From positions 3,696 to 67,695 of the forward strand of contig CAYGYG010000013.1 of NCBI GenBank assembly GCA_964354155.1: a DNA stretch of 64,000 bases, given 5' to 3'. Origin of the DNA: an uncultured bacterium. Lineage in GTDB: Bacteria > Hydrothermota > Tepidihabitantia > SM23-42 > CAYGYG01. Shown piece after piece: positions 1 to 64,000 of the stretch (its first letter is position 1; each line of letters begins with the position of its first letter). A program made the position numbers and the translations under genes. The notes beneath the pieces were generated by a model, which saw only the letters and a program-made list of their open reading frames with translations, was not told the DNA's origin and did not search any database.

Positions 1-7
1 GAACCAG

Positions 8-1339
8 TTGTTTAAAAACCATCTGGAAAGGAACAACATCACGCTGGAATATAACTTCCATTCCGCTGCGACCTATGTCAATTACCTCTGGGATTTCAGC
101 CCGGCGGATCCTCCGGACAGTACCCTGATCATTCAATTGTCACGGATTTATGCCGACACCTCACAATTGACCGCGATCAATGGTTATGACTGGTATCAGA
201 TCTACAGTTCACTCCAGGATGCAGATTTTGGGATCTACGGAATGATAAGTACGACGATTGAGACACCCATGCCGACCAGCGGTTCATCCGAGATCGATTC
301 TATCTGCAACCGCAACATGCGGGCCTTAAGAAACGTTTCCATACGTGCTGGCTGGGGATTGCGCGGTGTGGTTCGGGATTCGGTGACTAACCGGCCCCTC
401 AATGCCCGGATTGAGTTTGTTAATCCTTTGCGCTGGTCATGTTACACCGATCCTGATTCCGGTGACTTTTATAAGATGCTCTACCGGGGTACATATACAG
501 TAAAAGTGTGCGCTAATGGTTACCGACCAAAGACGGTTTCGAATATTGTTGTTGGAGACACTGGATATGTTCCGGTCAATATTCCCCTGGTTTCAGATAC
601 GTCATACCGCTATCCCTTCAAAGTTGCGTGGACGGTCTATGCTGATTCGTTTGAAAGAATAATACCCAGGTCTTTTACAGCCCTGGGCGATTCCGACGGC
701 CTCTACCATTCGCTGGGCAAGGGCGGTGATATGGCTCTCGACCTGGGTTCCTCGCCGTTTATTAATGGTCCGGGCAGTGATTTTCGTGTAATCGAAGGCA
801 ATGACGGAACACCCGAGGGTTATCGGGTTTATGCGTCCAACACCTGGAATGGTCCATGGACATTGTGCGGCTCGGATACCGGCAGCGCAGATTTTACCCT
901 GCCGGGCAGCCTGACATCGGCGCGTTTCATAAGAGTCACCGATGATGGCGACGGCGTCGCCAATTCACCAGCCGCCGGTTTTGACCTTGATGCCGTCAAG
1001 CCGCTGCGTTTCTCGGTAATCAGCGAAGAGCTTCCCCGGGTTCGGGCCGGGACCGACCGGTTGGTGCTTCGCGCCGTGCCGAATCCGGCGCGGGGGAGAA
1101 CGAGGTTCTATCTCGAGTCCTATGCCGGGTCGACCGACCGCGTGGTCGTGAGAGTCTACAACTCAAGCGGACAGCTGGTGCGCAAAATCCGGAGCGCCGG
1201 GAACGCCGCCGAACCGGGAAGGCCGATTGTCTTTGACCGCCGGGACGAGCGGGGGCGGGCATTGCCGGCCGGGGTCTATCTGGTCGAGGCCGGCGCCGGC
1301 GCGGCGCGGACTTCGGTAAAGCTCGTCATTCTGAGATAA
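8..1339 (+). CDS. M14-type zinc carboxypeptidase-like exported protein (5'-truncated by window edge): end of catalytic domain, carboxypeptidase-regulatory beta domain, FlgD-Ig/T9SS-like C-terminal tail
   Basis: Frame is open to the window edge. FHS and Y...STTIE motifs parallel the M14 protein at 25580. GxVRDSVT..PL/GDFY..L..GTY regulatory domain. C-terminal PNP...VYNSSGQLV...LPAGVYLV. Confidence 0.7.
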   Translation: MFKNHLERNNITLEYNFHSAATYVNYLWDFSPADPPDSTLIIQLSRIYADTSQLTAINGYDWYQIYSSLQDADFGIYGMISTTIETPMPTSGSSEIDSICNRNMRALRNVSIRAGWGLRGVVRDSVTNRPLNARIEFVNPLRWSCYTDPDSGDFYKMLYRGTYTVKVCANGYRPKTVSNIVVGDTGYVPVNIPLVSDTSYRYPFKVAWTVYADSFERIIPRSFTALGDSDGLYHSLGKGGDMALDLGSSPFINGPGSDFRVIEGNDGTPEGYRVYASNTWNGPWTLCGSDTGSADFTLPGSLTSARFIRVTDDGDGVANSPAAGFDLDAVKPLRFSVISEELPRVRAGTDRLVLRAVPNPARGRTRFYLESYAGSTDRVVVRVYNSSGQLVRKIRSAGNAAEPGRPIVFDRRDERGRALPAGVYLVEAGAGAARTSVKLVILR

Positions 1340-1394
1340 CGCCGAACCGAGCTTGGGCGAAAATACCTCCGGACGGGAAAAACCAACGTCGGAT

Positions 1395-2786
1395 ATGGGG
1401 CGGCCGAACCTGAAGACCGCCACGCTTATCGTGACGACGGTAAGCGGTTTTCTCACTCCGTTCATGAGCGCCGCAGTCAACATCGCTTTGCCGGCGATCG
1501 GGCGTGAGTTTTCCTTCAGTGCCCTGCTCCTAAGTTGGACCGCGACTTCCTATGTTCTCGCGGCCGCGGTTTTCTTAGTGCCCTTTGGTCGGATCGCCGA
1601 CATCGTGGGCCGCAAGAAGATATTCCTGTACGGCACCGTAGTCTATACTGCGGCTTCGCTCTTCCTGGCGCTGACCCGGTCCGGTTGGGCGCTGATCGGC
1701 GGGCGCGTTATCCAGGGCATCGGCGGGGCGATGGTCTTTGCCACGGGCGTTGCGATTCTAACCTCGGTCTACCCCCCGGGCGAGCGGGGACGAGTCCTGG
1801 GGATCAACGTCGCCGCCGTGTACTCAGGTCTTGCCCTCGGGCCGGTGCTGGGCGGGTTTCTGACCGACCATCTGGGCTGGCGCAGTATCTTCTGGGTCAA
1901 TGTCCTGTTGGGCCTCGTCATCATCGGGCTGGTCTTATGGCAACTCAAGGCCGAGTGGCGTGAGTCCGGGGGCGGGGGGTTTGATCTGCTCGGCTCGGTC
2001 ATCTACGGGCTGTCGTTGGTGTTGGTCATGTACGGCTTGTCGCGGCTGCCGCGGGGTACAGGATTCGGCCTCTTGGCGTGCGGTTTGGCCGGCCTGGTCG
2101 GCTTCGTCTTCCGGGAACTGCAGATCCCGAGTCCGGTGCTCGACATGAACCTCTTCCGCCGCAATGCAGTGTTCGCCTTCTCAAACCTGGCAGCCCTGAT
2201 CAATTACAGCGCGACTTCCGCCACCGGTTTTCTACTCAGTCTCTACCTGCAGTACGTGAAGGTGCTGAGCGCCCAGGAGGCCGGTATGATTCTCATTGCC
2301 CAGCCTTTAGTTCAGGCGGTCTTCTCGCCGCTGGCCGGACGGCTTTCCGACCGGCTTGAACCGCGCCTGATCGCATCGTCGGGCATGGGTCTAAGCGTTA
2401 TTGGTCTGGCCGCCCTGACGCTCGTGGGCGACAAGACCCCGGTCGGTTTGATTGTGGTCGGTCTCGTCTTGCTGGGACTTGGTTTTGGGCTCTTCTCATC
2501 ACCCAACACGAATGCCATCATGGGCTCGGTGGAGAGGAGGCACTACGGCGTGGCTTCGGCGACGCTCGGGACGATGCGTCTCGTGGGTATGATGCTCTCG
2601 ATGGGCATCACGATGCTGCTCTTTTCGATCTACATCGGACCGGCCAAGATCGGACCGGAGAACCACCTGCGTTTCCTGACCGCCCTCAAGGTTGGGTTTT
2701 CCATCTTTGCCCTGCTCTCAATCGTTGGCATCTTCGCTTCGTTGGCGCGCGGCCGGATGCGCGCCAACGAAGCAGGGACCGATTGA
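1395..2786 (+). CDS. MFS transporter, DHA2 (EmrB/QacA) family
   Basis: About 14 hydrophobic segments, motif A GRIADIVGRKK, motif C GPVLGGFL. ATG at 1395 preferred to the TTG at 1353. Confidence 0.9.
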   Translation: MGRPNLKTATLIVTTVSGFLTPFMSAAVNIALPAIGREFSFSALLLSWTATSYVLAAAVFLVPFGRIADIVGRKKIFLYGTVVYTAASLFLALTRSGWALIGGRVIQGIGGAMVFATGVAILTSVYPPGERGRVLGINVAAVYSGLALGPVLGGFLTDHLGWRSIFWVNVLLGLVIIGLVLWQLKAEWRESGGGGFDLLGSVIYGLSLVLVMYGLSRLPRGTGFGLLACGLAGLVGFVFRELQIPSPVLDMNLFRRNAVFAFSNLAALINYSATSATGFLLSLYLQYVKVLSAQEAGMILIAQPLVQAVFSPLAGRLSDRLEPRLIASSGMGLSVIGLAALTLVGDKTPVGLIVVGLVLLGLGFGLFSSPNTNAIMGSVERRHYGVASATLGTMRLVGMMLSMGITMLLFSIYIGPAKIGPENHLRFLTALKVGFSIFALLSIVGIFASLARGRMRANEAGTD

Positions 2787-2810
2787 CAGGCGCCCGGTTT
2801 TGCGTATAAT
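2783..2810 (+). promoter_or_regulatory. sigma70-type promoter TTGACA-N16-TATAAT
   Basis: Perfect hexamers upstream of the trpB2 RBS (AAGGAGG). Confidence 0.75.
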
Positions 2811-2869
2811 AACGCGTGTCGTCGTTTCTTGTCCCGCCGAACACAATTTATGACTAATTCAAGGAGGAA

Positions 2870-4165
2870 TTGATGAAGTCGATGGTCAACCTCAAGTATG
2901 ACGAGATACCTTCGCGCTGGTACAACATCATTCCGGATCTGCCGGAGCCGCTGCCGCCGCCGCAGGATCCGAAAGACGGTCCCTCGCGGATCCAGAACCT
3001 GCCCAACATGATGATTGGGGAGTGCCTGAAGCAGGAGTTCTCAAACGAGCGGTGGATCGACATCCCGGGCGAAGTCATGGACCTGTATGCGCGGGCCGGC
3101 CGGCCCCGTCCGCTGTTCCGGGCCACCAATCTGGAAAAGAAACTCGGCACGCCGGCGCGGCTTTACTACAAGAGCGAATTCTTCAGTCCGACCGGCAGTC
3201 ACAAGGTCAATACCGCCCTGGCTCAGTGTTACTACGCAAAAGCACAGGGTTTCGAGCGTTTGACAACTGAGACCGGTGCGGGTCAGTGGGGTACCGCGCT
3301 TGCCTATGCCGCAGCCGTAACTGGTTTGAAAGTCACGGTATACTGGGTGAGGAGTGTCTACAACTGGAAAGCAGACCGGCTGTCGTTTATGAAGCTTCTC
3401 GGGGCCGAAGTCTACGCGTCACCGAGTCCGAAAACCAAGATTGGTAAGGCGCTTTACGATAAAGACCCGAATCATAACGGTTCGCTCGGCATCGCCATTT
3501 CGGAAGGCCTTGAGGATTCCAACAACGACCCCAAGGCAACCTATGCCCTCGGCTCGGTTCTCAATCACGTCTTGATGCACCAGACGATCATCGGCCAGGA
3601 AACGCAGAAGCAGTTTGAGATTTTCGACGACTATCCTGACCTGGTGATATCATGCTTAGGCGGCGGCTCGAACTTCGGCGGTTTCGCCATACCGTTCCTC
3701 GGTGAAGTTCTGACCAAAGGGAAGAAGACCAAATTCATCGCGGCCCAGAGCCAGGTGGCGCCCAATCTCCAGGGCAAGTATGAGTATGATTTCGCCGACT
3801 ACGGGGAGATGACCCCGATGCTCAAGATGTACACCCTGGGCCATAAAACCGACATGGCGCCGATCAAGGGTGACGGCCTGCGCTACCACGGATGCTCGCC
3901 GATTCTGAGTCTGCTGCGCAACAAGGGTTACATCGACCACATCGCCTATCCGGGCGACGAAAAACATGTCTTCGAGAACGCCCAGCTCTTCATGGAGACC
4001 GAGGGCTGGTTGCCGGCGCCTGAGTCAGCCTACTCGATCTGCGCCGCGATCGACGAAGCGCTCAAGTGCCGCAAGTCCGGGGAGAAGAAGGTCATCGCCT
4101 TCAACGTCAGCGGCCACGGCTTTCTCGACATCCCCGGTTTCCGTTCGGTCCTGGGGCTGAAGTAG
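2870..4165 (+). CDS. trpB2: TrpB-like PLP-dependent enzyme (TrpB2, stand-alone tryptophan synthase beta type 2)
   Basis: WYNI.PDLP N-terminus, PTGSHKVNTA PLP lysine, TETGAGQWG, GGGSNF, SGHG. No trpA nearby. Confidence 0.9.
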   Translation: MMKSMVNLKYDEIPSRWYNIIPDLPEPLPPPQDPKDGPSRIQNLPNMMIGECLKQEFSNERWIDIPGEVMDLYARAGRPRPLFRATNLEKKLGTPARLYYKSEFFSPTGSHKVNTALAQCYYAKAQGFERLTTETGAGQWGTALAYAAAVTGLKVTVYWVRSVYNWKADRLSFMKLLGAEVYASPSPKTKIGKALYDKDPNHNGSLGIAISEGLEDSNNDPKATYALGSVLNHVLMHQTIIGQETQKQFEIFDDYPDLVISCLGGGSNFGGFAIPFLGEVLTKGKKTKFIAAQSQVAPNLQGKYEYDFADYGEMTPMLKMYTLGHKTDMAPIKGDGLRYHGCSPILSLLRNKGYIDHIAYPGDEKHVFENAQLFMETEGWLPAPESAYSICAAIDEALKCRKSGEKKVIAFNVSGHGFLDIPGFRSVLGLK

Positions 4166-4383
4166 GTCGCACGCGGTAAGGAAAGCGGATCAGGACATCG
4201 GATGATCAGTAGGCAGGATATCAGCAGTGAGATTATCAGTTTGAATCCGCTGCAATCCGTCTGAATCAAGATATGTCTTATCACTGTAATCTGCCGTTTT
4301 ATCGTCGTAATCAACGGTGCTCTGCACCGAACGATCTAACGAATGAAACGCTCTAACGATCTTAACGTTTGTCATCACTGTAC
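4166..4383. repeat. Mosaic intergenic spacer (inverted CTGAT-family repeat, ATCCG tract, two ATCACTGTAATC units, GGTGC..GCACC hairpin, TAACG tract)
   Basis: The same bricks recur in many spacers between 12.9 and 45.5 kb. Confidence 0.7.
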
Positions 4384-5073
4384 ATGAATCTTGCAGCTCT
4401 AGGTAAGGTCACATACGGCATGTATGTCCTGAGCGCCCGGCAAGGGGAGAAGCTTAACGGCCAGATCGTGAATACGGTGGTTCAGGTCACGGCCCAGCCA
4501 TGCCAGGTCGCGGTCGCGGTCAACAAGAAAAACCTCACGCACGACTACATTCAATCGAGCCAGGCGTTTTCGATTTCGATCCTCGGGCAGTCGGCGCCGC
4601 TTGAGTTCATCGGCCGGTTTGGATTCAGAACCGGTCGCGACCTGGACAAGTTCAAGCTGACCGGGCACCGGATAAGTACCGGCGGTATGCCGATCGTAAC
4701 CGACTGGATGGTCGGGTACCTCGAATGCCGGTTGGTAAACTCGATCGATACTGGAACCCATACCGTTTTCATCGGTCTCGTCACGGCGGCCGAAATCACC
4801 GGTGACGAACCGCCGATGACCTACGCCTTTTATCATGATGTCAAGCACGGCAAGACCCAGCAGAACGCGCCGACTTTTGTCAAAGAAGCGGCGCCAGGGG
4901 AGGTTAGTCCAATGAACACTTACCGATGCACCATCTGCAACTATATCTACGATCCTGCGGTCGGCGACCCGGATGCCAACGTGAAACCGGGAACGCCGTT
5001 CGCGGCCCTACCCGACACCTGGGTCTGTCCCGTTTGCGGCGCGGGCAAAGATCAGTTTGTCAAGGTGGAGTAG
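4384..5073 (+). CDS. Flavin reductase-like domain fused to C-terminal rubredoxin (high-molecular-weight rubredoxin)
   Basis: [19 protein letters not shown] and GTHTVFIG flavin-reductase motifs. [10 protein letters not shown]...W.CPVCG rubredoxin motifs. Confidence 0.9.
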
Positions 5074-5076
5074 CCC

Positions 5077-6252
5077 GTGCATTGCCGCGAGATCAGGGAC
5101 GGCGTCTTTGCGGTTGGGGCGATTGACTGGGATCGGCGGCTTTTCGATGAATTGATACCCCTGCCGGACGGGACTTCCTACAACGCCTACCTCATCAAGG
5201 GCCGCGACCGGGTCGCGCTCCTGGATACCGTTGACCCGGCCAAGGAACCGGAGCTGCTTTGCAATTTGAAAGAGCTCGGCATAAGCCACCTCGACTATAT
5301 CGTCGCCCATCATGGTGAGCAGGACCATTCGGGCGCAATCCCGGCGGTCCTCAAGCATTACCCGATGGCCCGGGTCGTGACCAATCCGAAATGCAAGAAC
5401 ATTCTCATCGAGCACCTCAAGATCAGGGAAGATCTTTTCGTCCAGGTCGACGACCGCGCCGTACTCGACCTCGGCGGCCGGATCTTGGAATTCATCATTG
5501 CGCCCTGGGTCCACTGGCCGGAAACGATGCTCTCCTACTTGAGGGAGGAGAAAATCCTGTTCACCTGCGACCTTTTCGGTTCGCATCTTGCAACCAGCGA
5601 ACTGTACTCGATCGAAGAGGCGCGGGTGTACGAATCGGCCAAGCGCTACTACGCCGAAATAATGATGCCGTTTCGGACCAGCATTCAGGGGCACCTCAAG
5701 CGGCTGCAGGGTTATGCGCTTGACATCATTGCGCCGAGCCACGGTCCGGTCCACAACCGTCCCGCGTTCATCACCGGTGCCTACCAGGACTGGACTTCTG
5801 ATCAGGTGAAGAATGAGGTGGTCCTGCCCTACGTTTCGATGCACGGCAGCGTCAACCGGATGGCCGCCATTTTGACCGATGAGTTGATGCGGCGCAATAT
5901 CCGGGTCATGCCTTTCAATCTGACCCGAACCGACCTTGGCGAGCTGGCGATAGCACTGGTCGACGCCGCGACCATCGTGATTGGGGCGCCCACCGTGCTG
6001 GGCGGGCCGCATCCGGCCGCCGTGTACGCCGCGTATCTTGCCAATGCGCTCCGGCCCAAGACCCGGTTTGCGTCGATCATCGGCTCCTACGGCTGGGGCT
6101 CACGGATGGTCGAAGTCTTGAAGGGGCTGCTGGGCAATCTCAAGGTGGAGATGATCGACCCGGTGGTCATCAAGGGCTTGCCCGGTGACGATGATCGGCG
6201 GGCGCTGGCGGCTCTTGCCGACCAGATCGAGCGGCGTCACAAAACTTTATGA
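5077..6252 (+). CDS. fprA: FprA family A-type flavoprotein (flavodiiron protein)
   Basis: GTSYNAYLI, HGEQDHSG di-iron motif, HWPET, YYAEIM.PF, C-terminal flavodoxin (SMHGS, GSYGWG). Confidence 0.92.
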   Translation: MHCREIRDGVFAVGAIDWDRRLFDELIPLPDGTSYNAYLIKGRDRVALLDTVDPAKEPELLCNLKELGISHLDYIVAHHGEQDHSGAIPAVLKHYPMARVVTNPKCKNILIEHLKIREDLFVQVDDRAVLDLGGRILEFIIAPWVHWPETMLSYLREEKILFTCDLFGSHLATSELYSIEEARVYESAKRYYAEIMMPFRTSIQGHLKRLQGYALDIIAPSHGPVHNRPAFITGAYQDWTSDQVKNEVVLPYVSMHGSVNRMAAILTDELMRRNIRVMPFNLTRTDLGELAIALVDAATIVIGAPTVLGGPHPAAVYAAYLANALRPKTRFASIIGSYGWGSRMVEVLKGLLGNLKVEMIDPVVIKGLPGDDDRRALAALADQIERRHKTL

Positions 6253-6316
6253 TGGTTGGTCACCGCTCGACCGGCCGCCGCGGGCGGTGTCGGACGAACT
6301 GAAAGGAGGACGGTTG

Positions 6317-6799
6317 ATGGCCAGGATATTCGACGTCAAGGAGATATTTCGCTTCGCGGTTCAGATTGAGAAGAACGGTGAATCATTCTACCGGTCGGCG
6401 GCCCGGAAAATCAAGGATAAGAAGATCCGGGACATCTTTCTCGGTCTTGCCGACGACGAAGTCAAACACCGGGAGTTCTTTCAGGGAACAATCGCCGGTC
6501 TCGGTGACTACGAGCCGCACGAGACCTATCCGGGCGAGTACTACAACTACCTCAAGGCGTACGTGGCCAACGTAGTCTTCAAACCGGCCGAGCTGGCGCT
6601 CGCCGTCAAGAAGCTAAAGGGCGTTGCCGAGGCGCTGGATTTTGCGATCCAGCGGGAGCTGGAATCGATTCTCTACTATGTCGAGAGCAAGAACTTCGTC
6701 CCGCCCGACCAGCACCAGGGCGTGGACCGGGTGATCGCAGAAGAACGTCGGCACTACTGGCGCCTTTCCGAACTCAAGAAGGGCAAGAAGAGCAGGTAG
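6317..6799 (+). CDS. Rubrerythrin-like ferritin-family protein
   Basis: A.QIE.NG..FY, DEVKH, AIQRE..SI.YY, EERRH. RBS AGGAGG before ATG 6317. Confidence 0.85.
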   Translation: MARIFDVKEIFRFAVQIEKNGESFYRSAARKIKDKKIRDIFLGLADDEVKHREFFQGTIAGLGDYEPHETYPGEYYNYLKAYVANVVFKPAELALAVKKLKGVAEALDFAIQRELESILYYVESKNFVPPDQHQGVDRVIAEERRHYWRLSELKKGKKSR

Positions 6800-7732
6800 G
6801 TGGGCGTGAAGGTCTTTATCTCCTGTGACATGGAGGGTGTGTGCGGGACCTTTTCGTGGAAGGACTTTGACGCCAACAAGGAGCGCTACCGCACCTTGAT
6901 GACCGAGGAACTGCGGGCCGCGGTCCGCGGCCTCTCGGGCAGTCGCGTGCCTGTCAAGGCAATCGTCGCCAATGATGCCCATGGATTCGGTGACAACATC
7001 CACGCCGATTTGCTTCCGGCCAAGGTCCACCTGGTCCGGGGCAGCCCGCGCGGTCTGGGCATGATGGAGGGGATTGACCGCGACACCGATGTCGCATTCT
7101 TTCTCGGCTATCACGGAGCCGCCGGGACCGCCGCTTCACTGATGGACCACACCTACGCGTCTTCTTCGATCTACCGCATTGTGGTCAACGGGATTGAAAT
7201 GAGCGAGTCGACGATAAACGGAGGTATTGCCGCGGATTTTGGAGTCCCGGTCGGGCTTATCTCTGGTGACCAGGCAACCATAACGCAGGCAAAGAGGTTT
7301 TTCGGCCCCAAGACCGAGTACGTCGTGACCAAGCAAGGCATTTCGAGATTCTCCGCCCAAATGAGACCGGTCGAACAGGTCCGCGAGGAGCTGACGCGGA
7401 AGGCCTTGCAGGCGGCATCCCGGGTCGGGGCGCTCAAACCTCTGCGGACCAAACGACCGATCAGTGTCGTGGTTGATCTGGTTGATACGCTGAGAACGGA
7501 CTTAGTCAGCTGCGCCGCCCAGTTTGAGCGAACCGGCGGGCGGCAGGTTTCTTTTCGGGCGCGCAACTATGTCGCATTGTACCGCAAACTCAGACTTCTG
7601 CTCATGCTCGCCGCCCGGGCCAAGGACTTACACCTAGGGCTGAATGAAGTTGGGCGATTCGTGAATCGCCCCTACAGGTTCGTAGGGACAACTCACGAGT
7701 TGTCCTGCCTCCTAATATATGGAAGGAGTTAA
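6800..7732 (+). CDS. dppA: D-aminopeptidase DppA (M55 family); C-terminus extended through REP-like palindromes
   Basis: KVFISCDMEGV, NDAHG, GYHG, HTY, SE..IN. Confidence 0.85.
   Translation: MGVKVFISCDMEGVCGTFSWKDFDANKERYRTLMTEELRAAVRGLSGSRVPVKAIVANDAHGFGDNIHADLLPAKVHLVRGSPRGLGMMEGIDRDTDVAFFLGYHGAAGTAASLMDHTYASSSIYRIVVNGIEMSESTINGGIAADFGVPVGLISGDQATITQAKRFFGPKTEYVVTKQGISRFSAQMRPVEQVREELTRKALQAASRVGALKPLRTKRPISVVVDLVDTLRTDLVSCAAQFERTGGRQVSFRARNYVALYRKLRLLLMLAARAKDLHLGLNEVGRFVNRPYRFVGTTHELSCLLIYGRS
7652..7705. repeat. Back-to-back pair of GTAG-family REP-like palindromes
   Basis: GGGCGATTC-GT-GAATCGCCC-CTAC (7652-7675) and GTAG-GGACAACTC-AC-GAGTTGTCC (7682-7705). Confidence 0.75.
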
Positions 7733-7733
7733 C

Positions 7734-8522
7734 ATGAAGGTGCTTTTGAAAATCGTACCGGTTATCTTGATTCTGTCCTGTGCGACCACCGGGCCGGGCG
7801 GGAAGAAGAGCTTCATCTTGATCCCAACTTCGGTCGAGAAAAACTTGGGCAAGGAAATCGCCCGGGAAGTTGAGACCGAAGAGAAGATGCTGGCGAACTC
7901 CGAAGTGCAAAGCTATGTCAATCAGCTGGGACAGCGGATTGCGCGGGTTTCAGACCGCAAGTCCCTGCGCTACAGTTTCAAGGTCATCGAAAAGGACGAG
8001 ATCAACGCCTTTGCCTGTCCCGGCGGATATATCTACGTCTATTCGGGACTCATGAAGGCCTTTGACAACGAGGCCCAGCTCGCCGCGGTGCTGGCCCATG
8101 AAGTGGGGCATGTCGTGGCGCGCCATTCGGTGAAGCAGTTGCAGGCGGTGTACGGCTACGGCCTGCTCATGGAAATTGCGCTGGGCGACAAGATGGGTGC
8201 CCTGGCGCGCAAGGCGGTCGACGCATCGGTCGGTTTGATCCTGCAGGGCTACGGCCGCGGCAATGAACTCGAAGCCGACAACATGGGCGTTCTCTACACC
8301 AAGAAGGTGAGCCTCAATCCGGGGGGCATGGTTCAAGTCTTTGAGAAGTTCAAGAGAATGGAAGGTAAACCGCCCTCGACTCTGGAGAAACTAATGTCCA
8401 CCCATCCACCGGCGTCGGACCGCATTGCCAACGCCAAGAAGCAGATGAGTAAGGTGGGGGGGGCGGACTTAAGCTACAACGAGGATTCTTACAAGCGCAT
8501 CCTGAGTCGGCTCGCACCGTAG
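7734..8522 (+). CDS. M48 family metalloprotease, probable lipoprotein
   Basis: LILSC lipobox, INAFACPGG, AHEVGHVVARH (HExxH), E.EAD, STHP...RI. Confidence 0.9.
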   Translation: MKVLLKIVPVILILSCATTGPGGKKSFILIPTSVEKNLGKEIAREVETEEKMLANSEVQSYVNQLGQRIARVSDRKSLRYSFKVIEKDEINAFACPGGYIYVYSGLMKAFDNEAQLAAVLAHEVGHVVARHSVKQLQAVYGYGLLMEIALGDKMGALARKAVDASVGLILQGYGRGNELEADNMGVLYTKKVSLNPGGMVQVFEKFKRMEGKPPSTLEKLMSTHPPASDRIANAKKQMSKVGGADLSYNEDSYKRILSRLAP

Positions 8523-8528
8523 CCCAAA

Positions 8529-9386
8529 TTGCGCCCCGGGAACCGCCGTCCAATATTTGGTCTGATCGGCGCGGGCCGCGTCGGTACGGCCTTCGCCTAC
8601 TGGCTCGAGCGTGCTGGTTACACTGTTGCCGGCGCCTGGGACTCAAGCCCGGCCGCCCTGGCGCGGGCGGAAAAAATCATGGGCCGAAGGGTCCGGGTGT
8701 CGCTTGACCGGCTGGTCGAAGCGTCGAACATCCTCCTGGTGGGTACGCCGGATGCCACGATCCCGCGCATCGCGCGCCGCATTGGGGGTGCGCTTCGACG
8801 GGACACGACCCTGTTTCACTTTTCAGGCGTGCTCGGGCCGCGGCTTGTCAAACGCACCGGCGTCAGCCAGGGGGTCATCCATCCGCTGGCCGCATTTCCG
8901 GACTACGGGGCATATCGCAAGATGAAGGACTGCTATTTCTCGGTGAGCGGTGACCCCAGGGCGGTGCGCACCGCGCAGCATTTCTTGCGCCGGATGGGAA
9001 TGAAGTACTTCGTACTCGGTGCCCGCGACCGGCGCTACTACCATTTGGCCGCGGTCTTCGCGTCCAACTTCTTAGTCGCCTTGCTGGCGGTGGCGGCGCG
9101 GCTGGGCCTTCGTTCCGGCATCAAAGAGCAGGACTTCATCAGGTACTTTCAGCCGCTGATTACCGGCCAGCTGGCTGATGTGATGCGGCAGGGACTCAAG
9201 AAATCGCTCTCCGGTCCGGTTGAGCGCGGCGAACTGAAGACCATCGTTGCGCACCGGCGCGCCCTGCGCGTGGCGGGCCGAGACTATCTCAAGATCTACG
9301 ATTTGCTTTCCCGGGAGCTGCTCAGGCTCTGCCCTGGCCCGGGTCGGCGGCGCGCGGTGCTGGAGAAGCTGTTCGATGAAGACTGA
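8529..9386 (+). CDS. Rossmann-like plus DUF2520 domain protein
   Basis: IGAGRVG, H.SG, HPL, YHLAAVFASNF, L.GP..RG...T...H. Confidence 0.85.
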   Translation: MRPGNRRPIFGLIGAGRVGTAFAYWLERAGYTVAGAWDSSPAALARAEKIMGRRVRVSLDRLVEASNILLVGTPDATIPRIARRIGGALRRDTTLFHFSGVLGPRLVKRTGVSQGVIHPLAAFPDYGAYRKMKDCYFSVSGDPRAVRTAQHFLRRMGMKYFVLGARDRRYYHLAAVFASNFLVALLAVAARLGLRSGIKEQDFIRYFQPLITGQLADVMRQGLKKSLSGPVERGELKTIVAHRRALRVAGRDYLKIYDLLSRELLRLCPGPGRRRAVLEKLFDED

Positions 9387-10221
9387 CCGTCGTTGCCTTA
9401 AGTGCATTCGCACTGATGCGCTTGACGCGGGTACGTTGTTGCTGGCCCCCGGCAAGTACCGGATTTTCGAAAAGCGCGTCGACCGTATTCTAAGAAATGC
9501 CGACCGGGATAAGATTCCTTCCTGCTACATCACCAAGGTGCATCGGTGTCTCAAGAGGATGAGCCGGAAAATGGCGCCCCTGATGGCGCAGCGCCGCCGC
9601 ACGAACCAGATGGTCCGGAAGATGCTGGTCCGATTCGGCAAGGGCAGTCTTGAAGAGAAGTTGCGCTGGGCGGTCTGGGCGAACTCGCTCGACTTCCGCA
9701 GTGCCGGGGTCGGCTATCGTTATGACGATTTCCGGGGACTGGCCCGAAGGCTCGGTCGCCGCCTGGCCATCGACGAGTGCGCCGGTGTGATCGATGCGAT
9801 CCGGTCGGCGAAAAGGATCCTCTATGTGCTTGACAACGTGGGGGAAATCGGTTTTGACCGCCTGCTTATTGCGGCGATCCGGGCGAACCGGACCATCACC
9901 TGCGCGGTGCGCGGCGGGGTCATGACCAGTGATGTTACGCGTGAAGATGCTCGCTACTTCGGGCTCGATCGAATCGCTCGGGTCATCATCAGCGGACCCG
10001 ACACACTCGGCCTGCTGCCGGGCGAGCTCTCCCCGAGCATCAAGACGGCCCTGAAGAACTCAGACTTAGTCATTGCCAAGGGCCAGGCGAATTACTACTT
10101 CTTTTCCACGTACCGTACGCTGACCAAGGCCCCGGTTGTTCACCTCTTTACCACCAAGTGCGACCCCGTGGCGCGGCAGTTCGGCCGAAAAGGCAAGATC
10201 GGCATCGCCATCATTAGATAA
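9376..10221 (+). CDS. ARMT1-like/DUF89 damage-control phosphatase
   Basis: C..C N-terminus, ANSLDF, LDNVGEIGFD, D.VIAKGQANY. Confidence 0.85.
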   Translation: MKTDRRCLKCIRTDALDAGTLLLAPGKYRIFEKRVDRILRNADRDKIPSCYITKVHRCLKRMSRKMAPLMAQRRRTNQMVRKMLVRFGKGSLEEKLRWAVWANSLDFRSAGVGYRYDDFRGLARRLGRRLAIDECAGVIDAIRSAKRILYVLDNVGEIGFDRLLIAAIRANRTITCAVRGGVMTSDVTREDARYFGLDRIARVIISGPDTLGLLPGELSPSIKTALKNSDLVIAKGQANYYFFSTYRTLTKAPVVHLFTTKCDPVARQFGRKGKIGIAIIR

Positions 10222-10232
10222 TGGACTCCTTC

Positions 10233-11347
10233 GGGGACGTTGGTTCCGCACGCACAATTCCTCTTGACCAAAGGACACGGCCGGCTATCATCTGGTTAGC
10301 TTGACTATTGCTATGGCAAGAAAACCAAGACTCGATGCGCCGGGCGCCCTGCATCACATAATCGCCCGGGGTATTGACCGGCAGAGGATCTTCACGGGCC
10401 ATTCCGATTGCATGGACTTTGTGCGCAGGGTGGCCGAGGTAGCGAACGACCTCAAGCCGCAGATCTACGCGTGGGTCTTGATGCCGACCCATTTCCACCT
10501 CTTGCTGCGAACCGGTAATGCGGGCTTGTCGACCGTGATGCGACGCTTGATGACTGGTTACGCGGTGGGATTCAACCTGAGGCACACAAGATCAGGTCAT
10601 TTGTTTCAGAACCGATACAAGTCGTTACTGTGTCAGGATGATCCATATCTCTTGGAGCTCACTAGGTATATCCATCTGAATCCGGTACGCGCCGGGTTGC
10701 TTTCAAGTCTAGAGCAGCTCGATGTCCACCCGTGGTGCGGTCACGCCGTGTTGATGGGCAAGGCGACTTACGCATGGCAGAATGTAGATGCGATACTCTC
10801 GCGATTCGGCCCGAGTCTGAGGGTCGGCCGGCGTGTCTATCGCGACTTTCTGGAGGACGGCCTGTCCAGGAATCAGCCGGCGGGAGACCTTCACCGCAGC
10901 ATCGGCCGGGAAAGCGGTGAGTGGTCGCGAGTACTGTCACGACAGCGACGGAGCGAAAATGCAGCGAGCGATACCCGGGTCTTGGGCAGCGATGATTTCG
11001 TCGAATCGGTGGTCGCGGAGGCCGAACGTCTGGAAAAAAATAGCTTGCGGCTGATGAGGGTGAGGCCGACCGTGGATCTGCTGTGCGGTAGCTTGGCCCT
11101 GGGCCATGACCTTGAGCCTGCTGAAGTGACATCCGGAGCCAAGCGCCGGAAGGTGATTAAGGCCCGGAAGGATGTTGTCTTTATTGCCATGAAGAAGCTC
11201 GGTTATAGCGGAGCCGAGGTCGCACGGCATCTGGGCGTAAGTGCGTCATGCATAAATCGAATTGCGGCCGGCAGCGAGTTGAGCCCGGTCGGCAAGAAAA
11301 TCTTGGACCTGCTGAAAACGTAATGTACTCTCGGAACCAACGTCCCC
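10233..11347 (+). mobile_element. Y1-transposase element bounded by perfect 16-bp terminal inverted repeats, with internal promoter
   Basis: GGGGACGTTGGTTCCG (10233-10248) and CGGAACCAACGTCCCC (11332-11347) enclose one transposase ORF and a TTGACC-N16-TATCAT promoter (10264-10291). No obvious target-site duplication. Confidence 0.8.
10313..11323 (+). CDS. REP-associated-type tyrosine (Y1, HUH) transposase with C-terminal helix-turn-helix
   Basis: MARKPR..PG.LHH, MPTHFHLL (HUH), HLFQNRYKS, RYIHLNPVRAG (catalytic Tyr). C-terminal DnaA-C-like HTH. Confidence 0.88.
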   Translation: MARKPRLDAPGALHHIIARGIDRQRIFTGHSDCMDFVRRVAEVANDLKPQIYAWVLMPTHFHLLLRTGNAGLSTVMRRLMTGYAVGFNLRHTRSGHLFQNRYKSLLCQDDPYLLELTRYIHLNPVRAGLLSSLEQLDVHPWCGHAVLMGKATYAWQNVDAILSRFGPSLRVGRRVYRDFLEDGLSRNQPAGDLHRSIGRESGEWSRVLSRQRRSENAASDTRVLGSDDFVESVVAEAERLEKNSLRLMRVRPTVDLLCGSLALGHDLEPAEVTSGAKRRKVIKARKDVVFIAMKKLGYSGAEVARHLGVSASCINRIAAGSELSPVGKKILDLLKT

Positions 11348-11502
11348 AAGCAAGGGGCGATGGTAATTTAATACCCATTGTCGGTAAGTCCGTACTCAGT
11401 CGGTGGGGTCGGGCATCATAACTTAAGATTCAACAGGTGGCTGGCGGAGGGAACCGGGTATGGTTTTTGCACAACTAACTGGGCGGAAGAACAGGAGGCT
11501 AC

Positions 11503-12870
11503 ATGAAACGATGTACCGTTGTGATTGGGGTTGTTGGGAGCATGATTGCATTCTTTTCTCTGGCCGGAGCCAGAGTCTGGCACGTTCATCCTGACTCGGG
11601 GTTGTGTCGTATACAATGAGCCCTTGATTCATGTGGGACCGGCGACACGGTTCTGGTGGGGCCAGGGACATACTACGAGCACATCGTCTGGCCCGTAACC
11701 CACGGCATTGACCTCGTCAGTGCTCTTGGTCAGGATAGCACGATCATCGATGGCGACAGCACCGGAACGGTAATATCCGTGTCGGCAACGATCGATACGA
11801 CAACGGTCATTAGAGGCTTCACGATTCAGCGCGGATGCGGACCGATGGGAGGAGGCATATTCTGCGTGGCCTCTTCACCGATTATCACCGGCAACACCAT
11901 CACGCGGAACACGGCGCGGGGCGGGGCCGGCATTCTCTGCTACCAGATCGCGGCCCAACCGATTATCCGGGGCAATCTAATCACCCGCAACAGCGCGGTC
12001 TGGGGCGCACAAGGATGGGGCGGCGGCATCGCCGTCTGGTCCGGGGCGCCAACCATCACCGGCAACACGATTACCTCAAACAAGGCCTATTACTTAGGCG
12101 GCGGCATCGAATGCGAAGGCGCGAGTCCAACCATCGCCCATAATACAATTAGCTATGACACTGCTGTGTATTCGGGCGGTAGTGCGGGCGGTGGCGGCAT
12201 CGCCTGCGGTTGGGGAGGAATGTCGCGAATCAGAGGAAACAGGATCACTAGAAACCGCGCCCGCTACGGTGGCGGCGTTTACTGCCGGGACACGGCGTGC
12301 CCGGTCATCGACAGTTGCGACATATCGAACAATGTCATTTACGGACTCTATAACGACTTGGGGGCAAGCCCGGTATTGCGCTACAACACTATCACCGACA
12401 ACATGTGGGAAGCGGTTGTCAACGTGGATTCGACGCAGACCGTTGATGCCCGGTACAACTGGTGGGGCGATTCGACCGGTCCGTTCCATCCGGGCACCAA
12501 CCCGGGCGGCCGGGGCGATACAATAACCGACTATGTCGCCTACAACCCGTGGCTCAGACGACCGGTGGTAGCGATTTGCGAGCCGGTAGCCGTCGGTCCG
12601 CACGTGCCGCTTCTTTCGGTCAATCCGAATCCTTTCCGAGACTGCACCGTAATCGGATTCGGCCTTGAGGGCCGGGCCGCGGGTGCACGGCTGCAAGTCT
12701 TCGACGCGGCCGGACGGTCGGTGAGGTGTCTCGACCTGAGTTCACATTCTCAGTTTGCGGTCTGGGACGGTCGGGATGACTCAGGACGTCGGCTCGCGAG
12801 TGGCGCCTATTTTATCCGGTTCGTATCGGCCCGGGACCAGGAGACCAGGAAAGTTCTGCTCCTACGCTAA
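11503..12870 (+). pseudogene. Exported right-handed beta-helix protein with FlgD-Ig/T9SS-like tail, interrupted by in-frame TGA at 11617-11619
   Basis: AGGAGG-ATG 11503, signal peptide, then IQ*ALDSCGTGDTVLVGPGTY in the same frame as ORF 11656-12870. GGGI/N.I.N beta-helix repeats. Confidence 0.75.
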
Positions 12871-12893
12871 AGAACGCCTTCGCCTGCCTACGG

Positions 12894-12945
12894 CACTGAT
12901 CTTCTGACCGCTGATATCCTTCCCACTGATGTCCGGATATCCTGG
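12894..12945 (+). repeat. Solo copy of the ~55-bp CTGAT-periodic repeat family
   Basis: cactgatcttctgaccgctgatatccttcccactgatgtccggatatcctgg aligns with copies at 28072, 28222, 31068 and 31734, and with inverted copies near 4190 and 27598. Confidence 0.75.
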
Positions 12946-12973
12946 TGTGCCGGCAATCGACGTTCCTTTTCCC

Positions 12974-13001
12974 TTGCTTTTTCCTCTGTTCTCGTTAGAA
13001 T
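12974..13001 (+). promoter_or_regulatory. Promoter TTGCTT-N16-TAGAAT, probably giving a leaderless alr transcript
   Basis: -10 ends 6 nt before the GTG start at 13008. No SD sequence. Confidence 0.5.
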
Positions 13002-13007
13002 CCTTTC

Positions 13008-14171
13008 GTGGGTTACGGTCGCATCTGGGCCGAGATTGATCTCGGTAAACTTGTTGACAACTACCGGAAGGTAAAGAGCCTCTGTCCCAAATCGCGGGTG
13101 CTGGCGCCGATCAAGGCCGATGCCTACGGCCACGGGGCCATCGAAGTAGCCCGCACCCTGGAGCGGGTCGGCATTTTCATGTTTGGCGTCGCCGGCGTCG
13201 CAGAGGGGATCGAGCTTCGCAAAGCCGGCATCCGAACGCCGATTCTCGTGCTCAGCCCGATACCGTTCGAAGAGATCGATGCGATTTTCGAGTACCGCCT
13301 CCGGCCGACCATTTCGGATCCGGCATTCTTCGACATGCTCGAAGAGAAGCTGCGGTTCCGACGTAACCGGAAGCTCGCCGTCCATGTTGAAGTCGATACC
13401 GGCATGACCCGCACCGGTGTTTCCTACGATCAAGCTTTTACCATGATTCCCTGGATCGCCGGCAAGCGCAATCTTGAACTGGAGGGCGTCTTCACGCATT
13501 TCCCGGTCGCCGACACCAGCGTGCCTTTTTCCGAGAAACAGGTCCAAGCGCTGGCGCGGCTCAAGAAACATCTGGCCGGTCAGGGGATAAGGCCCAAGCT
13601 CTTCCATATTGCCAATACCGCAGGTCTTGTCAACCGGCTGGGTGGGCCCTTCAGTCTGGCACGCCCCGGTGTCGCCCTGTACGGTTTGATGCCGGCAAAC
13701 CAGATGCGCGACCGGCTTGGCCTCGACCCGGTCATGGTGCTCAAGACCATGGTCGTCAATGTGCGTGATGTACCCAGGAATGCGGCAATAAGCTATGGCC
13801 ACACATTCCGGACCAAGAAGCGTTCAAAAATCGCCACCCTTTCCGTCGGCTACGGCGACGGTTATCCGCGTTGCCTGTCGAACATCGGCGAAGTCATCAT
13901 CCGCGGCCGCCGCGCCCGGATCGTCGGAACGGTCTGTATGGATCTGATGATGGTCGATGTGAGCGGCATTGCGGATGTTGGCGTGAACGATACCGCCATC
14001 CTGATCGGCCGCGAAGGCCGGGCCGAGATAACGGCTGCCGAATTGGCCCTTAAAGCCAAGACCGTGATCTACGAGATCATCTGCGGTATCGGTCCCCGGG
14101 TGCCGAGGGTCTATTATCAACACGGCCGGTTTCTCCGGGTGCGCAATCTTTTCCTTAGAGGGATGATGTGA
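13008..14171 (+). CDS. alr: Alanine racemase
   Basis: IKADAYGHGA PLP lysine, VDTGMTRTG, THF, R.G..LYG, GYGDG, G.VCMD. Confidence 0.96.
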   Translation: MGYGRIWAEIDLGKLVDNYRKVKSLCPKSRVLAPIKADAYGHGAIEVARTLERVGIFMFGVAGVAEGIELRKAGIRTPILVLSPIPFEEIDAIFEYRLRPTISDPAFFDMLEEKLRFRRNRKLAVHVEVDTGMTRTGVSYDQAFTMIPWIAGKRNLELEGVFTHFPVADTSVPFSEKQVQALARLKKHLAGQGIRPKLFHIANTAGLVNRLGGPFSLARPGVALYGLMPANQMRDRLGLDPVMVLKTMVVNVRDVPRNAAISYGHTFRTKKRSKIATLSVGYGDGYPRCLSNIGEVIIRGRRARIVGTVCMDLMMVDVSGIADVGVNDTAILIGREGRAEITAAELALKAKTVIYEIICGIGPRVPRVYYQHGRFLRVRNLFLRGMM

Positions 14172-14228
14172 ACGGGACGATGAGAGAATGGGAGAAAGAA
14201 TGCGGGGGTGAAATGAGAGGAGACTTCA

Positions 14229-14519
14229 ATGACTGAGAACGAGAAGCAACACGAGCCGCATGCCGACGAACCGATGAACTTCACGTCGCTGGTATTCATG
14301 CTGGCGGCAGGCGCGATGCAGAATATGGGGGTTATTGCCAACCCCGTCACCCAGAAAGTCGAGAAGAACTTGAAGATGGCGCGTCAAACCATTGATCTTC
14401 TGGATATACTGCGCGCCAAGACCCAGGGCAACCTCGACCAGGCGGAAAGCCGGCTCTTGGCCGAGCTGCTCGCTGATTTGAAACTCAAAATCGTGAGACT
14501 CGAGCAAGAAAAGCCTTGA
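14229..14519 (+). CDS. DUF1844 domain protein
   Basis: F..LV..LA..A...MG...NP...K....L..AR.TID.L..L..KT.GNL...E..LL..LL..L. Confidence 0.85.
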   Translation: MTENEKQHEPHADEPMNFTSLVFMLAAGAMQNMGVIANPVTQKVEKNLKMARQTIDLLDILRAKTQGNLDQAESRLLAELLADLKLKIVRLEQEKP

Positions 14520-14622
14520 TGCAAAGCGAGTTGTTTCAAAAGAATGTCGAAAAACGCCTTCTCATTAATAATCACGGTAAACGAGTTTACCGAGACTTTT
14601 TCAGCGAACTCCTCATTTTCTG

Positions 14623-14650
14623 TTGACAATGCGATACTTATGAATATAAT
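14623..14650 (+). promoter_or_regulatory. sigma70-type promoter TTGACA-N16-TATAAT for the LysM-TPR operon
   Basis: Perfect hexamers about 240 nt upstream of ATG 14891. Confidence 0.75.
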
Positions 14651-14890
14651 AATTTTTGGGTTATACGTTTGTATCTCCCTAAGGCCTAAGGCCCCGTAGG
14701 GGGACACAGTGGTGTCGTAGAGAGAAGTGCCTGACCAACAAGGCGGACGGCTGCCGGTTGGGTTCGTTAACGTCTGTTTATTTAGGAGGATAAGCTTACT
14801 CTCACCGGTTGGTGAGCAGGTTGCTCTTGTGGTTGATCAGAGGTAAGTTACTTGGCCCGTGAAGCAACGATAGATCTTTAAGGAGGAAAG

Positions 14891-15928
14891 ATGAAAAAGG
14901 TTTTGATCTGTGTCTGTTTTCTCGTCTGCCTTTTTGCGGAAGACGTGACATACATGGTAAAACAGGGCGACACCCTGTGGGACATCGCCGGATTCTACTA
15001 CCAGAATCCCTACCTTTGGCCGGTCATCTGGAACGCGAACCTTGAGAAAGTCAGTGATCCCCACTGGATCTATCCCGAGCAGGTTCTGATCATACCGCCG
15101 TCACCGGAGTCGACCCTGGCCGGGGACTCGGTACCGATTGTTGCGCCGGAGACGCTCGTTATCGTTGAGGAGGACACGACTACCTACACGTACTATGCGC
15201 CGAAACCCCACGGACAAGAGATCGAAGTATCTTTTGTCGCGGCCGATAGGAAGGTCTTTTCCGAGGAGCTCATCCATCGCTGTGGCTATCTTGCGGAAGA
15301 AGAGATCATTGCCGCGGCGAAGATCATTCGCAGTGAGCCGGAGCGGGAGCGCATTACCAACTTTATGAAGGTCTATGTCGACCGCACGACGCCGGAAACC
15401 AATGTGGGCGACGTTTACAGCATCTACCGGATGGGTGACGTGGTCGACGACCCGGCCACCGGGCAGTACCTCGGCAAGGTCGTCGACATTCTCGGCAAAT
15501 TGAAGATTGAAGAGGCGGCCGAAGGCGGCACCCGCGCCCAGGTTACCGTTTCCCACGATATCATCAAGCCGGGCGAGCTGCTCGTGCCCTACCCGAAGTT
15601 CGAGATCCCGACCAACGTCACGCTGAAGGTGACCAGCCGCTTGCTCGAGGGGCAGGTTGCCTACGTCCGGAGCAAGACGACCTTGACGCAGAATTATACG
15701 ATCGTTTTCCTCAATGTCGGGGCCAACAGTGACGTGACGATCGGCGACGTATTCCGCATCTATGAAGAGAAGACGTACGGCGGCCGCAAACTGCCCGACC
15801 TTTCCGTCGGCGAGGTGCTGGTGGTCAACGCACGGCCCAGCTCATGCGTCGGCCTTGTCTCCTGGCGCCGCTTGACGCACAAGATCGTGCGCGGTGACAA
15901 GGTGCGGTTGTACCAAGAGGCGCATTGA
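14891..15928 (+). CDS. Exported LysM peptidoglycan-binding protein, TsaP-like architecture
   Basis: Signal peptide, VKQGDTLWDIA..Y.NPYLWP.IW..N....DPHWIYP LysM, beta-rich C-terminal domains. Confidence 0.85.
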   Translation: MKKVLICVCFLVCLFAEDVTYMVKQGDTLWDIAGFYYQNPYLWPVIWNANLEKVSDPHWIYPEQVLIIPPSPESTLAGDSVPIVAPETLVIVEEDTTTYTYYAPKPHGQEIEVSFVAADRKVFSEELIHRCGYLAEEEIIAAAKIIRSEPERERITNFMKVYVDRTTPETNVGDVYSIYRMGDVVDDPATGQYLGKVVDILGKLKIEEAAEGGTRAQVTVSHDIIKPGELLVPYPKFEIPTNVTLKVTSRLLEGQVAYVRSKTTLTQNYTIVFLNVGANSDVTIGDVFRIYEEKTYGGRKLPDLSVGEVLVVNARPSSCVGLVSWRRLTHKIVRGDKVRLYQEAH

Positions 15929-16392
15929 TGCAAGAGCAGGCACTGCTCAAAGGCATCTACCTGTTTCGCGAACTCACGCCCAAGGAGACCGATCTGGTCA
16001 TTTCGATCTCCAGGGAGCAGACGTACAAAAAGAATGCTGTCATCTTCAAAGAAGGTGAAAAGGGCGATGCCTTTTACGTCGTGGTCTCGGGCTCGGTCCG
16101 GATCTCGACGATTGTGCCGGGGGTAGGTGAGGAGGCACTGACCGTGCTGCGGAGCGGCGAATACTTCGGTGAGATGGCGCTGATCGACGACGCGTCCCGC
16201 TCGGCCAGTGCGATCGCCAACGAAGACACGCTTCTGATATCGATTGCGAAAAAGGACTTCGAGAATCTGCTGGCGAAGAACACCGACCTTGCCTACAAGC
16301 TGCTCTGGGTATTCACGAGAACCTTGTGTAGCCGGTTGCGCAAGACGGATGAACAGCTCAAGTCGATATTCGCCATCGCGAAGAACTTCTGA
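15928..16392 (+). CDS. Stand-alone cyclic-nucleotide-binding domain protein
   Basis: IFKEGEKGD.FY.V.SG.V, GEYFGEMAL....RSASA.A. Confidence 0.92.
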   Translation: MQEQALLKGIYLFRELTPKETDLVISISREQTYKKNAVIFKEGEKGDAFYVVVSGSVRISTIVPGVGEEALTVLRSGEYFGEMALIDDASRSASAIANEDTLLISIAKKDFENLLAKNTDLAYKLLWVFTRTLCSRLRKTDEQLKSIFAIAKNF

Positions 16393-16398
16393 TCGCGC

Positions 16399-16728
16399 AT
16401 GGCCGATACGTTCTTTTTGCTCGTCTTCCTGAGCGTCCTCGTCGAGCGCGTCAGCGAAAAACTGCTATACCTTCTGCCGGGGAAGAGGCGGGTGTGGGCC
16501 TGGGTTGTTTCGACAATCCTTGCGCTCCTGATCACCTTTCTCTTCCGGGTCGGCCTGCTGGGCATGATGGGGTTTGCCGCCTCGTCCGGAACCGCCAGCC
16601 GACTCGACTACGTAATCACGGCGCTTTTAATTGCCTCGGGCAGCGAACCGATTCATGTTCTGTTTCGGACGCTCGAGTACAAGAAAGAAGAGATAAGAGG
16701 AAAGGCGAAAGCCGCGAAGGATGCTTGA
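16399..16728 (+). CDS. Small membrane protein with about 3 transmembrane helices, holin-like pattern
   Basis: Hydrophobic segments. VITALLIASGSEPIH resembles the TG..ISRGSN..HD motif of putative holins (weak). Confidence 0.6.
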   Translation: MADTFFLLVFLSVLVERVSEKLLYLLPGKRRVWAWVVSTILALLITFLFRVGLLGMMGFAASSGTASRLDYVITALLIASGSEPIHVLFRTLEYKKEEIRGKAKAAKDA

Positions 16729-19700
16729 GTTTTTCTCCAGCCATGACCGAGAAAAGATCCTCGAGAAGGCTCGGAAACTGAAGGCGGACGGACGGGTCGA
16801 GCAGGCGATCAAGACGCTGGAAAGCTCGGTCTCGTCCTCGCCGGAGGATTTCGACCTGTATCTCGAACTGGGACGCTACTGCTTTGAGGGCGGACGGAGG
16901 ATTGATGCGGTCGCGGCCCTGCGTAAAGCCCTTGCTCTGGACAGCCAACGCGCCGATGAAGTGGTCGGCACGCTCACCGATCTTCACTACCGGGGTTCAT
17001 CGCCCATTGAGACCGGGGATGCCCTGCTCGAGATGTACATCGTCCGCCGCGATTTTGAAGAGGTCGAGCGGACGCTGAAATCGCTGTCCACCAAGGATCT
17101 GCAGTTCCTCGAGACCCGGTATCTCAAGATTTTCGAAAACACCTACAAGAACAAGAATCCGGCCGAATACACCGCCCGGGAAACCAACATCCTCCTCCAG
17201 CTGGCGAGCGTCGAGATTTTCATCGGACGCATGGAACGCGGCTTTGAGCTGGCCGAGAAGTTCTTGGGCGTCAAGGAGAGCGAGCGGCCCGCGGTCCAGA
17301 ACTGGGCCAAAAGCGTGTGCCGGTGGAAGTGGGGCAAGGCGCTGTCCCAGTTCTACTTGATGCGCCTGCTGCTGGCCGCCCAAAAATACGAGGAAGCGCT
17401 TCAGGTTGCCCAGCGCGCGGTCGAATTCGACAAGACCTACAGCCTGCGGATTCACGAGGAGTTTGCGAAAGTCGCGTTGCCGCCCAAAATCCAGGTCGAG
17501 TTTCTTTCGTTTCTCTCTTCACTTGAGGTCGGCGCCAAGGACATCGACGGTGCGATTGCCAACTTGAACCGCCTGCTCAATCTTGATACCGGGCGCACCG
17601 ACGACGTCATCCGCGGCTTCCGCGATCTGTTGCGGATGGCCCCAAAGGAGTCGAAGGTCATTTTTGCCTTGGGCGATGCCTACCTTCACGCCAAGCGGAG
17701 CGGCCTTGCGGTCGAGGAGTATGCCAAAGTACTGGAGATCGATCCCGAGAAGACCGATGAGGTCCTAAGTCGATATCAGGCCGTGCTCAAGGTCGATTCC
17801 AAAAACCCGCAGGTGATCGCCGCCTTAGTCGAGGGCTATCTGGCCAAGAACGACATCGCCAAGGCGACCGAAGTCATTGATCAGTCCTACCAGGCCGACC
17901 CGGGACTGATCGAGGAGTACCTGCCGAATCTCAATACGATTCTCGATCGCGACATGAACAACATGAAGGCGCTCAACCTGCTGGGGCTCGTCTATCTCAA
18001 GAAGGGCGAGATCGATAATGCGATCCTGATTTTCGAGAACCTCTTGAGCCGGGGCAGCGAGGGGCAGGTCCTGGCCGAGGCCGGCAGCCGGGCCGTACTG
18101 CTGGCGATGTCGGATAGTATCCCGGCCCTGAAAGTGTTGACCGACGCGCTGCTGCTGCAGGGCCGCGGGCCGGAAGCCCTCAAGCTCATCGGCGGGCGGG
18201 TCAAGGCCGACCCGGCGACCGCCCTGGAGCTCGTCGCCAAGCTCGACGCGATCCTCAAGGCCGACCCGGCCTTGATCGAGTCGGGCCGCGGCATCTACGA
18301 GGAATTCAAGATCCAGGATGAGTTTCTGGTCGGCCTGGTCGTGGGACGCAGTTTTGCCTACCAGAAAAACTACGCCCGGGCGCAGGAATCGTTCCAGAAG
18401 TGCCTGGCCCTCGACCCGGCGCGCCACGATCTGGTGAAGAAAGTGCTGATGGAGCTGGTTCAGGACGACTCGAAGGCGGTTCCGCTCATGGTTTACATCG
18501 CCCGCATCTTCCTTAAGGAAGGCGACATCGAGAAGAGCGCCCGGTTCTTCCGGGCCGCGCAGATGGTCGACCCTTCGATCTTCGCTGAAATCATCGATGA
18601 TTTCTACGACATCGTCAAGGCGCACCCTGAGGACGTCATGATGCGGCGGCTGTTGGTCGAAAGCCTTCTCAACAAGGGACTTTTCGACCGCACGATCGAG
18701 GAATGCCGGATAACGACCGAAGCGGTAAGTCCGGCGGACGGCGCGTATTTCCACTTAAAACAGGCCCAGGCGATGCTGGCGAAGGGTCGGCTGACCGACG
18801 CGGTGCGTCCCTTCATGCTCGCCCAGGAGCATAACGTCAACTTCACCAACGAGGTCATCGGCGGCCTGGAAAAGATTCTATCGATCGACAAGAACAACAT
18901 TGCGGCCCACTTCGCGCTCGGCCGGGCCTACGGGGCGGCGCGCATGGTCAATAAGGCGGTCGAGGAACTGCTCCTGACCGCCCGCATCGTGCCGACCCGG
19001 GTCAGTTACGTCATGGACGAACTCAAGAGGCTTGAGACGCTGGCCCCGGCCAACGCGATGGTCCATTTCGCCCAGGGGTTGCTCCACGTCAGCCAGAAAA
19101 ACTTGAAGGAAGGCATCGGCGAGCTCGATCAGGCCCGGGAGATGGACAAGAGCCTGCTCGACAAGATCATCCCGGTCTACGAGAAGCTCGAGACCGAGGG
19201 GACGTCGCCCGAGCTCCTCCTGAGCCAGGCGCGCGCTTACTCGGACAAGGGTTCGTACAACTTCGCGGTCGACTTCTTCCGGAAGGCGTTCGAGAGCGAC
19301 CCCGGGCGGCTCGAGCAGATTGTTTCGGGGCTCAAGACGATCTGTACCGTCCAGCCGGACAACGCCGAAGCACGCCGGCTCCTGGCGCGGATCTACTTTG
19401 ACTACAACGCGCTGGACGATGCCGTCTCGGTGGCCCGCGAAATCTATGGTTCGAGTGCCACCCACCGCATCTGGGCGATCGACTTTGCGCGCGAAGTGCT
19501 GACCAAGAATCCCCAACACATCCCGACCTACTATTTTCTAGCCGAGCTATGCTTCGACGAGGGTAAATTCAAAGAGGGAATCGAAACGCTGGAGCGGCTC
19601 CGGGGATTCGCCCCGCACGAAGTGCCGGCGATGATCGACCGGGCGGAAGCGGTCTACCAGAACAACCAGTATGTGCCGGAGATCGTGATTTTCCTGGCCG

Positions 19701-20497
19701 ACCGCTATACCGACGTCTCGCTCGAGCAGAAGTCAGTGGCGTTCTTGAGGAAACTCTATAATACCAACGCGGCATTTGCCGATGCGGTACTCCACCGGCT
19801 CCGCTATATTCTCAAGAAGAAGCCGGACATAATCGACGGCTACTTCCTGACCGCCGACATTCTGAGCGCCCAGAACGATTTCCAGCGGGCCCGCGAAGCG
19901 CTCGAGTTCGGCGAGCGTTACGCTACCGGGATTCAGGACAAGGTCGAACTGCGGCTCCGGCTTGCGAATTTGCTCAACCTGCTGGGCGACCGCGCCGGAG
20001 TGAGCAGCACGCTGATGAAAGCGCTGCGCATCGCGCAGAACAAAGGCTCGGTTTACCAAACCATCAGACAATTGCATGAGAAGAGCCTGACCAACCGCCT
20101 CGAGGTGCTGCGCCGCGAGACGAACGAAGACAGCCGTCTCGAGATGGTGCGTATCCACCTGGCGTTGGGTCAGCTCGATGAGGCGGAACAGTTTCTCGTT
20201 TTCGTACCCTCGGGCAACGAAGTGCGCCGCGCCCAGGCGCTGCTGAGGGCACGGGTCTACCTGGCGCGGAATCGCGCCCTCGACGCCCTTGAAGTCTTGA
20301 GGCCGCACAAGGACGATGAGCGGATCGCCCTGGCGTTAGCTGATGCCCACGAAAGCATGGGTAACTACGCGGCGGCGGTTGCGACACTCAAGGCGCTGGG
20401 CCGGCCTGAATTTCTCGGCCGCATCAAGGTGGATGAGACGAAATTGATTGAATCTTTGCTATCGGGCAAGAAACGGGTCTTAGAAGGGAGGCGCTAA
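16721..20497 (+). CDS. Very large tetratricopeptide-repeat protein (1258 aa)
   Basis: Many TPR-like helical repeats (ALGDAYL, LGLVYLKKG, AHFALGRAY). No signal peptide. Confidence 0.85.
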   Translation: MLEFFSSHDREKILEKARKLKADGRVEQAIKTLESSVSSSPEDFDLYLELGRYCFEGGRRIDAVAALRKALALDSQRADEVVGTLTDLHYRGSSPIETGDALLEMYIVRRDFEEVERTLKSLSTKDLQFLETRYLKIFENTYKNKNPAEYTARETNILLQLASVEIFIGRMERGFELAEKFLGVKESERPAVQNWAKSVCRWKWGKALSQFYLMRLLLAAQKYEEALQVAQRAVEFDKTYSLRIHEEFAKVALPPKIQVEFLSFLSSLEVGAKDIDGAIANLNRLLNLDTGRTDDVIRGFRDLLRMAPKESKVIFALGDAYLHAKRSGLAVEEYAKVLEIDPEKTDEVLSRYQAVLKVDSKNPQVIAALVEGYLAKNDIAKATEVIDQSYQADPGLIEEYLPNLNTILDRDMNNMKALNLLGLVYLKKGEIDNAILIFENLLSRGSEGQVLAEAGSRAVLLAMSDSIPALKVLTDALLLQGRGPEALKLIGGRVKADPATALELVAKLDAILKADPALIESGRGIYEEFKIQDEFLVGLVVGRSFAYQKNYARAQESFQKCLALDPARHDLVKKVLMELVQDDSKAVPLMVYIARIFLKEGDIEKSARFFRAAQMVDPSIFAEIIDDFYDIVKAHPEDVMMRRLLVESLLNKGLFDRTIEECRITTEAVSPADGAYFHLKQAQAMLAKGRLTDAVRPFMLAQEHNVNFTNEVIGGLEKILSIDKNNIAAHFALGRAYGAARMVNKAVEELLLTARIVPTRVSYVMDELKRLETLAPANAMVHFAQGLLHVSQKNLKEGIGELDQAREMDKSLLDKIIPVYEKLETEGTSPELLLSQARAYSDKGSYNFAVDFFRKAFESDPGRLEQIVSGLKTICTVQPDNAEARRLLARIYFDYNALDDAVSVAREIYGSSATHRIWAIDFAREVLTKNPQHIPTYYFLAELCFDEGKFKEGIETLERLRGFAPHEVPAMIDRAEAVYQNNQYVPEIVIFLADRYTDVSLEQKSVAFLRKLYNTNAAFADAVLHRLRYILKKKPDIIDGYFLTADILSAQNDFQRAREALEFGERYATGIQDKVELRLRLANLLNLLGDRAGVSSTLMKALRIAQNKGSVYQTIRQLHEKSLTNRLEVLRRETNEDSRLEMVRIHLALGQLDEAEQFLVFVPSGNEVRRAQALLRARVYLARNRALDALEVLRPHKDDERIALALADAHESMGNYAAAVATLKALGRPEFLGRIKVDETKLIESLLSGKKRVLEGRR

Positions 20498-22851
20498 TGA
20501 AATGCCCCTTTGTGTCCAGGGTCGTAAGGAAGATTACTTCGAGAGTGGATGCCCAGGGAAAAGTAATCGGGGATGATGTCGTCGAAACCAACGAAACGGC
20601 GGAATGCCTGCGCGACGAGTGCATGGTCTATGATAAGTCCAACGCGAGTTGCTCGCTCTTTGTCTCTAACTTGAGGGCCGGCCAGCTTCTGGCCGAACTG
20701 AAGAAGAGCAGCACGGAAATGGGGAAGGCGCTGTTTGAGCGCACCGAGACCCTGGGCGTCATCTACTCGACCAATTTTCAGACGCTGCAGGATGCGGTGT
20801 TGTCCAAGCTCGACCTGATTCGTAAGAGCAACGAGATCATGGCGATGGGGTTGGATCGCACGAGCGGTAGTCTCGCCGAAATCATCGAAAGTATCGGCAA
20901 ATTGAACATACCGTTGTCGGCCAACGCGGAGAGCGGCAAGACGCTGGAGAAACTGATCGGCGTAATGGATAACGGGCTCAGGAACGGCCTGGCGTCGCTC
21001 AGTACCGATTTGAAAGGCGTCCTGATCACGGTGCATAACGAGAGCAAGCAGAGCCTGGCCCAGCTGGGTGAAGCCTTGAAGAAGGATTTGACCCCGATGG
21101 TCGAAGACCTGAAGAGCGTCCGCGCCGCCAGCGAAATTTTTGTCCAGTTTACGAACAACGCCCTGGGCGGGATCGGCGATATCTCCAAGAGTGTCGACCT
21201 GCTTGACGTCCACGTGAACAACGCCTTCAAGGAACTTGGTACGAGAGTGGAGAGCGACATCAAGTTCCAGGGCGAAGTCGCCGGACAGGAAACGCAGAAG
21301 GCGCTCAAGGTGAGCGAGCATTTGGTGGAGCTTTCCTCGAGCACGGTCAATTCCTTGAGCGAGGTTCTGAACAAGATTGGGACGGTTGGTGAGCAGCTGT
21401 CGGGTCGGCTCGGGAATCTCGACGAGCACACCGCCGCCGTGCTCAAGGAGACGGCGAGCGGCCTCGGCGATTATTTGAGGCATGAACTCCAGCCGGTGGC
21501 GCATGAGCTGGTTGCCGGCCGGGCGGCGAGCGAGGCGGCACTTCAGTCTTTAAATATGGTGATCAACAGCCTGACCGATGTGTTCAAGGGCGTCACGACC
21601 CTCGACGAGACGGCGACCAAGGGGCTGGGCACGGTCGCGGTCGGTCTTGAGGCGGTTGCCGGGCAGGTCGGGAATCTCGGGGGCAAGCTTGACGGCATGG
21701 AGAAAAATATGGTTGTGGTCGGAGCCCAGCAGCAAGCTGCCTTCGATGGTTTCGCCCAGAGTGTCAAAGATATGGCCGCGGCGCTGGACAAGTCCTACCA
21801 GTCGATTGTCCAGTACGCCGGCCAGCAGACCGAAATGTCGTCCAGCGTCGTCATCCATTTCAAGGCGCTTGAAGACAGCCTGCGGGCCATGTCCGAAGAG
21901 GGCGATACGCCGCTGCGCGACATCGCCCACGAGCTTGAGAAACTGCAGACCATGCTCCACGACCGGCTCGAAATCTACAAAGTAGGGCTGGAAGGGCTGT
22001 TGGCGCTGGAGAAGAAGGGTTTTGACCGCAATGCCGAGGCGATCGATGCGCTCAGAGCCGAGTACGGCCAGACCGTGGTTGCGCTCACTGATGCGGCGCG
22101 TTCGATTCATGAGACCGAAACCGAGCTTAAGAGTTTCACCGGCAAGACGGCGGATGCGCTTAATGACAACATCACCCGGGTGACCAGCGAGCTGTCGATC
22201 TTCCAGACCGAGCTGGCGCGCTACATCAAGGAAAACATCGGCCGTTTCACCGAAATCGTTGAACAGCAGAAATCCATTGCCGAAGGCAGCCGGACGGCTT
22301 TCGAAAGCATGAACACGGTCTTCAAGAAGCAGGAAGAGCAACTGAAAGCCCAGGAAAGAACCAGCGTGCTCCAGCAGGCGCAGGTCCGGAACGACCGGGC
22401 GACGGTGATGTTCCACCGCGGCAACTACGACGCTGCACTGCTCGAGATTGACGAAGCGCTGAAGATTGAAGAATCGGCCGAGTATCACAACAACCGCGGC
22501 CTCATCCTGAGTGAGATGGGCCGGCCCGATGACTCCCGTAAGGCGTTCCAGAAGGCGATCGAGATGGCTCCGTCAATGAGCGAGCCTTACAATAACCTTG
22601 GTCTTTTATATCTTAAGATCAAAGACTACGACAGCGCGGTGGCCACGTTCGGCGAGGCGACAAAACGCAACATCAATTACGCCGCGGCCTTCACCAATCT
22701 GGGCCATGCCTTCGCCGCCAACGAGAGCTTCGACGAGGCAATCAAGGCCTGGGAAAAGGCGCTGACGATTGATCCGACCAATCATGACGCCCGTGAGGCT
22801 TTGAAGCTGTACAAGGAAGGCAGGGTCGATGGATATACTGCAGAGACTTAA
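20497..22851 (+). CDS. Cys-rich N-terminal head, long amphipathic coiled-coil/helical region, C-terminal TPRs
   Basis: MKCPF...CLRDEC.....C head, heptad-rich middle, HNNRGL/YNNLGL/FTNLGH TPRs. Confidence 0.8.
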   Translation: MKCPFVSRVVRKITSRVDAQGKVIGDDVVETNETAECLRDECMVYDKSNASCSLFVSNLRAGQLLAELKKSSTEMGKALFERTETLGVIYSTNFQTLQDAVLSKLDLIRKSNEIMAMGLDRTSGSLAEIIESIGKLNIPLSANAESGKTLEKLIGVMDNGLRNGLASLSTDLKGVLITVHNESKQSLAQLGEALKKDLTPMVEDLKSVRAASEIFVQFTNNALGGIGDISKSVDLLDVHVNNAFKELGTRVESDIKFQGEVAGQETQKALKVSEHLVELSSSTVNSLSEVLNKIGTVGEQLSGRLGNLDEHTAAVLKETASGLGDYLRHELQPVAHELVAGRAASEAALQSLNMVINSLTDVFKGVTTLDETATKGLGTVAVGLEAVAGQVGNLGGKLDGMEKNMVVVGAQQQAAFDGFAQSVKDMAAALDKSYQSIVQYAGQQTEMSSSVVIHFKALEDSLRAMSEEGDTPLRDIAHELEKLQTMLHDRLEIYKVGLEGLLALEKKGFDRNAEAIDALRAEYGQTVVALTDAARSIHETETELKSFTGKTADALNDNITRVTSELSIFQTELARYIKENIGRFTEIVEQQKSIAEGSRTAFESMNTVFKKQEEQLKAQERTSVLQQAQVRNDRATVMFHRGNYDAALLEIDEALKIEESAEYHNNRGLILSEMGRPDDSRKAFQKAIEMAPSMSEPYNNLGLLYLKIKDYDSAVATFGEATKRNINYAAAFTNLGHAFAANESFDEAIKAWEKALTIDPTNHDAREALKLYKEGRVDGYTAET

Positions 22852-23200
22852 GTCGCAGAAGAAAGACAAAGACAAGGGCAGCGTCCTGTCGTCGATCTTC
22901 GAAAAGACGGAAAAAGAAGAAGCGAAGAAAGACAACGCGGTTGACCCGGACATCACGCACATTGACAAGCCCAAACCGGAAGAGAAGGTTGTCTTCCGCG
23001 AAGAGCGCATCATCAGCCGGCCGCAGACTTTTCATTCGGATGGTCTGCGCGAGTTCGACCTCGAGAGCCTGAAGGCCGATGAAGGTGCAACTCTGAAAGC
23101 GGCCTGTGCCCAGAAAGTCAACGTGCTCATTATCGACGGGAAGTTCGAAGAGGCAATCGGCGAAATCACGGCGCTCGAAGCAAAGCTGGCCTCGAAGTAG
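22829..23200 (+). CDS. Hypothetical charged protein
   Basis: Overlaps the upstream stop (translational coupling). Lys/Glu-rich with a helical C-terminus. Confidence 0.65.
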   Translation: MDILQRLKSQKKDKDKGSVLSSIFEKTEKEEAKKDNAVDPDITHIDKPKPEEKVVFREERIISRPQTFHSDGLREFDLESLKADEGATLKAACAQKVNVLIIDGKFEEAIGEITALEAKLASK

Positions 23201-23408
23201 CTGTCGAGCAATTTGGCAATCAGGCAACTAAGCTATCAGGCAATTGTGCGATCGAGTTAATAAGCTATTAAGCTATGGAGCTATTGATCCTTAACTCATT
23301 GCTGCTCTTTTCGCTACTCGCTACTCTCTACTTCGGGCTCTCTACTCCCTGCATTCTCCCCGCTACCTGGCATAACCCATAACCCATAAGCCATTGCGCT
23401 AAATCGGT
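23201..23408. repeat. Short-period degenerate repeat tract (GGCAAT, AAGCTAT, CTACTC, CATAACC)
   Basis: Related tracts at 30960-30985, 35515-35545, 37808-37847 and 43255-43310. Confidence 0.6.
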
Positions 23409-25046
23409 ATGGCTTCCCTCGACACCAAATTCCTTTTCGTCACCGGCGGCGGCGCCGCGTCGCTGGGCAAGGGCTTGATCAGCGCTTCGATCGGGCTGTT
23501 GCTCAAGTCGCGCGGCCTGCGCGTCGCGATCCAGCGGGTTGATCCCTATCTCAATGTCGACAAACGCACCGTGGACCCGGCGCTGCACGGCGAGATTTAC
23601 CTGACCGAAGACGGGGGCGAGGTCAGTTTTCACGTCGGCGATTACGAACGTTTTCTCAATGAGCCGCAGAGTTCGGAGCATTCGATCACGGTCGGTCAAA
23701 TCTACCACTCGGTCCTGCTCAAGGAGCGGCGCGGCGGGTACGGCGGCCACCTGGTCCGCATACGGCCGGACGTGGTCGACGAGATCAAGGCGCGCCTGAC
23801 GCGGCCGGCGCTGGCCAAGAAACCGGACGTGCTCATCACCGAGATCGGCGGCAGCATCAATGACATCGACACCCTGCCGTTTCTCGAGGCCTCCCGGCAG
23901 TTGTCGATTGAGCTTGAGGCCGATGACGTGCTGTTCATTCACATCGTCCTGGTGCCTTATGTCCGGGTGTCGAAGCGGTACGAGACCAGCGGTGCCTGTC
24001 AGAGCATCCGTGATTTGCGGTCGTGGGGGATTGAACCGAAAGTGGTCATTGCCCGCTCGGAATCGCCGTTGCCCAGCGCGTCACGGCAGGAGATTTCGCT
24101 GGTCAGCAGCGTGCCGATCGACGCCATTTTCGAGGCGGTGGATGTCGAGAGCATCTACGAGATCCCGCAGAACTTGCATCGGCAGGGACTGGACCGCACC
24201 ATCGCCAAGGTCGTCAACCTCAAGACCAAGGAGCCGGACTTCACCGAATGGAACCTGTTTCTCCAGCGTATGAAGACGCCCTTCCGCGTCTGCGAGGTTG
24301 CGGTCTGCGGCTCGACGACGATGCACCGCAACTCCCACCGCAGTCTGGTTGAGGCCTTGAATCACGCCGCGGTTGCCAACAACATCAGGTTAAGACTGTA
24401 CTGGCTGGATACGAGCACCGTGACCAATCCCGAGCAGATCGCGACGATGTTGCAGAGTGTGGCCGGCGTTATCCTGGTCGGGACCGCGGTCGGGCCGAGT
24501 ATGGACGGGGAGATCAACGTGAGTGAATACGCGCGGACCCAGGGTAAGCCGTTTGTCGGCATCGATTTGGGATGCCATGCGGCCCTGATTGAATTCGCGC
24601 GCAACGTCGGCGGCTTGAGGCACGCCGATACCCAGGAACTCAATGAGAACAGCCGAGTTCCGCTCATCCAGGCGGTGAGCAATCCCCGGCGGCCGGCCGA
24701 GGCACTGAGTGGGGGTGCGATGCGGCTCGGCTCCTGTGCGGTGAGTCTCGTCGACAATACCCTGGCCAGTCAGATTTACCGCAAGCGCGAGGTCACGGAA
24801 CGTTTCCGGCATTGTTTCGCCCTCAATCCGAAATATGTCAAAAGGTTGGCCAAGGCAGGGATGGTGGCGAGCGGGATCTCGTCGCGGCGACGGTGCCACG
24901 ATTTCTTCGAGCTCAAAGCGCACCCGTTTTTCGTCGGCGTCCAATATCACCCGGAATATCGTTCAACGCCCCTCGCACCGCATCCGATCTTCTACCAATT
25001 CCTTAAAAAGGTGATCAAGCTCGCCGAAACGGTTAGCGGCAAGTAG
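23409..25046 (+). CDS. CTP synthase (PyrG)-like protein with degenerate active sites
   Basis: Colinear with PyrG (FVTGG..SLGKG, DPYLNVD, YERF, EIGG, MRLG, QYHPE). GICLG is replaced by GIDLG, PGGFG by VGTAV and KTKPTQ by ETSGAC. Confidence 0.85.
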   Translation: MASLDTKFLFVTGGGAASLGKGLISASIGLLLKSRGLRVAIQRVDPYLNVDKRTVDPALHGEIYLTEDGGEVSFHVGDYERFLNEPQSSEHSITVGQIYHSVLLKERRGGYGGHLVRIRPDVVDEIKARLTRPALAKKPDVLITEIGGSINDIDTLPFLEASRQLSIELEADDVLFIHIVLVPYVRVSKRYETSGACQSIRDLRSWGIEPKVVIARSESPLPSASRQEISLVSSVPIDAIFEAVDVESIYEIPQNLHRQGLDRTIAKVVNLKTKEPDFTEWNLFLQRMKTPFRVCEVAVCGSTTMHRNSHRSLVEALNHAAVANNIRLRLYWLDTSTVTNPEQIATMLQSVAGVILVGTAVGPSMDGEINVSEYARTQGKPFVGIDLGCHAALIEFARNVGGLRHADTQELNENSRVPLIQAVSNPRRPAEALSGGAMRLGSCAVSLVDNTLASQIYRKREVTERFRHCFALNPKYVKRLAKAGMVASGISSRRRCHDFFELKAHPFFVGVQYHPEYRSTPLAPHPIFYQFLKKVIKLAETVSGK

Positions 25047-25186
25047 GGGAGAGGAATGCAAGAATGCCCTTCGGGCGGAATCCACGTACGAAGCGTTGAA
25101 ATCGTCTCGGCGAGACGGAATCGGCCCTTTCGGGCGGAACGAATCAGTACTTGATCACTGTAATCGTGTTTTCTTATCACAGCCTG

Positions 25187-25214
25187 CCCCGTTAGACTGG
25201 AAGTCTAAACGGGG
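25187..25214 (+). repeat. 28-bp hairpin repeat CCCCGTTAGACTGGAAGTCTAAACGGGG, copy 1
   Basis: Identical copies at 25339, 31149, 36206 and 42125; 5'-truncated copy at 40723. Confidence 0.9.
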
Positions 25215-25237
25215 TAATCGACGATGTTTCATCGCTC

Positions 25238-25265
25238 TTGACATTGCCGTCTTTCGCACTATACT
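25238..25265 (+). promoter_or_regulatory. Promoter TTGACA-N16-TATACT between two hairpin repeats
   Basis: Near-consensus hexamers. Confidence 0.6.
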
Positions 25266-25338
25266 TCCGTGATTAACACTGTCACCGTAGCTCTTTGAAA
25301 ACACCATTAACTCCGTTCCGATGCTTCATCGCTGCCGG

Positions 25339-25366
25339 CCCCGTTAGACTGGAAGTCTAAACGGGG
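25339..25366 (+). repeat. 28-bp hairpin repeat, copy 2
   Basis: Identical to copy 1. A diverged copy follows at 25428-25458. Confidence 0.9.
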
Positions 25367-25522
25367 TCATTGCGAGGCCGTAGGCCGCGGCAATCTCATC
25401 CATTCATCTCTGTAAGCGGTCGTTTCACCCCGTTAGATATGGCAATGTCTAATCCGGGTCACTCTGAGTGAGACGAAGAGTCTCAATTAGATCCTTCGTC
25501 CCGGACGGGACTCAGGATGACA
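25366..25522 (+). repeat. REP/MITE-like palindromic elements (GTCATTGCGAG..GGCAATCT and GTCACTCTGAG..AGATCCTTCG..CTCAGGATGACA)
   Basis: Both match widespread miniature palindromic repeat types. The second is self-complementary at its ends (GTCACTCTGAG/CTCAGGATGAC). Confidence 0.6.
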
Positions 25523-25579
25523 GCTAGAGCCAACGAATTGCCTCAATAGCCAATTACCAACAACAACCAAGGAGCTAAC

Positions 25580-27568
25580 ATGAAGATTTTGTCGCTTGTT
25601 TTCGTCGCTCTGGTTGCTGCCGGCTTCAGCACGCCGCCGCAACTTGATCTGGTGCGCATCGACATCAGCCACCCCGACCAGGTCAAAGAACTGGATCGGG
25701 CCGGAATCATCATCAACTCGGTCGCCCCGGATCACGTCGTCGCCGAGATCGAGCGGTCCGAGTATTTGTCCCTGGCGGCGCGTGGTTTCCACGCCAAGCT
25801 GCTCCAGGAGAATATCTCCGGGGTATACTACGCAAACAGCCTGACCAAGTCGCCGTTCGGCCGGTATCTCACCTATACCGAATTCCGGGATTCGATGATC
25901 ACGATCGCCGGCAACAATCCCGGCATATGTCGTCTCGAGACGCTGGGCACGACGGCCCAGGCCCGTCTTATTCTAAGCATGAAGATCTCAGACAACGCCG
26001 CGGTCAATGAACAGGAGCCGCCGGTCCATTTCGACGGGGACACGCACGGCGACGAGAAGTGCGGTTGGGCGGCCTGCTGGGAGATGATCAAGTACCTGGT
26101 CAGTCGCTATACCACCGACACCCTGGTCGCCCGGCTGGTCAATACCCGGGAAATCTACATCGCGCCGATGTTCAACCCGGACGGGTTCAATTCCGGCAGC
26201 CGCTACAACTCCCGCACCGTCGATTTGAATCGTAACTGGGGCTGGATGTGGGGCAACGAATCGGCCTGCGGCGCCGACTTCATGAGCGAAAACGAAACCC
26301 GGGCCTTCATGGCCCATTTCTGGCGCCACCCGTTCGCGACCTTCATCTCCTATCACGGCGGCACGTTGATGATTTCCGAGCCCTGGTCCTACACCGACCG
26401 GATGGTCCTGCCCGAGAGCGTGCTCATTCACCATCTTTCGAGAGGCTACCGTTCCTACACCAACTATCCCTATGGTCAGGGTTCGATCGTCATGTATCTC
26501 ATCAACGGCTCTTCCAAAGACTACAACTACGGCTGCGGCGGCGAGATGGGATGGTCGGTTGAAGTCTGCATGACCAAGACCCCGCCGGCCGATTCGATCG
26601 ACCGGATCTTCGCGCGCGACGGCCCGGCGATGCGCTACATCATGAACAAGGCCGGGTTCGGCATTCACGGCCGGGTCACCGATTCGGTTACCGGTGCGCC
26701 GCTCTATGCCCACATCATGGTCGGCCCGACCAACGTCATTTCTCACAGCTGTCCGACCAACGGCGACTATCACCGGTTCTACCTGCCGGGCACCTACAGC
26801 CTTACCGTCCGGGCGCCGGGCTACGACCCCAAGACGATCAGCAACGTCGTTGTACCGAACAATACGCGTGACTCGTCGGTCACGGTCAACGTCGGGCTGA
26901 GACGCAATACCACTGCCCGGGTCTATGCGACGCGGGTCATCGGCAGCCAGTGGGTGACGACCACGTCGAATCTTACTTATCCGTACCGCGCCGTAGGTCC
27001 GCAGGACGGCCAAGCCTACCAGCTGGATGCGACCAAGTGGATCGTGCTGGCGATGGACGTGCCGATCAAGAACGTCTCGGGCAATGACTTCACGGTCTAC
27101 CGGTCAAGCGGCACCGGCACGGCGACGGTGCGCATCGGCAATTCCTGGTCCGGGTCGTGGTCCATCGCCGGTACCGCCAACGCCGCCGCCACATCATTCG
27201 ACATCGCCTCAACCGGACTCGATTCGGCGCGTTACGTCCGGCTGGAAGCGGCAAGCCAGTTCATGCTCGACGCGATCGAGGCATCGCAGCGGGTCGGCGT
27301 CGCGGAAGAACCGAGGGTCGTGCCACCGGTCATCGACGATTTCCGCATCTGGCCCAACGTAATGCGGAGCGGCTCGAAAGTTAACTTCGCCAACCCGCTG
27401 GCCAAGCCCGCCGAAGTGACCATCTACAATGCCGCGGGCCGTAAGGTCTGTGCTTTGACCATCCCGGTCCGTGTCTCGAGCGTGCCCTTTGCGGACCTTG
27501 CCGCCGGCGTCTATTTCGTCGGGCTTGAGGGCGCCGCCGCGCGGGCGCGAATCACCGTCGTACAGTAG
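25580..27568 (+). CDS. Exported M14 zinc carboxypeptidase with regulatory domain and T9SS-like C-terminal tail
   Basis: Signal peptide, HGDE, NPDG..R.N...DLNRN, SYHGG, WSVE catalytic Glu, LAAGVYFV tail. Confidence 0.88.
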   Translation: MKILSLVFVALVAAGFSTPPQLDLVRIDISHPDQVKELDRAGIIINSVAPDHVVAEIERSEYLSLAARGFHAKLLQENISGVYYANSLTKSPFGRYLTYTEFRDSMITIAGNNPGICRLETLGTTAQARLILSMKISDNAAVNEQEPPVHFDGDTHGDEKCGWAACWEMIKYLVSRYTTDTLVARLVNTREIYIAPMFNPDGFNSGSRYNSRTVDLNRNWGWMWGNESACGADFMSENETRAFMAHFWRHPFATFISYHGGTLMISEPWSYTDRMVLPESVLIHHLSRGYRSYTNYPYGQGSIVMYLINGSSKDYNYGCGGEMGWSVEVCMTKTPPADSIDRIFARDGPAMRYIMNKAGFGIHGRVTDSVTGAPLYAHIMVGPTNVISHSCPTNGDYHRFYLPGTYSLTVRAPGYDPKTISNVVVPNNTRDSSVTVNVGLRRNTTARVYATRVIGSQWVTTTSNLTYPYRAVGPQDGQAYQLDATKWIVLAMDVPIKNVSGNDFTVYRSSGTGTATVRIGNSWSGSWSIAGTANAAATSFDIASTGLDSARYVRLEAASQFMLDAIEASQRVGVAEEPRVVPPVIDDFRIWPNVMRSGSKVNFANPLAKPAEVTIYNAAGRKVCALTIPVRVSSVPFADLAAGVYFVGLEGAAARARITVVQ

Positions 27569-27597
27569 GGCCTGCGAAGGAGCGAAATAGCAGCGCT

Positions 27598-27652
27598 GAC
27601 CAGATGACCAGAAGATCAGTGGGAAGGGTACCGGCAGATCAGGTGATCAGTG
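27598..27652 (-). repeat. Left inverted arm (CTGAT family) of four-helix-bundle cassette 1
   Basis: Reverse complement aligns ungapped to 28072-28126 at about 36/55 positions (hand count). Confidence 0.7.
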
Positions 27653-28062
27653 TGAAAGATGGGGGAGGATCAGAATCACAGTATAATGCTATCGCAGGTT
27701 TTGAGAGACTGTGGGTGTGGCAGAAATCACACCGGCTCATGCTTGAAGTCCACTCTCTCTGCAAGAAACTGCCCAGGATTGAGAGGTTCAAGATCAGAGA
27801 CCAGTTGGAGCGTTCCTCATGCTCGGTTCCGGACAACATCGCTGAAGGCCACACGAGCTACTACTATCAGGACAAGATCAAGAGCTTCAATATCGCCCGA
27901 AAGGAAGCAGGGGAAACCCAGAATCATATTAGGAGTCTGCAGGGCAAGGGTTACCTACCAGCCGGGGATGCTGACGATTTTGTTAAGCGTTATGAAGAGG
28001 TCATCAAAGGGATCAACGGATATATCAATTGGGTGAAAGAGAAGAAGGGCGCCCGAAAATGA
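27652..28062 (+). CDS. Four helix bundle protein (23S rRNA intervening-sequence protein/bAvd-like family)
   Basis: FE.L.VWQKSH, FKIRDQLERS..SVPDNIAEG, IARKEAGET. GTG start at 27652 after AGGTGA. Confidence 0.88.
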   Translation: MKDGGGSESQYNAIAGFERLWVWQKSHRLMLEVHSLCKKLPRIERFKIRDQLERSSCSVPDNIAEGHTSYYYQDKIKSFNIARKEAGETQNHIRSLQGKGYLPAGDADDFVKRYEEVIKGINGYINWVKEKKGARK

Positions 28063-28071
28063 ACGACACGC

Positions 28072-28272
28072 GTCTGATGTGCTGATATGCCGATATCCTG
28101 GCTACTGATATTCGGATATCCTGATATGCTGCCTTCGGCATCGATTACAGTGATGGCAGGACTGAGATCCCTCGCTGCCCTCGGGACGATGTAAACATCG
28201 GATTACGATGATTCATTGCTGATTTCTGCTGTGCTGATACCCTGCCCACTGATGCCCGGATGCGCTGATATG
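28072..28272 (+). repeat. Right arm of cassette 1 (28072-28126) and a second direct CTGAT-family copy (about 28222-28272)
   Basis: CTGAT/CCGAT/CGGAT recur at 8-12-nt spacing. An inverted ATCACTGTAATC unit lies at 28143-28155. Confidence 0.7.
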
Positions 28273-28295
28273 CTTGAACTAATGAGGTCAACCCC

Positions 28296-29654
28296 ATGAT
28301 CGCTCTCTTGATCGTCTTTGCGTTCACGCCTTACTACTTTGTTCACAACAGCGATCCGCAGATCGGGCGATCCCCGGAAGGCGAGCCCAACCTGGATTCA
28401 GCCGTTGCCCAGATCGGGCGGATGCAGCCGGCGCCGAGCTTCATATACGTGGCCGGTGACATCTCCGACAACCCGCTGGATTCGGCCATCGTCCATGACC
28501 AGTGGACGCGTGCTCGGACGCGTTTCAACCGGCTCTCGATTCCTAAGTACTACGCGGCCGGCAACAACGACCTCGGGTATCCGAGCGAACTGGAAAGCGT
28601 GCCCAGGATGCTATATTGGTATCGCAACTTCTGGGGGCCGGACTGGTACTCCTTTGACCGCGACTCCTGCCACTACATCGTCCTCAACTCGACCCTGCTG
28701 GACGTGGCCAGCGGCCATGTCCACTACCCGGCGTCGCTGGCCCAGGACAGTTTCTTGCGCAGCGACATCCAGTCCATCCAGGGCCGGCGCTGCAAGCATC
28801 TCTTTTTTCTCTACCATTTCCCGACTTACATCAGCACACCGGACGAAGCCAATCAGACCGGCAATGTCCACCGGCCGCGTCGCGACACCATCCTCAAGTA
28901 CGTGCGCAACAACGGCTTCAGCGCGATTCTTGCCGGCCACATCCACGCCGACGGCCAGACTCTATATCGTTCCGCGGTGCTCCAGGCCGGCCTGGCCACT
29001 TGCACCGGGCCCCTGTCCAGCACCGGCTACCGGGTTGTGAAAGCATTCCATAATGGGATAGAGACCTTCACCGTCTTTCTCTCGGCCCCGTTCGACAGCG
29101 TGCCTATGGTCAATATCGTCACGCCCACGGCCAGCCCTGAGACCGTCGTGGTCAACCAGACGGTTTCGTTTCAAGCGGGCGTCGATACGGTGCGCTTCCC
29201 GGATTGGCGCGGGTTGTCCTTCCGGTGGAATTTCGGTGACGGCGACAGCTCGTGGGTACGGACCACGTCACATGTCTACCGGGATACCGGCAACTATCTC
29301 GTTGCGTTCACCGGTTACCAAGCGCCGCGCAAGGCGGCCAATTATCATCTCAGGATTCGCGTGAATCCGCCGTCGCTCGTTGGAGGTGCCAGGCCCGAAT
29401 TGCGGGACGGACGTACGGTGATCTTGAGCGCGGTGCTTGCCGGCGCGGTCGCGTTTGAAACGGCTGAACCGGGAAGAGTCACGCTTGCGCTCTACTCCAG
29501 CGACGGACGAAAAGCCGCGATTCTCATGGACCGCTATCTTGAAGCTGGTCGGCACCGGGCGGCGGTTCCATCCCGGCTGGCGGCCGGCGTCTATTTCGTC
29601 GAGCTTGCCACACCCTTTGAACGAGCAGTGAAGAAGACAATTCACCTGCGTTAA
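28296..29654 (+). CDS. Exported calcineurin-like metallophosphoesterase with PKD domain and C-terminal sorting-like tail
   Basis: SDPQ, GDISD, GNND, HFP and GHIH motifs; W.FGDG PKD; LAAGVYFV tail. Confidence 0.8.
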   Translation: MIALLIVFAFTPYYFVHNSDPQIGRSPEGEPNLDSAVAQIGRMQPAPSFIYVAGDISDNPLDSAIVHDQWTRARTRFNRLSIPKYYAAGNNDLGYPSELESVPRMLYWYRNFWGPDWYSFDRDSCHYIVLNSTLLDVASGHVHYPASLAQDSFLRSDIQSIQGRRCKHLFFLYHFPTYISTPDEANQTGNVHRPRRDTILKYVRNNGFSAILAGHIHADGQTLYRSAVLQAGLATCTGPLSSTGYRVVKAFHNGIETFTVFLSAPFDSVPMVNIVTPTASPETVVVNQTVSFQAGVDTVRFPDWRGLSFRWNFGDGDSSWVRTTSHVYRDTGNYLVAFTGYQAPRKAANYHLRIRVNPPSLVGGARPELRDGRTVILSAVLAGAVAFETAEPGRVTLALYSSDGRKAAILMDRYLEAGRHRAAVPSRLAAGVYFVELATPFERAVKKTIHLR

Positions 29655-29695
29655 GATCGGGAAAACGCGGGACGCAAGGACGCCACGGACATCTT

Positions 29696-30454
29696 ATGCT
29701 TAATGCGAGGCCATGCGGCACTGCAATCATCGCCATACTGAGCCTGCTCGCAGCTCTGCCGGTTTGCGCGTCCGAAACCGCCTGCCTCGGCTTGTCGTTG
29801 ACCATGCTCTTGATCCTGCGAAATCGTCGACGCAAGGCCGTCCGACGGATTGTCGCGTCAGGGTTCTCCCGGCGCCTGGTGTGGAAGGCCGCCTACCGTT
29901 TCGGCCGCAACCTGAGCGCGATGCTCAAGAATCGTGTCCACGACTGTGTCTCGGAGAGAGAGGTCGTCATTCACGGCGAAGACCAGATTTCAGCCTTGGC
30001 CCAAGGCGGCGTGGCCGTCGGTTACCATTTCGGTCCCTGGGAGCTATTGCCCGGAATTTTGGCCCGGCGCGGCCTGCGGATGGGTGTCGTGACCAATTTC
30101 TACGCCGCCCGGCCGATTGATCAGTTCCTACGCCGGTTCCGCGCACGCGACCGGGTGGAGCTGTTCTATGCCAACGGGCCGGAGAACGAAGTCCGCCGGA
30201 TGATCGAGTTCATAAGATCGGGCGGCACGGTCGGGGCGCTGATCGACGGCGATACGTTCGACCAGAAGTACCCGGTTCTCAAGCGTATCATCGATCGATT
30301 CGGGTTTCGTGTCGTCCCGGTTTTCGGCTATCTAAAACATGGGAAAATGCATGTGTTTGTCGGTCACCCGCTGACCGACGCTCTAAGGTATTCACCTGAG
30401 AATTACTTCTGGTTCTATGCCAGTCATGAATCCATGCTCCAAGCCGAGTCGTAA
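29696..30454 (+). CDS. Lysophospholipid/lipid A acyltransferase (LpxL-like)
   Basis: HFGPWE (Hx4D/E), G.L.D motif, N-terminal membrane anchor. Start uncertain. Confidence 0.7.
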   Translation: MLNARPCGTAIIAILSLLAALPVCASETACLGLSLTMLLILRNRRRKAVRRIVASGFSRRLVWKAAYRFGRNLSAMLKNRVHDCVSEREVVIHGEDQISALAQGGVAVGYHFGPWELLPGILARRGLRMGVVTNFYAARPIDQFLRRFRARDRVELFYANGPENEVRRMIEFIRSGGTVGALIDGDTFDQKYPVLKRIIDRFGFRVVPVFGYLKHGKMHVFVGHPLTDALRYSPENYFWFYASHESMLQAES

Positions 30455-30552
30455 CTCCCGCTTCCATTTCCTTGTCGTAACGCCCGATAAAACATAAGTT
30501 CCGTACTCATCTGGAATCCGACCTAAGGTGTTGTACTCATTGAGGTTGCCTG

Positions 30553-30580
30553 TTGACATTGAAGTCAGGTCAGTTATAAT
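30553..30580 (+). promoter_or_regulatory. Promoter TTGACA-N16-TATAAT with no downstream ORF for about 660 nt
   Basis: Perfect hexamers. Confidence 0.65.
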
Positions 30581-30610
30581 ACCAATCCCAGTTGTGTTAA
30601 TATGAGTAAT

Positions 30611-30644
30611 TCAGGTGAATACCTGATATCCATTATTCACCTGA
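30611..30644. promoter_or_regulatory. Perfect 11-bp inverted repeat (TCAGGTGAATA-N12-TATTCACCTGA), operator-like
   Basis: Seen directly, 30 nt downstream of the -10 box. Confidence 0.5.
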
Positions 30645-31148
30645 CGGATAGAATGTAATTTGAGAGCTTGTAGGGCTTTGTTCCATGCGTGGAGGCGTGG
30701 ACTCGCTCTTAAGGTAAATGGGGGAATCCCCAGCAGGTCCGCGCAATAATCAAATACGTGCGTTCTTTGCCGCACTCGGTTCTTAGCGGTCTATCACCGG
30801 CACCGATTGATGTTATCGCTGTGATCGGTTTTCTCGTCATCACTGTGATCAGCGGTTCTATCACTGTAATCGAACGCGCAGCGTGTGTAACCGAGGCGGG
30901 CGAAGCCTGCTGAAGCAGGGAACAGGATACAGGGCACAGCAATCAGGGAACCAGCATTGAGCGTACAGAGTAGCGAGTAGAGAGAAGCGACAGAAAACGC
31001 AATCCGTTTCGTCTATCGTCCTAGTGAGCGTAGCGAACGATCGTCCTTAGTCCGTCGCCCGTATCTCCCGATCTTCCGACCGCTGATACCCCGTCCACTG
31101 ACCATCTGATGTCCTGATCCGCTCACCTTCGGCGTTCATCACTGCCTG

Positions 31149-31176
31149 CCCCGTTAGACTGGAAGTCTAAACGGGG
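31149..31176 (+). repeat. 28-bp hairpin repeat, copy 3
   Basis: Identical to copy 1; lies directly upstream of the hicBA promoter (TTGACG-N16-TATAAT, 31210-31237). Confidence 0.9.
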
Positions 31177-31243
31177 TAATCGACGGTGCCCTGCACCCAG
31201 AAGATGGGCTTGACGTGGTCCTCTCAAGGAGTATAATGCAATC

Positions 31244-31471
31244 ATGAAGAGACGTAAGACGGAATACACCGTGATCATGCATCCGGCCGAAGAGGGCGGT
31301 TACTGGGTCGAAGTGCCGGCGCTCCCCGGATGTTATTCGCAGGGGGAGAGCGTAGAAGAGGCCCTTGAAGGCATCAAAGAAGCCATTGAGGTGCACCTGA
31401 TTGCCCTGAGAAAACAGGGCAGGAAGGCACCCAAGGACCAGACCCTCGTGCTCAGTCACGTGGAAGTCTAG
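31244..31471 (+). CDS. hicB: HicB family antitoxin (HicB-like N domain), probably leaderless
   Basis: YTVI.HPAEEGGYWVEVPALPGC.SQGES.EEAL..IKEAI. Confidence 0.9.
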   Translation: MKRRKTEYTVIMHPAEEGGYWVEVPALPGCYSQGESVEEALEGIKEAIEVHLIALRKQGRKAPKDQTLVLSHVEV

Positions 31472-31504
31472 GGCCTACTTCCTCCATTGCTTTCCATCTC
31501 TTGA

Positions 31505-31726
31505 ATGGGCAAACAACTCAGAGGACTCAAAGCCAGAGAAGCGATCATAGCTTTCGTGCGGGCTGGCGGAGTTCGGAAACTTGGCAAGGGCAGTCACGTC
31601 AACATTAAGATGCCCAACGGCATGATTATGACAATTCCGGGGAAAGGCGAACTCAAGATCGGCTTGCTGAAAAACGCGATTCATAAAGCAGGTCTGACCG
31701 AAGAGCAATTCGCTCGCCTGCTCTAG
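31505..31726 (+). CDS. hicA: HicA family toxin
   Basis: L.G....E.I.AF...G.....GKGSH...K......TIP....LK.GLL...I..AGL..E.F..LL. Confidence 0.88.
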   Translation: MGKQLRGLKAREAIIAFVRAGGVRKLGKGSHVNIKMPNGMIMTIPGKGELKIGLLKNAIHKAGLTEEQFARLL

Positions 31727-31858
31727 CGGTCACCCGATCTTCCGACCGCTTATACCCCTCCCACTGATTCGCTGATCTTCTGATCTACTTGTTTTCTTTT
31801 CACCCTTTACGTTTTCCCCTTCACCTTTAACCATTCACTGACATAATAGGAGGCCTTA

Positions 31859-33529
31859 ATGCGTCTTTCACTTCTCTTCTTTCTTGTGCTTGCCGTGTCG
31901 GCTACAGCCGACTTCAACCGTACATCGGAAGTCATCGACGTGCCCACCGGACATACGCTGGGGTTGGGGCAGCTAAGAGCCGGCGCCGTCGGCGGCCTGG
32001 CCCTGAGTCTGTCTGAAGACACCCATGATGCGGACATCGACTTTGCCGGGGCTATCGGCCTGGGTAAGGGCTTCGAAATCTCGACCTCCATCTTCAGTCT
32101 TGATAATGTTGTCGTACTGGGGATGTCCAAGCAGATCCTGGCCCGCAAGAACACCTGGCTTGCCGTCGGCGTGCACGACCTGAGCTATTCGTGGAGCGTT
32201 TCGTCGGTCGGCGGCGGGGCTGACCAGGAGGGCTGGGACGATGATGTTCAGTACGAGTACGGCGAGTCGATCAAGCCGGCCGAAGCTTTTTCATTGTTCT
32301 TGACCGGGACTAAGAGCTTTAATACCGGCGGCGATCTTACCCTTGGTTTGGGCCGGGGACGGTTTGTCGGCTACGGACCCAACAGCAAGTACTTCAACAC
32401 CGAGTTTTACACCGACGACAAGAGCGACTGGGCAATCGGCCTGTTCATCGGGTACAAACTTCCGATCACCAGGTCGCTTGATCTGCTCTTTGATCTCGAC
32501 GGCAGGGATGCGAATCTCGGCCTTTGCCTGCACACGAAGCGTTTCGAAGTGGCGGTCGCGGGAGTGAAACTCGAACAATTGTGGGCTGACGGCTTAAGTT
32601 CGTGGGTCTCGGCTGGTCTGTTCTACAAGACGGGTCTTGTCCCGGAAAAACCAAAGGACGGGATCATCGCCGGCACGGTCACCGACCGCGAAACCGGCAA
32701 ACCGGTTGCGGCCGTGGTCGCCATCGAAAATTCTGGGATACCCGGCAGCGGCACCGACCCTTTGACCGGATACTACACCTTTGAAGGTTTGCCGCCGGCA
32801 ACCTATAATCTTGTCGGCACGGCACAAGGCTACGAGAGTTCGACCCGAATGGTGGTGGTCAAGGCCGGCCAACTGACCCGGGTCGATTTTTCGCTGGTCC
32901 GGGCCAAACCCATCGCCGGCCAGCTTACCGGGAGTGTCCTGGACAGGAAGACCAGTGCACCGTTGATTGCCGAACTGAGTCTTTTTGCGGTAGCCACAGG
33001 TGTCGTGGCCGGTCAACCGGTTGGGCAGACCAAGTCGGCTCAGACCGGAGCCTATGCATTTGCCGACGTCCCGGCCGGCAACTACCAATTGCGCGCCGAG
33101 GCGATGGACTACGCTGACCAGGTCATCAATTTGACGATTTCTGCCGGTGCCCGGACCACCCAGGATATCCATATGTTAAAGGTGGGCATGGTCATCACTT
33201 TGCAGGGAATAAAGTTTGACTTTAACAAAGCGACGATAAAGCCTGAATCTGCGCCTGTTCTTGATGAAGCTGCTGCCATGCTCGAGAACAATCCGGACAT
33301 CAAAGTCGAGATCCAGGGGCACACCGACAACGTCGGCAGTCGGACTTACAATCTGCGGCTATCGCAAGCGCGAGCCCAGGCGGTCGTCGACTATCTTGTG
33401 GCCAAGCAGGGGATTAGTACCGCGCGGCTCTCGGCCCGGGGCTATGGTTTTTCGATGCCCGTCGCCAGCAACGCGACGGTAGACGGCCGCGCCCAAAACC
33501 GCCGAGTCGAATTCGTAATCGTGAAATAG
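31859..33529 (+). CDS. OmpA-family outer-membrane protein: N-terminal beta-barrel-like region, two carboxypeptidase-regulatory-like domains, OmpA C-domain
   Basis: Signal peptide; I.FDFNKA.I, GHTD..G....N..LSQARA..V, NRRVEF. Confidence 0.9.
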   Translation: MRLSLLFFLVLAVSATADFNRTSEVIDVPTGHTLGLGQLRAGAVGGLALSLSEDTHDADIDFAGAIGLGKGFEISTSIFSLDNVVVLGMSKQILARKNTWLAVGVHDLSYSWSVSSVGGGADQEGWDDDVQYEYGESIKPAEAFSLFLTGTKSFNTGGDLTLGLGRGRFVGYGPNSKYFNTEFYTDDKSDWAIGLFIGYKLPITRSLDLLFDLDGRDANLGLCLHTKRFEVAVAGVKLEQLWADGLSSWVSAGLFYKTGLVPEKPKDGIIAGTVTDRETGKPVAAVVAIENSGIPGSGTDPLTGYYTFEGLPPATYNLVGTAQGYESSTRMVVVKAGQLTRVDFSLVRAKPIAGQLTGSVLDRKTSAPLIAELSLFAVATGVVAGQPVGQTKSAQTGAYAFADVPAGNYQLRAEAMDYADQVINLTISAGARTTQDIHMLKVGMVITLQGIKFDFNKATIKPESAPVLDEAAAMLENNPDIKVEIQGHTDNVGSRTYNLRLSQARAQAVVDYLVAKQGISTARLSARGYGFSMPVASNATVDGRAQNRRVEFVIVK

Positions 33530-33587
33530 AAAATGATCCCGGATGCACGATGCAGGATACTCGATAGCCAAGGTAAGGAGATCAGCA

Positions 33588-33968
33588 ATGACACGATACA
33601 CTGACCTGGAAATCTACAAACTAGGACACAATCTGGCCGTTGAAGTCCACAAGATGACCCTAGCGGATTTGCCAAAGTTCGAGATGTTCGAGGAGGGCGG
33701 TCAGGTCAGGCGTTCCTCAAAGTCCATCGTCAGCAACATCGTTGAGGGCTATGGCCGGCGGCGCTACAAGCAGGAGTTCATTCAGTTTCTCACCTATGCA
33801 ATGGCTTCGTGTGATGAAACGAAAGAGCACCTGCAGTTGCTATGGGATACGGATTCACTCAAGGACAGAACGCGATTTGTGCACTTTTCTGAGGGGTATG
33901 AGAAGCTGGGCGCCAAACTCAACAGTTTCATAGCTTCCGTCATAAAAGGCCATCTCTCACCTAGGTAG
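33588..33968 (+). CDS. Four helix bundle protein
   Basis: [45 protein letters not shown]. Confidence 0.9.
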
Positions 33969-34190
33969 CGCTTCTTGTAGCTTCTCCTGTGTCCATCCTG
34001 TATCTTGTGTCGTTCATCTTGTTTCATGCCTTGCATATCGTGTATCGAGTATCCTGGATCTTATCTCGTGTCATTCTCGTCGTTCCTGCTTCGCATCATG
34101 TATCCTGGATCCCATGCCGTTCTCTTTTATCGTGTATCCTGTATCGAGTATCATTCTTTTCCATCGTGTATCATGTATCGTGGATCAGGC
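33969..34190 (+). repeat. Heptamer (TATCNTG-like) periodic tract; an inverted block lies upstream of the gene at 33541-33567
   Basis: tatcgtg-tatcgag-tatcctg-gatc blocks. Upstream ggatgca-cgatgca-ggatact-cgatag is the reverse-complement pattern. Confidence 0.8.
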
Positions 34191-34266
34191 CTTAAACCCG
34201 TTGTTGACAATTCTCGCCCTATGGATACACTTCATGTAGGAGATGACCTAATAACCTGTTCTTCAC

Positions 34267-35352
34267 ATGCGATCTAAAATCCTTCTAATCAATCCGGACG
34301 AAGCGGAGATTTCTCAGCTCCAGCATCTGCTGGAGACTGAGGGTCATAAGGTCAAGAAAGTCTACTCGGGCGAGGCGGCTCGCCGCGTCTGCGAGGACGA
34401 TACTTACGACCTGGTTCTTGTCTCCAGCACCCTGAAGGACACCAATGTCGGCGAGCTTATCCACAAACTGCGCCAGCCCTGTCCCGAGACCGAGTTTATC
34501 ATCATTACGAACCTGGCCCAATTCCAGAATCTGTCCGGCGTGAGCCACTATGATGTCGCCGGCTATCTCATTCCGCCGATCACCGAGGACAAGGTGCGGG
34601 AGGTTTCCCAGCGGGCGATCCGTCAGCACGAACTGCTCCGGGAGAACCGGCGTCTGATCGACGCCATCACCCAGGCCAAGAAGGAGTGGGAGGCGACGGT
34701 CGACGCCATCGAAGACCCGATCTTCATCGTCGATGCCGACCACAAAATCGTCCGCGCCAACCTCGCGCTGTTCCGGATGCTCAACAAGGGCGTTTCCCAG
34801 GTCATCGGCCAGAAGTGCAGTATCCTGCTCCACATGTCCGATGCCGCGCCGTCGGATTGTGTCATGGAAACGGTCAAGCGCGAGGCCGGCCCGATCACGT
34901 CCGACCTTACCTGCCGGGGTTTGGGCGACGGCAAGTACATCTGCGCCGCCTACCCGCAGATATTCGTCGGGGGATTCGGCACGGTTCATGTCCTGCGTGA
35001 TGCCCGGAAAGTCATCGGTGACGACCGCTACCGCCAGACCTTCGAGAAGAACCCGGTGCCGTCCCTGCTTCTCGAATACGACACCAGAAAGATTATCGAC
35101 GCAAATGCCAAAGCCCGCAACCTGCTCGGCTACAAGAAGGACGAGCTGATCAACGTAGCGTTTGACCATTTTCTGACCAGTGAGGACCGGGACAGCATCA
35201 TCATGGCCATGCCCAAGAATTTCAACGGCATGATTCACGAGGTGAAAGCCCAGGTCCTCAACCGCGAGAATCTCAAGCTCCAGGTCCGGCTCAGCTTCGG
35301 TATTGTTGAATTCGACAAGAAGATGGTCCTTCAAGTCGTCATCATCCCGTAG
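34267..35352 (+). CDS. Response-regulator receiver plus two PAS domains, no output domain
   Basis: REC-like N-terminus, KKEWEATVDAI.DPI...D....I.RAN PAS, second PAS (IDAN..A..LLGY...EL). Promoter TTGACA-N16-TACACT at 34204-34231. Confidence 0.8.
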   Translation: MRSKILLINPDEAEISQLQHLLETEGHKVKKVYSGEAARRVCEDDTYDLVLVSSTLKDTNVGELIHKLRQPCPETEFIIITNLAQFQNLSGVSHYDVAGYLIPPITEDKVREVSQRAIRQHELLRENRRLIDAITQAKKEWEATVDAIEDPIFIVDADHKIVRANLALFRMLNKGVSQVIGQKCSILLHMSDAAPSDCVMETVKREAGPITSDLTCRGLGDGKYICAAYPQIFVGGFGTVHVLRDARKVIGDDRYRQTFEKNPVPSLLLEYDTRKIIDANAKARNLLGYKKDELINVAFDHFLTSEDRDSIIMAMPKNFNGMIHEVKAQVLNRENLKLQVRLSFGIVEFDKKMVLQVVIIP

Positions 35353-35481
35353 GTTCCTCTTTTTTCTTCACCTTTTTCTGCGCCTGGCGCTTTGTCAAAT
35401 CCGCAATCCAAAATCTTAACGGTGCTTTATCGCTGTAATCGTGTGTTCTTATCACTGTAATCTACGCGTAGCGACGCGGAG

Positions 35482-35580
35482 CGTGGCAATCCCATTCTCT
35501 GTGTGCATCCTTATTCTCTCTACTTGCTACTCGCTACTTATTACAGCATCCGTTTGCATCCGCTCCCATCCGTTTGAATC
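35482..35580 (+). repeat. ~100-bp near-identical direct repeat, copy 1 (copy 2 at 37857-37962)
   Basis: cgtggcaatcccattctctgtgtgcatccttattctctctactt...actcgctacttattacagcatccg...catccgtttgaatc is shared. Confidence 0.85.
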
Positions 35581-35592
35581 TTTGACTTTCTA

Positions 35593-35799
35593 ATGATGAA
35601 ACGCCTCTGGTGTAATAAATTCCGCTCACGCCGCGATGCCGACCGCTTTGATCAGGTCTACTACGAGCGGATGACGTCAAAGCAGCGGCTGGAGATTGTG
35701 CAGATGTTGAGGGATTCAGTCTTCATGCTGCCTGATATATCCAGACATGAAAACCGAAAAAGACTACGAAGAACTATTAAGGTTGTTCAACAAGCATAA
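35593..35799 (+). CDS. Small hypothetical protein, partner of the downstream nucleotidyltransferase
   Basis: AD.FD..YY..MT..QRLE pattern; overlaps the next gene. Confidence 0.6.
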   Translation: MMKRLWCNKFRSRRDADRFDQVYYERMTSKQRLEIVQMLRDSVFMLPDISRHENRKRLRRTIKVVQQA

Positions 35800-36214
35800 G
35801 GTCAAGTACTGCATCGTCGGAGCCTACGCGGTTGCCTACTATGCCCGGCCGAGATATACGAAGGACCTCGATATTTTCATTGATCCGGTGTGGGACAACG
35901 CGGCACGGCTCGTGAAAGCGTTGGAAGAGTTCGGATTCAAGGGTTTGAACCTACGGCCGGAAGACTTCATGGTCAAGGGAAGCGTGGTTCAGCTTGGTTA
36001 TGAACCGGTTAGGGTTGATATTGTAAGCTCGATCAGCGGCTGTTCTTTCGGCACGGTCTGGAAGAGCCGGGAGGTTGGCCGATACGGGAAAGAAAAGGTC
36101 TTCTTCATCGGTCTGGCCCAGTTGATCAAGAACAAACGCGCCGCGCAGCGCGCGCAGGACAAGGCGGACCTTGAGCTTCTCGCCAAAGTGCGTGCCCGGC
36201 GGCGACCCCGTTAG
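35747..36214 (+). CDS. Nucleotidyltransferase-fold protein (DUF6036-like)
   Basis: VGAYAV..Y..PRYTKDLDI, NK.A..R.QD.ADL. Confidence 0.8.
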   Translation: MKTEKDYEELLRLFNKHKVKYCIVGAYAVAYYARPRYTKDLDIFIDPVWDNAARLVKALEEFGFKGLNLRPEDFMVKGSVVQLGYEPVRVDIVSSISGCSFGTVWKSREVGRYGKEKVFFIGLAQLIKNKRAAQRAQDKADLELLAKVRARRRPR

Positions 36215-36233
36215 ACTGGAAGTCTAAACGGGG
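36206..36233 (+). repeat. 28-bp hairpin repeat, copy 4 (supplies the TAG stop of the nucleotidyltransferase)
   Basis: Identical to copy 1; the ORF ends in CCG-CGT-TAG-like overlap within the repeat (stop at 36212-36214). Confidence 0.9.
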
Positions 36234-36353
36234 TAATCGACGGTGCTCCGCACCGAACGATACTAACGCTCATCGCTGTCCCGTACGGGACGATCTCGTC
36301 AACGCTGTTGATTTTCGTATGATTTGATGTATAATCTACGCAATGGAGGCCTC

Positions 36354-36563
36354 ATGCGTACCACATTACGCAGTGTAACAATAAAAGGCGACAAGCCACT
36401 AGTTGTCATTTCTGCCGAGCAATACGAGAGGATGATGGAAACGATCGAACTACTTTCTATCAACCCTGATTTGGCAGATGACCTAAAGGCAGAAAGAAGA
36501 AGAATGGACAAGGGTGAGTATATCACCCTTAGTGATTATAAGAAGAAATACCGCCGACACTGA
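36354..36563 (+). CDS. Phd/YefM-like antitoxin
   Basis: VVISAEQYERMMETIELLS.NP. GGAGG RBS; promoter TTGATT-N16-TATAAT at 36308-36335. Confidence 0.8.
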   Translation: MRTTLRSVTIKGDKPLVVISAEQYERMMETIELLSINPDLADDLKAERRRMDKGEYITLSDYKKKYRRH

Positions 36564-36832
36564 TGTATCAGGTTCGTTTATCGCACTCCGCTGAGAGGTT
36601 CTTGGATCATATGCACCGATCAAACCGTAGCCTATTCGGCAGACTCATGCAATCCTTGGATAAGGTATCAAAAGATCCCTTTAGCGGGAAGGCGTTAATG
36701 GGGAATCTAAAGGGCCACTATTCGTACCGGGTCGGTGATTACCGAATACTGCTGGAAATCGATAAGGCGAAGCACATCGTCTATGTCGAGAAGATTGAAC
36801 ACCGCAGTGCTGTTTACCAGAGGCACTCTTAG
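36563..36832 (+). CDS. RelE/ParE family toxin
   Basis: MYQV.L...A..FL, P..GK.L.GNL.G.YS.RVGDYRIL..I, I.HRS.VY. Confidence 0.9.
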   Translation: MYQVRLSHSAERFLDHMHRSNRSLFGRLMQSLDKVSKDPFSGKALMGNLKGHYSYRVGDYRILLEIDKAKHIVYVEKIEHRSAVYQRHS

Positions 36833-37116
36833 CGGTCTAAGGTTCTAACGCTTTTAATGTGCTCAACGCTCCTATCACTGTAATCGTGTTTTCTTATCAC
36901 CGTAATCGACGATGCTTCATCGCTGTAATCGATGTGCCTCCGGCACAAACGTTCTAACGATATTAACGTTATAACCCTCTTCATCACTGTAATCAGCCTT
37001 TCTCATCGCTGTAATCGATTCCGCTTCAGCGGAAACCAAATAAACTTGATAAACCAGATAAACCAAGAGAACGTTCCTAACGCTATTAACGATATTAACG
37101 GCAGATGCTTCATCGT
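36833..37116. repeat. Mosaic spacer: five ATCA/GCTGTAATC units, TTCCGCTTCAGCGGAA hairpin, AAACCA tract, TAACG tracts
   Basis: Units at 36872, 36894, 36917, 36981 and 37003; hairpin at 37019-37034. Confidence 0.8.
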
Positions 37117-37458
37117 ATGAAAATCATCAGTGCGCCAACCAACAAAAGTATCATTCTCGCCGAGTACAATCGTTTCTTCAAGACGATGATCAAGGCGGTT
37201 GTGGACATTGACAAGGAAGTGATGGCGCTCGATGCCGAACTGCACGCCGATCTGGAAGCTGTTCTCGTCGGCGAGGGAAGTCGGCAGGAAAACTTATGGG
37301 GCATAAACCTGTACCTGGGGAAACCGCGGGAAGAGTGGATCGAGTACACGGCGCTCGTCAACATCCGGCCCTCGATGGACAACCGGGGCATGGAAGTCGA
37401 GAACCCCGATATTCGCAAGCGGTTGCAGGAAGTCGTGGGCAAGCTGATCACGGAATGA
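37117..37458 (+). CDS. DUF5674-like protein
   Basis: KAVVDI....MA.DAELHADLE..L...GS.QENLWGINLY, NIRP...NR. Confidence 0.75.
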   Translation: MKIISAPTNKSIILAEYNRFFKTMIKAVVDIDKEVMALDAELHADLEAVLVGEGSRQENLWGINLYLGKPREEWIEYTALVNIRPSMDNRGMEVENPDIRKRLQEVVGKLITE

Positions 37459-37459
37459 T

Positions 37460-37810
37460 ATGTATCGGCTGAAATTCCACACGAACCTGGCTTCGCGTTG
37501 GTCTGAATTCCCGCCAAGCACGCAGCTGCTGATGGTGGCAAGCGAGCTGAGCCGTGCCAAGAACATGACGATCCGCCATGACCATGCCGAGGCAACGAAC
37601 GCCCTTGAACGTGCCTTTGAACTGCTCGACATGACCATAAGCCGGGCGCGGACCATTGGGATGCTGACCGAGCTTCACCGTTTCCGCGAAGTACTCGCCG
37701 ATCTCTACTCAGGCGGGGAGTATCAAGCCGAGAGGGTCCAGAAGTTGATTGAAGTGCTCGTGTCACTCGACAAAGACAGCTGCCGCGTCCTCGGCGCCGT
37801 AGCTTCCTAG
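37460..37810 (+). CDS. Hypothetical helical protein coupled to the DUF5674-like gene
   Basis: RW.......QL..V.SEL.RA, LERAFELLD.T, EL.R.RE.L. Confidence 0.7.
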   Translation: MYRLKFHTNLASRWSEFPPSTQLLMVASELSRAKNMTIRHDHAEATNALERAFELLDMTISRARTIGMLTELHRFREVLADLYSGGEYQAERVQKLIEVLVSLDKDSCRVLGAVAS

Positions 37811-38052
37811 CTCGATAGCTTAATCGCCTGATTGCTTAATTTGCCAGTAGCGCGGACGTGGCAATCCCATTCTCTGTGTGCATCCTTATTCTCTCTACTT
37901 ACCACTCTCTACTCGCTACTTATTACAGCATCCGACTGCATCCGCTCTCATCCGTTTGAATCGATGTCCCTCTGGGACAATCGCTCTCATCCCCCGAAAA
38001 TTGCGCTTGCCAATCTTGATGATATGCATATAGTTATAAATAGGAGAATTCG

Positions 38053-38250
38053 ATGACCAAAGTAAAAGAGATCAATCATTATACGCTTGAAGAACTAAGT
38101 GATCTTATCGAGCAGAAGATTCTTGAGATCCTTGGCGATCCGGATTGCGGGTTGGAGTTACGGGAGGATTTTAAGCGGGAGATACTCAGGAGAATCCGTC
38201 AGAAACATAGAAGGATTCCCCACGAAGAGGTTCTGAGAAAGTTTGGCTAA
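38053..38250 (+). CDS. Putative antitoxin
   Basis: 66 codons; overlaps the RelE gene; promoter TTGCCA-N16-TATAGT at 38007-38034; RBS AGGAG. Confidence 0.7.
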   Translation: MTKVKEINHYTLEELSDLIEQKILEILGDPDCGLELREDFKREILRRIRQKHRRIPHEEVLRKFG

Positions 38251-38509
38251 GATCGAGTGGGCTGACTCGGCGATTGCCGACCTTGCAAGGATTGACCGGC
38301 CAATTGCTCAACGCATAGTGAGAAAAGCTACCTGGTTAGGAAGCAACTTTGAAAACATTACCCCTGATCCGTTATCAAAGGACATGAAGGGTCTTTTCAA
38401 ACTCCGGGTCGGTGATTGGCGTATCATTTATACGCTGGAAGACGAGCGAATAACAATTCAATTCGTTGGTCATCGAAGTGACATCTACAAGCGTTTGCAG
38501 CGCTCCTAA
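38243..38509 (+). CDS. RelE/ParE family toxin
   Basis: IEW...A..DL..ID, L.....GLFKLRVGDWRIIY, VGHRSDIY. Confidence 0.9.
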   Translation: MAKIEWADSAIADLARIDRPIAQRIVRKATWLGSNFENITPDPLSKDMKGLFKLRVGDWRIIYTLEDERITIQFVGHRSDIYKRLQRS

Positions 38510-38743
38510 CGCTCAAAGTGATCTGAACGCTCCTATCACCGTAATCAGCCGTTTCATCACTGCGCCGTCGTGTGCGCCCTGAGTATTTCGAGGGGTAATC
38601 GATTCCGCTTCAGCGGAAACCAAACAAACCAAAACCAGATAAACCAGACAAACCAAAATGCCCATTTGACCCCAGGGGACCTTTGACCCCGTAGGTACAT
38701 CTTTCTATAATGAAGAAGAGCAGTAATTTAAGGAGGTGTTCAC

Positions 38744-38968
38744 ATGAAGCAAGTCAAGATTATCGTTGAAAAACATCCCGACGGCTATGTGGCTTATCCC
38801 CTAGGGCTTAAGGGGGTTGTAGTTGGACAAGGAGATACTTACGAAGAGGCTCTTTCAAATGTGAAGTCAGCCATCCGTTTTCATATTGAGACTTTTGGGA
38901 GGGAGGTCCTTGAGCTTGAGCCGCCGATCCTTGAGGCATTCGTTGCTGAGGCTGGAGTCGAAGTTTGA
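38744..38968 (+). CDS. hicB: HicB family antitoxin
   Basis: IIVEKH.DGYVAYP.GL.G..VGQGDTYEEAL.NVK.AI.FH. Confidence 0.85.
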   Translation: MKQVKIIVEKHPDGYVAYPLGLKGVVVGQGDTYEEALSNVKSAIRFHIETFGREVLELEPPILEAFVAEAGVEV

Positions 38969-39207
38969 TGAATAAGTTCCCTGTTGATGCCCCAAAGCCA
39001 AAGATAATCAAGGCATTGGAGGTTCTTGGTTTTCGCGTTGTGCGTGAAAAAGAGCATATTTCCATGGTGCGTGAGAATCCTGATGGAAGCAAGACTCCCT
39101 TGACCATGCCTAATCACCCATAGATAAAGGCCTCTACTCTAAGAACGATTTGCACTCAAGCGGGTATCTCAAGGAATGAATTCTTGGAAGCCTATAAGAA
39201 AGCATAG
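38968..39207 (+). pseudogene. hicA: HicA family toxin with in-frame TAG at 39121-39123
   Basis: MNKFPVDAPK..IIKALE.LGF..VREKEHISM...TMPNHP*IKASTLRTICTQAGISR.EFL. Absent from the supplied ORF track. Confidence 0.8.
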
Positions 39208-39382
39208 ATATGGCAACGGCCGATAACAGCGCGGTTGTACTTAGTTTCCCTCACATCCCGCGGCCTTGCCGCTCAAATGTAGAATGTAGAGCTGAAAGTC
39301 CCGTCCTCAGGGAATTTGACCCCAGGTTCTCCTTGACAGAAGGACAAAAAGTGAATAATATATCCTTCGTATAAGGACAAAA

Positions 39383-40669
39383 ATGGTTAGCGCTGAGACG
39401 ATAAAGGAAATCATTAGATCAAACGAAGATTTCATCCTAAGGGAAATAGGCGCGGTTGTCGCACGAGAGGGTCTGTGCCTGCCTTCGGGGACCCGCAAAG
39501 TAGGGGTGATCTACGGTGTTCGGCGCAGCGGCAAGACCTTCCTGCTCTACGATCTCTTCAAAAAGCATGCCACCGGTGCTCTCTATATCGATTTTGAGGA
39601 CGAAAGGATCAGGGACATACGTCTGGGGGATCTGGAAAGGATCAAAGACGCCTTCTTCGAGCTGAAGCCTCAGCTTTTGGGCAAAGATAAATGCCTATTC
39701 CTGTTTGATGAGATTCAAAATGTGCCCGGCTGGGAGAAATTCGCGCGGCGGATGGTTGAAAAGGAACGAATCGGTATATTCGTGGCTGGTTCGTCTTCAA
39801 AGATCACGCCCCGGCAACTCCACACGTCTCTGCGGGGCCGGGCATGGTCCATCGCTCTTTATCCGTTTTCTTTCCCGGAATTCTTGAGATTGAAAGGTAT
39901 TGATCCATCCCGACCGATCTATGGTAAAGGCCGCGTTCTTGTAAAAAGCTGGTTCATGCAGTACTTAAAGTGGGGCGGATTCCCCGAGATTGGCTTTTCG
40001 GAATCGGATTTCGAAAGGACCAAAATCCTCGGCGAATACCTAGATGCAATGTTTTTCAAGGATCTAGTTGAGCGATTCAACATCACCAATATCCATCTCC
40101 TTGAGGCCCTCAAGGAGAGTCTGTTTTCGTCTTTTTCGGGGAAATTCTCACTTGCCTCTTTCTACAAGCAATACAAAGGCAAGTTCCCGTTTTCCAAAGA
40201 CATGTTGTACTCCTATTATCGATACTTCACGGAGAGCATGTTGGTTTCCGAGGTCAGACTGTATTCCCCGTCGGCATACCGGCGAATGAGAAATCCACCT
40301 AAGGTCTACCTCGTGGATCCGGGCCTGGGGCGTAAGCTGGGGACACAGGACCTCGGTCGTCGGCTTGAAAATCTGGTCTTTATCGAATTGAAAAGGAAGG
40401 GATACGAACTTCACTATTTCGAAGAGCGGAATGAGTGTGACTTTGTGGTGAAAGAAGATGCTAATACAAGGCGGGCGATTCAAGTCTCCTGGGAATTGAA
40501 CCAAGACAACCGCGAACGAGAAATAAACGGTCTCTGTCAGTGCTGCCGTTCACTCGGCCTGAAACATGGTACAATCATAACGTCTGACCAGGAATCCGAG
40601 GAGCGAATTGACGGTATTGCTGTGAGGGCGATTCCCTTCTGGAAATGGGTAACACAAGCAAGTCCATAG
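39383..40669 (+). CDS. AAA_14 family ATP-binding protein with C-terminal DUF4143 (nuclease-like) domain
   Basis: GVRRSGKT Walker A, FDEIQ Walker B, GGFPE, K.Y.VDPG, EN.VF.EL, ECDF. Confidence 0.9.
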   Translation: MVSAETIKEIIRSNEDFILREIGAVVAREGLCLPSGTRKVGVIYGVRRSGKTFLLYDLFKKHATGALYIDFEDERIRDIRLGDLERIKDAFFELKPQLLGKDKCLFLFDEIQNVPGWEKFARRMVEKERIGIFVAGSSSKITPRQLHTSLRGRAWSIALYPFSFPEFLRLKGIDPSRPIYGKGRVLVKSWFMQYLKWGGFPEIGFSESDFERTKILGEYLDAMFFKDLVERFNITNIHLLEALKESLFSSFSGKFSLASFYKQYKGKFPFSKDMLYSYYRYFTESMLVSEVRLYSPSAYRRMRNPPKVYLVDPGLGRKLGTQDLGRRLENLVFIELKRKGYELHYFEERNECDFVVKEDANTRRAIQVSWELNQDNREREINGLCQCCRSLGLKHGTIITSDQESEERIDGIAVRAIPFWKWVTQASP

Positions 40670-40722
40670 TTGACGCTATTAATCCATCCCGCCTGTCACG
40701 TGTGATCACCTATTACATCGTG

Positions 40723-40800
40723 GTTAGACTGGAAGTCTAAACGGGGTAATCGATTCCGCTTCAGCGGAAACCAAATAAACTTGATAAACCAGATGAACCA
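40723..40800 (+). repeat. 5'-truncated 28-bp hairpin followed by TTCCGCTTCAGCGGAA and AAACCA tract
   Basis: gttagactggaagtctaaacggggtaatcgattccgcttcagcggaaacc; same order as at 42125-42205. Confidence 0.85.
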
Positions 40801-40821
40801 AGAGGACGTTCTAACGAAATC

Positions 40822-41235
40822 ATGAAACTCCAATCCTTCCAGGACCTTAAAGTGTGGCAGTTGTCTTCAGCATGTTCAAATGATATATCACAGTTGATCA
40901 AAACCTTCCCCCGTGCTGAACGTTTTGAACTCGCTGATGATCTTTTGCGTGCAGCGCGATCTGTACCAGCTAACATAAGCGAAGGATGGGGGAGATTGTT
41001 CCCAAAAGAGAAAATATCATTCTACAATATTTCTTACGGTTCAGCCGAAGAGTGCTCTAACCACTTAATCGAAGCGCTCAACAATGGCTATATAGATAAT
41101 GAAACTAACAGTAGATATCAAAAGAGAATACACGTTATTTCTGTCAAACTTACCAATCTCATTATTTCCACGCGCAAGCGTATCAATTCTTCAGTCCCGC
41201 AGGGACGTGTCTCCAGTCTGCAAAAGCAGCCGTGA
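40822..41235 (+). CDS. Four helix bundle protein
   Basis: SFQDLKVWQ, FP..E.F.L...L.RAARSVPANISEG.GR. Confidence 0.9.
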   Translation: MKLQSFQDLKVWQLSSACSNDISQLIKTFPRAERFELADDLLRAARSVPANISEGWGRLFPKEKISFYNISYGSAEECSNHLIEALNNGYIDNETNSRYQKRIHVISVKLTNLIISTRKRINSSVPQGRVSSLQKQP

Positions 41236-41320
41236 CTTCAGGAGTGAAACGACATGATTACAGTCCGAAGGACGTATTCTGTTCAGGCGTAGCCGTGACT
41301 CCAGGAGTGAAACGACGTGA
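41228..41320 (+). repeat. Two 30-bp direct repeats (28/30 identical, 63-nt period) interleaved with short tetraloop hairpins
   Basis: agccgtgacttcaggagtgaaacgacatga (41228-41257) and agccgtgactccaggagtgaaacgacgtga (41291-41320). Confidence 0.75.
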
Positions 41321-41429
41321 CCTCAGCTCGCAGAGCGTGTTATGTTCAAAGTAGAGATTTGACCCCAGGTGACGCGGCCTTGGCGCAAACGCCCATTGAC
41401 AGCAAGAAGAATCAAAGTATAATAAGTGT

Positions 41430-41648
41430 ATGACAAAACTGGCTCAGATTAAGAAGAGATACCGGAATGAGTGGCTGGCTTTCCGAGTAGCGAAGGAAAC
41501 ACCAGATGGGCATGTTTATGGTCGGCTGATTTCGCACCATCCTGATCGACGTAGACTTCATGAAATCCTGCGTAAAAAGATGATAAAAGGAGTATATATA
41601 TCTTATTCAGGTCCGTTGGTTAAATCGGGCTATACAGTGATGTTCTAA
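41430..41648 (+). CDS. Small hypothetical protein (DUF5678-like), probably leaderless
   Basis: KKRY.NEW.AF, L..HHPDR..L. ATG 6 nt after TATAAT of a perfect TTGACA-N16-TATAAT promoter (41396-41423). Confidence 0.65.
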   Translation: MTKLAQIKKRYRNEWLAFRVAKETPDGHVYGRLISHHPDRRRLHEILRKKMIKGVYISYSGPLVKSGYTVMF

Positions 41649-42025
41649 TGCAACTTCCGTTAAAAATACCTATCGTAGTGGCAAGAATAAGGGTCGATGG
41701 GCCGAAGGCTTTCCGAGAAATCGATATGATATTTGACACGGGCGCGGTTTATACAATGATTTCTTGGGATATCGCAAAGGATATCGGTTACGACCCAGCT
41801 GTTTCTGAGAAGAGAACATCGATCATAACCGCCAACGGAATAATAGAAGTGCCACTGATAAAAGTCAAAAGAATTACCATCAAGACTGCGGTTGCGGATG
41901 ATGTTGAAGTAATATGCCATGATATTCCGGAAGTGGTTGGAATCGAAGGGCTACTTGGTCTAAGTTTTATAAGGCATTTTCGCACCGTTATCGACTATCG
42001 AAAGAAACAATTGCTGATAAGTTAA
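41648..42025 (+). CDS. Retropepsin-like (clan AA) aspartic protease
   Basis: IFDTGA catalytic motif, GLLGL.F. TAATG coupling to the upstream gene. Confidence 0.85.
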   Translation: MQLPLKIPIVVARIRVDGPKAFREIDMIFDTGAVYTMISWDIAKDIGYDPAVSEKRTSIITANGIIEVPLIKVKRITIKTAVADDVEVICHDIPEVVGIEGLLGLSFIRHFRTVIDYRKKQLLIS

Positions 42026-42124
42026 TCCGTCTACATCCGCTCTGATCCGTATGAATCGCGTTCTATCTTATCACTGTAATCAGCCGTTTTATCACTGTCA
42101 TCGACGATGCTTCATCGGTGCCTG

Positions 42125-42152
42125 CCCCGTTAGACTGGAAGTCTAAACGGGG
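42125..42152 (+). repeat. 28-bp hairpin repeat, copy 5
   Basis: Identical to copy 1. Confidence 0.9.
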
Positions 42153-42255
42153 TAATCGATCCCGCTTCAGCGGAAACCAAACAAACCAAAACCAGATAAA
42201 CCAGACACTTGACTTTTCCTGGTCAATCGATAATATCGTTCATGGAGGTGAACAA

Positions 42256-42777
42256 ATGTTCGTACTCATGAACAATAAATCATCGCTGGGTCTTCTGGAG
42301 TTTCTTATTACCAGCGGTGGCGAACTTCACGTCCGGGAGATTTCACGAAAGACGGGACTCAGCCTGGGATTTGTGAGCCGTGTGCTCCGTCAATTACATA
42401 AGGATGGCCTGATTTGTGCCCAGAGGAGAGGCCGTATGTTGCTGTACCGTGTTGATCACGCCAACGCGGTTGTGAAGCAGATCAAGGTACTGGTAACCGT
42501 CGCCGGGCTCTATCCGTTGATTAAGAAGTCTCGGACACTAGCTCGGCGGGTCATACTATTCGGTAGTGCCGCCCGCGGCGAGAATATGCCGGACAGCGAT
42601 GTCGATCTTTTCATCATGACCAACGACCGATCGAGCGTCCGGTCGTTCGTAAGCATGTATCCGGGAGTTGTCCCGATAATAATGCGGAGCACCGAGTATG
42701 CCAACCTTAGAAAAACGGATTTTGCCCTATACGATCAAATCAGCCGCGGGATAATCTTATGGGAGAAAAGTGAATAG
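42256..42777 (+). CDS. HTH plus minimal nucleotidyltransferase (MNT)
   Basis: N-terminal wHTH; LFGSAARGE...DSDVDL. GGAGG RBS. Confidence 0.88.
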   Translation: MFVLMNNKSSLGLLEFLITSGGELHVREISRKTGLSLGFVSRVLRQLHKDGLICAQRRGRMLLYRVDHANAVVKQIKVLVTVAGLYPLIKKSRTLARRVILFGSAARGENMPDSDVDLFIMTNDRSSVRSFVSMYPGVVPIIMRSTEYANLRKTDFALYDQISRGIILWEKSE

Positions 42778-43198
42778 CGATTTTAAGAAGTGCCTGGAGG
42801 ATCGTAGATTAGTGGTATTCAAGACTTCGCCGGTGATGATTAAGAAGGAACTGAAGTCCGCCGAGTATGACTTGAAAAGAGCGCGAATTTCACTGAGAGA
42901 GAATGACGCTAAATGGGCAACCATTCAGGGCTATTATGCGATGTTTCATACAGGCCGTGCTTTAATCTACACGAAAGGATACCGTGAGAAGAGTCATCGT
43001 TGCCTGGCAATAGCCTTGAAGGAGTTGTTCGTTGATCAAGGCAAGTTACCGACCGAATACTTGAATCATTTGAAGGACGCCATGGACTTACGTGAAGATG
43101 CGGATTACGGTTTTATCTACGATGGAGAATCGGCAAAGAGCATAATAGACCGTGCCGACAAGTTCCTCGGTTACGCTAAAGGCCTGTTGAACGTATGA
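42770..43198 (+). CDS. HEPN domain protein (MNT-HEPN pair)
   Basis: A..DL..A, YYAMFH..RAL, SH, R..ADY. Confidence 0.88.
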   Translation: MNSDFKKCLEDRRLVVFKTSPVMIKKELKSAEYDLKRARISLRENDAKWATIQGYYAMFHTGRALIYTKGYREKSHRCLAIALKELFVDQGKLPTEYLNHLKDAMDLREDADYGFIYDGESAKSIIDRADKFLGYAKGLLNV

Positions 43199-43408
43199 TG
43201 AACGTGGCTGAGGGTTTTGCTCGTGAGACCGACAACGAATTCATCCGCAGCTTGGCTACCTGGCAGCCTGGCAACTGGGCAATCGGGCAATCGAGCAACG
43301 GGGCAAAGAGCAGGACATGGAATGCTGGAACGGTGCGTTGCACCGCAATGACGCTCTGACGCAATGACCCAATGACGTTTTTTCTTTTTCTGACCCAATG
43401 ACTCTTCC

Positions 43409-43810
43409 ATGAGAATCGCCCGTTTCCAGGACTTGCTCGTATGGAAGTTGTCGTCAGAGCTGGCCAAGGATGTCGCCACCAGGCTTGCTTCTTTGTTTCC
43501 GAAAAGTGAGCAGTATCGACTCGGTGATCAGATAATCCGGTCTTCTCGGTCCGTACCGGCTCAGATATCCGAAGGTTTCAGAAAATCCTCTTTGAAGGAG
43601 AAACACCACTATTACGAAATGGCAACGACATCTAACGATGAAACTGAGAATCATCTTGTTGAAGCATACAATAACAGATTCATTGACGCTGGAGTCCTAA
43701 GGCGGTATGTCAATCGGGTTGTTCGTGTGCGTATTCTTCTATCTCGCCTCATGGCGTCAATCCGTCATTTGGAAACCGTGCGGCGCACTAAGCCGGCTCG
43801 TAGAGCCTGA
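43409..43810 (+). CDS. Four helix bundle protein
   Basis: RFQDL.VW, FP.SE.Y.L.DQI.RSSRSVPA.ISEG. Confidence 0.88.
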   Translation: MRIARFQDLLVWKLSSELAKDVATRLASLFPKSEQYRLGDQIIRSSRSVPAQISEGFRKSSLKEKHHYYEMATTSNDETENHLVEAYNNRFIDAGVLRRYVNRVVRVRILLSRLMASIRHLETVRRTKPARRA

Positions 43811-43835
43811 ACCACGCGTTACAGCATGAGTTTTC

Positions 43836-44044
43836 CCGCTCATGAAATGAGCTTCTACCGCATCCCTGATGCCATCTGTTGCCGCGCGCAGCGCTAAACC
43901 CGTTCGGCGAAGCTGAACTACAACCGTCATCTTATGACCAATCCCGCATTCTTCTGCCATCTTTCCCGCCGTCTGTTGCCGCGCGTCAGCGCCACAACCG
44001 CTCATGAAATGAGCTTCTACCGCATCCCTGATGCCATCTGTTGC
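43836..44044 (+). repeat. 47-bp exact direct repeat (43836-43882 and 43998-44044) with small hairpins
   Basis: ccgctcatgaaatgagcttctaccgcatccctgatgccatctgttgc occurs twice. Confidence 0.85.
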
Positions 44045-44105
44045 TTCGCGACCATCTGTTTGGATTTGACCCCAGAGGGTCTTGACTCTTAACAAGGAGG
44101 GCTAT

Positions 44106-45491
44106 ATGAAGTTCAGAGCAGTTCTGGTTATCTTGCTCGGCGTCGTTTCCCTCGCCATCGGCTGGACTCCTCGCAAGCTCGTCGCGAGCTATCCAGCATG
44201 GAACTACTGGTGGCTGAACACCAGGATCGGCGCTGACCGTTTTGACACCGTCTACTGCGCGGTCGCCCGTTACAATTACTCACAGAGCGATCCGGATCAC
44301 GACCTCTATATCCTCAACAGCGAAGGGGATACGATCCGCAAGCGGAGTCCCTGGCATGGCTACGAGTACCAGCCGATCGTCCAGGACGCGGCCGGCACCA
44401 ACATCTACATCGGACAGCCGACCATAGGGTTCTGGATTTCCAGCAACTACCACATGGACGGCGGTGCAACGGATGATTCCAACCAGATCCACTCTTCACG
44501 GGCGAATTCAGGCGACGGTGTCTACTACACAAAACTTGCCGCCAACGGCGGCCGGATCTACTACAACGTCAAGATCTACACCGGTTCTCCCTGGGCCGGT
44601 AAATCGTATATGGCGATCGACCGGCGCAACTTTCTCTATATCGCCTGGGGCGACAACACCCAGTACTTGGTCTATGCGAAGTCGACCGACCGCGGCGCGT
44701 CCTGGGTCATTGACACGCTGTTCAATATGAGTGTTCTCGCCCAGCCCAAGGTCGTTTGCGATGCCAGCAACAACGTCCATTTTGTCTGGCGCACCTGGAC
44801 CAGCGGGTGTCAACTTCGCTATATGAAACTGCGGCCTGATGGTGCCTGCGCTGTGGATAATTCGATCTTCGCGTCCGCTTCTGAAACCTGGGATCCTCAG
44901 ATTGCGCTTGACCAGGGCAACAATATCCACGTCGTCTATACAGATGCGGCTTCGGGCGGTCACAATATCTACTACACGGCTATAAAAGGCTATCTCGACA
45001 AGAACGGCCAGCCGGCTTCTGACTCCGAGCTCACGGTCGTGAAGGACACGGCGATCCAATATGATGCGGTGGGCCTGGCCTATCCCAAGATCGCGCTCGA
45101 TGTCCGGCAAAGGCCCCAGGTTATCTTCGAGCAGGGCCAGTACGGCAACAACACCGACAAGGCCGTCTATCACATCCGCGGCGATGCGATAGTATCGGTT
45201 GAAGAATCTGAAATCGTCCGCATGCAGCCCAGACTTCCTGACATATCGGTCTATCCCAATCCTTCTTCGGGCAGGGTCTCGGTCGTATACTATGTGCCGA
45301 GTGCAACAAGCCACAAGCTGACTGTGACGGATGCAGCCGGTCGAACCGTCATTGGCCCGAGGTCGATCAAGGCTGTTTCGGGTACGAACCGACATTCGCT
45401 GGACATGACATTGCTCCCTTCTGGCGTCTATTTTGTGCGAATATCTTCATCTTCTGGCGCTGCTTTCCACAAACTCCTGCTCTTGCGTTGA
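44106..45491 (+). CDS. Exported beta-rich (BNR/propeller-like) protein with T9SS-like C-terminal tail
   Basis: Signal peptide, S.D.GASW Asp-box, H.VW/H.VY repeats, YPNP...D..GR.V...LPSGVYFV. Confidence 0.75.
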   Translation: MKFRAVLVILLGVVSLAIGWTPRKLVASYPAWNYWWLNTRIGADRFDTVYCAVARYNYSQSDPDHDLYILNSEGDTIRKRSPWHGYEYQPIVQDAAGTNIYIGQPTIGFWISSNYHMDGGATDDSNQIHSSRANSGDGVYYTKLAANGGRIYYNVKIYTGSPWAGKSYMAIDRRNFLYIAWGDNTQYLVYAKSTDRGASWVIDTLFNMSVLAQPKVVCDASNNVHFVWRTWTSGCQLRYMKLRPDGACAVDNSIFASASETWDPQIALDQGNNIHVVYTDAASGGHNIYYTAIKGYLDKNGQPASDSELTVVKDTAIQYDAVGLAYPKIALDVRQRPQVIFEQGQYGNNTDKAVYHIRGDAIVSVEESEIVRMQPRLPDISVYPNPSSGRVSVVYYVPSATSHKLTVTDAAGRTVIGPRSIKAVSGTNRHSLDMTLLPSGVYFVRISSSSGAAFHKLLLLR

Positions 45492-45546
45492 TGTCTATCA
45501 CCGTAATCTGCCGTTCTTATCACCGTAATCGATCATTATGCCGATA

Positions 45547-45618
45547 ATGAAGAATTTTGCCCTAATCGGTGTTGCCGGCTACATCGCCCCTCGCCATTTG
45601 CAGGCGATTAACGTATGA
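45547..45618 (+). pseudogene. 5' remnant of a WbpB/WlbA-type Gfo/Idh/MocA UDP-sugar oxidoreductase
   Basis: MKNFALIGVAGYIAPRHLQAI closely matches the WbpB N-terminus; it stops after 23 codons, overlapping the wecB ATG. Confidence 0.75.
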
Positions 45619-46772
45619 AGGTCATTCACTGCGTCGGTGCGCGACCCAACTTCATGAAGATCGCGCCGGTAATGCGCGAAATGGCCAGATACCCTGACAA
45701 GTTTGACCAGATTCTGGTCCACACCGGCCAACATTATGACGACAGCATGTCGAAAGTCTTCTTTGAAGATCTGGGTTTACCTGACCCCGATATCTACCTG
45801 GGCGTAGGTTCTGCTCCGCGGGACCAGCAAATCGCCAAGATCACGGCCGAGTTTGAGAAAGTCCTGCTGAAAGAAGAGCCTGATGTGGTCGTCGTCGTCG
45901 GTGATGTGAATTCTACCCTTGCCTGCGCCCTCGCCACGGATAAGTTCCGCCGTTCCCAATCACTCAATAACCAATTACCAATAACTGCGATCGGTGGTCG
46001 AAGACCGCTCATCGCCCACGTCGAGTCCGGCTTGCGTTCGTTCGACCGCTCCATGCCTGAGGAGATCAATAGACTTGAGACCGACAGAATTGCAGATCTT
46101 CTGTTCACCACGGAACCCAGCGGCAACGAGAACCTCAAGAATGAGGGCATCCCGAAAGAGCGGATTCACTTTGTCGGTAACGTCATGATCGATTCGCTGA
46201 TCGAATACGCGGGGAAAGCAGAAGAGAATTGGAGTATCTTGAAGAACCAGTTTGGCGACGGTCCGTTTGTGCTTGTGACTCTTCATCGTCCCAACAATGT
46301 TGACCAACCGGAAACACTGCGTAACCTGATGCATGCGCTGAACGAAGTCGCTAACAACCTACCGGTCATCTTTCCAGTCCACCCCCGCACCCGCAAACGC
46401 CTTGCGGAATTCGGCCTTCTCAATAACTCAATAACTCAATTACACAATAACTTCAGGCTTTCGGAGCCTGTCGGCTATCTTGACTTCCTTGCCCTGATGA
46501 AGCATTCTGCCCTGGTGATCACCGATTCGGGTGGGATCCAGGAGGAGACAACCTTTCTGGGCGTTCCCTGCCTGACGGTCAGGCCAAATACCGAACGTCC
46601 GATCACGGTCGAAATCGGCACAAACCGCCTGGTTGTCGTCGATAGCTTGGTGGAAACCGCCCGGGCCTCGCTGGACGGGTCACGACCGAGCCGACGCCGA
46701 GTGCCCGATCTGTGGGACGGTATTGCAGCAGGGAGAGTTGTGGAGATACTGGCAGTCAAGGCTCCAGTTTGA
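45615..46772 (+). CDS. wecB: UDP-N-acetylglucosamine 2-epimerase (non-hydrolysing)
   Basis: VGARPNFMK, HTGQHYD, GDVNSTLA, HVESGLRSFD..MPEEINR, TDSGGIQEE, R.NTERP. Confidence 0.95.
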   Translation: MKVIHCVGARPNFMKIAPVMREMARYPDKFDQILVHTGQHYDDSMSKVFFEDLGLPDPDIYLGVGSAPRDQQIAKITAEFEKVLLKEEPDVVVVVGDVNSTLACALATDKFRRSQSLNNQLPITAIGGRRPLIAHVESGLRSFDRSMPEEINRLETDRIADLLFTTEPSGNENLKNEGIPKERIHFVGNVMIDSLIEYAGKAEENWSILKNQFGDGPFVLVTLHRPNNVDQPETLRNLMHALNEVANNLPVIFPVHPRTRKRLAEFGLLNNSITQLHNNFRLSEPVGYLDFLALMKHSALVITDSGGIQEETTFLGVPCLTVRPNTERPITVEIGTNRLVVVDSLVETARASLDGSRPSRRRVPDLWDGIAAGRVVEILAVKAPV

Positions 46773-46773
46773 C

Positions 46774-48798
46774 ATGCGAAGACTACTGAGGCCGCTAGTC
46801 CCAGCAGTATTCAGGCCGTTTCTGCGCCGTACGTTCAATCTTGCGTACGGTCTAATGGCGACCTTCTATTTCAAGCAGATGTGGCACCAGCAGCGTAACT
46901 GTTTCAGATCTCAAGTTGGGAAACGCGGCGATTTGCCAGCCCCTTCTTTGTTTCCAGGTCTTCAAGATAGAGAGAGGATAATTGCCTTGATGAAAGCAAG
47001 GTTCCCCGACTCAGTGGCAAAAACTGTGCAGGCTGCTGACCGGATATGTAATCACATCTTTGACCTTCTTGGGTCCGGACCCAAGTTCCTGGGCAACGAG
47101 ATTGACTGGCACTTAGATTTCAAGGTCGGGCGCCGGTGGCCTTTGATACATCCGACGGCGATTGATGTCGATGAGCTCGACAAACCCTCCGATATCAAAG
47201 TGCCATGGGAGCTTTCAAGATGTCAGCACTTCATAACCTTGGGTGAGGCGTACTGGTTAACTGGTGATGAGAAGTATCCCAGAGAGTTCAGATGCCAGGT
47301 GGAATCCTGGATAAGATCGAACCCTTATAGGCTTGGCGTCAACTGGCTCTGCACGATGGACGTGGCAATACGCGTCGCCAACTGGGTTGTTGGCTGGCAG
47401 TTTTTCAAGGATTCGCCTATGATGGACGAGACGTTCCGGTTGAGCTTCTTTGACTCAGTCCATCTTCACGGGCGCCATATTTTACGGAACCTCGAAAACA
47501 AAGGACGCGTGACATCGAATCATTACCTCTCAGACCTTGTGGGGCTGCTGTACGTTGCCAAGGCATTCCCTTGGTTTCAGGAATCGGCAACGTGGAGGCA
47601 GTTTGTGATCGACGAATTGAAGAAAGAGATGATGAAACAGGTGAATCCAGATGGCATGGACTTTGAGGGTTCAACCTGCTATCACCGCCTTGTGCTCGAG
47701 TTGTTCTTCTTTGCCACGCTACTGACCGTAGAGGATACTGAATCTGATGGCGCCGATTACTCGCAAGCAGCTCGAGAGACTTTCGGTGACGCTTATGTAG
47801 ACAGATTGTACAAGATGTTTGAATTCGTTGTCTATGCTTTGAAGCCGAATGGCAGAATGCCACAAATCGGAGACAATGACAATGGTAGATTACACGTTTT
47901 TTCTGAAAAGGAAATCCTTGATATGCGGTACTTATTGCATTTCGGTGCAATATTTTTCCACGAAGCCAAATTCAAGATCAATGAGTTTGGCTTTTCACAA
48001 GATGCTCTCTGGATTTTTGGCAAGAAGGGCTACGGTGCATGGTCGAGTCTTGCAGGCACATCGGTGAAGACACTTGAAAGTAGGGCATTTGCTGACTCGG
48101 GAATCTACATAATGCGAGACGGCGCCAGTTACATAATCATTCATTGTGCGGCAAATGGTCAGCATGGGCTCGGTGGTCACAATCACAACGATGTGTTGAG
48201 CTTCGAACTGCACGCTCGTGGGAACGATATCATTGTGGACCCAGGGACGTTTACTTACTCGGGCAACCAGAGAATGCGCAATCTTTTCAGGAGTTCATCT
48301 TCCCATAACTCATTGGTCGTTGATGGACACGAAGTGAACCCATTCGATGGGAGAGATATATTCGGGCTTAGTGACGTGGCGAAGCCAAAGGTCCTTGTGT
48401 GGAGATCCAATGGGAGGCGCGACATCCTTGAGGCAGAGCATTATGGGTATACCCGGCTACACGAGCCCGTTAAGCATCGTCGTAAACTCAGTTTTGACAA
48501 GCGCACGAGTATAGTCAGGGTTGAGGACTGTTTGGATGGCTCTGGGATGCACCTTTGTGAGTTGTCATTTCATTCTCCGCTACGGGCAATACCGTCTACT
48601 GACAAGTCAGTCTTGGCTTTAGGGGTGGACAAGTGCGGCGTAGCTCGTATCTCGGAGGGAGGATTGTTGCGATGGAGGTTGTCGTTTTCTGAATACTCGT
48701 TGTGCTACGGGGTCAAGACCAGCATATTGAATTGCACGTTGTTGAAAGCTCATCTGGCACCAGTCACCTTCACGGTCATCATTACGCTACCAGATTGA
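46774..48798 (+). CDS. Heparinase II/III family (alginate-lyase-like) protein
   Basis: DIK.PWELSR, NW.CTMD, SNHYLSDL, E.ST.YH, GDND.G, GHNHND.LSF, DPGTF.Y. Confidence 0.88.
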   Translation: MRRLLRPLVPAVFRPFLRRTFNLAYGLMATFYFKQMWHQQRNCFRSQVGKRGDLPAPSLFPGLQDRERIIALMKARFPDSVAKTVQAADRICNHIFDLLGSGPKFLGNEIDWHLDFKVGRRWPLIHPTAIDVDELDKPSDIKVPWELSRCQHFITLGEAYWLTGDEKYPREFRCQVESWIRSNPYRLGVNWLCTMDVAIRVANWVVGWQFFKDSPMMDETFRLSFFDSVHLHGRHILRNLENKGRVTSNHYLSDLVGLLYVAKAFPWFQESATWRQFVIDELKKEMMKQVNPDGMDFEGSTCYHRLVLELFFFATLLTVEDTESDGADYSQAARETFGDAYVDRLYKMFEFVVYALKPNGRMPQIGDNDNGRLHVFSEKEILDMRYLLHFGAIFFHEAKFKINEFGFSQDALWIFGKKGYGAWSSLAGTSVKTLESRAFADSGIYIMRDGASYIIIHCAANGQHGLGGHNHNDVLSFELHARGNDIIVDPGTFTYSGNQRMRNLFRSSSSHNSLVVDGHEVNPFDGRDIFGLSDVAKPKVLVWRSNGRRDILEAEHYGYTRLHEPVKHRRKLSFDKRTSIVRVEDCLDGSGMHLCELSFHSPLRAIPSTDKSVLALGVDKCGVARISEGGLLRWRLSFSEYSLCYGVKTSILNCTLLKAHLAPVTFTVIITLPD

Positions 48799-48805
48799 CG
48801 TCCAA

Positions 48806-50215
48806 ATGCGAATCCGCAAGTTAGCTAAGCGCCTTCCCCATTTCCTGAAGTACGGCGCGAAATTCATGTACACTGTGGCGGTCCCACGGGAGATCCGTTT
48901 TACTAAGGAGTTCTGGGATGCATATCGCTTCTTGCAGGAGGGACAGTGGTGGGGGCGAGCAGAAATCGAAGATTATCAGATGAGCCAGTTAAGCAAGATT
49001 CTGAACCATGCGTACAGGAACGTACCCTATTATCGACGGGCATTTGACGAGAGGGGCATAACGCCACGTGACGTTCAGAACCTAAATGACATGAAGATGC
49101 TGCCATTTGTTACACGGGAAGACGTACAGGTGAATCTTCGTGATCTGGTGGCGCGAAACTTCTCGGTCAACAGACTAAACTATGTGACCACCGGAGGATC
49201 TTCTGCGATGCAGATCGGTTTCTACAATACTGGCGAACAGGGTTATACCGAGAGTGCCTTTGTTGCCTTCCTTTGGAGTCTGGCTGGCTTTCAGGTCGAT
49301 GCTAAGGTGGCAGTGTTGCGGGGAGATTTCATAGGTAGTACGTCTCGACCCTACCGTTTCCACTTTGAAGGTCTCTACAGATCGCTTCTGCTTTCTAGTT
49401 ACCGTTTGAGCTGCGATACATATGACCTCTACAAACGCCGGATTCTAGATTTCGAACCTGCGTTCTTTCACGCTTATCCATCAAGCATATCAATGTTTGC
49501 TGACCTCGTCGTGGAGAACGGTGATGAGGGCTGTTTCAAGTCGGTGAAAGGTATTCTGACCGCCTCCGAGAACCTGTATCAATGGCAGAAGGACAAGCTG
49601 AGCGTTGCATTCCCTAATGTTAGAGTGTTCGATTTCTATGGGCATGCTGAAAAGGTGATACTAGCCTCCATGTGCGAGCACACCGATCAATACCACATAT
49701 GGCCGTTTTACGGTGTTACCGAGATACTTGATAAGATGAACCAGACAGTCGCTGAAGGAGATGCTGGCGAATTGGTGGGGACTTCTTTCTGGAACTATGC
49801 CACGCCGTTCATACGCTACCGCACGATGGACGTTGCAAGAAAGGAACGTATTGGCTGTCCAAAGTGTGGTCGTCAGTTGCAGCTACTGGAGCGCATAGAG
49901 GGTAGACTGCACGAATTCATTGTCTCAAGGGCAGGTAGATACATCTCGATGACTGCGATAAACATGCATGATTCGATATTCGACAACGTTAGGCAGTTTC
50001 AATTCTACCAAGACATACCGGGTAGAGTTGTCCTTAGAGTAGTCAAGAAGCCAACGTACTCGGAAGATGATACGCGAAGAATCTATACTGGCTTGAAACG
50101 AAAACTAGGTGAGGATATGGACCTTGAGATTCAACATACCAGTGAGATTCCCAGAACGAGGCTTGGCAAACATCGATTTCTAGAGCAGAAACTGAGACTG
50201 AAGTATGGTGAATAG
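48806..50215 (+). CDS. Phenylacetate-CoA ligase family (CapK-like) adenylate-forming enzyme
   Basis: VPYY, TTGGS, AYPS, YG..E, PFIRY...D, GR. Confidence 0.85.
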   Translation: MRIRKLAKRLPHFLKYGAKFMYTVAVPREIRFTKEFWDAYRFLQEGQWWGRAEIEDYQMSQLSKILNHAYRNVPYYRRAFDERGITPRDVQNLNDMKMLPFVTREDVQVNLRDLVARNFSVNRLNYVTTGGSSAMQIGFYNTGEQGYTESAFVAFLWSLAGFQVDAKVAVLRGDFIGSTSRPYRFHFEGLYRSLLLSSYRLSCDTYDLYKRRILDFEPAFFHAYPSSISMFADLVVENGDEGCFKSVKGILTASENLYQWQKDKLSVAFPNVRVFDFYGHAEKVILASMCEHTDQYHIWPFYGVTEILDKMNQTVAEGDAGELVGTSFWNYATPFIRYRTMDVARKERIGCPKCGRQLQLLERIEGRLHEFIVSRAGRYISMTAINMHDSIFDNVRQFQFYQDIPGRVVLRVVKKPTYSEDDTRRIYTGLKRKLGEDMDLEIQHTSEIPRTRLGKHRFLEQKLRLKYGE

Positions 50216-51725
50216 GCTGATCAGGTACTACGAAGATCTACGAGTGGCGGTGCACCAGGGCGAGCACGAATACAACGACATCCCACCGTTCGATGCAGGC
50301 CGCATGTATCCAGAATATGACCACGATTTCGGCATCAGCAGAGTCGTCAATCCTGCCTATGAGGGTGTAAGGAGATGCTTTGGATTACTCGGACTAGACC
50401 GAAGATGCTTTTCAAGACGGCAATGGAATCCCTTGGGTGAAATCGTGAAACCGGGGAATAGGGTCGTTGTGAAACCAAACTTTGTATTGAGTAGGCATTG
50501 TGACGGTGGTAATTTATATGCAATCATTACGCATCCCTCAGTTATCCGAGTCATAGTCGACTACGTCTACAAAGCGTTGAAAGGTGAAGGGGAGATCACG
50601 ATTGCTGATGCGCCCCAAATGGACTGCAATTTCGATGAGCTGCTTACGATAACTCGTTTGCCTTCGATCCAAGAGCTGTATTGGCGGAAGAAGAAGTTTG
50701 ACATAAAGATTCTTGACCTACGCGATTTCTGGCTCGATAAGCACGCAGATGATGCTGGCGCATTCACTGAAAGACGTAGGAAACTCCCAGGCGATCCATT
50801 GGGAAGCGTCACCATCAATTTGGGCAGAGATAGCGAGCTCCATTGTGTACGGAATTGGGATCGGTTCTATGGTGCTGATTATAACAGGGGGGAGACAATT
50901 CGCCATCATCGTGGCGAAATACAGGAGTATATGATCTCCCGGACTGTTCTCGAGGCCGATGTGGTAATCTCTGCGCCTAAATTGAAGGTGCACAAGAAAG
51001 TTGGCGTCACGTTGAATGCAAAAGGTCTGGTTGGCATTGCCACGAACAAGAACTATCTTGTCCACTATCGCCTCGGAACGCCTGAGGTAGGTGGGGATCA
51101 ACTCCCATCGAGAACCTTGACGCACAGAGAAATGCTGCTTGTTAGAATCCAGAGGTTCTTATATGATGCGCTCCTAGCGAAGAGACGGAGATTCTATGAC
51201 AAATTGTACGCCATCACACTGAGCTCATATCGGAAGTGCATAAAGCCATTTGTAACCAGAGTATCAAAAGCCCGGCTTGTTCTGGATGACGGCAATTGGT
51301 ATGGCAATGATAGTGCGTGGCGGATGGTTGTGGACTTAATGAAGATCATTATCTATGCCGATACAGTAGGTAACTTGAAGTCAACTCCGCAACGAAAGGT
51401 ATTCTCCGTAATTGATGGTCTGATTGGGGGCGACAACAACGGGCCACTTGCGCCGGACGAAAGAAAGGCGGGCTTGTTGTTGGCCGGTTTCAATCCCGTA
51501 GCAGTTGACGTCGTGGGTACAAGGACCATTGGATTCGACTACAAGAAGTTGAAGCTGTTCTCGCGTCTTATCAACAACACGGATTGCGATTTTTTTGTTA
51601 AAGACGTATTCGATATCAAGATTTGTTCTGACAGACGCGCGTATAGAAGGTTATTCTATACTAAGAGCGGCATGCCGCAATTCACGCCTCATCGTGGATG
51701 GCAGGGGCACGTGGAGCATGCGTAA
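50205..51725 (+). CDS. DUF362 domain protein
   Basis: V.KPNFV, THPSV, ADAP, PKLK.H...GVT...K.LVG, D.VA.D. Confidence 0.85.
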   Translation: MVNRLIRYYEDLRVAVHQGEHEYNDIPPFDAGRMYPEYDHDFGISRVVNPAYEGVRRCFGLLGLDRRCFSRRQWNPLGEIVKPGNRVVVKPNFVLSRHCDGGNLYAIITHPSVIRVIVDYVYKALKGEGEITIADAPQMDCNFDELLTITRLPSIQELYWRKKKFDIKILDLRDFWLDKHADDAGAFTERRRKLPGDPLGSVTINLGRDSELHCVRNWDRFYGADYNRGETIRHHRGEIQEYMISRTVLEADVVISAPKLKVHKKVGVTLNAKGLVGIATNKNYLVHYRLGTPEVGGDQLPSRTLTHREMLLVRIQRFLYDALLAKRRRFYDKLYAITLSSYRKCIKPFVTRVSKARLVLDDGNWYGNDSAWRMVVDLMKIIIYADTVGNLKSTPQRKVFSVIDGLIGGDNNGPLAPDERKAGLLLAGFNPVAVDVVGTRTIGFDYKKLKLFSRLINNTDCDFFVKDVFDIKICSDRRAYRRLFYTKSGMPQFTPHRGWQGHVEHA

Positions 51726-53028
51726 GAGCGGCGCAATATGCGCTGTTCGCAGTTTTTGTCACGCGATGCACTCATCGACGCTGGCCAGAAACATTCTTAA
51801 AGTCACCACCGGGGACATCGCTTCAAGAGCGCTTGGTTTTGTGAGTATGCTTCTACTCATTAGAGGGCTGGGCATTAACGATTACGCCGCGTACACTGCT
51901 TTTCTGACTGTCATGTCTTTGAGTCCGGGGCTAGTTGGGAACGGGCTTAACCTGGCACTCGTTAGGCTATCAGCAGAACATATCTCTAGAACACATAGCA
52001 GACCGCTGAGGCTGTACTTCGTGAATATGGCAGCTCAATGCCTGCTGTATGTTTCGATTTGCGTAGTGGCCTTGATAATGATTGATAGTATAAACGAACT
52101 ACTGTTTGGCAGGCAGGACTTCACTGCGCCAATAATGTATGGGCTAGTAGGAGGTTTCGGGTCTCTTCTTATGCAGTTTGGCAGAACGACGTACCAGGCC
52201 GAAGAGAACTTCAACAGCTATGTACTTACCATATGGCTGCGGCAGATCGGCAACCTGGTGGTAATTGGCTGTCTCTTCTTTGCGGCCTTACTCAATTTCA
52301 GGAGCGCGGTGAGTGCCGTTGTTCTTGTCGAATTGATCATTGGCTTGATAATTGTCCTTGTGGTGTTCAAGAATGTGAGGCTCAGTGATATTCGCGAGGT
52401 ATTGGGGGCGGAGCTTGTTATTATCAGGGATTTTTGTCACGAAATGGGCTGGCTCATTGCCTACTATCTCATCCTGGCCATTATGTCGAATCTTAGTGTG
52501 TTCATGTTGTCACATCTGTCTTCCGCCTACGAAATCGCCGTATACGGAGTTGCGTTTCGCTACTATTCGGTTGGACTGCTTTTGCTCGGTGCGATTCATA
52601 CCGTACTAGTTCCGCGGTTTTCAAAGGTAGACATGTTGGTTAGGAGTAGACAGCTAGCATTCACATTTAAGTGGCTGAAAACGACGTCGTGGCTGATCAT
52701 ACCTATAGCGGCGTTTGATCTGGTCGGCAAGTCAGTATTCGTGTGGATCAATGGCCTGCAGTATGTAAGGTCCTTCTACGTCTTTATCGTGTTGTCATTT
52801 GGCATTTGGCTCAGTTTGATGTTCAGTCCCCTGGTTAATGTGCTCGTTAGCAGAAATCGCTTCAGGTTTCTTCTCGTATTGGCAGCCATTGCATTAGCGG
52901 TAAACCTGGTTGGAAGCTATATGCTGATACCCGTTTGGGGCAGTGTGGGCGCTGCAGTCGTTGTTGTGTTCTCATACGCGTCAATCAACATTGCCGCGGG
53001 AGTGGCGGTCTTATTTGCAGGCAGATGA
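51718..53028 (+). CDS. Wzx-type oligosaccharide flippase
   Basis: About 12 TM segments, RGLGINDY, YGVA.R, WGSVGAA. Start could be 51718 or slightly downstream. Confidence 0.85.
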   Translation: MRKSGAICAVRSFCHAMHSSTLARNILKVTTGDIASRALGFVSMLLLIRGLGINDYAAYTAFLTVMSLSPGLVGNGLNLALVRLSAEHISRTHSRPLRLYFVNMAAQCLLYVSICVVALIMIDSINELLFGRQDFTAPIMYGLVGGFGSLLMQFGRTTYQAEENFNSYVLTIWLRQIGNLVVIGCLFFAALLNFRSAVSAVVLVELIIGLIIVLVVFKNVRLSDIREVLGAELVIIRDFCHEMGWLIAYYLILAIMSNLSVFMLSHLSSAYEIAVYGVAFRYYSVGLLLLGAIHTVLVPRFSKVDMLVRSRQLAFTFKWLKTTSWLIIPIAAFDLVGKSVFVWINGLQYVRSFYVFIVLSFGIWLSLMFSPLVNVLVSRNRFRFLLVLAAIALAVNLVGSYMLIPVWGSVGAAVVVVFSYASINIAAGVAVLFAGR

Positions 53029-54545
53029 GTAACCCGCATAATGGCCCAATGTCTTCTTTCGGCGGGGCAACGCAAAACCGATCCTGGAGTTCTGCACACA
53101 AGGTGTCCGTGAACCTTCTAGTTTGGGTCGTACTTGCGGCTGCAACGGTATCCGTTGGCTACCTATCTGCGGCTTCAAGTGCTGATGTCTTGCGAGGTGT
53201 AGTTTGTCTACTGGCTTTCATGGGTTTCCTAGCATTCTTGCTTCTGCCAAGGACGGGGACCTATCTTATTCTCTTTTCAGTTTTCGTACCTCTATCTTTT
53301 GGTGAGTTTCTGGGCGTCAGATCGTTGTACCTGTACGAAATCGTTATTCCTATCGTAGCATTTGTATATTTCTTCAACAAGGTATTTATGAGGCAGTCAG
53401 TGTTTGCGTTTAACCCGAAACTAAATCCCACCATAGTTCCAATATTGCTCTATTTCGTAATCATTCTTCTCAATTATGCGAGAAATCCACTGCCTCCGTC
53501 AGGGATGATGCATATTGGAGAAGAGTTGGGTGGGATGAAGATATACTATCGGTTCTTTCTATGCTTGTTGTTGTATTTGTTGTTCACAGAGATCGTGGCG
53601 ACATCCTCACATCTAATGAACAAGACCATGTCATTCATTTGGACTTTGACGCTTGCGATCGCCGTGTTGGGCGTATTGATGATTGTCTCTGGGCCTGTGA
53701 ATGCGATTGTTATGAAGATGCAAGCACTCAACGTGATCAACGCTTTTGAATGGCAAGCCTCGCCTCTGTCCTATTCAGGATTCGGCCTCAATGCATACCG
53801 ATTGGGCCTTTTGACCGACGTGGTTCCGGTTGCGCTTTTTCTGTTGACTGCAAATGTTGTGCAGCCTAAGACAGTAATGACTGGCCTGTTGCTACTTTTC
53901 ATGTTGTTTGCGTTGGTTCTGAGTGGTGGGCGCGCTGGCTTTGCATCATGCGTCCTCACAATCACAATATGGGTACTTTTACGGAAGAAATGGGTTTTGT
54001 TCGTCTGCATACTGGTACTGTGTTTGTCTACGTATTTGCTTATCTATGTACACTATGACAAGTTACCCGATCAAATCAAGAGGATTACGTTCGTCAACGC
54101 CCCCTTGTCGCAATTAGATTATGCGCGAGATGTGATGTATCAGATGTCATGGGACCTGTTCCGGAAGCACCCTGTGTTTGGGGTAGGTATTGGGGCATTC
54201 CCAATAACAGGTGTCGCTGGCTCCATTGAGCACCAGTTCCTAACAAGACATCTACGGTATGGTGGGCACGGTGCATATGTCTCCTTGCTGTTTCTAACCG
54301 GCATGGTAGGTCTTATTCCATTTCTGTGGGTTATCATCCGCTCGTTAAGGGGTGCATATTGTGTTTTCGTCGCACACAGTACTGACATACGAAAATGCGT
54401 CAGCTTGTTTCTCCTATTGTCTATTGTTTTCTATTCGGCCTTGTTTGCGTTTAGTGGCCGGGGCTCCGAGCTTTGGTTTTTTGTCGTTACGGGCATGGTC
54501 TCCGGGTTATCTGTTTACCACAGGAACAGGTGCCGTACTCAATGA
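53025..54545 (+). CDS. O-antigen ligase/polymerase (Wzy/WaaL family)
   Basis: Multi-TM, SGGRAG, HPVFGVGIG, H..Y...L...G.VG. Confidence 0.85.
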   Translation: MSNPHNGPMSSFGGATQNRSWSSAHKVSVNLLVWVVLAAATVSVGYLSAASSADVLRGVVCLLAFMGFLAFLLLPRTGTYLILFSVFVPLSFGEFLGVRSLYLYEIVIPIVAFVYFFNKVFMRQSVFAFNPKLNPTIVPILLYFVIILLNYARNPLPPSGMMHIGEELGGMKIYYRFFLCLLLYLLFTEIVATSSHLMNKTMSFIWTLTLAIAVLGVLMIVSGPVNAIVMKMQALNVINAFEWQASPLSYSGFGLNAYRLGLLTDVVPVALFLLTANVVQPKTVMTGLLLLFMLFALVLSGGRAGFASCVLTITIWVLLRKKWVLFVCILVLCLSTYLLIYVHYDKLPDQIKRITFVNAPLSQLDYARDVMYQMSWDLFRKHPVFGVGIGAFPITGVAGSIEHQFLTRHLRYGGHGAYVSLLFLTGMVGLIPFLWVIIRSLRGAYCVFVAHSTDIRKCVSLFLLLSIVFYSALFAFSGRGSELWFFVVTGMVSGLSVYHRNRCRTQ

Positions 54546-54590
54546 GTGAGCTCACTTGAGCGTGGCACGGCATCCCTGTAAGCTATACAC

Positions 54591-55781
54591 ATGTTAAGGC
54601 GAGAGAACATACTTCGGATTTCTGAAGTTCCGTGGGATTCGTGTTTCTGGACGCGACGTCAAGTATTCAGCCAAATGCTGGCCGAAAGAGGCAATAAGAT
54701 ATACTACGTTGAGCCAGGCGGGCTGGTCTTGCGTGGATCATTCAACAGAAGATACGGTGCCGTGACACGATTTGGGTCTCACGTACGTCAAGTTGCTGAC
54801 GATATCCATGTCATAACTGCTCCTGCACAGATTCCCTTTTATGCGGCGACCAAACTCGGCATAATGTGGCCGTTGAGAGTGAACCGTCTTGTACTGAAGA
54901 ACTTGTTGTTGAGTTCTCAGCATTCGCTGAAGATTGAAAACCCCATCCTGTGGACCTATTTTTCACCGTCGTTGTCGCCAGATATTGTGCGGGAACTTAA
55001 GCCGAAAGCAGTTGTATACGATTGTACTGACAACGTTGCGGGTCTGCCTGGTGTTGGTTTAAGGTTCGCGCAAATCGAAGCGGCGCTTGCAAGGGAAGCA
55101 GATATCGTTTTTGTGACTTCTAAGGGGCTATTACCAAGGTTCCTCGAATTGAATGCGAACACACATTTTGCCCCAAACGGTGTAGATTTCGACTTGTACT
55201 CGAAAATCGACGCAGTGGATCGGTCGCGAGATTGCAGCGGACTGTGTGACGTCTCAGGCCCCATCATCGGCTATGTCGGATCAGTCTATGAGTGGATGGA
55301 TTTAGATCTCATTTACAGTATTGGCACGAAACATCCGGGCTGGACATTCGTAATAATCGGTCCCGTGCATTGTGATATAGGGCGGTTTCGCAATCTAGAA
55401 AATGTGCGTTTTCTGGGCAAGAAAGTGCGGGAAGAAGCGATTACTTATCTCAAGCATTTCGATGTATGCGTCAACGTGTTCAGGGAAAACGAGTTGACCA
55501 AATACGTGCATCCATTGAAGGTGTACGAGTATCTGGCGGCTGGCAAGCCGGTTGTATCTGTGCCCATGTCGGAGATAGACCATCTTCGCCCAGTTGTCAA
55601 GTTTGCAGCGAATGAGCAAGAGTTCACGGCGGCGATTGAAGATGCGCTTGCGCATGATAACGAACGCTTGAGGCAAGAGCGATTGCGGTTTGCACGCAGG
55701 TATTCATGGGATAAGATACTCGACGGTATCTGGAATATGATTGATAAAACCATCCAAAAGAAGGCGAATAGGGTGTCATGA
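54591..55781 (+). CDS. Glycosyltransferase, GT-B (TuaH-like)
   Basis: VYDC.D, PNGVD, IGYVG, P.K.YEYLAAGKPVV. Confidence 0.88.
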   Translation: MLRRENILRISEVPWDSCFWTRRQVFSQMLAERGNKIYYVEPGGLVLRGSFNRRYGAVTRFGSHVRQVADDIHVITAPAQIPFYAATKLGIMWPLRVNRLVLKNLLLSSQHSLKIENPILWTYFSPSLSPDIVRELKPKAVVYDCTDNVAGLPGVGLRFAQIEAALAREADIVFVTSKGLLPRFLELNANTHFAPNGVDFDLYSKIDAVDRSRDCSGLCDVSGPIIGYVGSVYEWMDLDLIYSIGTKHPGWTFVIIGPVHCDIGRFRNLENVRFLGKKVREEAITYLKHFDVCVNVFRENELTKYVHPLKVYEYLAAGKPVVSVPMSEIDHLRPVVKFAANEQEFTAAIEDALAHDNERLRQERLRFARRYSWDKILDGIWNMIDKTIQKKANRVS

Positions 55782-57061
55782 GAATTCTGATGATGACCCC
55801 ATGGCTACCAGGGCTGCCCACAACGGGAGGATCACCGCGGGTGTTCCACTTGCTTAAGGAACTTGCGCCCCTGCACGACTTCACCGTCTATAGTCTCTCG
55901 TCCTCAGCGGTAGAATGCGCACGGTTTACCGGTGCAGTCGATCGTGACTGCCTTCGGACGCCAGTTCACGTAGTTAATGTGGATAGAAGTTCATCCCTGG
56001 CTGGTTTCCTTAGAACCACCTTCTCCATGTTGCCTAATTTCATCATGGTCCATAAGTCGCCCGCTGAGTACAAGCGAATTCAGGGCATCGTGCGAATGAT
56101 CCTGGAGCGTGACCATTTTGACCTAATCCATATTGAGAACATATCGATGCTTCAGTACTTGCCGGCTCGATGCAGAATTCCGAAAGTGGTGATGCTTCCT
56201 GACTCGGCCTATCTCTATTTCCGCAGAAACATCAGGTACGGAGGCAGCTTGTTCAAGAGGATATGGTTTTGTACCCAGGCTATGAAAGCGAAGAGGTTCG
56301 AGACCACAGTATTGGGAGACGCTGACTATGTAGTCGTAAACTCAGACATTGATGCAAGGGTCCTGCTGTCGAACGGTTTGAGAAACAGAGTCGCCGTGGT
56401 TCCTAACGGCGTCGACATCGAATACTACAGCAGTAAGCCACGACGCTCATCCGGCAACGCGATGGTGTTCAGCGGTGTCATGGATTACGAATACAATGTT
56501 GATGCGATGCTCTATTTCTGCAGAGATATCCTGCCCATAATAAGAAAGGAAGTCCCCGATGCCAGCCTGCTAATAGTCGGGAAGAATCCTACGGGAGCAA
56601 TACTGGATCTGGCTGCCAATTCAAGCATAAATGTGACGGGCTATGTGGATGATGTTAGGCCCTATGTTTCGCGCGCCACTGTGTATGTATCACCTCTCCG
56701 CGGTGGCGCGGGGATGAAGAATAAGTTACTTATGGCAATGGCAATGCAGAGACCGATTGTTGCCAGCTCGATAAGCTGCGACGGCATTGACATTGAACAC
56801 AATCACAGCGCACTGATAGCCGACGCACCAGCGGCCTTTGCGCAGTCGGTAGTAGCCTTACTACACAATGAAGCGTTACGGCGAAGACTGGTACGTAATG
56901 CCTTCAATCTGGCCAAAGAGAAGTACAGCTGGCGATCGTATGCGCGTCGGTTTGATCAGATCTACCTGAGGTCGGTGTCCACTCAAGGTAGCGCCTTTCA
57001 ATGGGCTGCAACCGACATACGTCCTGTGTCTTTGGACGAAAGGAGACGAAATGAATGTTAG
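55778..57061 (+). CDS. Glycosyltransferase family 4
   Basis: PNGVD, F.G.MDY..N.DA, G.KNK...AMAM..P.V. Confidence 0.9.
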   Translation: MRILMMTPWLPGLPTTGGSPRVFHLLKELAPLHDFTVYSLSSSAVECARFTGAVDRDCLRTPVHVVNVDRSSSLAGFLRTTFSMLPNFIMVHKSPAEYKRIQGIVRMILERDHFDLIHIENISMLQYLPARCRIPKVVMLPDSAYLYFRRNIRYGGSLFKRIWFCTQAMKAKRFETTVLGDADYVVVNSDIDARVLLSNGLRNRVAVVPNGVDIEYYSSKPRRSSGNAMVFSGVMDYEYNVDAMLYFCRDILPIIRKEVPDASLLIVGKNPTGAILDLAANSSINVTGYVDDVRPYVSRATVYVSPLRGGAGMKNKLLMAMAMQRPIVASSISCDGIDIEHNHSALIADAPAAFAQSVVALLHNEALRRRLVRNAFNLAKEKYSWRSYARRFDQIYLRSVSTQGSAFQWAATDIRPVSLDERRRNEC

Positions 57062-58367
57062 CGTTTTCGGACTTGGATATGTTGGGTGTGTTTCGGCTGC
57101 GTGTCTAGCGCACGATGGTCACTATGTGATCGGCGTAGATGTTAACCCATTGAAGGTTGAAATGATCAACAAGATGAAGAGTCCGGTTGTAGAGCAGAAT
57201 CTTGGCGAGCTGATCAAAGAGGGTGTGCAGGCGGGGAGATTGAAGGGGACATGCGACGCGCGGGAGGCCGTCTTGAATACGGCGATTTCCCTCGTCTGCG
57301 TCGGAACGCCGTGCGATAAGAAGGGCAATATAGTATTAGACTTCATTGAGCGAGGTTCACAGGAGATCGGCCATGTATTGAAAGAGAAGAATGAACGCCA
57401 TATCATCGTTTACAGAAGTACGATCGTGCCTGGTACGTTGCGTTCGAGAATTGTCCCCATTCTGGAAAAGAGTTCTGGGATGAAGGTAGGTCGTGATTTT
57501 GGTGTGTGCGTAAATCCTGAATTCTTGAGAGAAGGGACTGGTGTATTCGACTTCTACAATCCACCTCGAGTGTTGATTGGTGAAGACAATGCAGATGACG
57601 GGCGAGCGGTTGAGTCCTTGTACATGAAGGTCAAGGCACGCGTAGTCCATACGCGCATAGAAGTTGCCGAAGTGATCAAGTATGTTGAGAATGCTTTTCA
57701 CGCTCTCAAGGTGGCTTTTGCCAATGAGATCGGGTTGCTGTGCAAAGAGCTGGCGATAGATAGCCACGAAATCATGGGCATCTTCTGCGAAGACACTAAG
57801 TTAAACCTCTCAGCATACTATTTGAAGCCTGGCTTCGCGTTCGGTGGGTCGTGTCTTCCAAAAGATCTGCAGGCCCTGACTTACAGGGCTAGGCAACTGG
57901 GCCTCGACTTGCCTTTGCTTTCCTCAATTATGAAAAGCAATGAGGCACACATGCGTCAGATCATTAATACTGTGGAAGGCTTCCAAGCGAAGAACATAGG
58001 CATAGTTGGCTTAAGCTTCAAGCAGGGAACCGACGATCTCAGAGAAAGTCCAAGCGTCATTCTGGCGGAGGTTCTCATTGGCAGAGGCTGCAATATCGCA
58101 ATCTATGACGAAGAAGTTAATCTCGCTTCGGTTATAGGGGCGAACAGGCAGTACATAAATGAGCGGATTTCACATATATCAAAGCTTCTTGTCCCAACCT
58201 TGGATGATCTGCTACGTAGGAGCGATCTTGTCATCATAACCAAGCATGTTGAAGGAATGGCATCTGTTTCGCTAGGTGATCTTAGAAACAAGACCATATT
58301 TGACTTGGTCAATGTTGGAGAGATCAAGAGAATGAGGGGCATTGATTACCACGGCGTTGCGTGGTGA
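57051..58367 (+). CDS. GDP-mannose 6-dehydrogenase (AlgD-like) nucleotide-sugar dehydrogenase
   Basis: FGLGYVG, CVGTP, NPEFLREG, D.KLNLS.YY.KPGFAFGGSCLPKD, FK.GTDDLRESP. Confidence 0.88.
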   Translation: MNVSVFGLGYVGCVSAACLAHDGHYVIGVDVNPLKVEMINKMKSPVVEQNLGELIKEGVQAGRLKGTCDAREAVLNTAISLVCVGTPCDKKGNIVLDFIERGSQEIGHVLKEKNERHIIVYRSTIVPGTLRSRIVPILEKSSGMKVGRDFGVCVNPEFLREGTGVFDFYNPPRVLIGEDNADDGRAVESLYMKVKARVVHTRIEVAEVIKYVENAFHALKVAFANEIGLLCKELAIDSHEIMGIFCEDTKLNLSAYYLKPGFAFGGSCLPKDLQALTYRARQLGLDLPLLSSIMKSNEAHMRQIINTVEGFQAKNIGIVGLSFKQGTDDLRESPSVILAEVLIGRGCNIAIYDEEVNLASVIGANRQYINERISHISKLLVPTLDDLLRRSDLVIITKHVEGMASVSLGDLRNKTIFDLVNVGEIKRMRGIDYHGVAW

Positions 58368-58543
58368 GTGACCTGGGGGTCAGTCGACCGTTGTCCTGTG
58401 CCTGCGCATGATCACGAACCAGAATGATATTCGGCGTTTCCAGACATGCAGGTCATGATTGGGAACTTCCCTTGCCGTGAGGAGAACGAGTTGGCCCCAG
58501 GACTACCTGTCGAGACCTGCTGCGTCCACCTTGCTTGGCGTGT

Positions 58544-59779
58544 ATGAAGACTATCCTGGTTAACACATACCTTTCGCCGGGTGGTGGGGATACGGCCTAC
58601 ATATTCAACCTTTCTGACCTGCTACAGAGTAGAGAGGATGAGGTCGCTTTCTTTGCCATGGTGAATGGTCATAATAGACCCGACCCGAATGCTGATCTGT
58701 TCGTAAGTCACATAGACTTCAGGGAACTGTCTCGTCAGAGGAATCCGGTTGCTGGCTTGCGCGTGATGTCTAGGGCCATTTATTCGGTTGAAGCACGTGG
58801 GAAGTTTGAAAAGCTGCTGTGCCGCTTTGAGCCCGACACGATCCATGTGCAGAACATCCATGCCCATATTACACCCTCTGTTGTTTTCGAAGCTAGAAAA
58901 CATGGTCTGCCGGTAGTCTGGACATTGCACGACCACAAACTGATCTGCCCGAACACACACTTCATGATCGACGCAACGGGTGAGATATGTGAGGCATGTG
59001 GGAAACGAGCATACTATCATGCCATTCTGGGGCGGTGTAAGAAGGGTTCGGTACTGGCGAGCGCCATGGCGAGTCTTGAGGCCTACGCACACTGGTTCAT
59101 GAGGGTCAGGGACAAGGTGGACGCTTTCATTTCGCCCAGCCAGTTTCTCCGTAACAAGCTCATCGACCGCGGCTTCAGGCCGGAAAAGGTCCACCATTTG
59201 CCCATGTTTGTGCCAGATATTTGTTTTCGCCGCGGGAACGGCAGGGGCGAACACTTCCTTTTCTTGGGAAAGATAGACCCGATCAAGGGAGTCAAGGCTA
59301 TGACAGAAGCCTGTCGGTCGGTACCCGACGCAAGTCTTATTATTGCTGGCAACGGTGACGGCGAGTACGCAGCGCAGTGCCGGTGTGAGGCTCCATTGAA
59401 CGCCGCTTTCGTTGGTTTCAAGACAGGACGGGAACTGCACCAACTACGCGACGGTGCCCGCGCGATCGTCTTGCCGTCGCTGTGCTACGAGAACCAGCCG
59501 TTAGCGATCCTGGAAGCGTTTGCGGCGTCGAAGCCGGTGATCGCATCGAATCTTGGCGGGATGACTGAATTGGTGAAGCACGGGGAGAGGGGTCTGCTTG
59601 TGCCGCCTGGCGATGCCGAGGCCCTGGCTGACGCCATGCGTTGGATGATGAGCCATCCGAAGGAAGCGCGTGAGATGGGCAGGAATGCCTACGAGTACGC
59701 CCGTGAGGTCCACTCAGCCGAAAGGCACTACGATGGACTCATGGCGATATATCGGAAAGTTGGTGCCAGGGGTATATGA
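58544..59779 (+). CDS. Glycosyltransferase family 4
   Basis: H..NIH...TPS, TLHD..L.CP, YENQP..ILEAFA..KPVI. Confidence 0.9.
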   Translation: MKTILVNTYLSPGGGDTAYIFNLSDLLQSREDEVAFFAMVNGHNRPDPNADLFVSHIDFRELSRQRNPVAGLRVMSRAIYSVEARGKFEKLLCRFEPDTIHVQNIHAHITPSVVFEARKHGLPVVWTLHDHKLICPNTHFMIDATGEICEACGKRAYYHAILGRCKKGSVLASAMASLEAYAHWFMRVRDKVDAFISPSQFLRNKLIDRGFRPEKVHHLPMFVPDICFRRGNGRGEHFLFLGKIDPIKGVKAMTEACRSVPDASLIIAGNGDGEYAAQCRCEAPLNAAFVGFKTGRELHQLRDGARAIVLPSLCYENQPLAILEAFAASKPVIASNLGGMTELVKHGERGLLVPPGDAEALADAMRWMMSHPKEAREMGRNAYEYAREVHSAERHYDGLMAIYRKVGARGI

Positions 59780-60672
59780 TTTCTCGTGAATTGCGCGAAC
59801 TCATTGTCTACCATTCAAAATTCACAAGAAGGTTCGCAGAACATGATTATCACAACGTTTTTGCGAAAACGTTTGGAGATCTGAAGCTGACTGGCCTCCG
59901 CAAACTCGAAGGCAGACATGTATTAGACTTAGGTTGCGGTCAACGATTTCCCTTTGCTCTGTTATGTGCCGCTGAAGGTGCACGCGTTACTGCATTGGAT
60001 ATCGACTACGTTAAACCAGATCCCTTGCCTAGATTCTTCTACAATGCTGTCAGACATAACGGCGTCAAACGTGCGTTTAAGTCTGCGATTAGGCAGGTAC
60101 TATTCGACAGACGCTATTACACGATCTTGGAAACAACTGCTAAGAGACCACTAAAGCAGCGCAAATCAGCAATTACGTATGTTATTGCTGATCCCGGGTG
60201 CTGTGATTACCCATTACGGTCGGGTACGTTCGATCTGATCGTTTCAAACGCGGTGGTCGAACATGTCAATAATGTGAACCAGTTCGCTGCAGAAATCTAC
60301 CGTCTGCTCGTGAAAGGTGGATATTTCTATGCTATCATCCACAACTTCTATTCATTGTCTGGTGGGCACAACCTGGAATGGGCGTATCCCGATGAGTCAC
60401 CGTCGAAGCGGGTCCCCCCCTGGGACCACTTGCGAAGGAAAGAGTTCCAAAGCTGGGTCTTCCTCAACAAACTGAAGCCTGAAGAGTATGCAAATGCCTT
60501 CAAGACTCACCTTGAGGTTTTGCTTTTCGAGCCTCGAAATGTGAACCACGATAGAAATGGCTGCGAGGGGGAACGATTCCTTCGCCCGGAAATAACGGCT
60601 GAGTTGAAAGAATATCCGCGAGAACTGCTCCTGACGAGGAGTTGGTGCATTATTGCGAGGAAGCGTGACTGA
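59776..60672 (+). CDS. Class I SAM-dependent methyltransferase
   Basis: VLDLGCG, FDLI.S.AV.EH. Confidence 0.85.
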   Translation: MISRELRELIVYHSKFTRRFAEHDYHNVFAKTFGDLKLTGLRKLEGRHVLDLGCGQRFPFALLCAAEGARVTALDIDYVKPDPLPRFFYNAVRHNGVKRAFKSAIRQVLFDRRYYTILETTAKRPLKQRKSAITYVIADPGCCDYPLRSGTFDLIVSNAVVEHVNNVNQFAAEIYRLLVKGGYFYAIIHNFYSLSGGHNLEWAYPDESPSKRVPPWDHLRRKEFQSWVFLNKLKPEEYANAFKTHLEVLLFEPRNVNHDRNGCEGERFLRPEITAELKEYPRELLLTRSWCIIARKRD

Positions 60673-60684
60673 TTCGAGCGGCAT

Positions 60685-60755
60685 ATGGAATGTGCGGTTG
60701 TAACGACTTATATGTGTAATCCTCGGTGCTAGATGTGCAATAGCTGGGCAAATGT
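60685..60755 (+). pseudogene. Degenerate duplicate of the 5' end of the radical SAM gene at 61233
   Basis: MECAVVTTYMCNPRC*MCNSW versus MECAVITTYRCNARCQMCRSW; CAG to TAG. Confidence 0.8.
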
Positions 60756-60859
60756 AACGCGCTCCATGCGCCGTCATCTCCGTATTCGCGCCCCGGGGAG
60801 TGTTGCACGTCGCGTTGACGTGACAATCCCAACCAGGTTATTCTCTGTTTATCGATAAA

Positions 60860-61150
60860 GTGAGAACAACCAACAGGACAGTATCAAGGTTATTTCGGGC
60901 GCTGGCCAACGAGAAACGTTTGATGATCGTCAAAGCCATCGCGGCAGGCCATGAGGAGACGAACAACACACTCTCGGACAAGCTCAACCTACCATATCCT
61001 ACCGTTGCGCGTCACCTAAAGATCCTGGAGAGTGTCGGTGTCATTGGCTCACGGCAGGATGGCGCAACCCAGCTCTACTCGCTGAAGAAACCGGATGATC
61101 CAATGGTTCAGAATGTACTCGATGCTGCATTGAGGCTAATCAGCAAATGA
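60860..61150 (+). CDS. ArsR/SmtB family transcriptional regulator
   Basis: FRALANE.RL.I, L.L.YPTVARHLK.L...G.I...Q.G....YSL. Confidence 0.88.
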   Translation: MRTTNRTVSRLFRALANEKRLMIVKAIAAGHEETNNTLSDKLNLPYPTVARHLKILESVGVIGSRQDGATQLYSLKKPDDPMVQNVLDAALRLISK

Positions 61151-61232
61151 CAACGGGCAGAGCTATTCTCGGATTATCGATAAAGCGAGAACAGTGGGTC
61201 GATGAGCAGTCTAGGTTGGAGGGTTGCATCGC

Positions 61233-62231
61233 ATGGAATGTGCAGTAATAACGACCTACAGATGTAATGCCCGGTGCCAGATGTGCCGGAGCTGGGAGAA
61301 TCCTACGCGGATTGAGGATGAATTCCGGCCGGAGATTCTGAAGAAGATTCCCCCTGGCATGGTCCGATTGAACGTCACCGGTGGTGAGCCGACCATTCGT
61401 AAAGACATAATGGATGTATTGGAGATACTGAAAACGAAGGCGCAGAAATTGGAGCTCAGCACCAATGGGTATTTCACCGACCGGTTGGTTGACATAGGGA
61501 AGAGGTTTCCCGAAATAAGGATAAGGATCAGTACCGAGGGTTTGCCGAGGACAAACGACGAGCTCCGTGGTTTGAAGCACGGTTTTGACCGGGCGCTGAA
61601 GGGCATTCTTGAACTGAAATCGCTTGGTTTGAAGGACATCGGTTTTGCGATTGTAATCTCCGACAAGAATATCGATGACTTGATCAACCTGTACCGGCTA
61701 TGTTCTGAGCTGAATATCGAGTTTTCGCAGTGCACACTCCACAATTCCTTCTATTTCTTCAAAGATGATAACAAGATAGAGAATCCTGATATCATCGATG
61801 GAAAGATGCGAGAGTTCATACGGGCTCTGCTGGAATCGAAACGCAGGAATACGAAACTGCGAATCAAAGACTGGTTCAGAGCCTACATTAACGCCGGTTT
61901 GCTCAGATATATACAGGGAAAGGATAGGACGATCCCGTGCTATGCCGGCACCGAGTCCTTTTTCGTGGATCCACATGGAAGGGTTCTGGCCTGCAACGGC
62001 TCGGCTGAACCGTGGGTCATGGGTGACTTGAAAACGCAAGCATTCGACGAAATCTGGCACAGCGTACAGGCCGACAAGGCACGAGAGCTGGTCAGGAATT
62101 GCCAAAGAAACTGCTGGATGACCGGCTCTTCGGTTCCGGCCATGCGCAAGAACATCTGGAAACCTCTCTGGTGGGTAGCGAAGAACAAAATCAACCTTTG
62201 TCTCAAGGGGAGCATGAATGGCGAGATTTAA
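61233..62231 (+). CDS. Radical SAM/SPASM domain protein
   Basis: CNARCQMC, TGGEPT, STNG, C.AG......P.G....C, C..NCW. Confidence 0.9.
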   Translation: MECAVITTYRCNARCQMCRSWENPTRIEDEFRPEILKKIPPGMVRLNVTGGEPTIRKDIMDVLEILKTKAQKLELSTNGYFTDRLVDIGKRFPEIRIRISTEGLPRTNDELRGLKHGFDRALKGILELKSLGLKDIGFAIVISDKNIDDLINLYRLCSELNIEFSQCTLHNSFYFFKDDNKIENPDIIDGKMREFIRALLESKRRNTKLRIKDWFRAYINAGLLRYIQGKDRTIPCYAGTESFFVDPHGRVLACNGSAEPWVMGDLKTQAFDEIWHSVQADKARELVRNCQRNCWMTGSSVPAMRKNIWKPLWWVAKNKINLCLKGSMNGEI

Positions 62232-63366
62232 GATCGCGTTCGTGGGCCAGAAGGGTATTCCCGCTTCATACGGGGGCGTTGAGAAGCATGTTGAGGAGCT
62301 GGGTCGCCGGCTCGCCAGTGGCGGGCATTCGATCGCTGCGTACAGCCGTGGGACCTATAATTCCTTCAGTGGTTATCACCAGGGGATCAGGGTGATTAAT
62401 CTGCCTGCGGTTTCCGAAAAACATGCCGAAATGATCTCGCATACCGTACTTTCGTGCCTCGATCTGCTCGACCGAGACATCGATGTTGTCCATATGCACA
62501 GTGTGGACCCGGCGGTGGCGTCATTCATCCCGAGGATCAAGACAAAGGTGTTGGTTACGTCACACGGCCAAGCGTACCGACGAGAGAAGTGGGGACCGAT
62601 TGCGAAGTCGCTCTCCCGCCTTGCCGAAAGATTGTTTGCCAAGATCCCTGACGCGCGGATTGCGGTGTCGAAGACTTTGAAAGATTACTACGAGACCAAG
62701 TACGGGTGCAAGGTGCATTATATACCGAATGGAGTAGAGCTTCCGCAATGCGGAAGATATCAAGAAGCAAAAATAAAAATGCAAAGATGTGGAAATGATG
62801 GTGAGGAAATGGAATTGCACAAGGATGAGTACATTGCGTACGTGGGCAGGATTTTGCCGACCAAAGGGGTGGATACGTTGCTGGATGCCTGGAAGATGCT
62901 GAATGGCTCAAAGTGGACCTCATTTGACAAGAAGCTTGCGATTGTCGGTGGCAGTTCGTATACCGACAAGTACGTCGAGGATTTGAAGCGGCGAGCCGAC
63001 GGTTCAGTTGTATGGACCGGGTACCGGTACGGCGACGAGCTGGCTCAGCTCTTCGCCAATGCCTATTGCGTGGTCGTTCCATCAGAAATCGAAGGTCTGG
63101 CTATCACGCTTCTTGAGGCCATGAGTTATGCGAAATGTGTTGTATATTCCGATATCCCGGAAAACGCTGAGGCGGCGGAAGGGGTGGGTATTGCTTTTCG
63201 CAACAAAGATGCCGTAGACCTGGCCGAAAAGATCAAGTTCGCGTTCAAGAACCGCCGGATGTGTCGGGAACTGGGGGAGAAGGCCAGGGAGCGGGTGGCC
63301 CGGGACTACAATTGGGACGATATCGTTGCCAAGACCGAAGAGGTGTATGAATCATTATTCCGTTGA
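62218..63366 (+). CDS. Glycosyltransferase family 4
   Basis: G.KGIPA.YGGVEKH.EEL, IPNGV, EG....LLEAMSY. Confidence 0.92.
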   Translation: MARFKIAFVGQKGIPASYGGVEKHVEELGRRLASGGHSIAAYSRGTYNSFSGYHQGIRVINLPAVSEKHAEMISHTVLSCLDLLDRDIDVVHMHSVDPAVASFIPRIKTKVLVTSHGQAYRREKWGPIAKSLSRLAERLFAKIPDARIAVSKTLKDYYETKYGCKVHYIPNGVELPQCGRYQEAKIKMQRCGNDGEEMELHKDEYIAYVGRILPTKGVDTLLDAWKMLNGSKWTSFDKKLAIVGGSSYTDKYVEDLKRRADGSVVWTGYRYGDELAQLFANAYCVVVPSEIEGLAITLLEAMSYAKCVVYSDIPENAEAAEGVGIAFRNKDAVDLAEKIKFAFKNRRMCRELGEKARERVARDYNWDDIVAKTEEVYESLFR

Positions 63367-63379
63367 GGCGTAGCCAAAA

Positions 63380-64000
63380 ATGAGAATTTGGATCGACATT
63401 GACCGGACGTGCGGCATCTCCTTCCTCAAGCCGATAATCGAGCGGCTTAAGAGCGAAGGGCATGAGGTGGCGGTGACGGCGCGGGATTTTGCCCAGACTT
63501 GTGAAATGTTAGATATGCATGGCATTCCGTTTATGGTAATTGGGAAGCATGCGGGGAGGAATGTTGTTAAGAAAGTTATGAGTAATTTGGCAAGGATGAG
63601 AAAACTTTACTGGTTCGGTTTAAAGAATAAGCCGGATGTTTCGATAAGCCACGGCTCAAGGGCTCTGGCACCGGCATCCTGGCTTTTAGGCATTCCCAAT
63701 ATAGTGACATTTGATTATGAATATATTTACAAGACGCCATTCTTTATGTTTTCCAAAAAGATTGCAATTCCAGAGTGCATTCCAGAGGAAGTTCTGAGGG
63801 AAGAAGGTTTTCCAATGGACCGGGTTGTTCGATATCCGGGGATAAAGGAAGAGGTTTCGTTATATGGCTTCAGTCCGAATGGAAATATACCGCTGGGAAT
63901 GGGAGGCGGGGAAGGGGTAACTGCTTTGTTCAGGTCGCCGGCGACAATGGCGCATTATCATAATGAAAGGACCGATGTTCTTTTTAAGGCGACACTCGCA
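63380..64000 (+). CDS. DUF354 family GT-B-like protein (3'-truncated by window edge)
   Basis: MRIWIDI...F.KPII..L...GHEV.VTARD, SHGS, Y.GIKE. Not in the ORF track because it has no stop in the window. Confidence 0.8.
   Translation, partial: MRIWIDIDRTCGISFLKPIIERLKSEGHEVAVTARDFAQTCEMLDMHGIPFMVIGKHAGRNVVKKVMSNLARMRKLYWFGLKNKPDVSISHGSRALAPASWLLGIPNIVTFDYEYIYKTPFFMFSKKIAIPECIPEEVLREEGFPMDRVVRYPGIKEEVSLYGFSPNGNIPLGMGGGEGVTALFRSPATMAHYHNERTDVLFKATLA

Follow-up and report, generated by a model that had tools for sequence, protein, structure and literature searches.

A hypervariable hotspot of toxin-antitoxin and candidate defence modules separated by mosaic short repeats in an uncultured sediment bacterium

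The window, i.e. the whole 64-kb stretch of DNA analysed, derives from an uncultured sediment bacterium whose closest named relatives belong to candidate division WOR-3. Between 35.4 and 44.1 kb, ten modules (M1-M10) lie on one strand and are separated by spacers (J0-J10) built from mosaic 'brick' repeats, confirming the array of a preliminary description. Gene content was assigned from Pfam, PADLOC and NCBIfam profile matches and comprised ParE/RelE pairs, HicB next to an inactivated HicA, an MNT-HEPN pair, nucleotidyltransferase pairs, a PDC-S01 ATPase, an aspartic-protease pair and two Avd-like four-helix-bundle genes. The array had a GC content of 0.44-0.53 as compared to 0.54-0.64 upstream. 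Its right edge is a T9SS-sorted cargo gene, possibly an eleventh module in its own right, together with a brick spacer. The polysaccharide locus previously noted does adjoin the array downstream, with genes for WecB, a heparinase II/III-like protein, a flippase, Wzy and glycosyltransferases.

Table 1. Modules, spacers and flanking genes of the array (window positions; predicted promoter positions in brackets)
Feature	Positions	Strand	Content	Profile evidence
Left anchor	34267-35352	+	Response-regulator/PAS gene, conserved left anchor of hotspot	Pfam
J0	35353-35592		ATCRCYGTAATC units, hairpin, 110-nt brick (repeat at 37857-37973), ATCCG 10-nt units	
M1	35593-36214	+	68-aa ORF; weak MNT/AbiEii-like nucleotidyltransferase-fold protein	Pfam/PADLOC profiles
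J1	36215-36323		28-nt hairpin, GTAATCGA + CGGTGC hairpin, another hairpin, M2 promoter (36308-36335)	
M2	36324-36832	+	Phd-like antitoxin; ParE/RelE toxin	ParE_toxin 36 bits, cutoff 23
J2	36833-37104		Five ATCRCYGTAATC units, three GTAATCGA hairpins, AAACC tract, YTAACG units	
M3	37105-37810	+	DUF5674 protein (9e-30); uncharacterised 116-aa partner	Pfam
J3	37811-38052		110-nt brick copy two, ATCCG units, GAATCGA hairpin, M4 promoter (38007-38034)	
M4	38053-38509	+	65-aa antitoxin candidate; ParE/RelE toxin (ParE_toxin 1e-12)	Pfam
J4	38510-38743		Bricks, GTAATCGA + TTCCGC hairpin, AAACC tract, ATTTGACCCCAG box (38664), M5 promoter (38683-38711)	
M5	38744-39207	+	HicB-like antitoxin; HicA toxin	Pfam
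J5	39208-39382		ATGTAGAATGTAGAG brick (39283-39300), ATTTGACCCCAG box (39314), M6 promoter (39333-39361); without GTAATCGA hairpin	
M6	39383-40669	+	AAA_14/DUF4143 ATPase	PADLOC candidate PDC-S01, 7e-93
J6	40670-40821		28-nt hairpin, GTAATCGA + TTCCGC hairpin, AAACC tract	
M7	40822-41235	+	Avd-like four-helix-bundle gene	23S_rRNA_IVP / TIGR02436
J7	41236-41429		63-nt tandem repeat x1.9, ATTTGACCCCAG box (41357), GCGGCCTTGGCGC hairpin, M8 promoter (41396-41423)	
M8	41430-42025	+	72-aa ORF; Asp_protease_2 aspartic protease	PDC-M08B-like
J8	42026-42255		ATCCG units, ATCACTGTAATC units, CGATG hairpin, 28-nt hairpin, GTAATCGA hairpin, AAACC tract, M9 promoter (42209-42236)	
M9	about 42256-43198	+	wHTH-MNT nucleotidyltransferase; HEPN; type VII-like toxin-antitoxin pair	PDC-M05A/B
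J9	43199-43408		GGCAAC + CAATGA 8-nt unit ladders; without GTAATCGA hairpin	
M10	43409-43810	+	Second Avd-like four-helix-bundle gene (23S_rRNA_IVP)	Pfam
J10	43811-44081		Mini-hairpin chain (162-nt repeat), terminal ATTTGACCCCAG box (44064)	
Right edge	44082-45614	+	T9SS-sorted cargo gene, probable start 44103; then brick spacer 45492-45614	Pfam

The profile matches bear out the earlier gene calls for M1 (small protein with nucleotidyltransferase), M2 and M4 (Phd-RelE and antitoxin-RelE, both matching ParE_toxin), M6, M7 and M10 (both 23S_rRNA_IVP), M9 and M5, whose HicA is dead owing to a TAG in its reading frame at 39121-39123. In run X2 this codon reads AAG, yet a 20-nt deletion at 39041 disrupts the gene. 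Two calls stood in part: the supposed DUF5674 pair has one DUF5674 protein and a 116-aa partner that is not a second, while the aspartic protease of M8 was recovered and the DUF5678 label beside it was not, the 72-aa ORF being without a match. All ten modules are indeed co-oriented; this is no hallmark of the array, however, as every gene of the 64-kb window is on the + strand.

Promoters were predicted by a scan for near-consensus sigma-70 sites. Such sites were present directly 5' of six of the ten modules (i.e. M2, M4, M5, M6, M8 and M9), in line with the earlier statement that most modules have their own promoter, and the M8 site was a perfect 12/12. No near-consensus site was detected for M1, M3, M7 or M10, and a search for intrinsic terminators at module ends found none. 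Given the uniform direction and lack of terminators, these four modules are probably expressed by read-through from upstream.

The spacers were composed of ladders of 7-10-nt units, a 28-nt GC-clamped hairpin (six copies in the window, one of which contains the M1 stop codon), GTAATCGA-headed mini-hairpins, AAACC tracts and the ATTTGACCCCAG box, with J2 as the densest mosaic. The repeats were far above chance (e.g. 15 copies of ATCRCYGTAATC observed, 0.03 expected). No single brick type was common to all junctions, with GTAATCGA hairpins lacking from J5, J7 and J9. Bricks also separated a PLP enzyme gene from a flavin reductase gene, CTP synthase from an M14 peptidase and the T9SS cargo gene from WecB. 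None occurred at approximately 70 loci carrying AAA_14 homologues in other organisms (500 kb). The bricks are a lineage-specific mosaic family of short repeats that also fills other long intergenic regions.

Such elements could be unrelated to recombination and act in RNA or regulation (i.e. as 3'-UTR stabiliser or processing hairpins, insulators, leader tracts or an operator box), with turnover by ordinary transfer, flank-mediated replacement and deletion. Brick orientation tracks transcription, and the spacers have a syntax running from ATCCG units through ATCRCYGTAATC units and hairpins to AAACC/YTAACG tracts and a promoter or start codon, YTAACG units being directly 5' of promoterless start codons. 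At four sites in the two lineages, a TTGAC hexamer follows the ATTTGACCCCAG box at a distance of 18-19 nt, and three of these four hexamers are -35 elements of the promoter scan. The four-helix-bundle genes sit between mutually inverted unit ladders, like rRNA intervening sequences, and REPs of other bacteria work as 3'-UTR elements (PMC3733652; 10.64898/2026.03.23.713779). Against this, the breakpoints between the window, a sister lineage and strain contigs matched bricks in nearly all mapped cases, and a given brick was joined to different neighbours from strain to strain; regulatory and recombination roles are, moreover, compatible. A role restricted to RNA or regulation is considered doubtful.

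The sister lineage (contig L005) carries an array of at least 11 modules at the same chromosomal spot, following orthologous OmpA-like and response-regulator genes, the latter (P0002) being 88% identical and in the same position. The L005 order is [DUF6036+HTH] M3 M1 M4 [DUF2204+67aa] [67aa+ParE] M8 hicB' [71aa+YafQ-like*] IVP M6, with M2, M5, M7 and M9 missing. Blocks were conserved for M1 (91%, L005 4983-5580, from the ATG to 21 nt short of the stop codon), M3 (87%, 4201-4881), M4 with its promoter (37997-38524 and 5942-6469, 92%), M6 (39314-40680 and 11595-12961, 93%) and M8 (41374-42057 and 8804-9487, 96%, dS 0.086). As the L005 copy of M10 (10770-11171) was only 79% identical with a dS of about 2, it is a paralogue and not the same cassette. 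The dS of common modules was 0.09-0.38 as compared to 0.63 and 0.93 for the two flanking core genes that form the baseline, i.e. 2-10 times lower. The comparisons as a whole covered two lineages and fragmentary metagenome contigs. Between the lineages, M1 and M3 had rewritten 3' coding ends, and a relic of the 5' end of the M2 toxin gene (28 of 28 nt) persisted in L005 at 4927-4954. At the right end, L005 11580-11606 equals window 44049-44075 and the two diverge after ...CCCCAG; this crossover is directly 3' of ATTTGACCCCAG, from which L005 runs into M6.

Variation was also observed among strain contigs from runs whose shared genes were ~99% identical to the window. An X5 contig lacked M7, with 40800 joined to 41342 by 'TA', and the same empty junction occurs in L005 at 10477-10539; M7 therefore behaves as a 541-nt insertion (40801-41341). 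An X2 contig lacked M5 (jump from 38682 to 39276), and in an X2 contig the response-regulator gene ended within 192 nt of the M3 start. Run X3 had a copy-number variant of J7, an IVP gene at 33543-33968 was missing from X5, X8 and X9, and M2 was not found in any public run searched. Both content and order vary among relatives, with breakpoints in the repeat bricks, a positive outcome of the strain comparison suggested in the preliminary description. Chimeric joins at bricks could have made these order differences unreal: short-read assemblies break there (a same-strain Logan contig stops inside J0 at 35511 and all Logan contigs of the window strain beyond the array begin at 44015, within J10), and for M2, J4 and part of J8 the window assembly is the sole source of their placement. 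Independent Logan contigs nevertheless confirmed the window at 100% over 31160-35511, 40765-42148 (M7-M8), 42492-43657 (contig L080, M9-M10) and 44015-55491, and other contigs confirmed the J3, J5 and J6-J7 junctions. The L005 order recurred on separate JGI contigs (L006 for its initial 5.2 kb; L058 at 99.97% identity over 2.9 kb), and its M8-to-hicB join is also present in X4 contigs. An assembly artefact is very improbable.

The array resembles sedentary chromosomal integrons in geometry and toxin-antitoxin content, as the preliminary description proposed, and its order is shuffled among relatives. An integron remnant (CALIN) with attC sites too divergent for a consensus scan and an integrase elsewhere in the genome was considered. 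CALINs often occur with no intI close by (PMC4889954). No attC-like site was detected by a consensus-plus-fold scan; RYYYAAC...GTTRRRY pairs 50-150 nt apart numbered zero on either strand, relaxed candidates were nearly all intragenic without recurrence at module ends, and spacer positions held no imperfect palindromes of 50-140 nt. Pfam scans of essentially all + ORFs in the 64 kb revealed no intI or other integrase, tyrosine or serine recombinase, or DDE transposase, in agreement with the description of an array lacking both attC and integrase. Six of the ten modules have promoters, whereas integron cassettes seldom carry them (PMC4889954). A true integron remnant is extremely unlikely.

The preliminary description had raised the possibility of a cassette-capture platform based on REP-like hairpins and perhaps on HUH chemistry. 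A functional integron analogue of this kind would have a structure-reading enzyme, either a single-strand HUH/Y1 enzyme or a recombinase encoded elsewhere, that excises and inserts promoter-bearing cassettes at hairpin bricks or the ATTTGACCCCAG box. Perfect hairpins of at least 5 bp were found directly 3' of TAATC[GA]A at 10 of 19 sites in the window and six of seven in L005 (16 of 26 together), as compared to a background of 0.9-2.5%, giving a conserved flank with a variable stem. TAATCGA was nearly one-stranded (15 to 1 in the window, 5 to 1 in L005), a bias inseparable from transcription direction as all genes are on the + strand. The GCGSCCTTGSCGC hairpin opens M8 in both lineages, and a solo L005 copy behind the same ATGTTCAAAGTAGAGATTTGACCCCAGG brick looks like an empty site. 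The ATGTAGAATGTAGAG brick precedes M6 in the window and follows it in L005, which is what passage through a circular intermediate would produce; the low dS of shared modules also fits. The sole HUH/Y1_Tnp gene of the window (10301-11323), however, is bounded by 16-bp terminal inverted repeats of its own, which have no other copy in the window and no likeness to bricks. A dedicated capture machine is further weakened by bricks between housekeeping genes where modules are absent, by the lack of a universal junction site, by breakpoints that cut into genes (the ParE relic and the M1 and M3 ends) and by a co-orientation shared by the whole 64 kb. The platform is accordingly rated improbable and a dedicated integrase unlikely, leaving the earlier interpretation partly supported.

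The reordered L005 array at the same site, the low dS of modules and the module losses in ~99% identical strains indicate a real, fast-turning, cassette-like hotspot, and the region is a hypervariable accessory-gene hotspot between the conserved response-regulator gene and the T9SS-cargo/polysaccharide locus. The somewhat favoured explanation is a toxin-antitoxin/defence hotspot at a fixed locus, remodelled by general recombination in BIME-like repeats. Several observations run against it. At 12-30 nt, a number of bricks are short substrates for RecA-dependent exchange. The ATTTGACCCCAG box, a 12-13-mer with sharp boundaries, has unrelated flanks on both sides at seven sites, and in this it resembles a site recognised by a protein more than residual homology. 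Lastly, GTAATCGA heads eight or more different stems, all perfectly paired and invariably on a single strand, suggesting selection for a structure that something reads. The hotspot stores small one- or two-gene modules of presumably selfish or defensive nature. Related lineages gain, lose, relocate and exchange these modules as whole units, and the joints fall within bricks or at their margins. The most likely route is general recombination, of the RecA type or through microhomology, between brick copies at dispersed places, including those on DNA taken in from relatives, together with ordinary deletions. Toxin-antitoxin addiction and phage selection may keep the region occupied while single toxins decay.

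The array comprises ten compact modules (M1-M10) on the + strand at window positions 35.4-44.1 kb, lying between spacers J0-J10. Searches with Pfam, PADLOC and NCBIfam profiles bore out nearly all of the module labels given from sequence alone in the preliminary description. The exceptions were the 72-aa ORF of M8, which did not match DUF5678, and the supposed DUF5674 pair of M3, which has a single DUF5674 member. Toxin-antitoxin (TA) families were enriched, with ParE_toxin (twice), HicA/HicB and MNT/HEPN scoring above or near the Pfam cutoffs, and the PADLOC search that had been proposed matched candidate defence (PDC) systems in M6, M8 and M9. Such systems are candidates nominated by 'guilt by embedding', the antiviral activity of most being putative (PMC12988326). 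A consensus scan detected sigma-70 matches (9-12/12) directly upstream of M2, M4, M5, M6, M8 and M9 and none before M1, M3, M7 and M10, so that the claim of a separate promoter for most modules is borne out by predicted promoters at six of the ten. Intrinsic terminators were sought at module ends and none were found. The GC content was 0.44-0.53 within the array and 0.54-0.64 upstream. Every credible gene of the 64 kb is on the + strand, with only shadow ORFs on the minus strand, indicating that the co-orientation reported for the modules is a trait of the whole region and not array-specific. This one-directional gene stretch (window 1-64000) is unusually long. Rfam and tRNA scans of the window gave no matches, and the region was present in none of the RNA-seq runs checked. 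Downstream, the array is followed by a T9SS cargo gene and then by the polysaccharide locus already described. The cargo gene is bracketed by the spacer repeats (i.e. bricks) and may itself be an additional movable module instead of the fixed right flank, as its nearest homologue (62%) sits in a different gene context.

Features of the array region in the window and in L005, a 13-kb sister-lineage contig from the same chromosomal spot (L005 column: position, or order within its array; dS: window vs L005)
Feature	Window	L005	Content	dS
M1		order 3	68-aa ORF; weakly matching MNT/AbiEii-like nucleotidyltransferase	about 0.22-0.24
M2			Phd-like antitoxin; ParE/RelE toxin	
M3		order 2	DUF5674 protein; 116-aa partner	0.28-0.38
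M4		order 4	Small ORF; ParE/RelE toxin	about 0.22-0.24
M5			HicB; HicA halted by in-frame TAG at 39121, remainder in frame to 39207	
M6		order 12	AAA_14/DUF4143; match to PADLOC candidate PDC-S01 (7e-93)	about 0.22-0.24
M7, M10			23S_rRNA_IVP/TIGR02436 four-helix-bundle proteins (Avd family)	
M8		order 8	72-aa ORF; aspartic protease matching PDC-M08B	0.086
M9			wHTH-MNT; HEPN; matching PDC-M05A/B	
Nucleotidyltransferase module		order 1	DUF6036 nucleotidyltransferase; HTH protein	
Nucleotidyltransferase module		order 5	DUF2204 nucleotidyltransferase; 67-aa ORF	
Hairpin chain		order 6	470 nt	
ParE module		order 7	67-aa ORF; ParE	
Truncated hicB		order 9	Matches window copy at 31.2 kb	about 0.22-0.24
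YafQ-like module		order 10	71-aa ORF; YafQ-like toxin with premature stop	
IVP paralogue		order 11	With hairpin chain	
Response regulator			Core gene	0.63
OmpA-like gene			Core gene	0.93
Solitary IVP gene	27604-28062		Bricks around it	
Solitary hicBA	31244-31726		Bricks around it	
Solitary IVP gene	33543-33968		Bricks around it	
Brick spacer	4166-4368		Between PLP-dependent enzyme and flavin reductase-rubredoxin genes	
Brick spacer	25047-25579		Between CTP synthase and M14 carboxypeptidase genes	
Brick spacer	45492-45614		Between T9SS cargo gene and WecB	
T9SS cargo gene	44082-45614			
ATCRCYGTAATC unit			15 copies in window (0.03 expected)	
CCCCGTTAGACTGGAAGTCTAAACGGGG hairpin			28 nt; six copies in window	
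Mini-hairpins			Directly after GTAATCGA	
Further brick types			ATCCG 10-nt ladders; AAACC tracts; YTAACG units; chains of 5-6-bp hairpins	
ATTTGACCCCAG box	38664; 39314; 41357; 44064	6553; 10527; 11594	Four window copies	
YTAACG units	37077-37100; 40811; 45608; 4336-4362	6570-6615	Before M3, M7, WecB, flavin reductase and the L005 DUF2204 module	
Mini-hairpin chains	43811-44060	7400-7870; 11170-11590	250 nt (window), 420-470 nt (L005)	
TIRtron-like element	10233-11347		Between ARMT1-like phosphatase and beta-helix protein genes	
Y1_Tnp gene	10301-11323		IS200-like protein, 340 aa, C-terminal extension	
Inverted units around IVP genes	27560-28300; 33530-34200; 43199-44060; 40746-41341 (weaker)		GATCAG/CTGAT, GATAC/GTATC, GGCAAC/GTTGCC	

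To our knowledge, no well-understood system other than the integron stacks and reshuffles cassettes of single genes. The array resembles sedentary chromosomal integrons and CALINs (e.g. the Vibrio superintegron; PMC4889954) in its one-way row of small TA-rich cassettes with promoters of their own, in the repeated non-coding elements between cassettes, in a content and order that vary among relatives and in its fixed chromosomal place. A CALIN has a minimum of two attC sites on the same strand and spaced <4 kb apart, each an imperfect palindrome with R''-L''...L'-R' boxes that is detected by a covariance-model search (PMC4889954), and the integrase IntI (PF00589 plus the IntI-specific insertion) adjoins the array in a complete integron or is encoded elsewhere in the genome. 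Sites of the attC type were sought with a surrogate consensus-plus-fold scan in place of IntegronFinder's own covariance model. No RYYYAAC...GTTRRRY pairs 50-150 nt apart were detected on either strand, and a relaxed scan (AAC/GTT cores only, box complementarity and paired ends in the DNA fold) gave few matches in the window and L005, almost all intragenic and none recurrent at module ends. Local inverted repeats of attC size (50-140 nt) were absent from the spacers. With Pfam profiles applied to virtually every + strand ORF in the 64-kb window, no PF00589, serine recombinase or DDE transposase was found, the sole recombinase-type match being one Y1_Tnp. Within the window, and by these surrogate and Pfam scans, the reported lack of attC sites and integrase was therefore confirmed. 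The array thus differs from an integron in having neither an attC-type 50-150-nt imperfect palindrome with R/L boxes nor an IntI in 64 kb, and no universal junction element; in addition, some breakpoints cut genes and the repeats also occur between housekeeping genes. Most modules have promoters (six of ten with sigma-70 matches), unlike the mostly promoterless cassettes served by a common Pc in integrons, where cassettes rarely carry promoters (PMC4889954). Cassettes were gained, lost and reshuffled as units, as in integrons, both between the window and L005 and in strain contigs. As far as these tests reach, the array is neither an integron nor a CALIN by the published definitions, and a divergent integron is very improbable.

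Turnover was examined against relatives. The response-regulator protein had one close homologue (P0002, 88% identity), encoded on L005, and no close relative in the genome-contig collection. On L005, the OmpA-like and response-regulator orthologues keep their order and precede a different array, whose module order was obtained from a BLAST map and ORF/Pfam annotation; M2, M5, M7 and M9 are missing. The left flank is therefore conserved beside variable content, as in a hotspot. Homologues of the right flank (i.e. T9SS cargo, WecB) were found on non-syntenic contigs only. Two separate JGI contigs supported L005, one (L006) having the same genes and order across its first 5.2 kb and the other (L058) being 99.97% identical over 2.9 kb. 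Modules common to the window and L005 shared 87-96% DNA identity, and their dS values were lower than those of the core genes, a baseline of two genes only, indicating that the modules have been exchanged or recombinationally replaced since the two lineages split. A search of metagenome contigs with the AAA_14 protein returned 72 loci, of which only L058, from the L005 strain, was close; the remainder had identities of <=56% and no bricks. Exact-protein look-ups of window modules returned the window strain alone, or nothing.

Pieces of the region were also found in public sediment metagenomes (runs X1-X9). Identity to the window was about 99% for the shared genes of X5 and X8, with a few differences in each 150-470 nt. 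Contigs of X5, X8 and X9 joined 33553 to 34163 or 34078, with 49-108 nt on either side, and so lacked the IVP (23S_rRNA_IVP) gene at 33543-33968. An X5 contig joined 40800 to 41342 with 'TA' between and lacked M7, a junction also present in L005 at 10477-10539, whilst an X2 contig skipped from 38682 to 39276 and lacked M5. Contigs of X4 had the M8-to-hicB join of L005. A 192-nt X2 contig that runs from the response-regulator 3' end into the beginning of M3 is only suggestive, as its flanks are short. The hicA gene of X2 has T39121A (TAG reads AAG) and a 20-nt deletion at 39041, indicating that the toxin has, on these sequences, decayed twice independently with hicB kept. An assembly artefact is very improbable. 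Independent contigs contained M7-M8, M9-M10 and both flanks in the window order at 100% identity, and junctions J3, J5 and J6-J7 were confirmed as well; M2, J4 and part of J8 are placed by the window assembly alone. Variation of content and order among relatives, which the preliminary description had proposed checking, was thus borne out for two lineages and fragmentary contigs.

These observations establish the region as a fast-turning TA/defence hotspot at a fixed site and without a mobile-element backbone. Defence islands and hotspots of the E. coli pan-genome (PMC10121019) likewise have conserved flanking genes and strain-variable content, and share with the array an enrichment in TA and candidate defence systems (here PDC-S01, PDC-M05 and PDC-M08), a GC content below that of the flanks and a position adjoining a surface-polysaccharide locus. 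In E. coli the cargo is usually on integrating prophages, ICEs or transposons (PMC10121019), whereas the array has no visible mobile-element backbone, integrase or att site and its unit is a single module of 0.4-1.4 kb. Integrase, transposase, conjugation and phage genes were absent from within and next to the array, and tRNA genes from the window. The array shows the outward behaviour of an integron (i.e. compact TA/defence modules, a fixed site and turnover faster than the surroundings) and has neither integron parts nor a mobile-element backbone. Surveys of defence islands based on integrases or attC would miss such regions. It also offers small candidates (PDC-S01, PDC-M05, PDC-M08-like, the DUF5674 pair and nucleotidyltransferase pairs) whose natural presence and absence could guide functional work.

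A limited repertoire of short elements, recurring in varied combinations, makes up the spacers. TAATC[GA]A had a perfect hairpin of >=5 bp behind it at offset 0-1 in 10 of its 19 window occurrences and in 6 of 7 on L005, against a background of 0.9% of all window positions and 2.5% of spacer positions. At least eight different stems occur behind one GTAATCGA head, and TAATCGA favours the + over the - strand, with ratios of 15 to 1 for the window and 5 to 1 for L005. Because MAFFT left the stems of unequal length among the GTAATCGA hairpins out of register, hairpins were scored against background positions in place of formal pair counts. The excess over background, the variety of stems and the strand bias indicate that these hairpins are real, structured and oriented elements. 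The ATTTGACCCCAG box spans 12-13 nt with sharp edges, the sequence on either side of it being unrelated, and could be an operator/activator site or a recombination core. At four sites across the window and L005 it is followed after 18-19 nt by a TTGAC hexamer, which is a -35 element in the promoter scan at three of them. This spacing before predicted -35 elements, the ordered syntax of the spacers and the agreement of bricks with the direction of transcription would suit a role at the RNA or regulatory level, in addition to or instead of recombination. We consider such a role possible but unlikely; since all genes of the stretch run in one direction, the strand bias does not distinguish transcription from replication as its source.

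Bricks were not confined to the cassette array and also occurred between housekeeping genes and around solitary upstream modules. The array is thus the densest part of a broader pattern of bricks and small modules. Outside the region, the hairpin brick had no matches in the genome-contig collection and bricks were absent from ~500 kb of unrelated loci with AAA_14 homologues. An unrelated phage contig (L081, IMG/VR, ~7011-7030) was rejected as a brick carrier: its perfect hairpin GCCCGTTAGACTGGAAGTCTAACGGGC shares 20 nt with the 28-nt brick and was judged a chance palindrome, as the contig lacks further bricks and BLAST similarity. Conceptually, the spacers form a lineage-specific family of mosaic repeats akin to REP/BIME arrays. 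As in REP/BIMEs and REPtrons (PMC2817692, PMC3733652), the elements are short hairpins in extragenic DNA whose unpaired head is conserved, occur with other motifs in mosaic arrays, are species-specific and polymorphic in length among strains and lie mostly after genes between co-directional ORFs; their extragenic, mosaic character was seen in both the window and L005. They differ from REP palindromes (20-40 nt, GTAG or CGTC head) in their size of 13-28 nt, their GTAATCGA head, the many stems per head and an almost exclusive presence on one strand in place of alternation, and from REPtrons in the absence of bricks on the flanks of the sole Y1 transposase gene observed. The NIME/dRS3 arrays of Neisseria are a further parallel to the mosaic bricks.

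Several spacer features were noted separately. The 533-nt gene-less spacer at 25047-25579 has two 28-nt hairpins and a promoter-like CTTGACA...TATACT but no ORF, and may represent a small RNA or a module site that is empty. YTAACG units directly precede promoterless starts, often as runs of two to six, and AAACC tracts precede promoters; both may serve as leaders or in translation. Long chains of 5-6-bp mini-hairpins (e.g. GCATC-GCA-GATGC, GTCAC-GMA-GTGAC, GCTGC-TCC-GCAGC), linked by CATCT(C/T)TTCCC and CAATCCC, vary in length by lineage.

Blocks M4, M6 and M8, as shared by the window and L005, include their own promoters and end <=32 nt from the stop codon. L005 11580-11606 equals window 44049-44075; past ...ATTTGACCCCAG, the window enters the T9SS gene and L005 the M6 promoter. 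The ATGTAGAATGTAGAG brick precedes M6 in the window and follows it in L005. The GCGSCCTTGSCGC hairpin opens M8 in both lineages, and a solo copy in L005 sits behind the brick that precedes M8 in the window. On comparison of the two lineages, these block ends, the ATTTGACCCCAG crossover, the ATGTAGAATGTAGAG switch and the GCGSCCTTGSCGC copies show that joins occur at bricks. The mapping of breakpoints to bricks, suggested as a check at the outset, thus succeeded at ATTTGACCCCAG, ATGTAGAATGTAGAG and GCGSCCTTGSCGC, some other joins being imprecise. Blocks M1 and M3 begin at ATG and lose similarity ~20 nt before the stop codon, the M1 stop codon in the window is inside a 28-nt hairpin brick, and L005 retains between M3 and M1 a relic matching 28/28 nt of the 5' end of the ParE gene of M2. 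No brick type was common to every junction, and J5, J7 and J9 were without GTAATCGA hairpins.

The simplest mechanism is probably general or microhomology recombination among dispersed bricks, including exchange with DNA acquired from relatives, together with deletions, because this accounts for brick-associated and imprecise joins alike. If general recombination in short lineage-specific repeats suffices, such repeats would be an underrated means by which uncultured bacteria remodel their genomes at the level of cassettes. The box, short and sharply delimited, and the hairpins with a fixed head and variable stems are unlike leftover homology and would fit a dedicated structure-reading recombinase; this is rather improbable, and if an enzyme did read the hairpin bricks it would constitute a new gene-capture system. 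It is similarly doubtful that the one-strand bricks are sites of a structure-reading ssDNA enzyme, of HUH/Y1 type or another recombinase, encoded elsewhere in the genome. Such an enzyme would recognize the GTAATCGA head with whatever hairpin sequence follows it, the ATTTGACCCCAG box and hairpins at boundaries (e.g. GCGSCCTTGSCGC), and would excise and insert cassettes that carry promoters; integron-like gene capture would then have arisen independently in an FCB-type lineage.

The HUH chemistry initially suggested for the array was assessed on the only Y1/HUH gene of the window (10301-11323). Its product scored 39 bits with Pfam Y1_Tnp (cutoff 23) and 68 bits with NCBIfam REP_Tyr_transpos (below the cutoff of 80), and has the HUH motif THFHL and the Tyr motif QNRYKS. 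On either side of the element, at 10233 and 11347, are perfect inverted repeats of 16 bp (GGGGACGTTGGTTCCG) that start with GGGG, match GGGGWSAS at 6/8 positions and occur nowhere else in the window. TIRYTs are Y1 transposase genes within terminal inverted repeats, many of them with GGGGWSAS (PMC3733652). This gene has the TIRtron combination of a Y1 protein with HUH and Tyr motifs and terminal inverted repeats, and it differs from TIRtrons (PMC3733652) in its 6/8 match and in repeats that are single in the window. A cognate RAYT gene would have the bricks themselves on its flanks, whereas this gene has brick-free flanks and a sub-cutoff REP_Tyr_transpos score. The element ends are unlike any brick of the window or L005; the gene was therefore rejected as the brick enzyme, no link between enzyme and array was demonstrated, and the suggestion did not hold for this gene.

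The window contains four IVP family members, namely M7, M10 and the two solitary genes. They belong to the family of 23S rRNA intervening-sequence proteins and DGR Avd (PF05635, TIGR02436), and their inverted flanks resemble the stem of an rRNA intervening sequence. Unlike rRNA intervening sequences and Avd, they are intergenic and outside rRNA, have no reverse transcriptase nearby and at least two are indel-polymorphic. All four are flanked by mutually inverted short units, and near-identical strains differ in whether they have the copies at 33543 and 40822.
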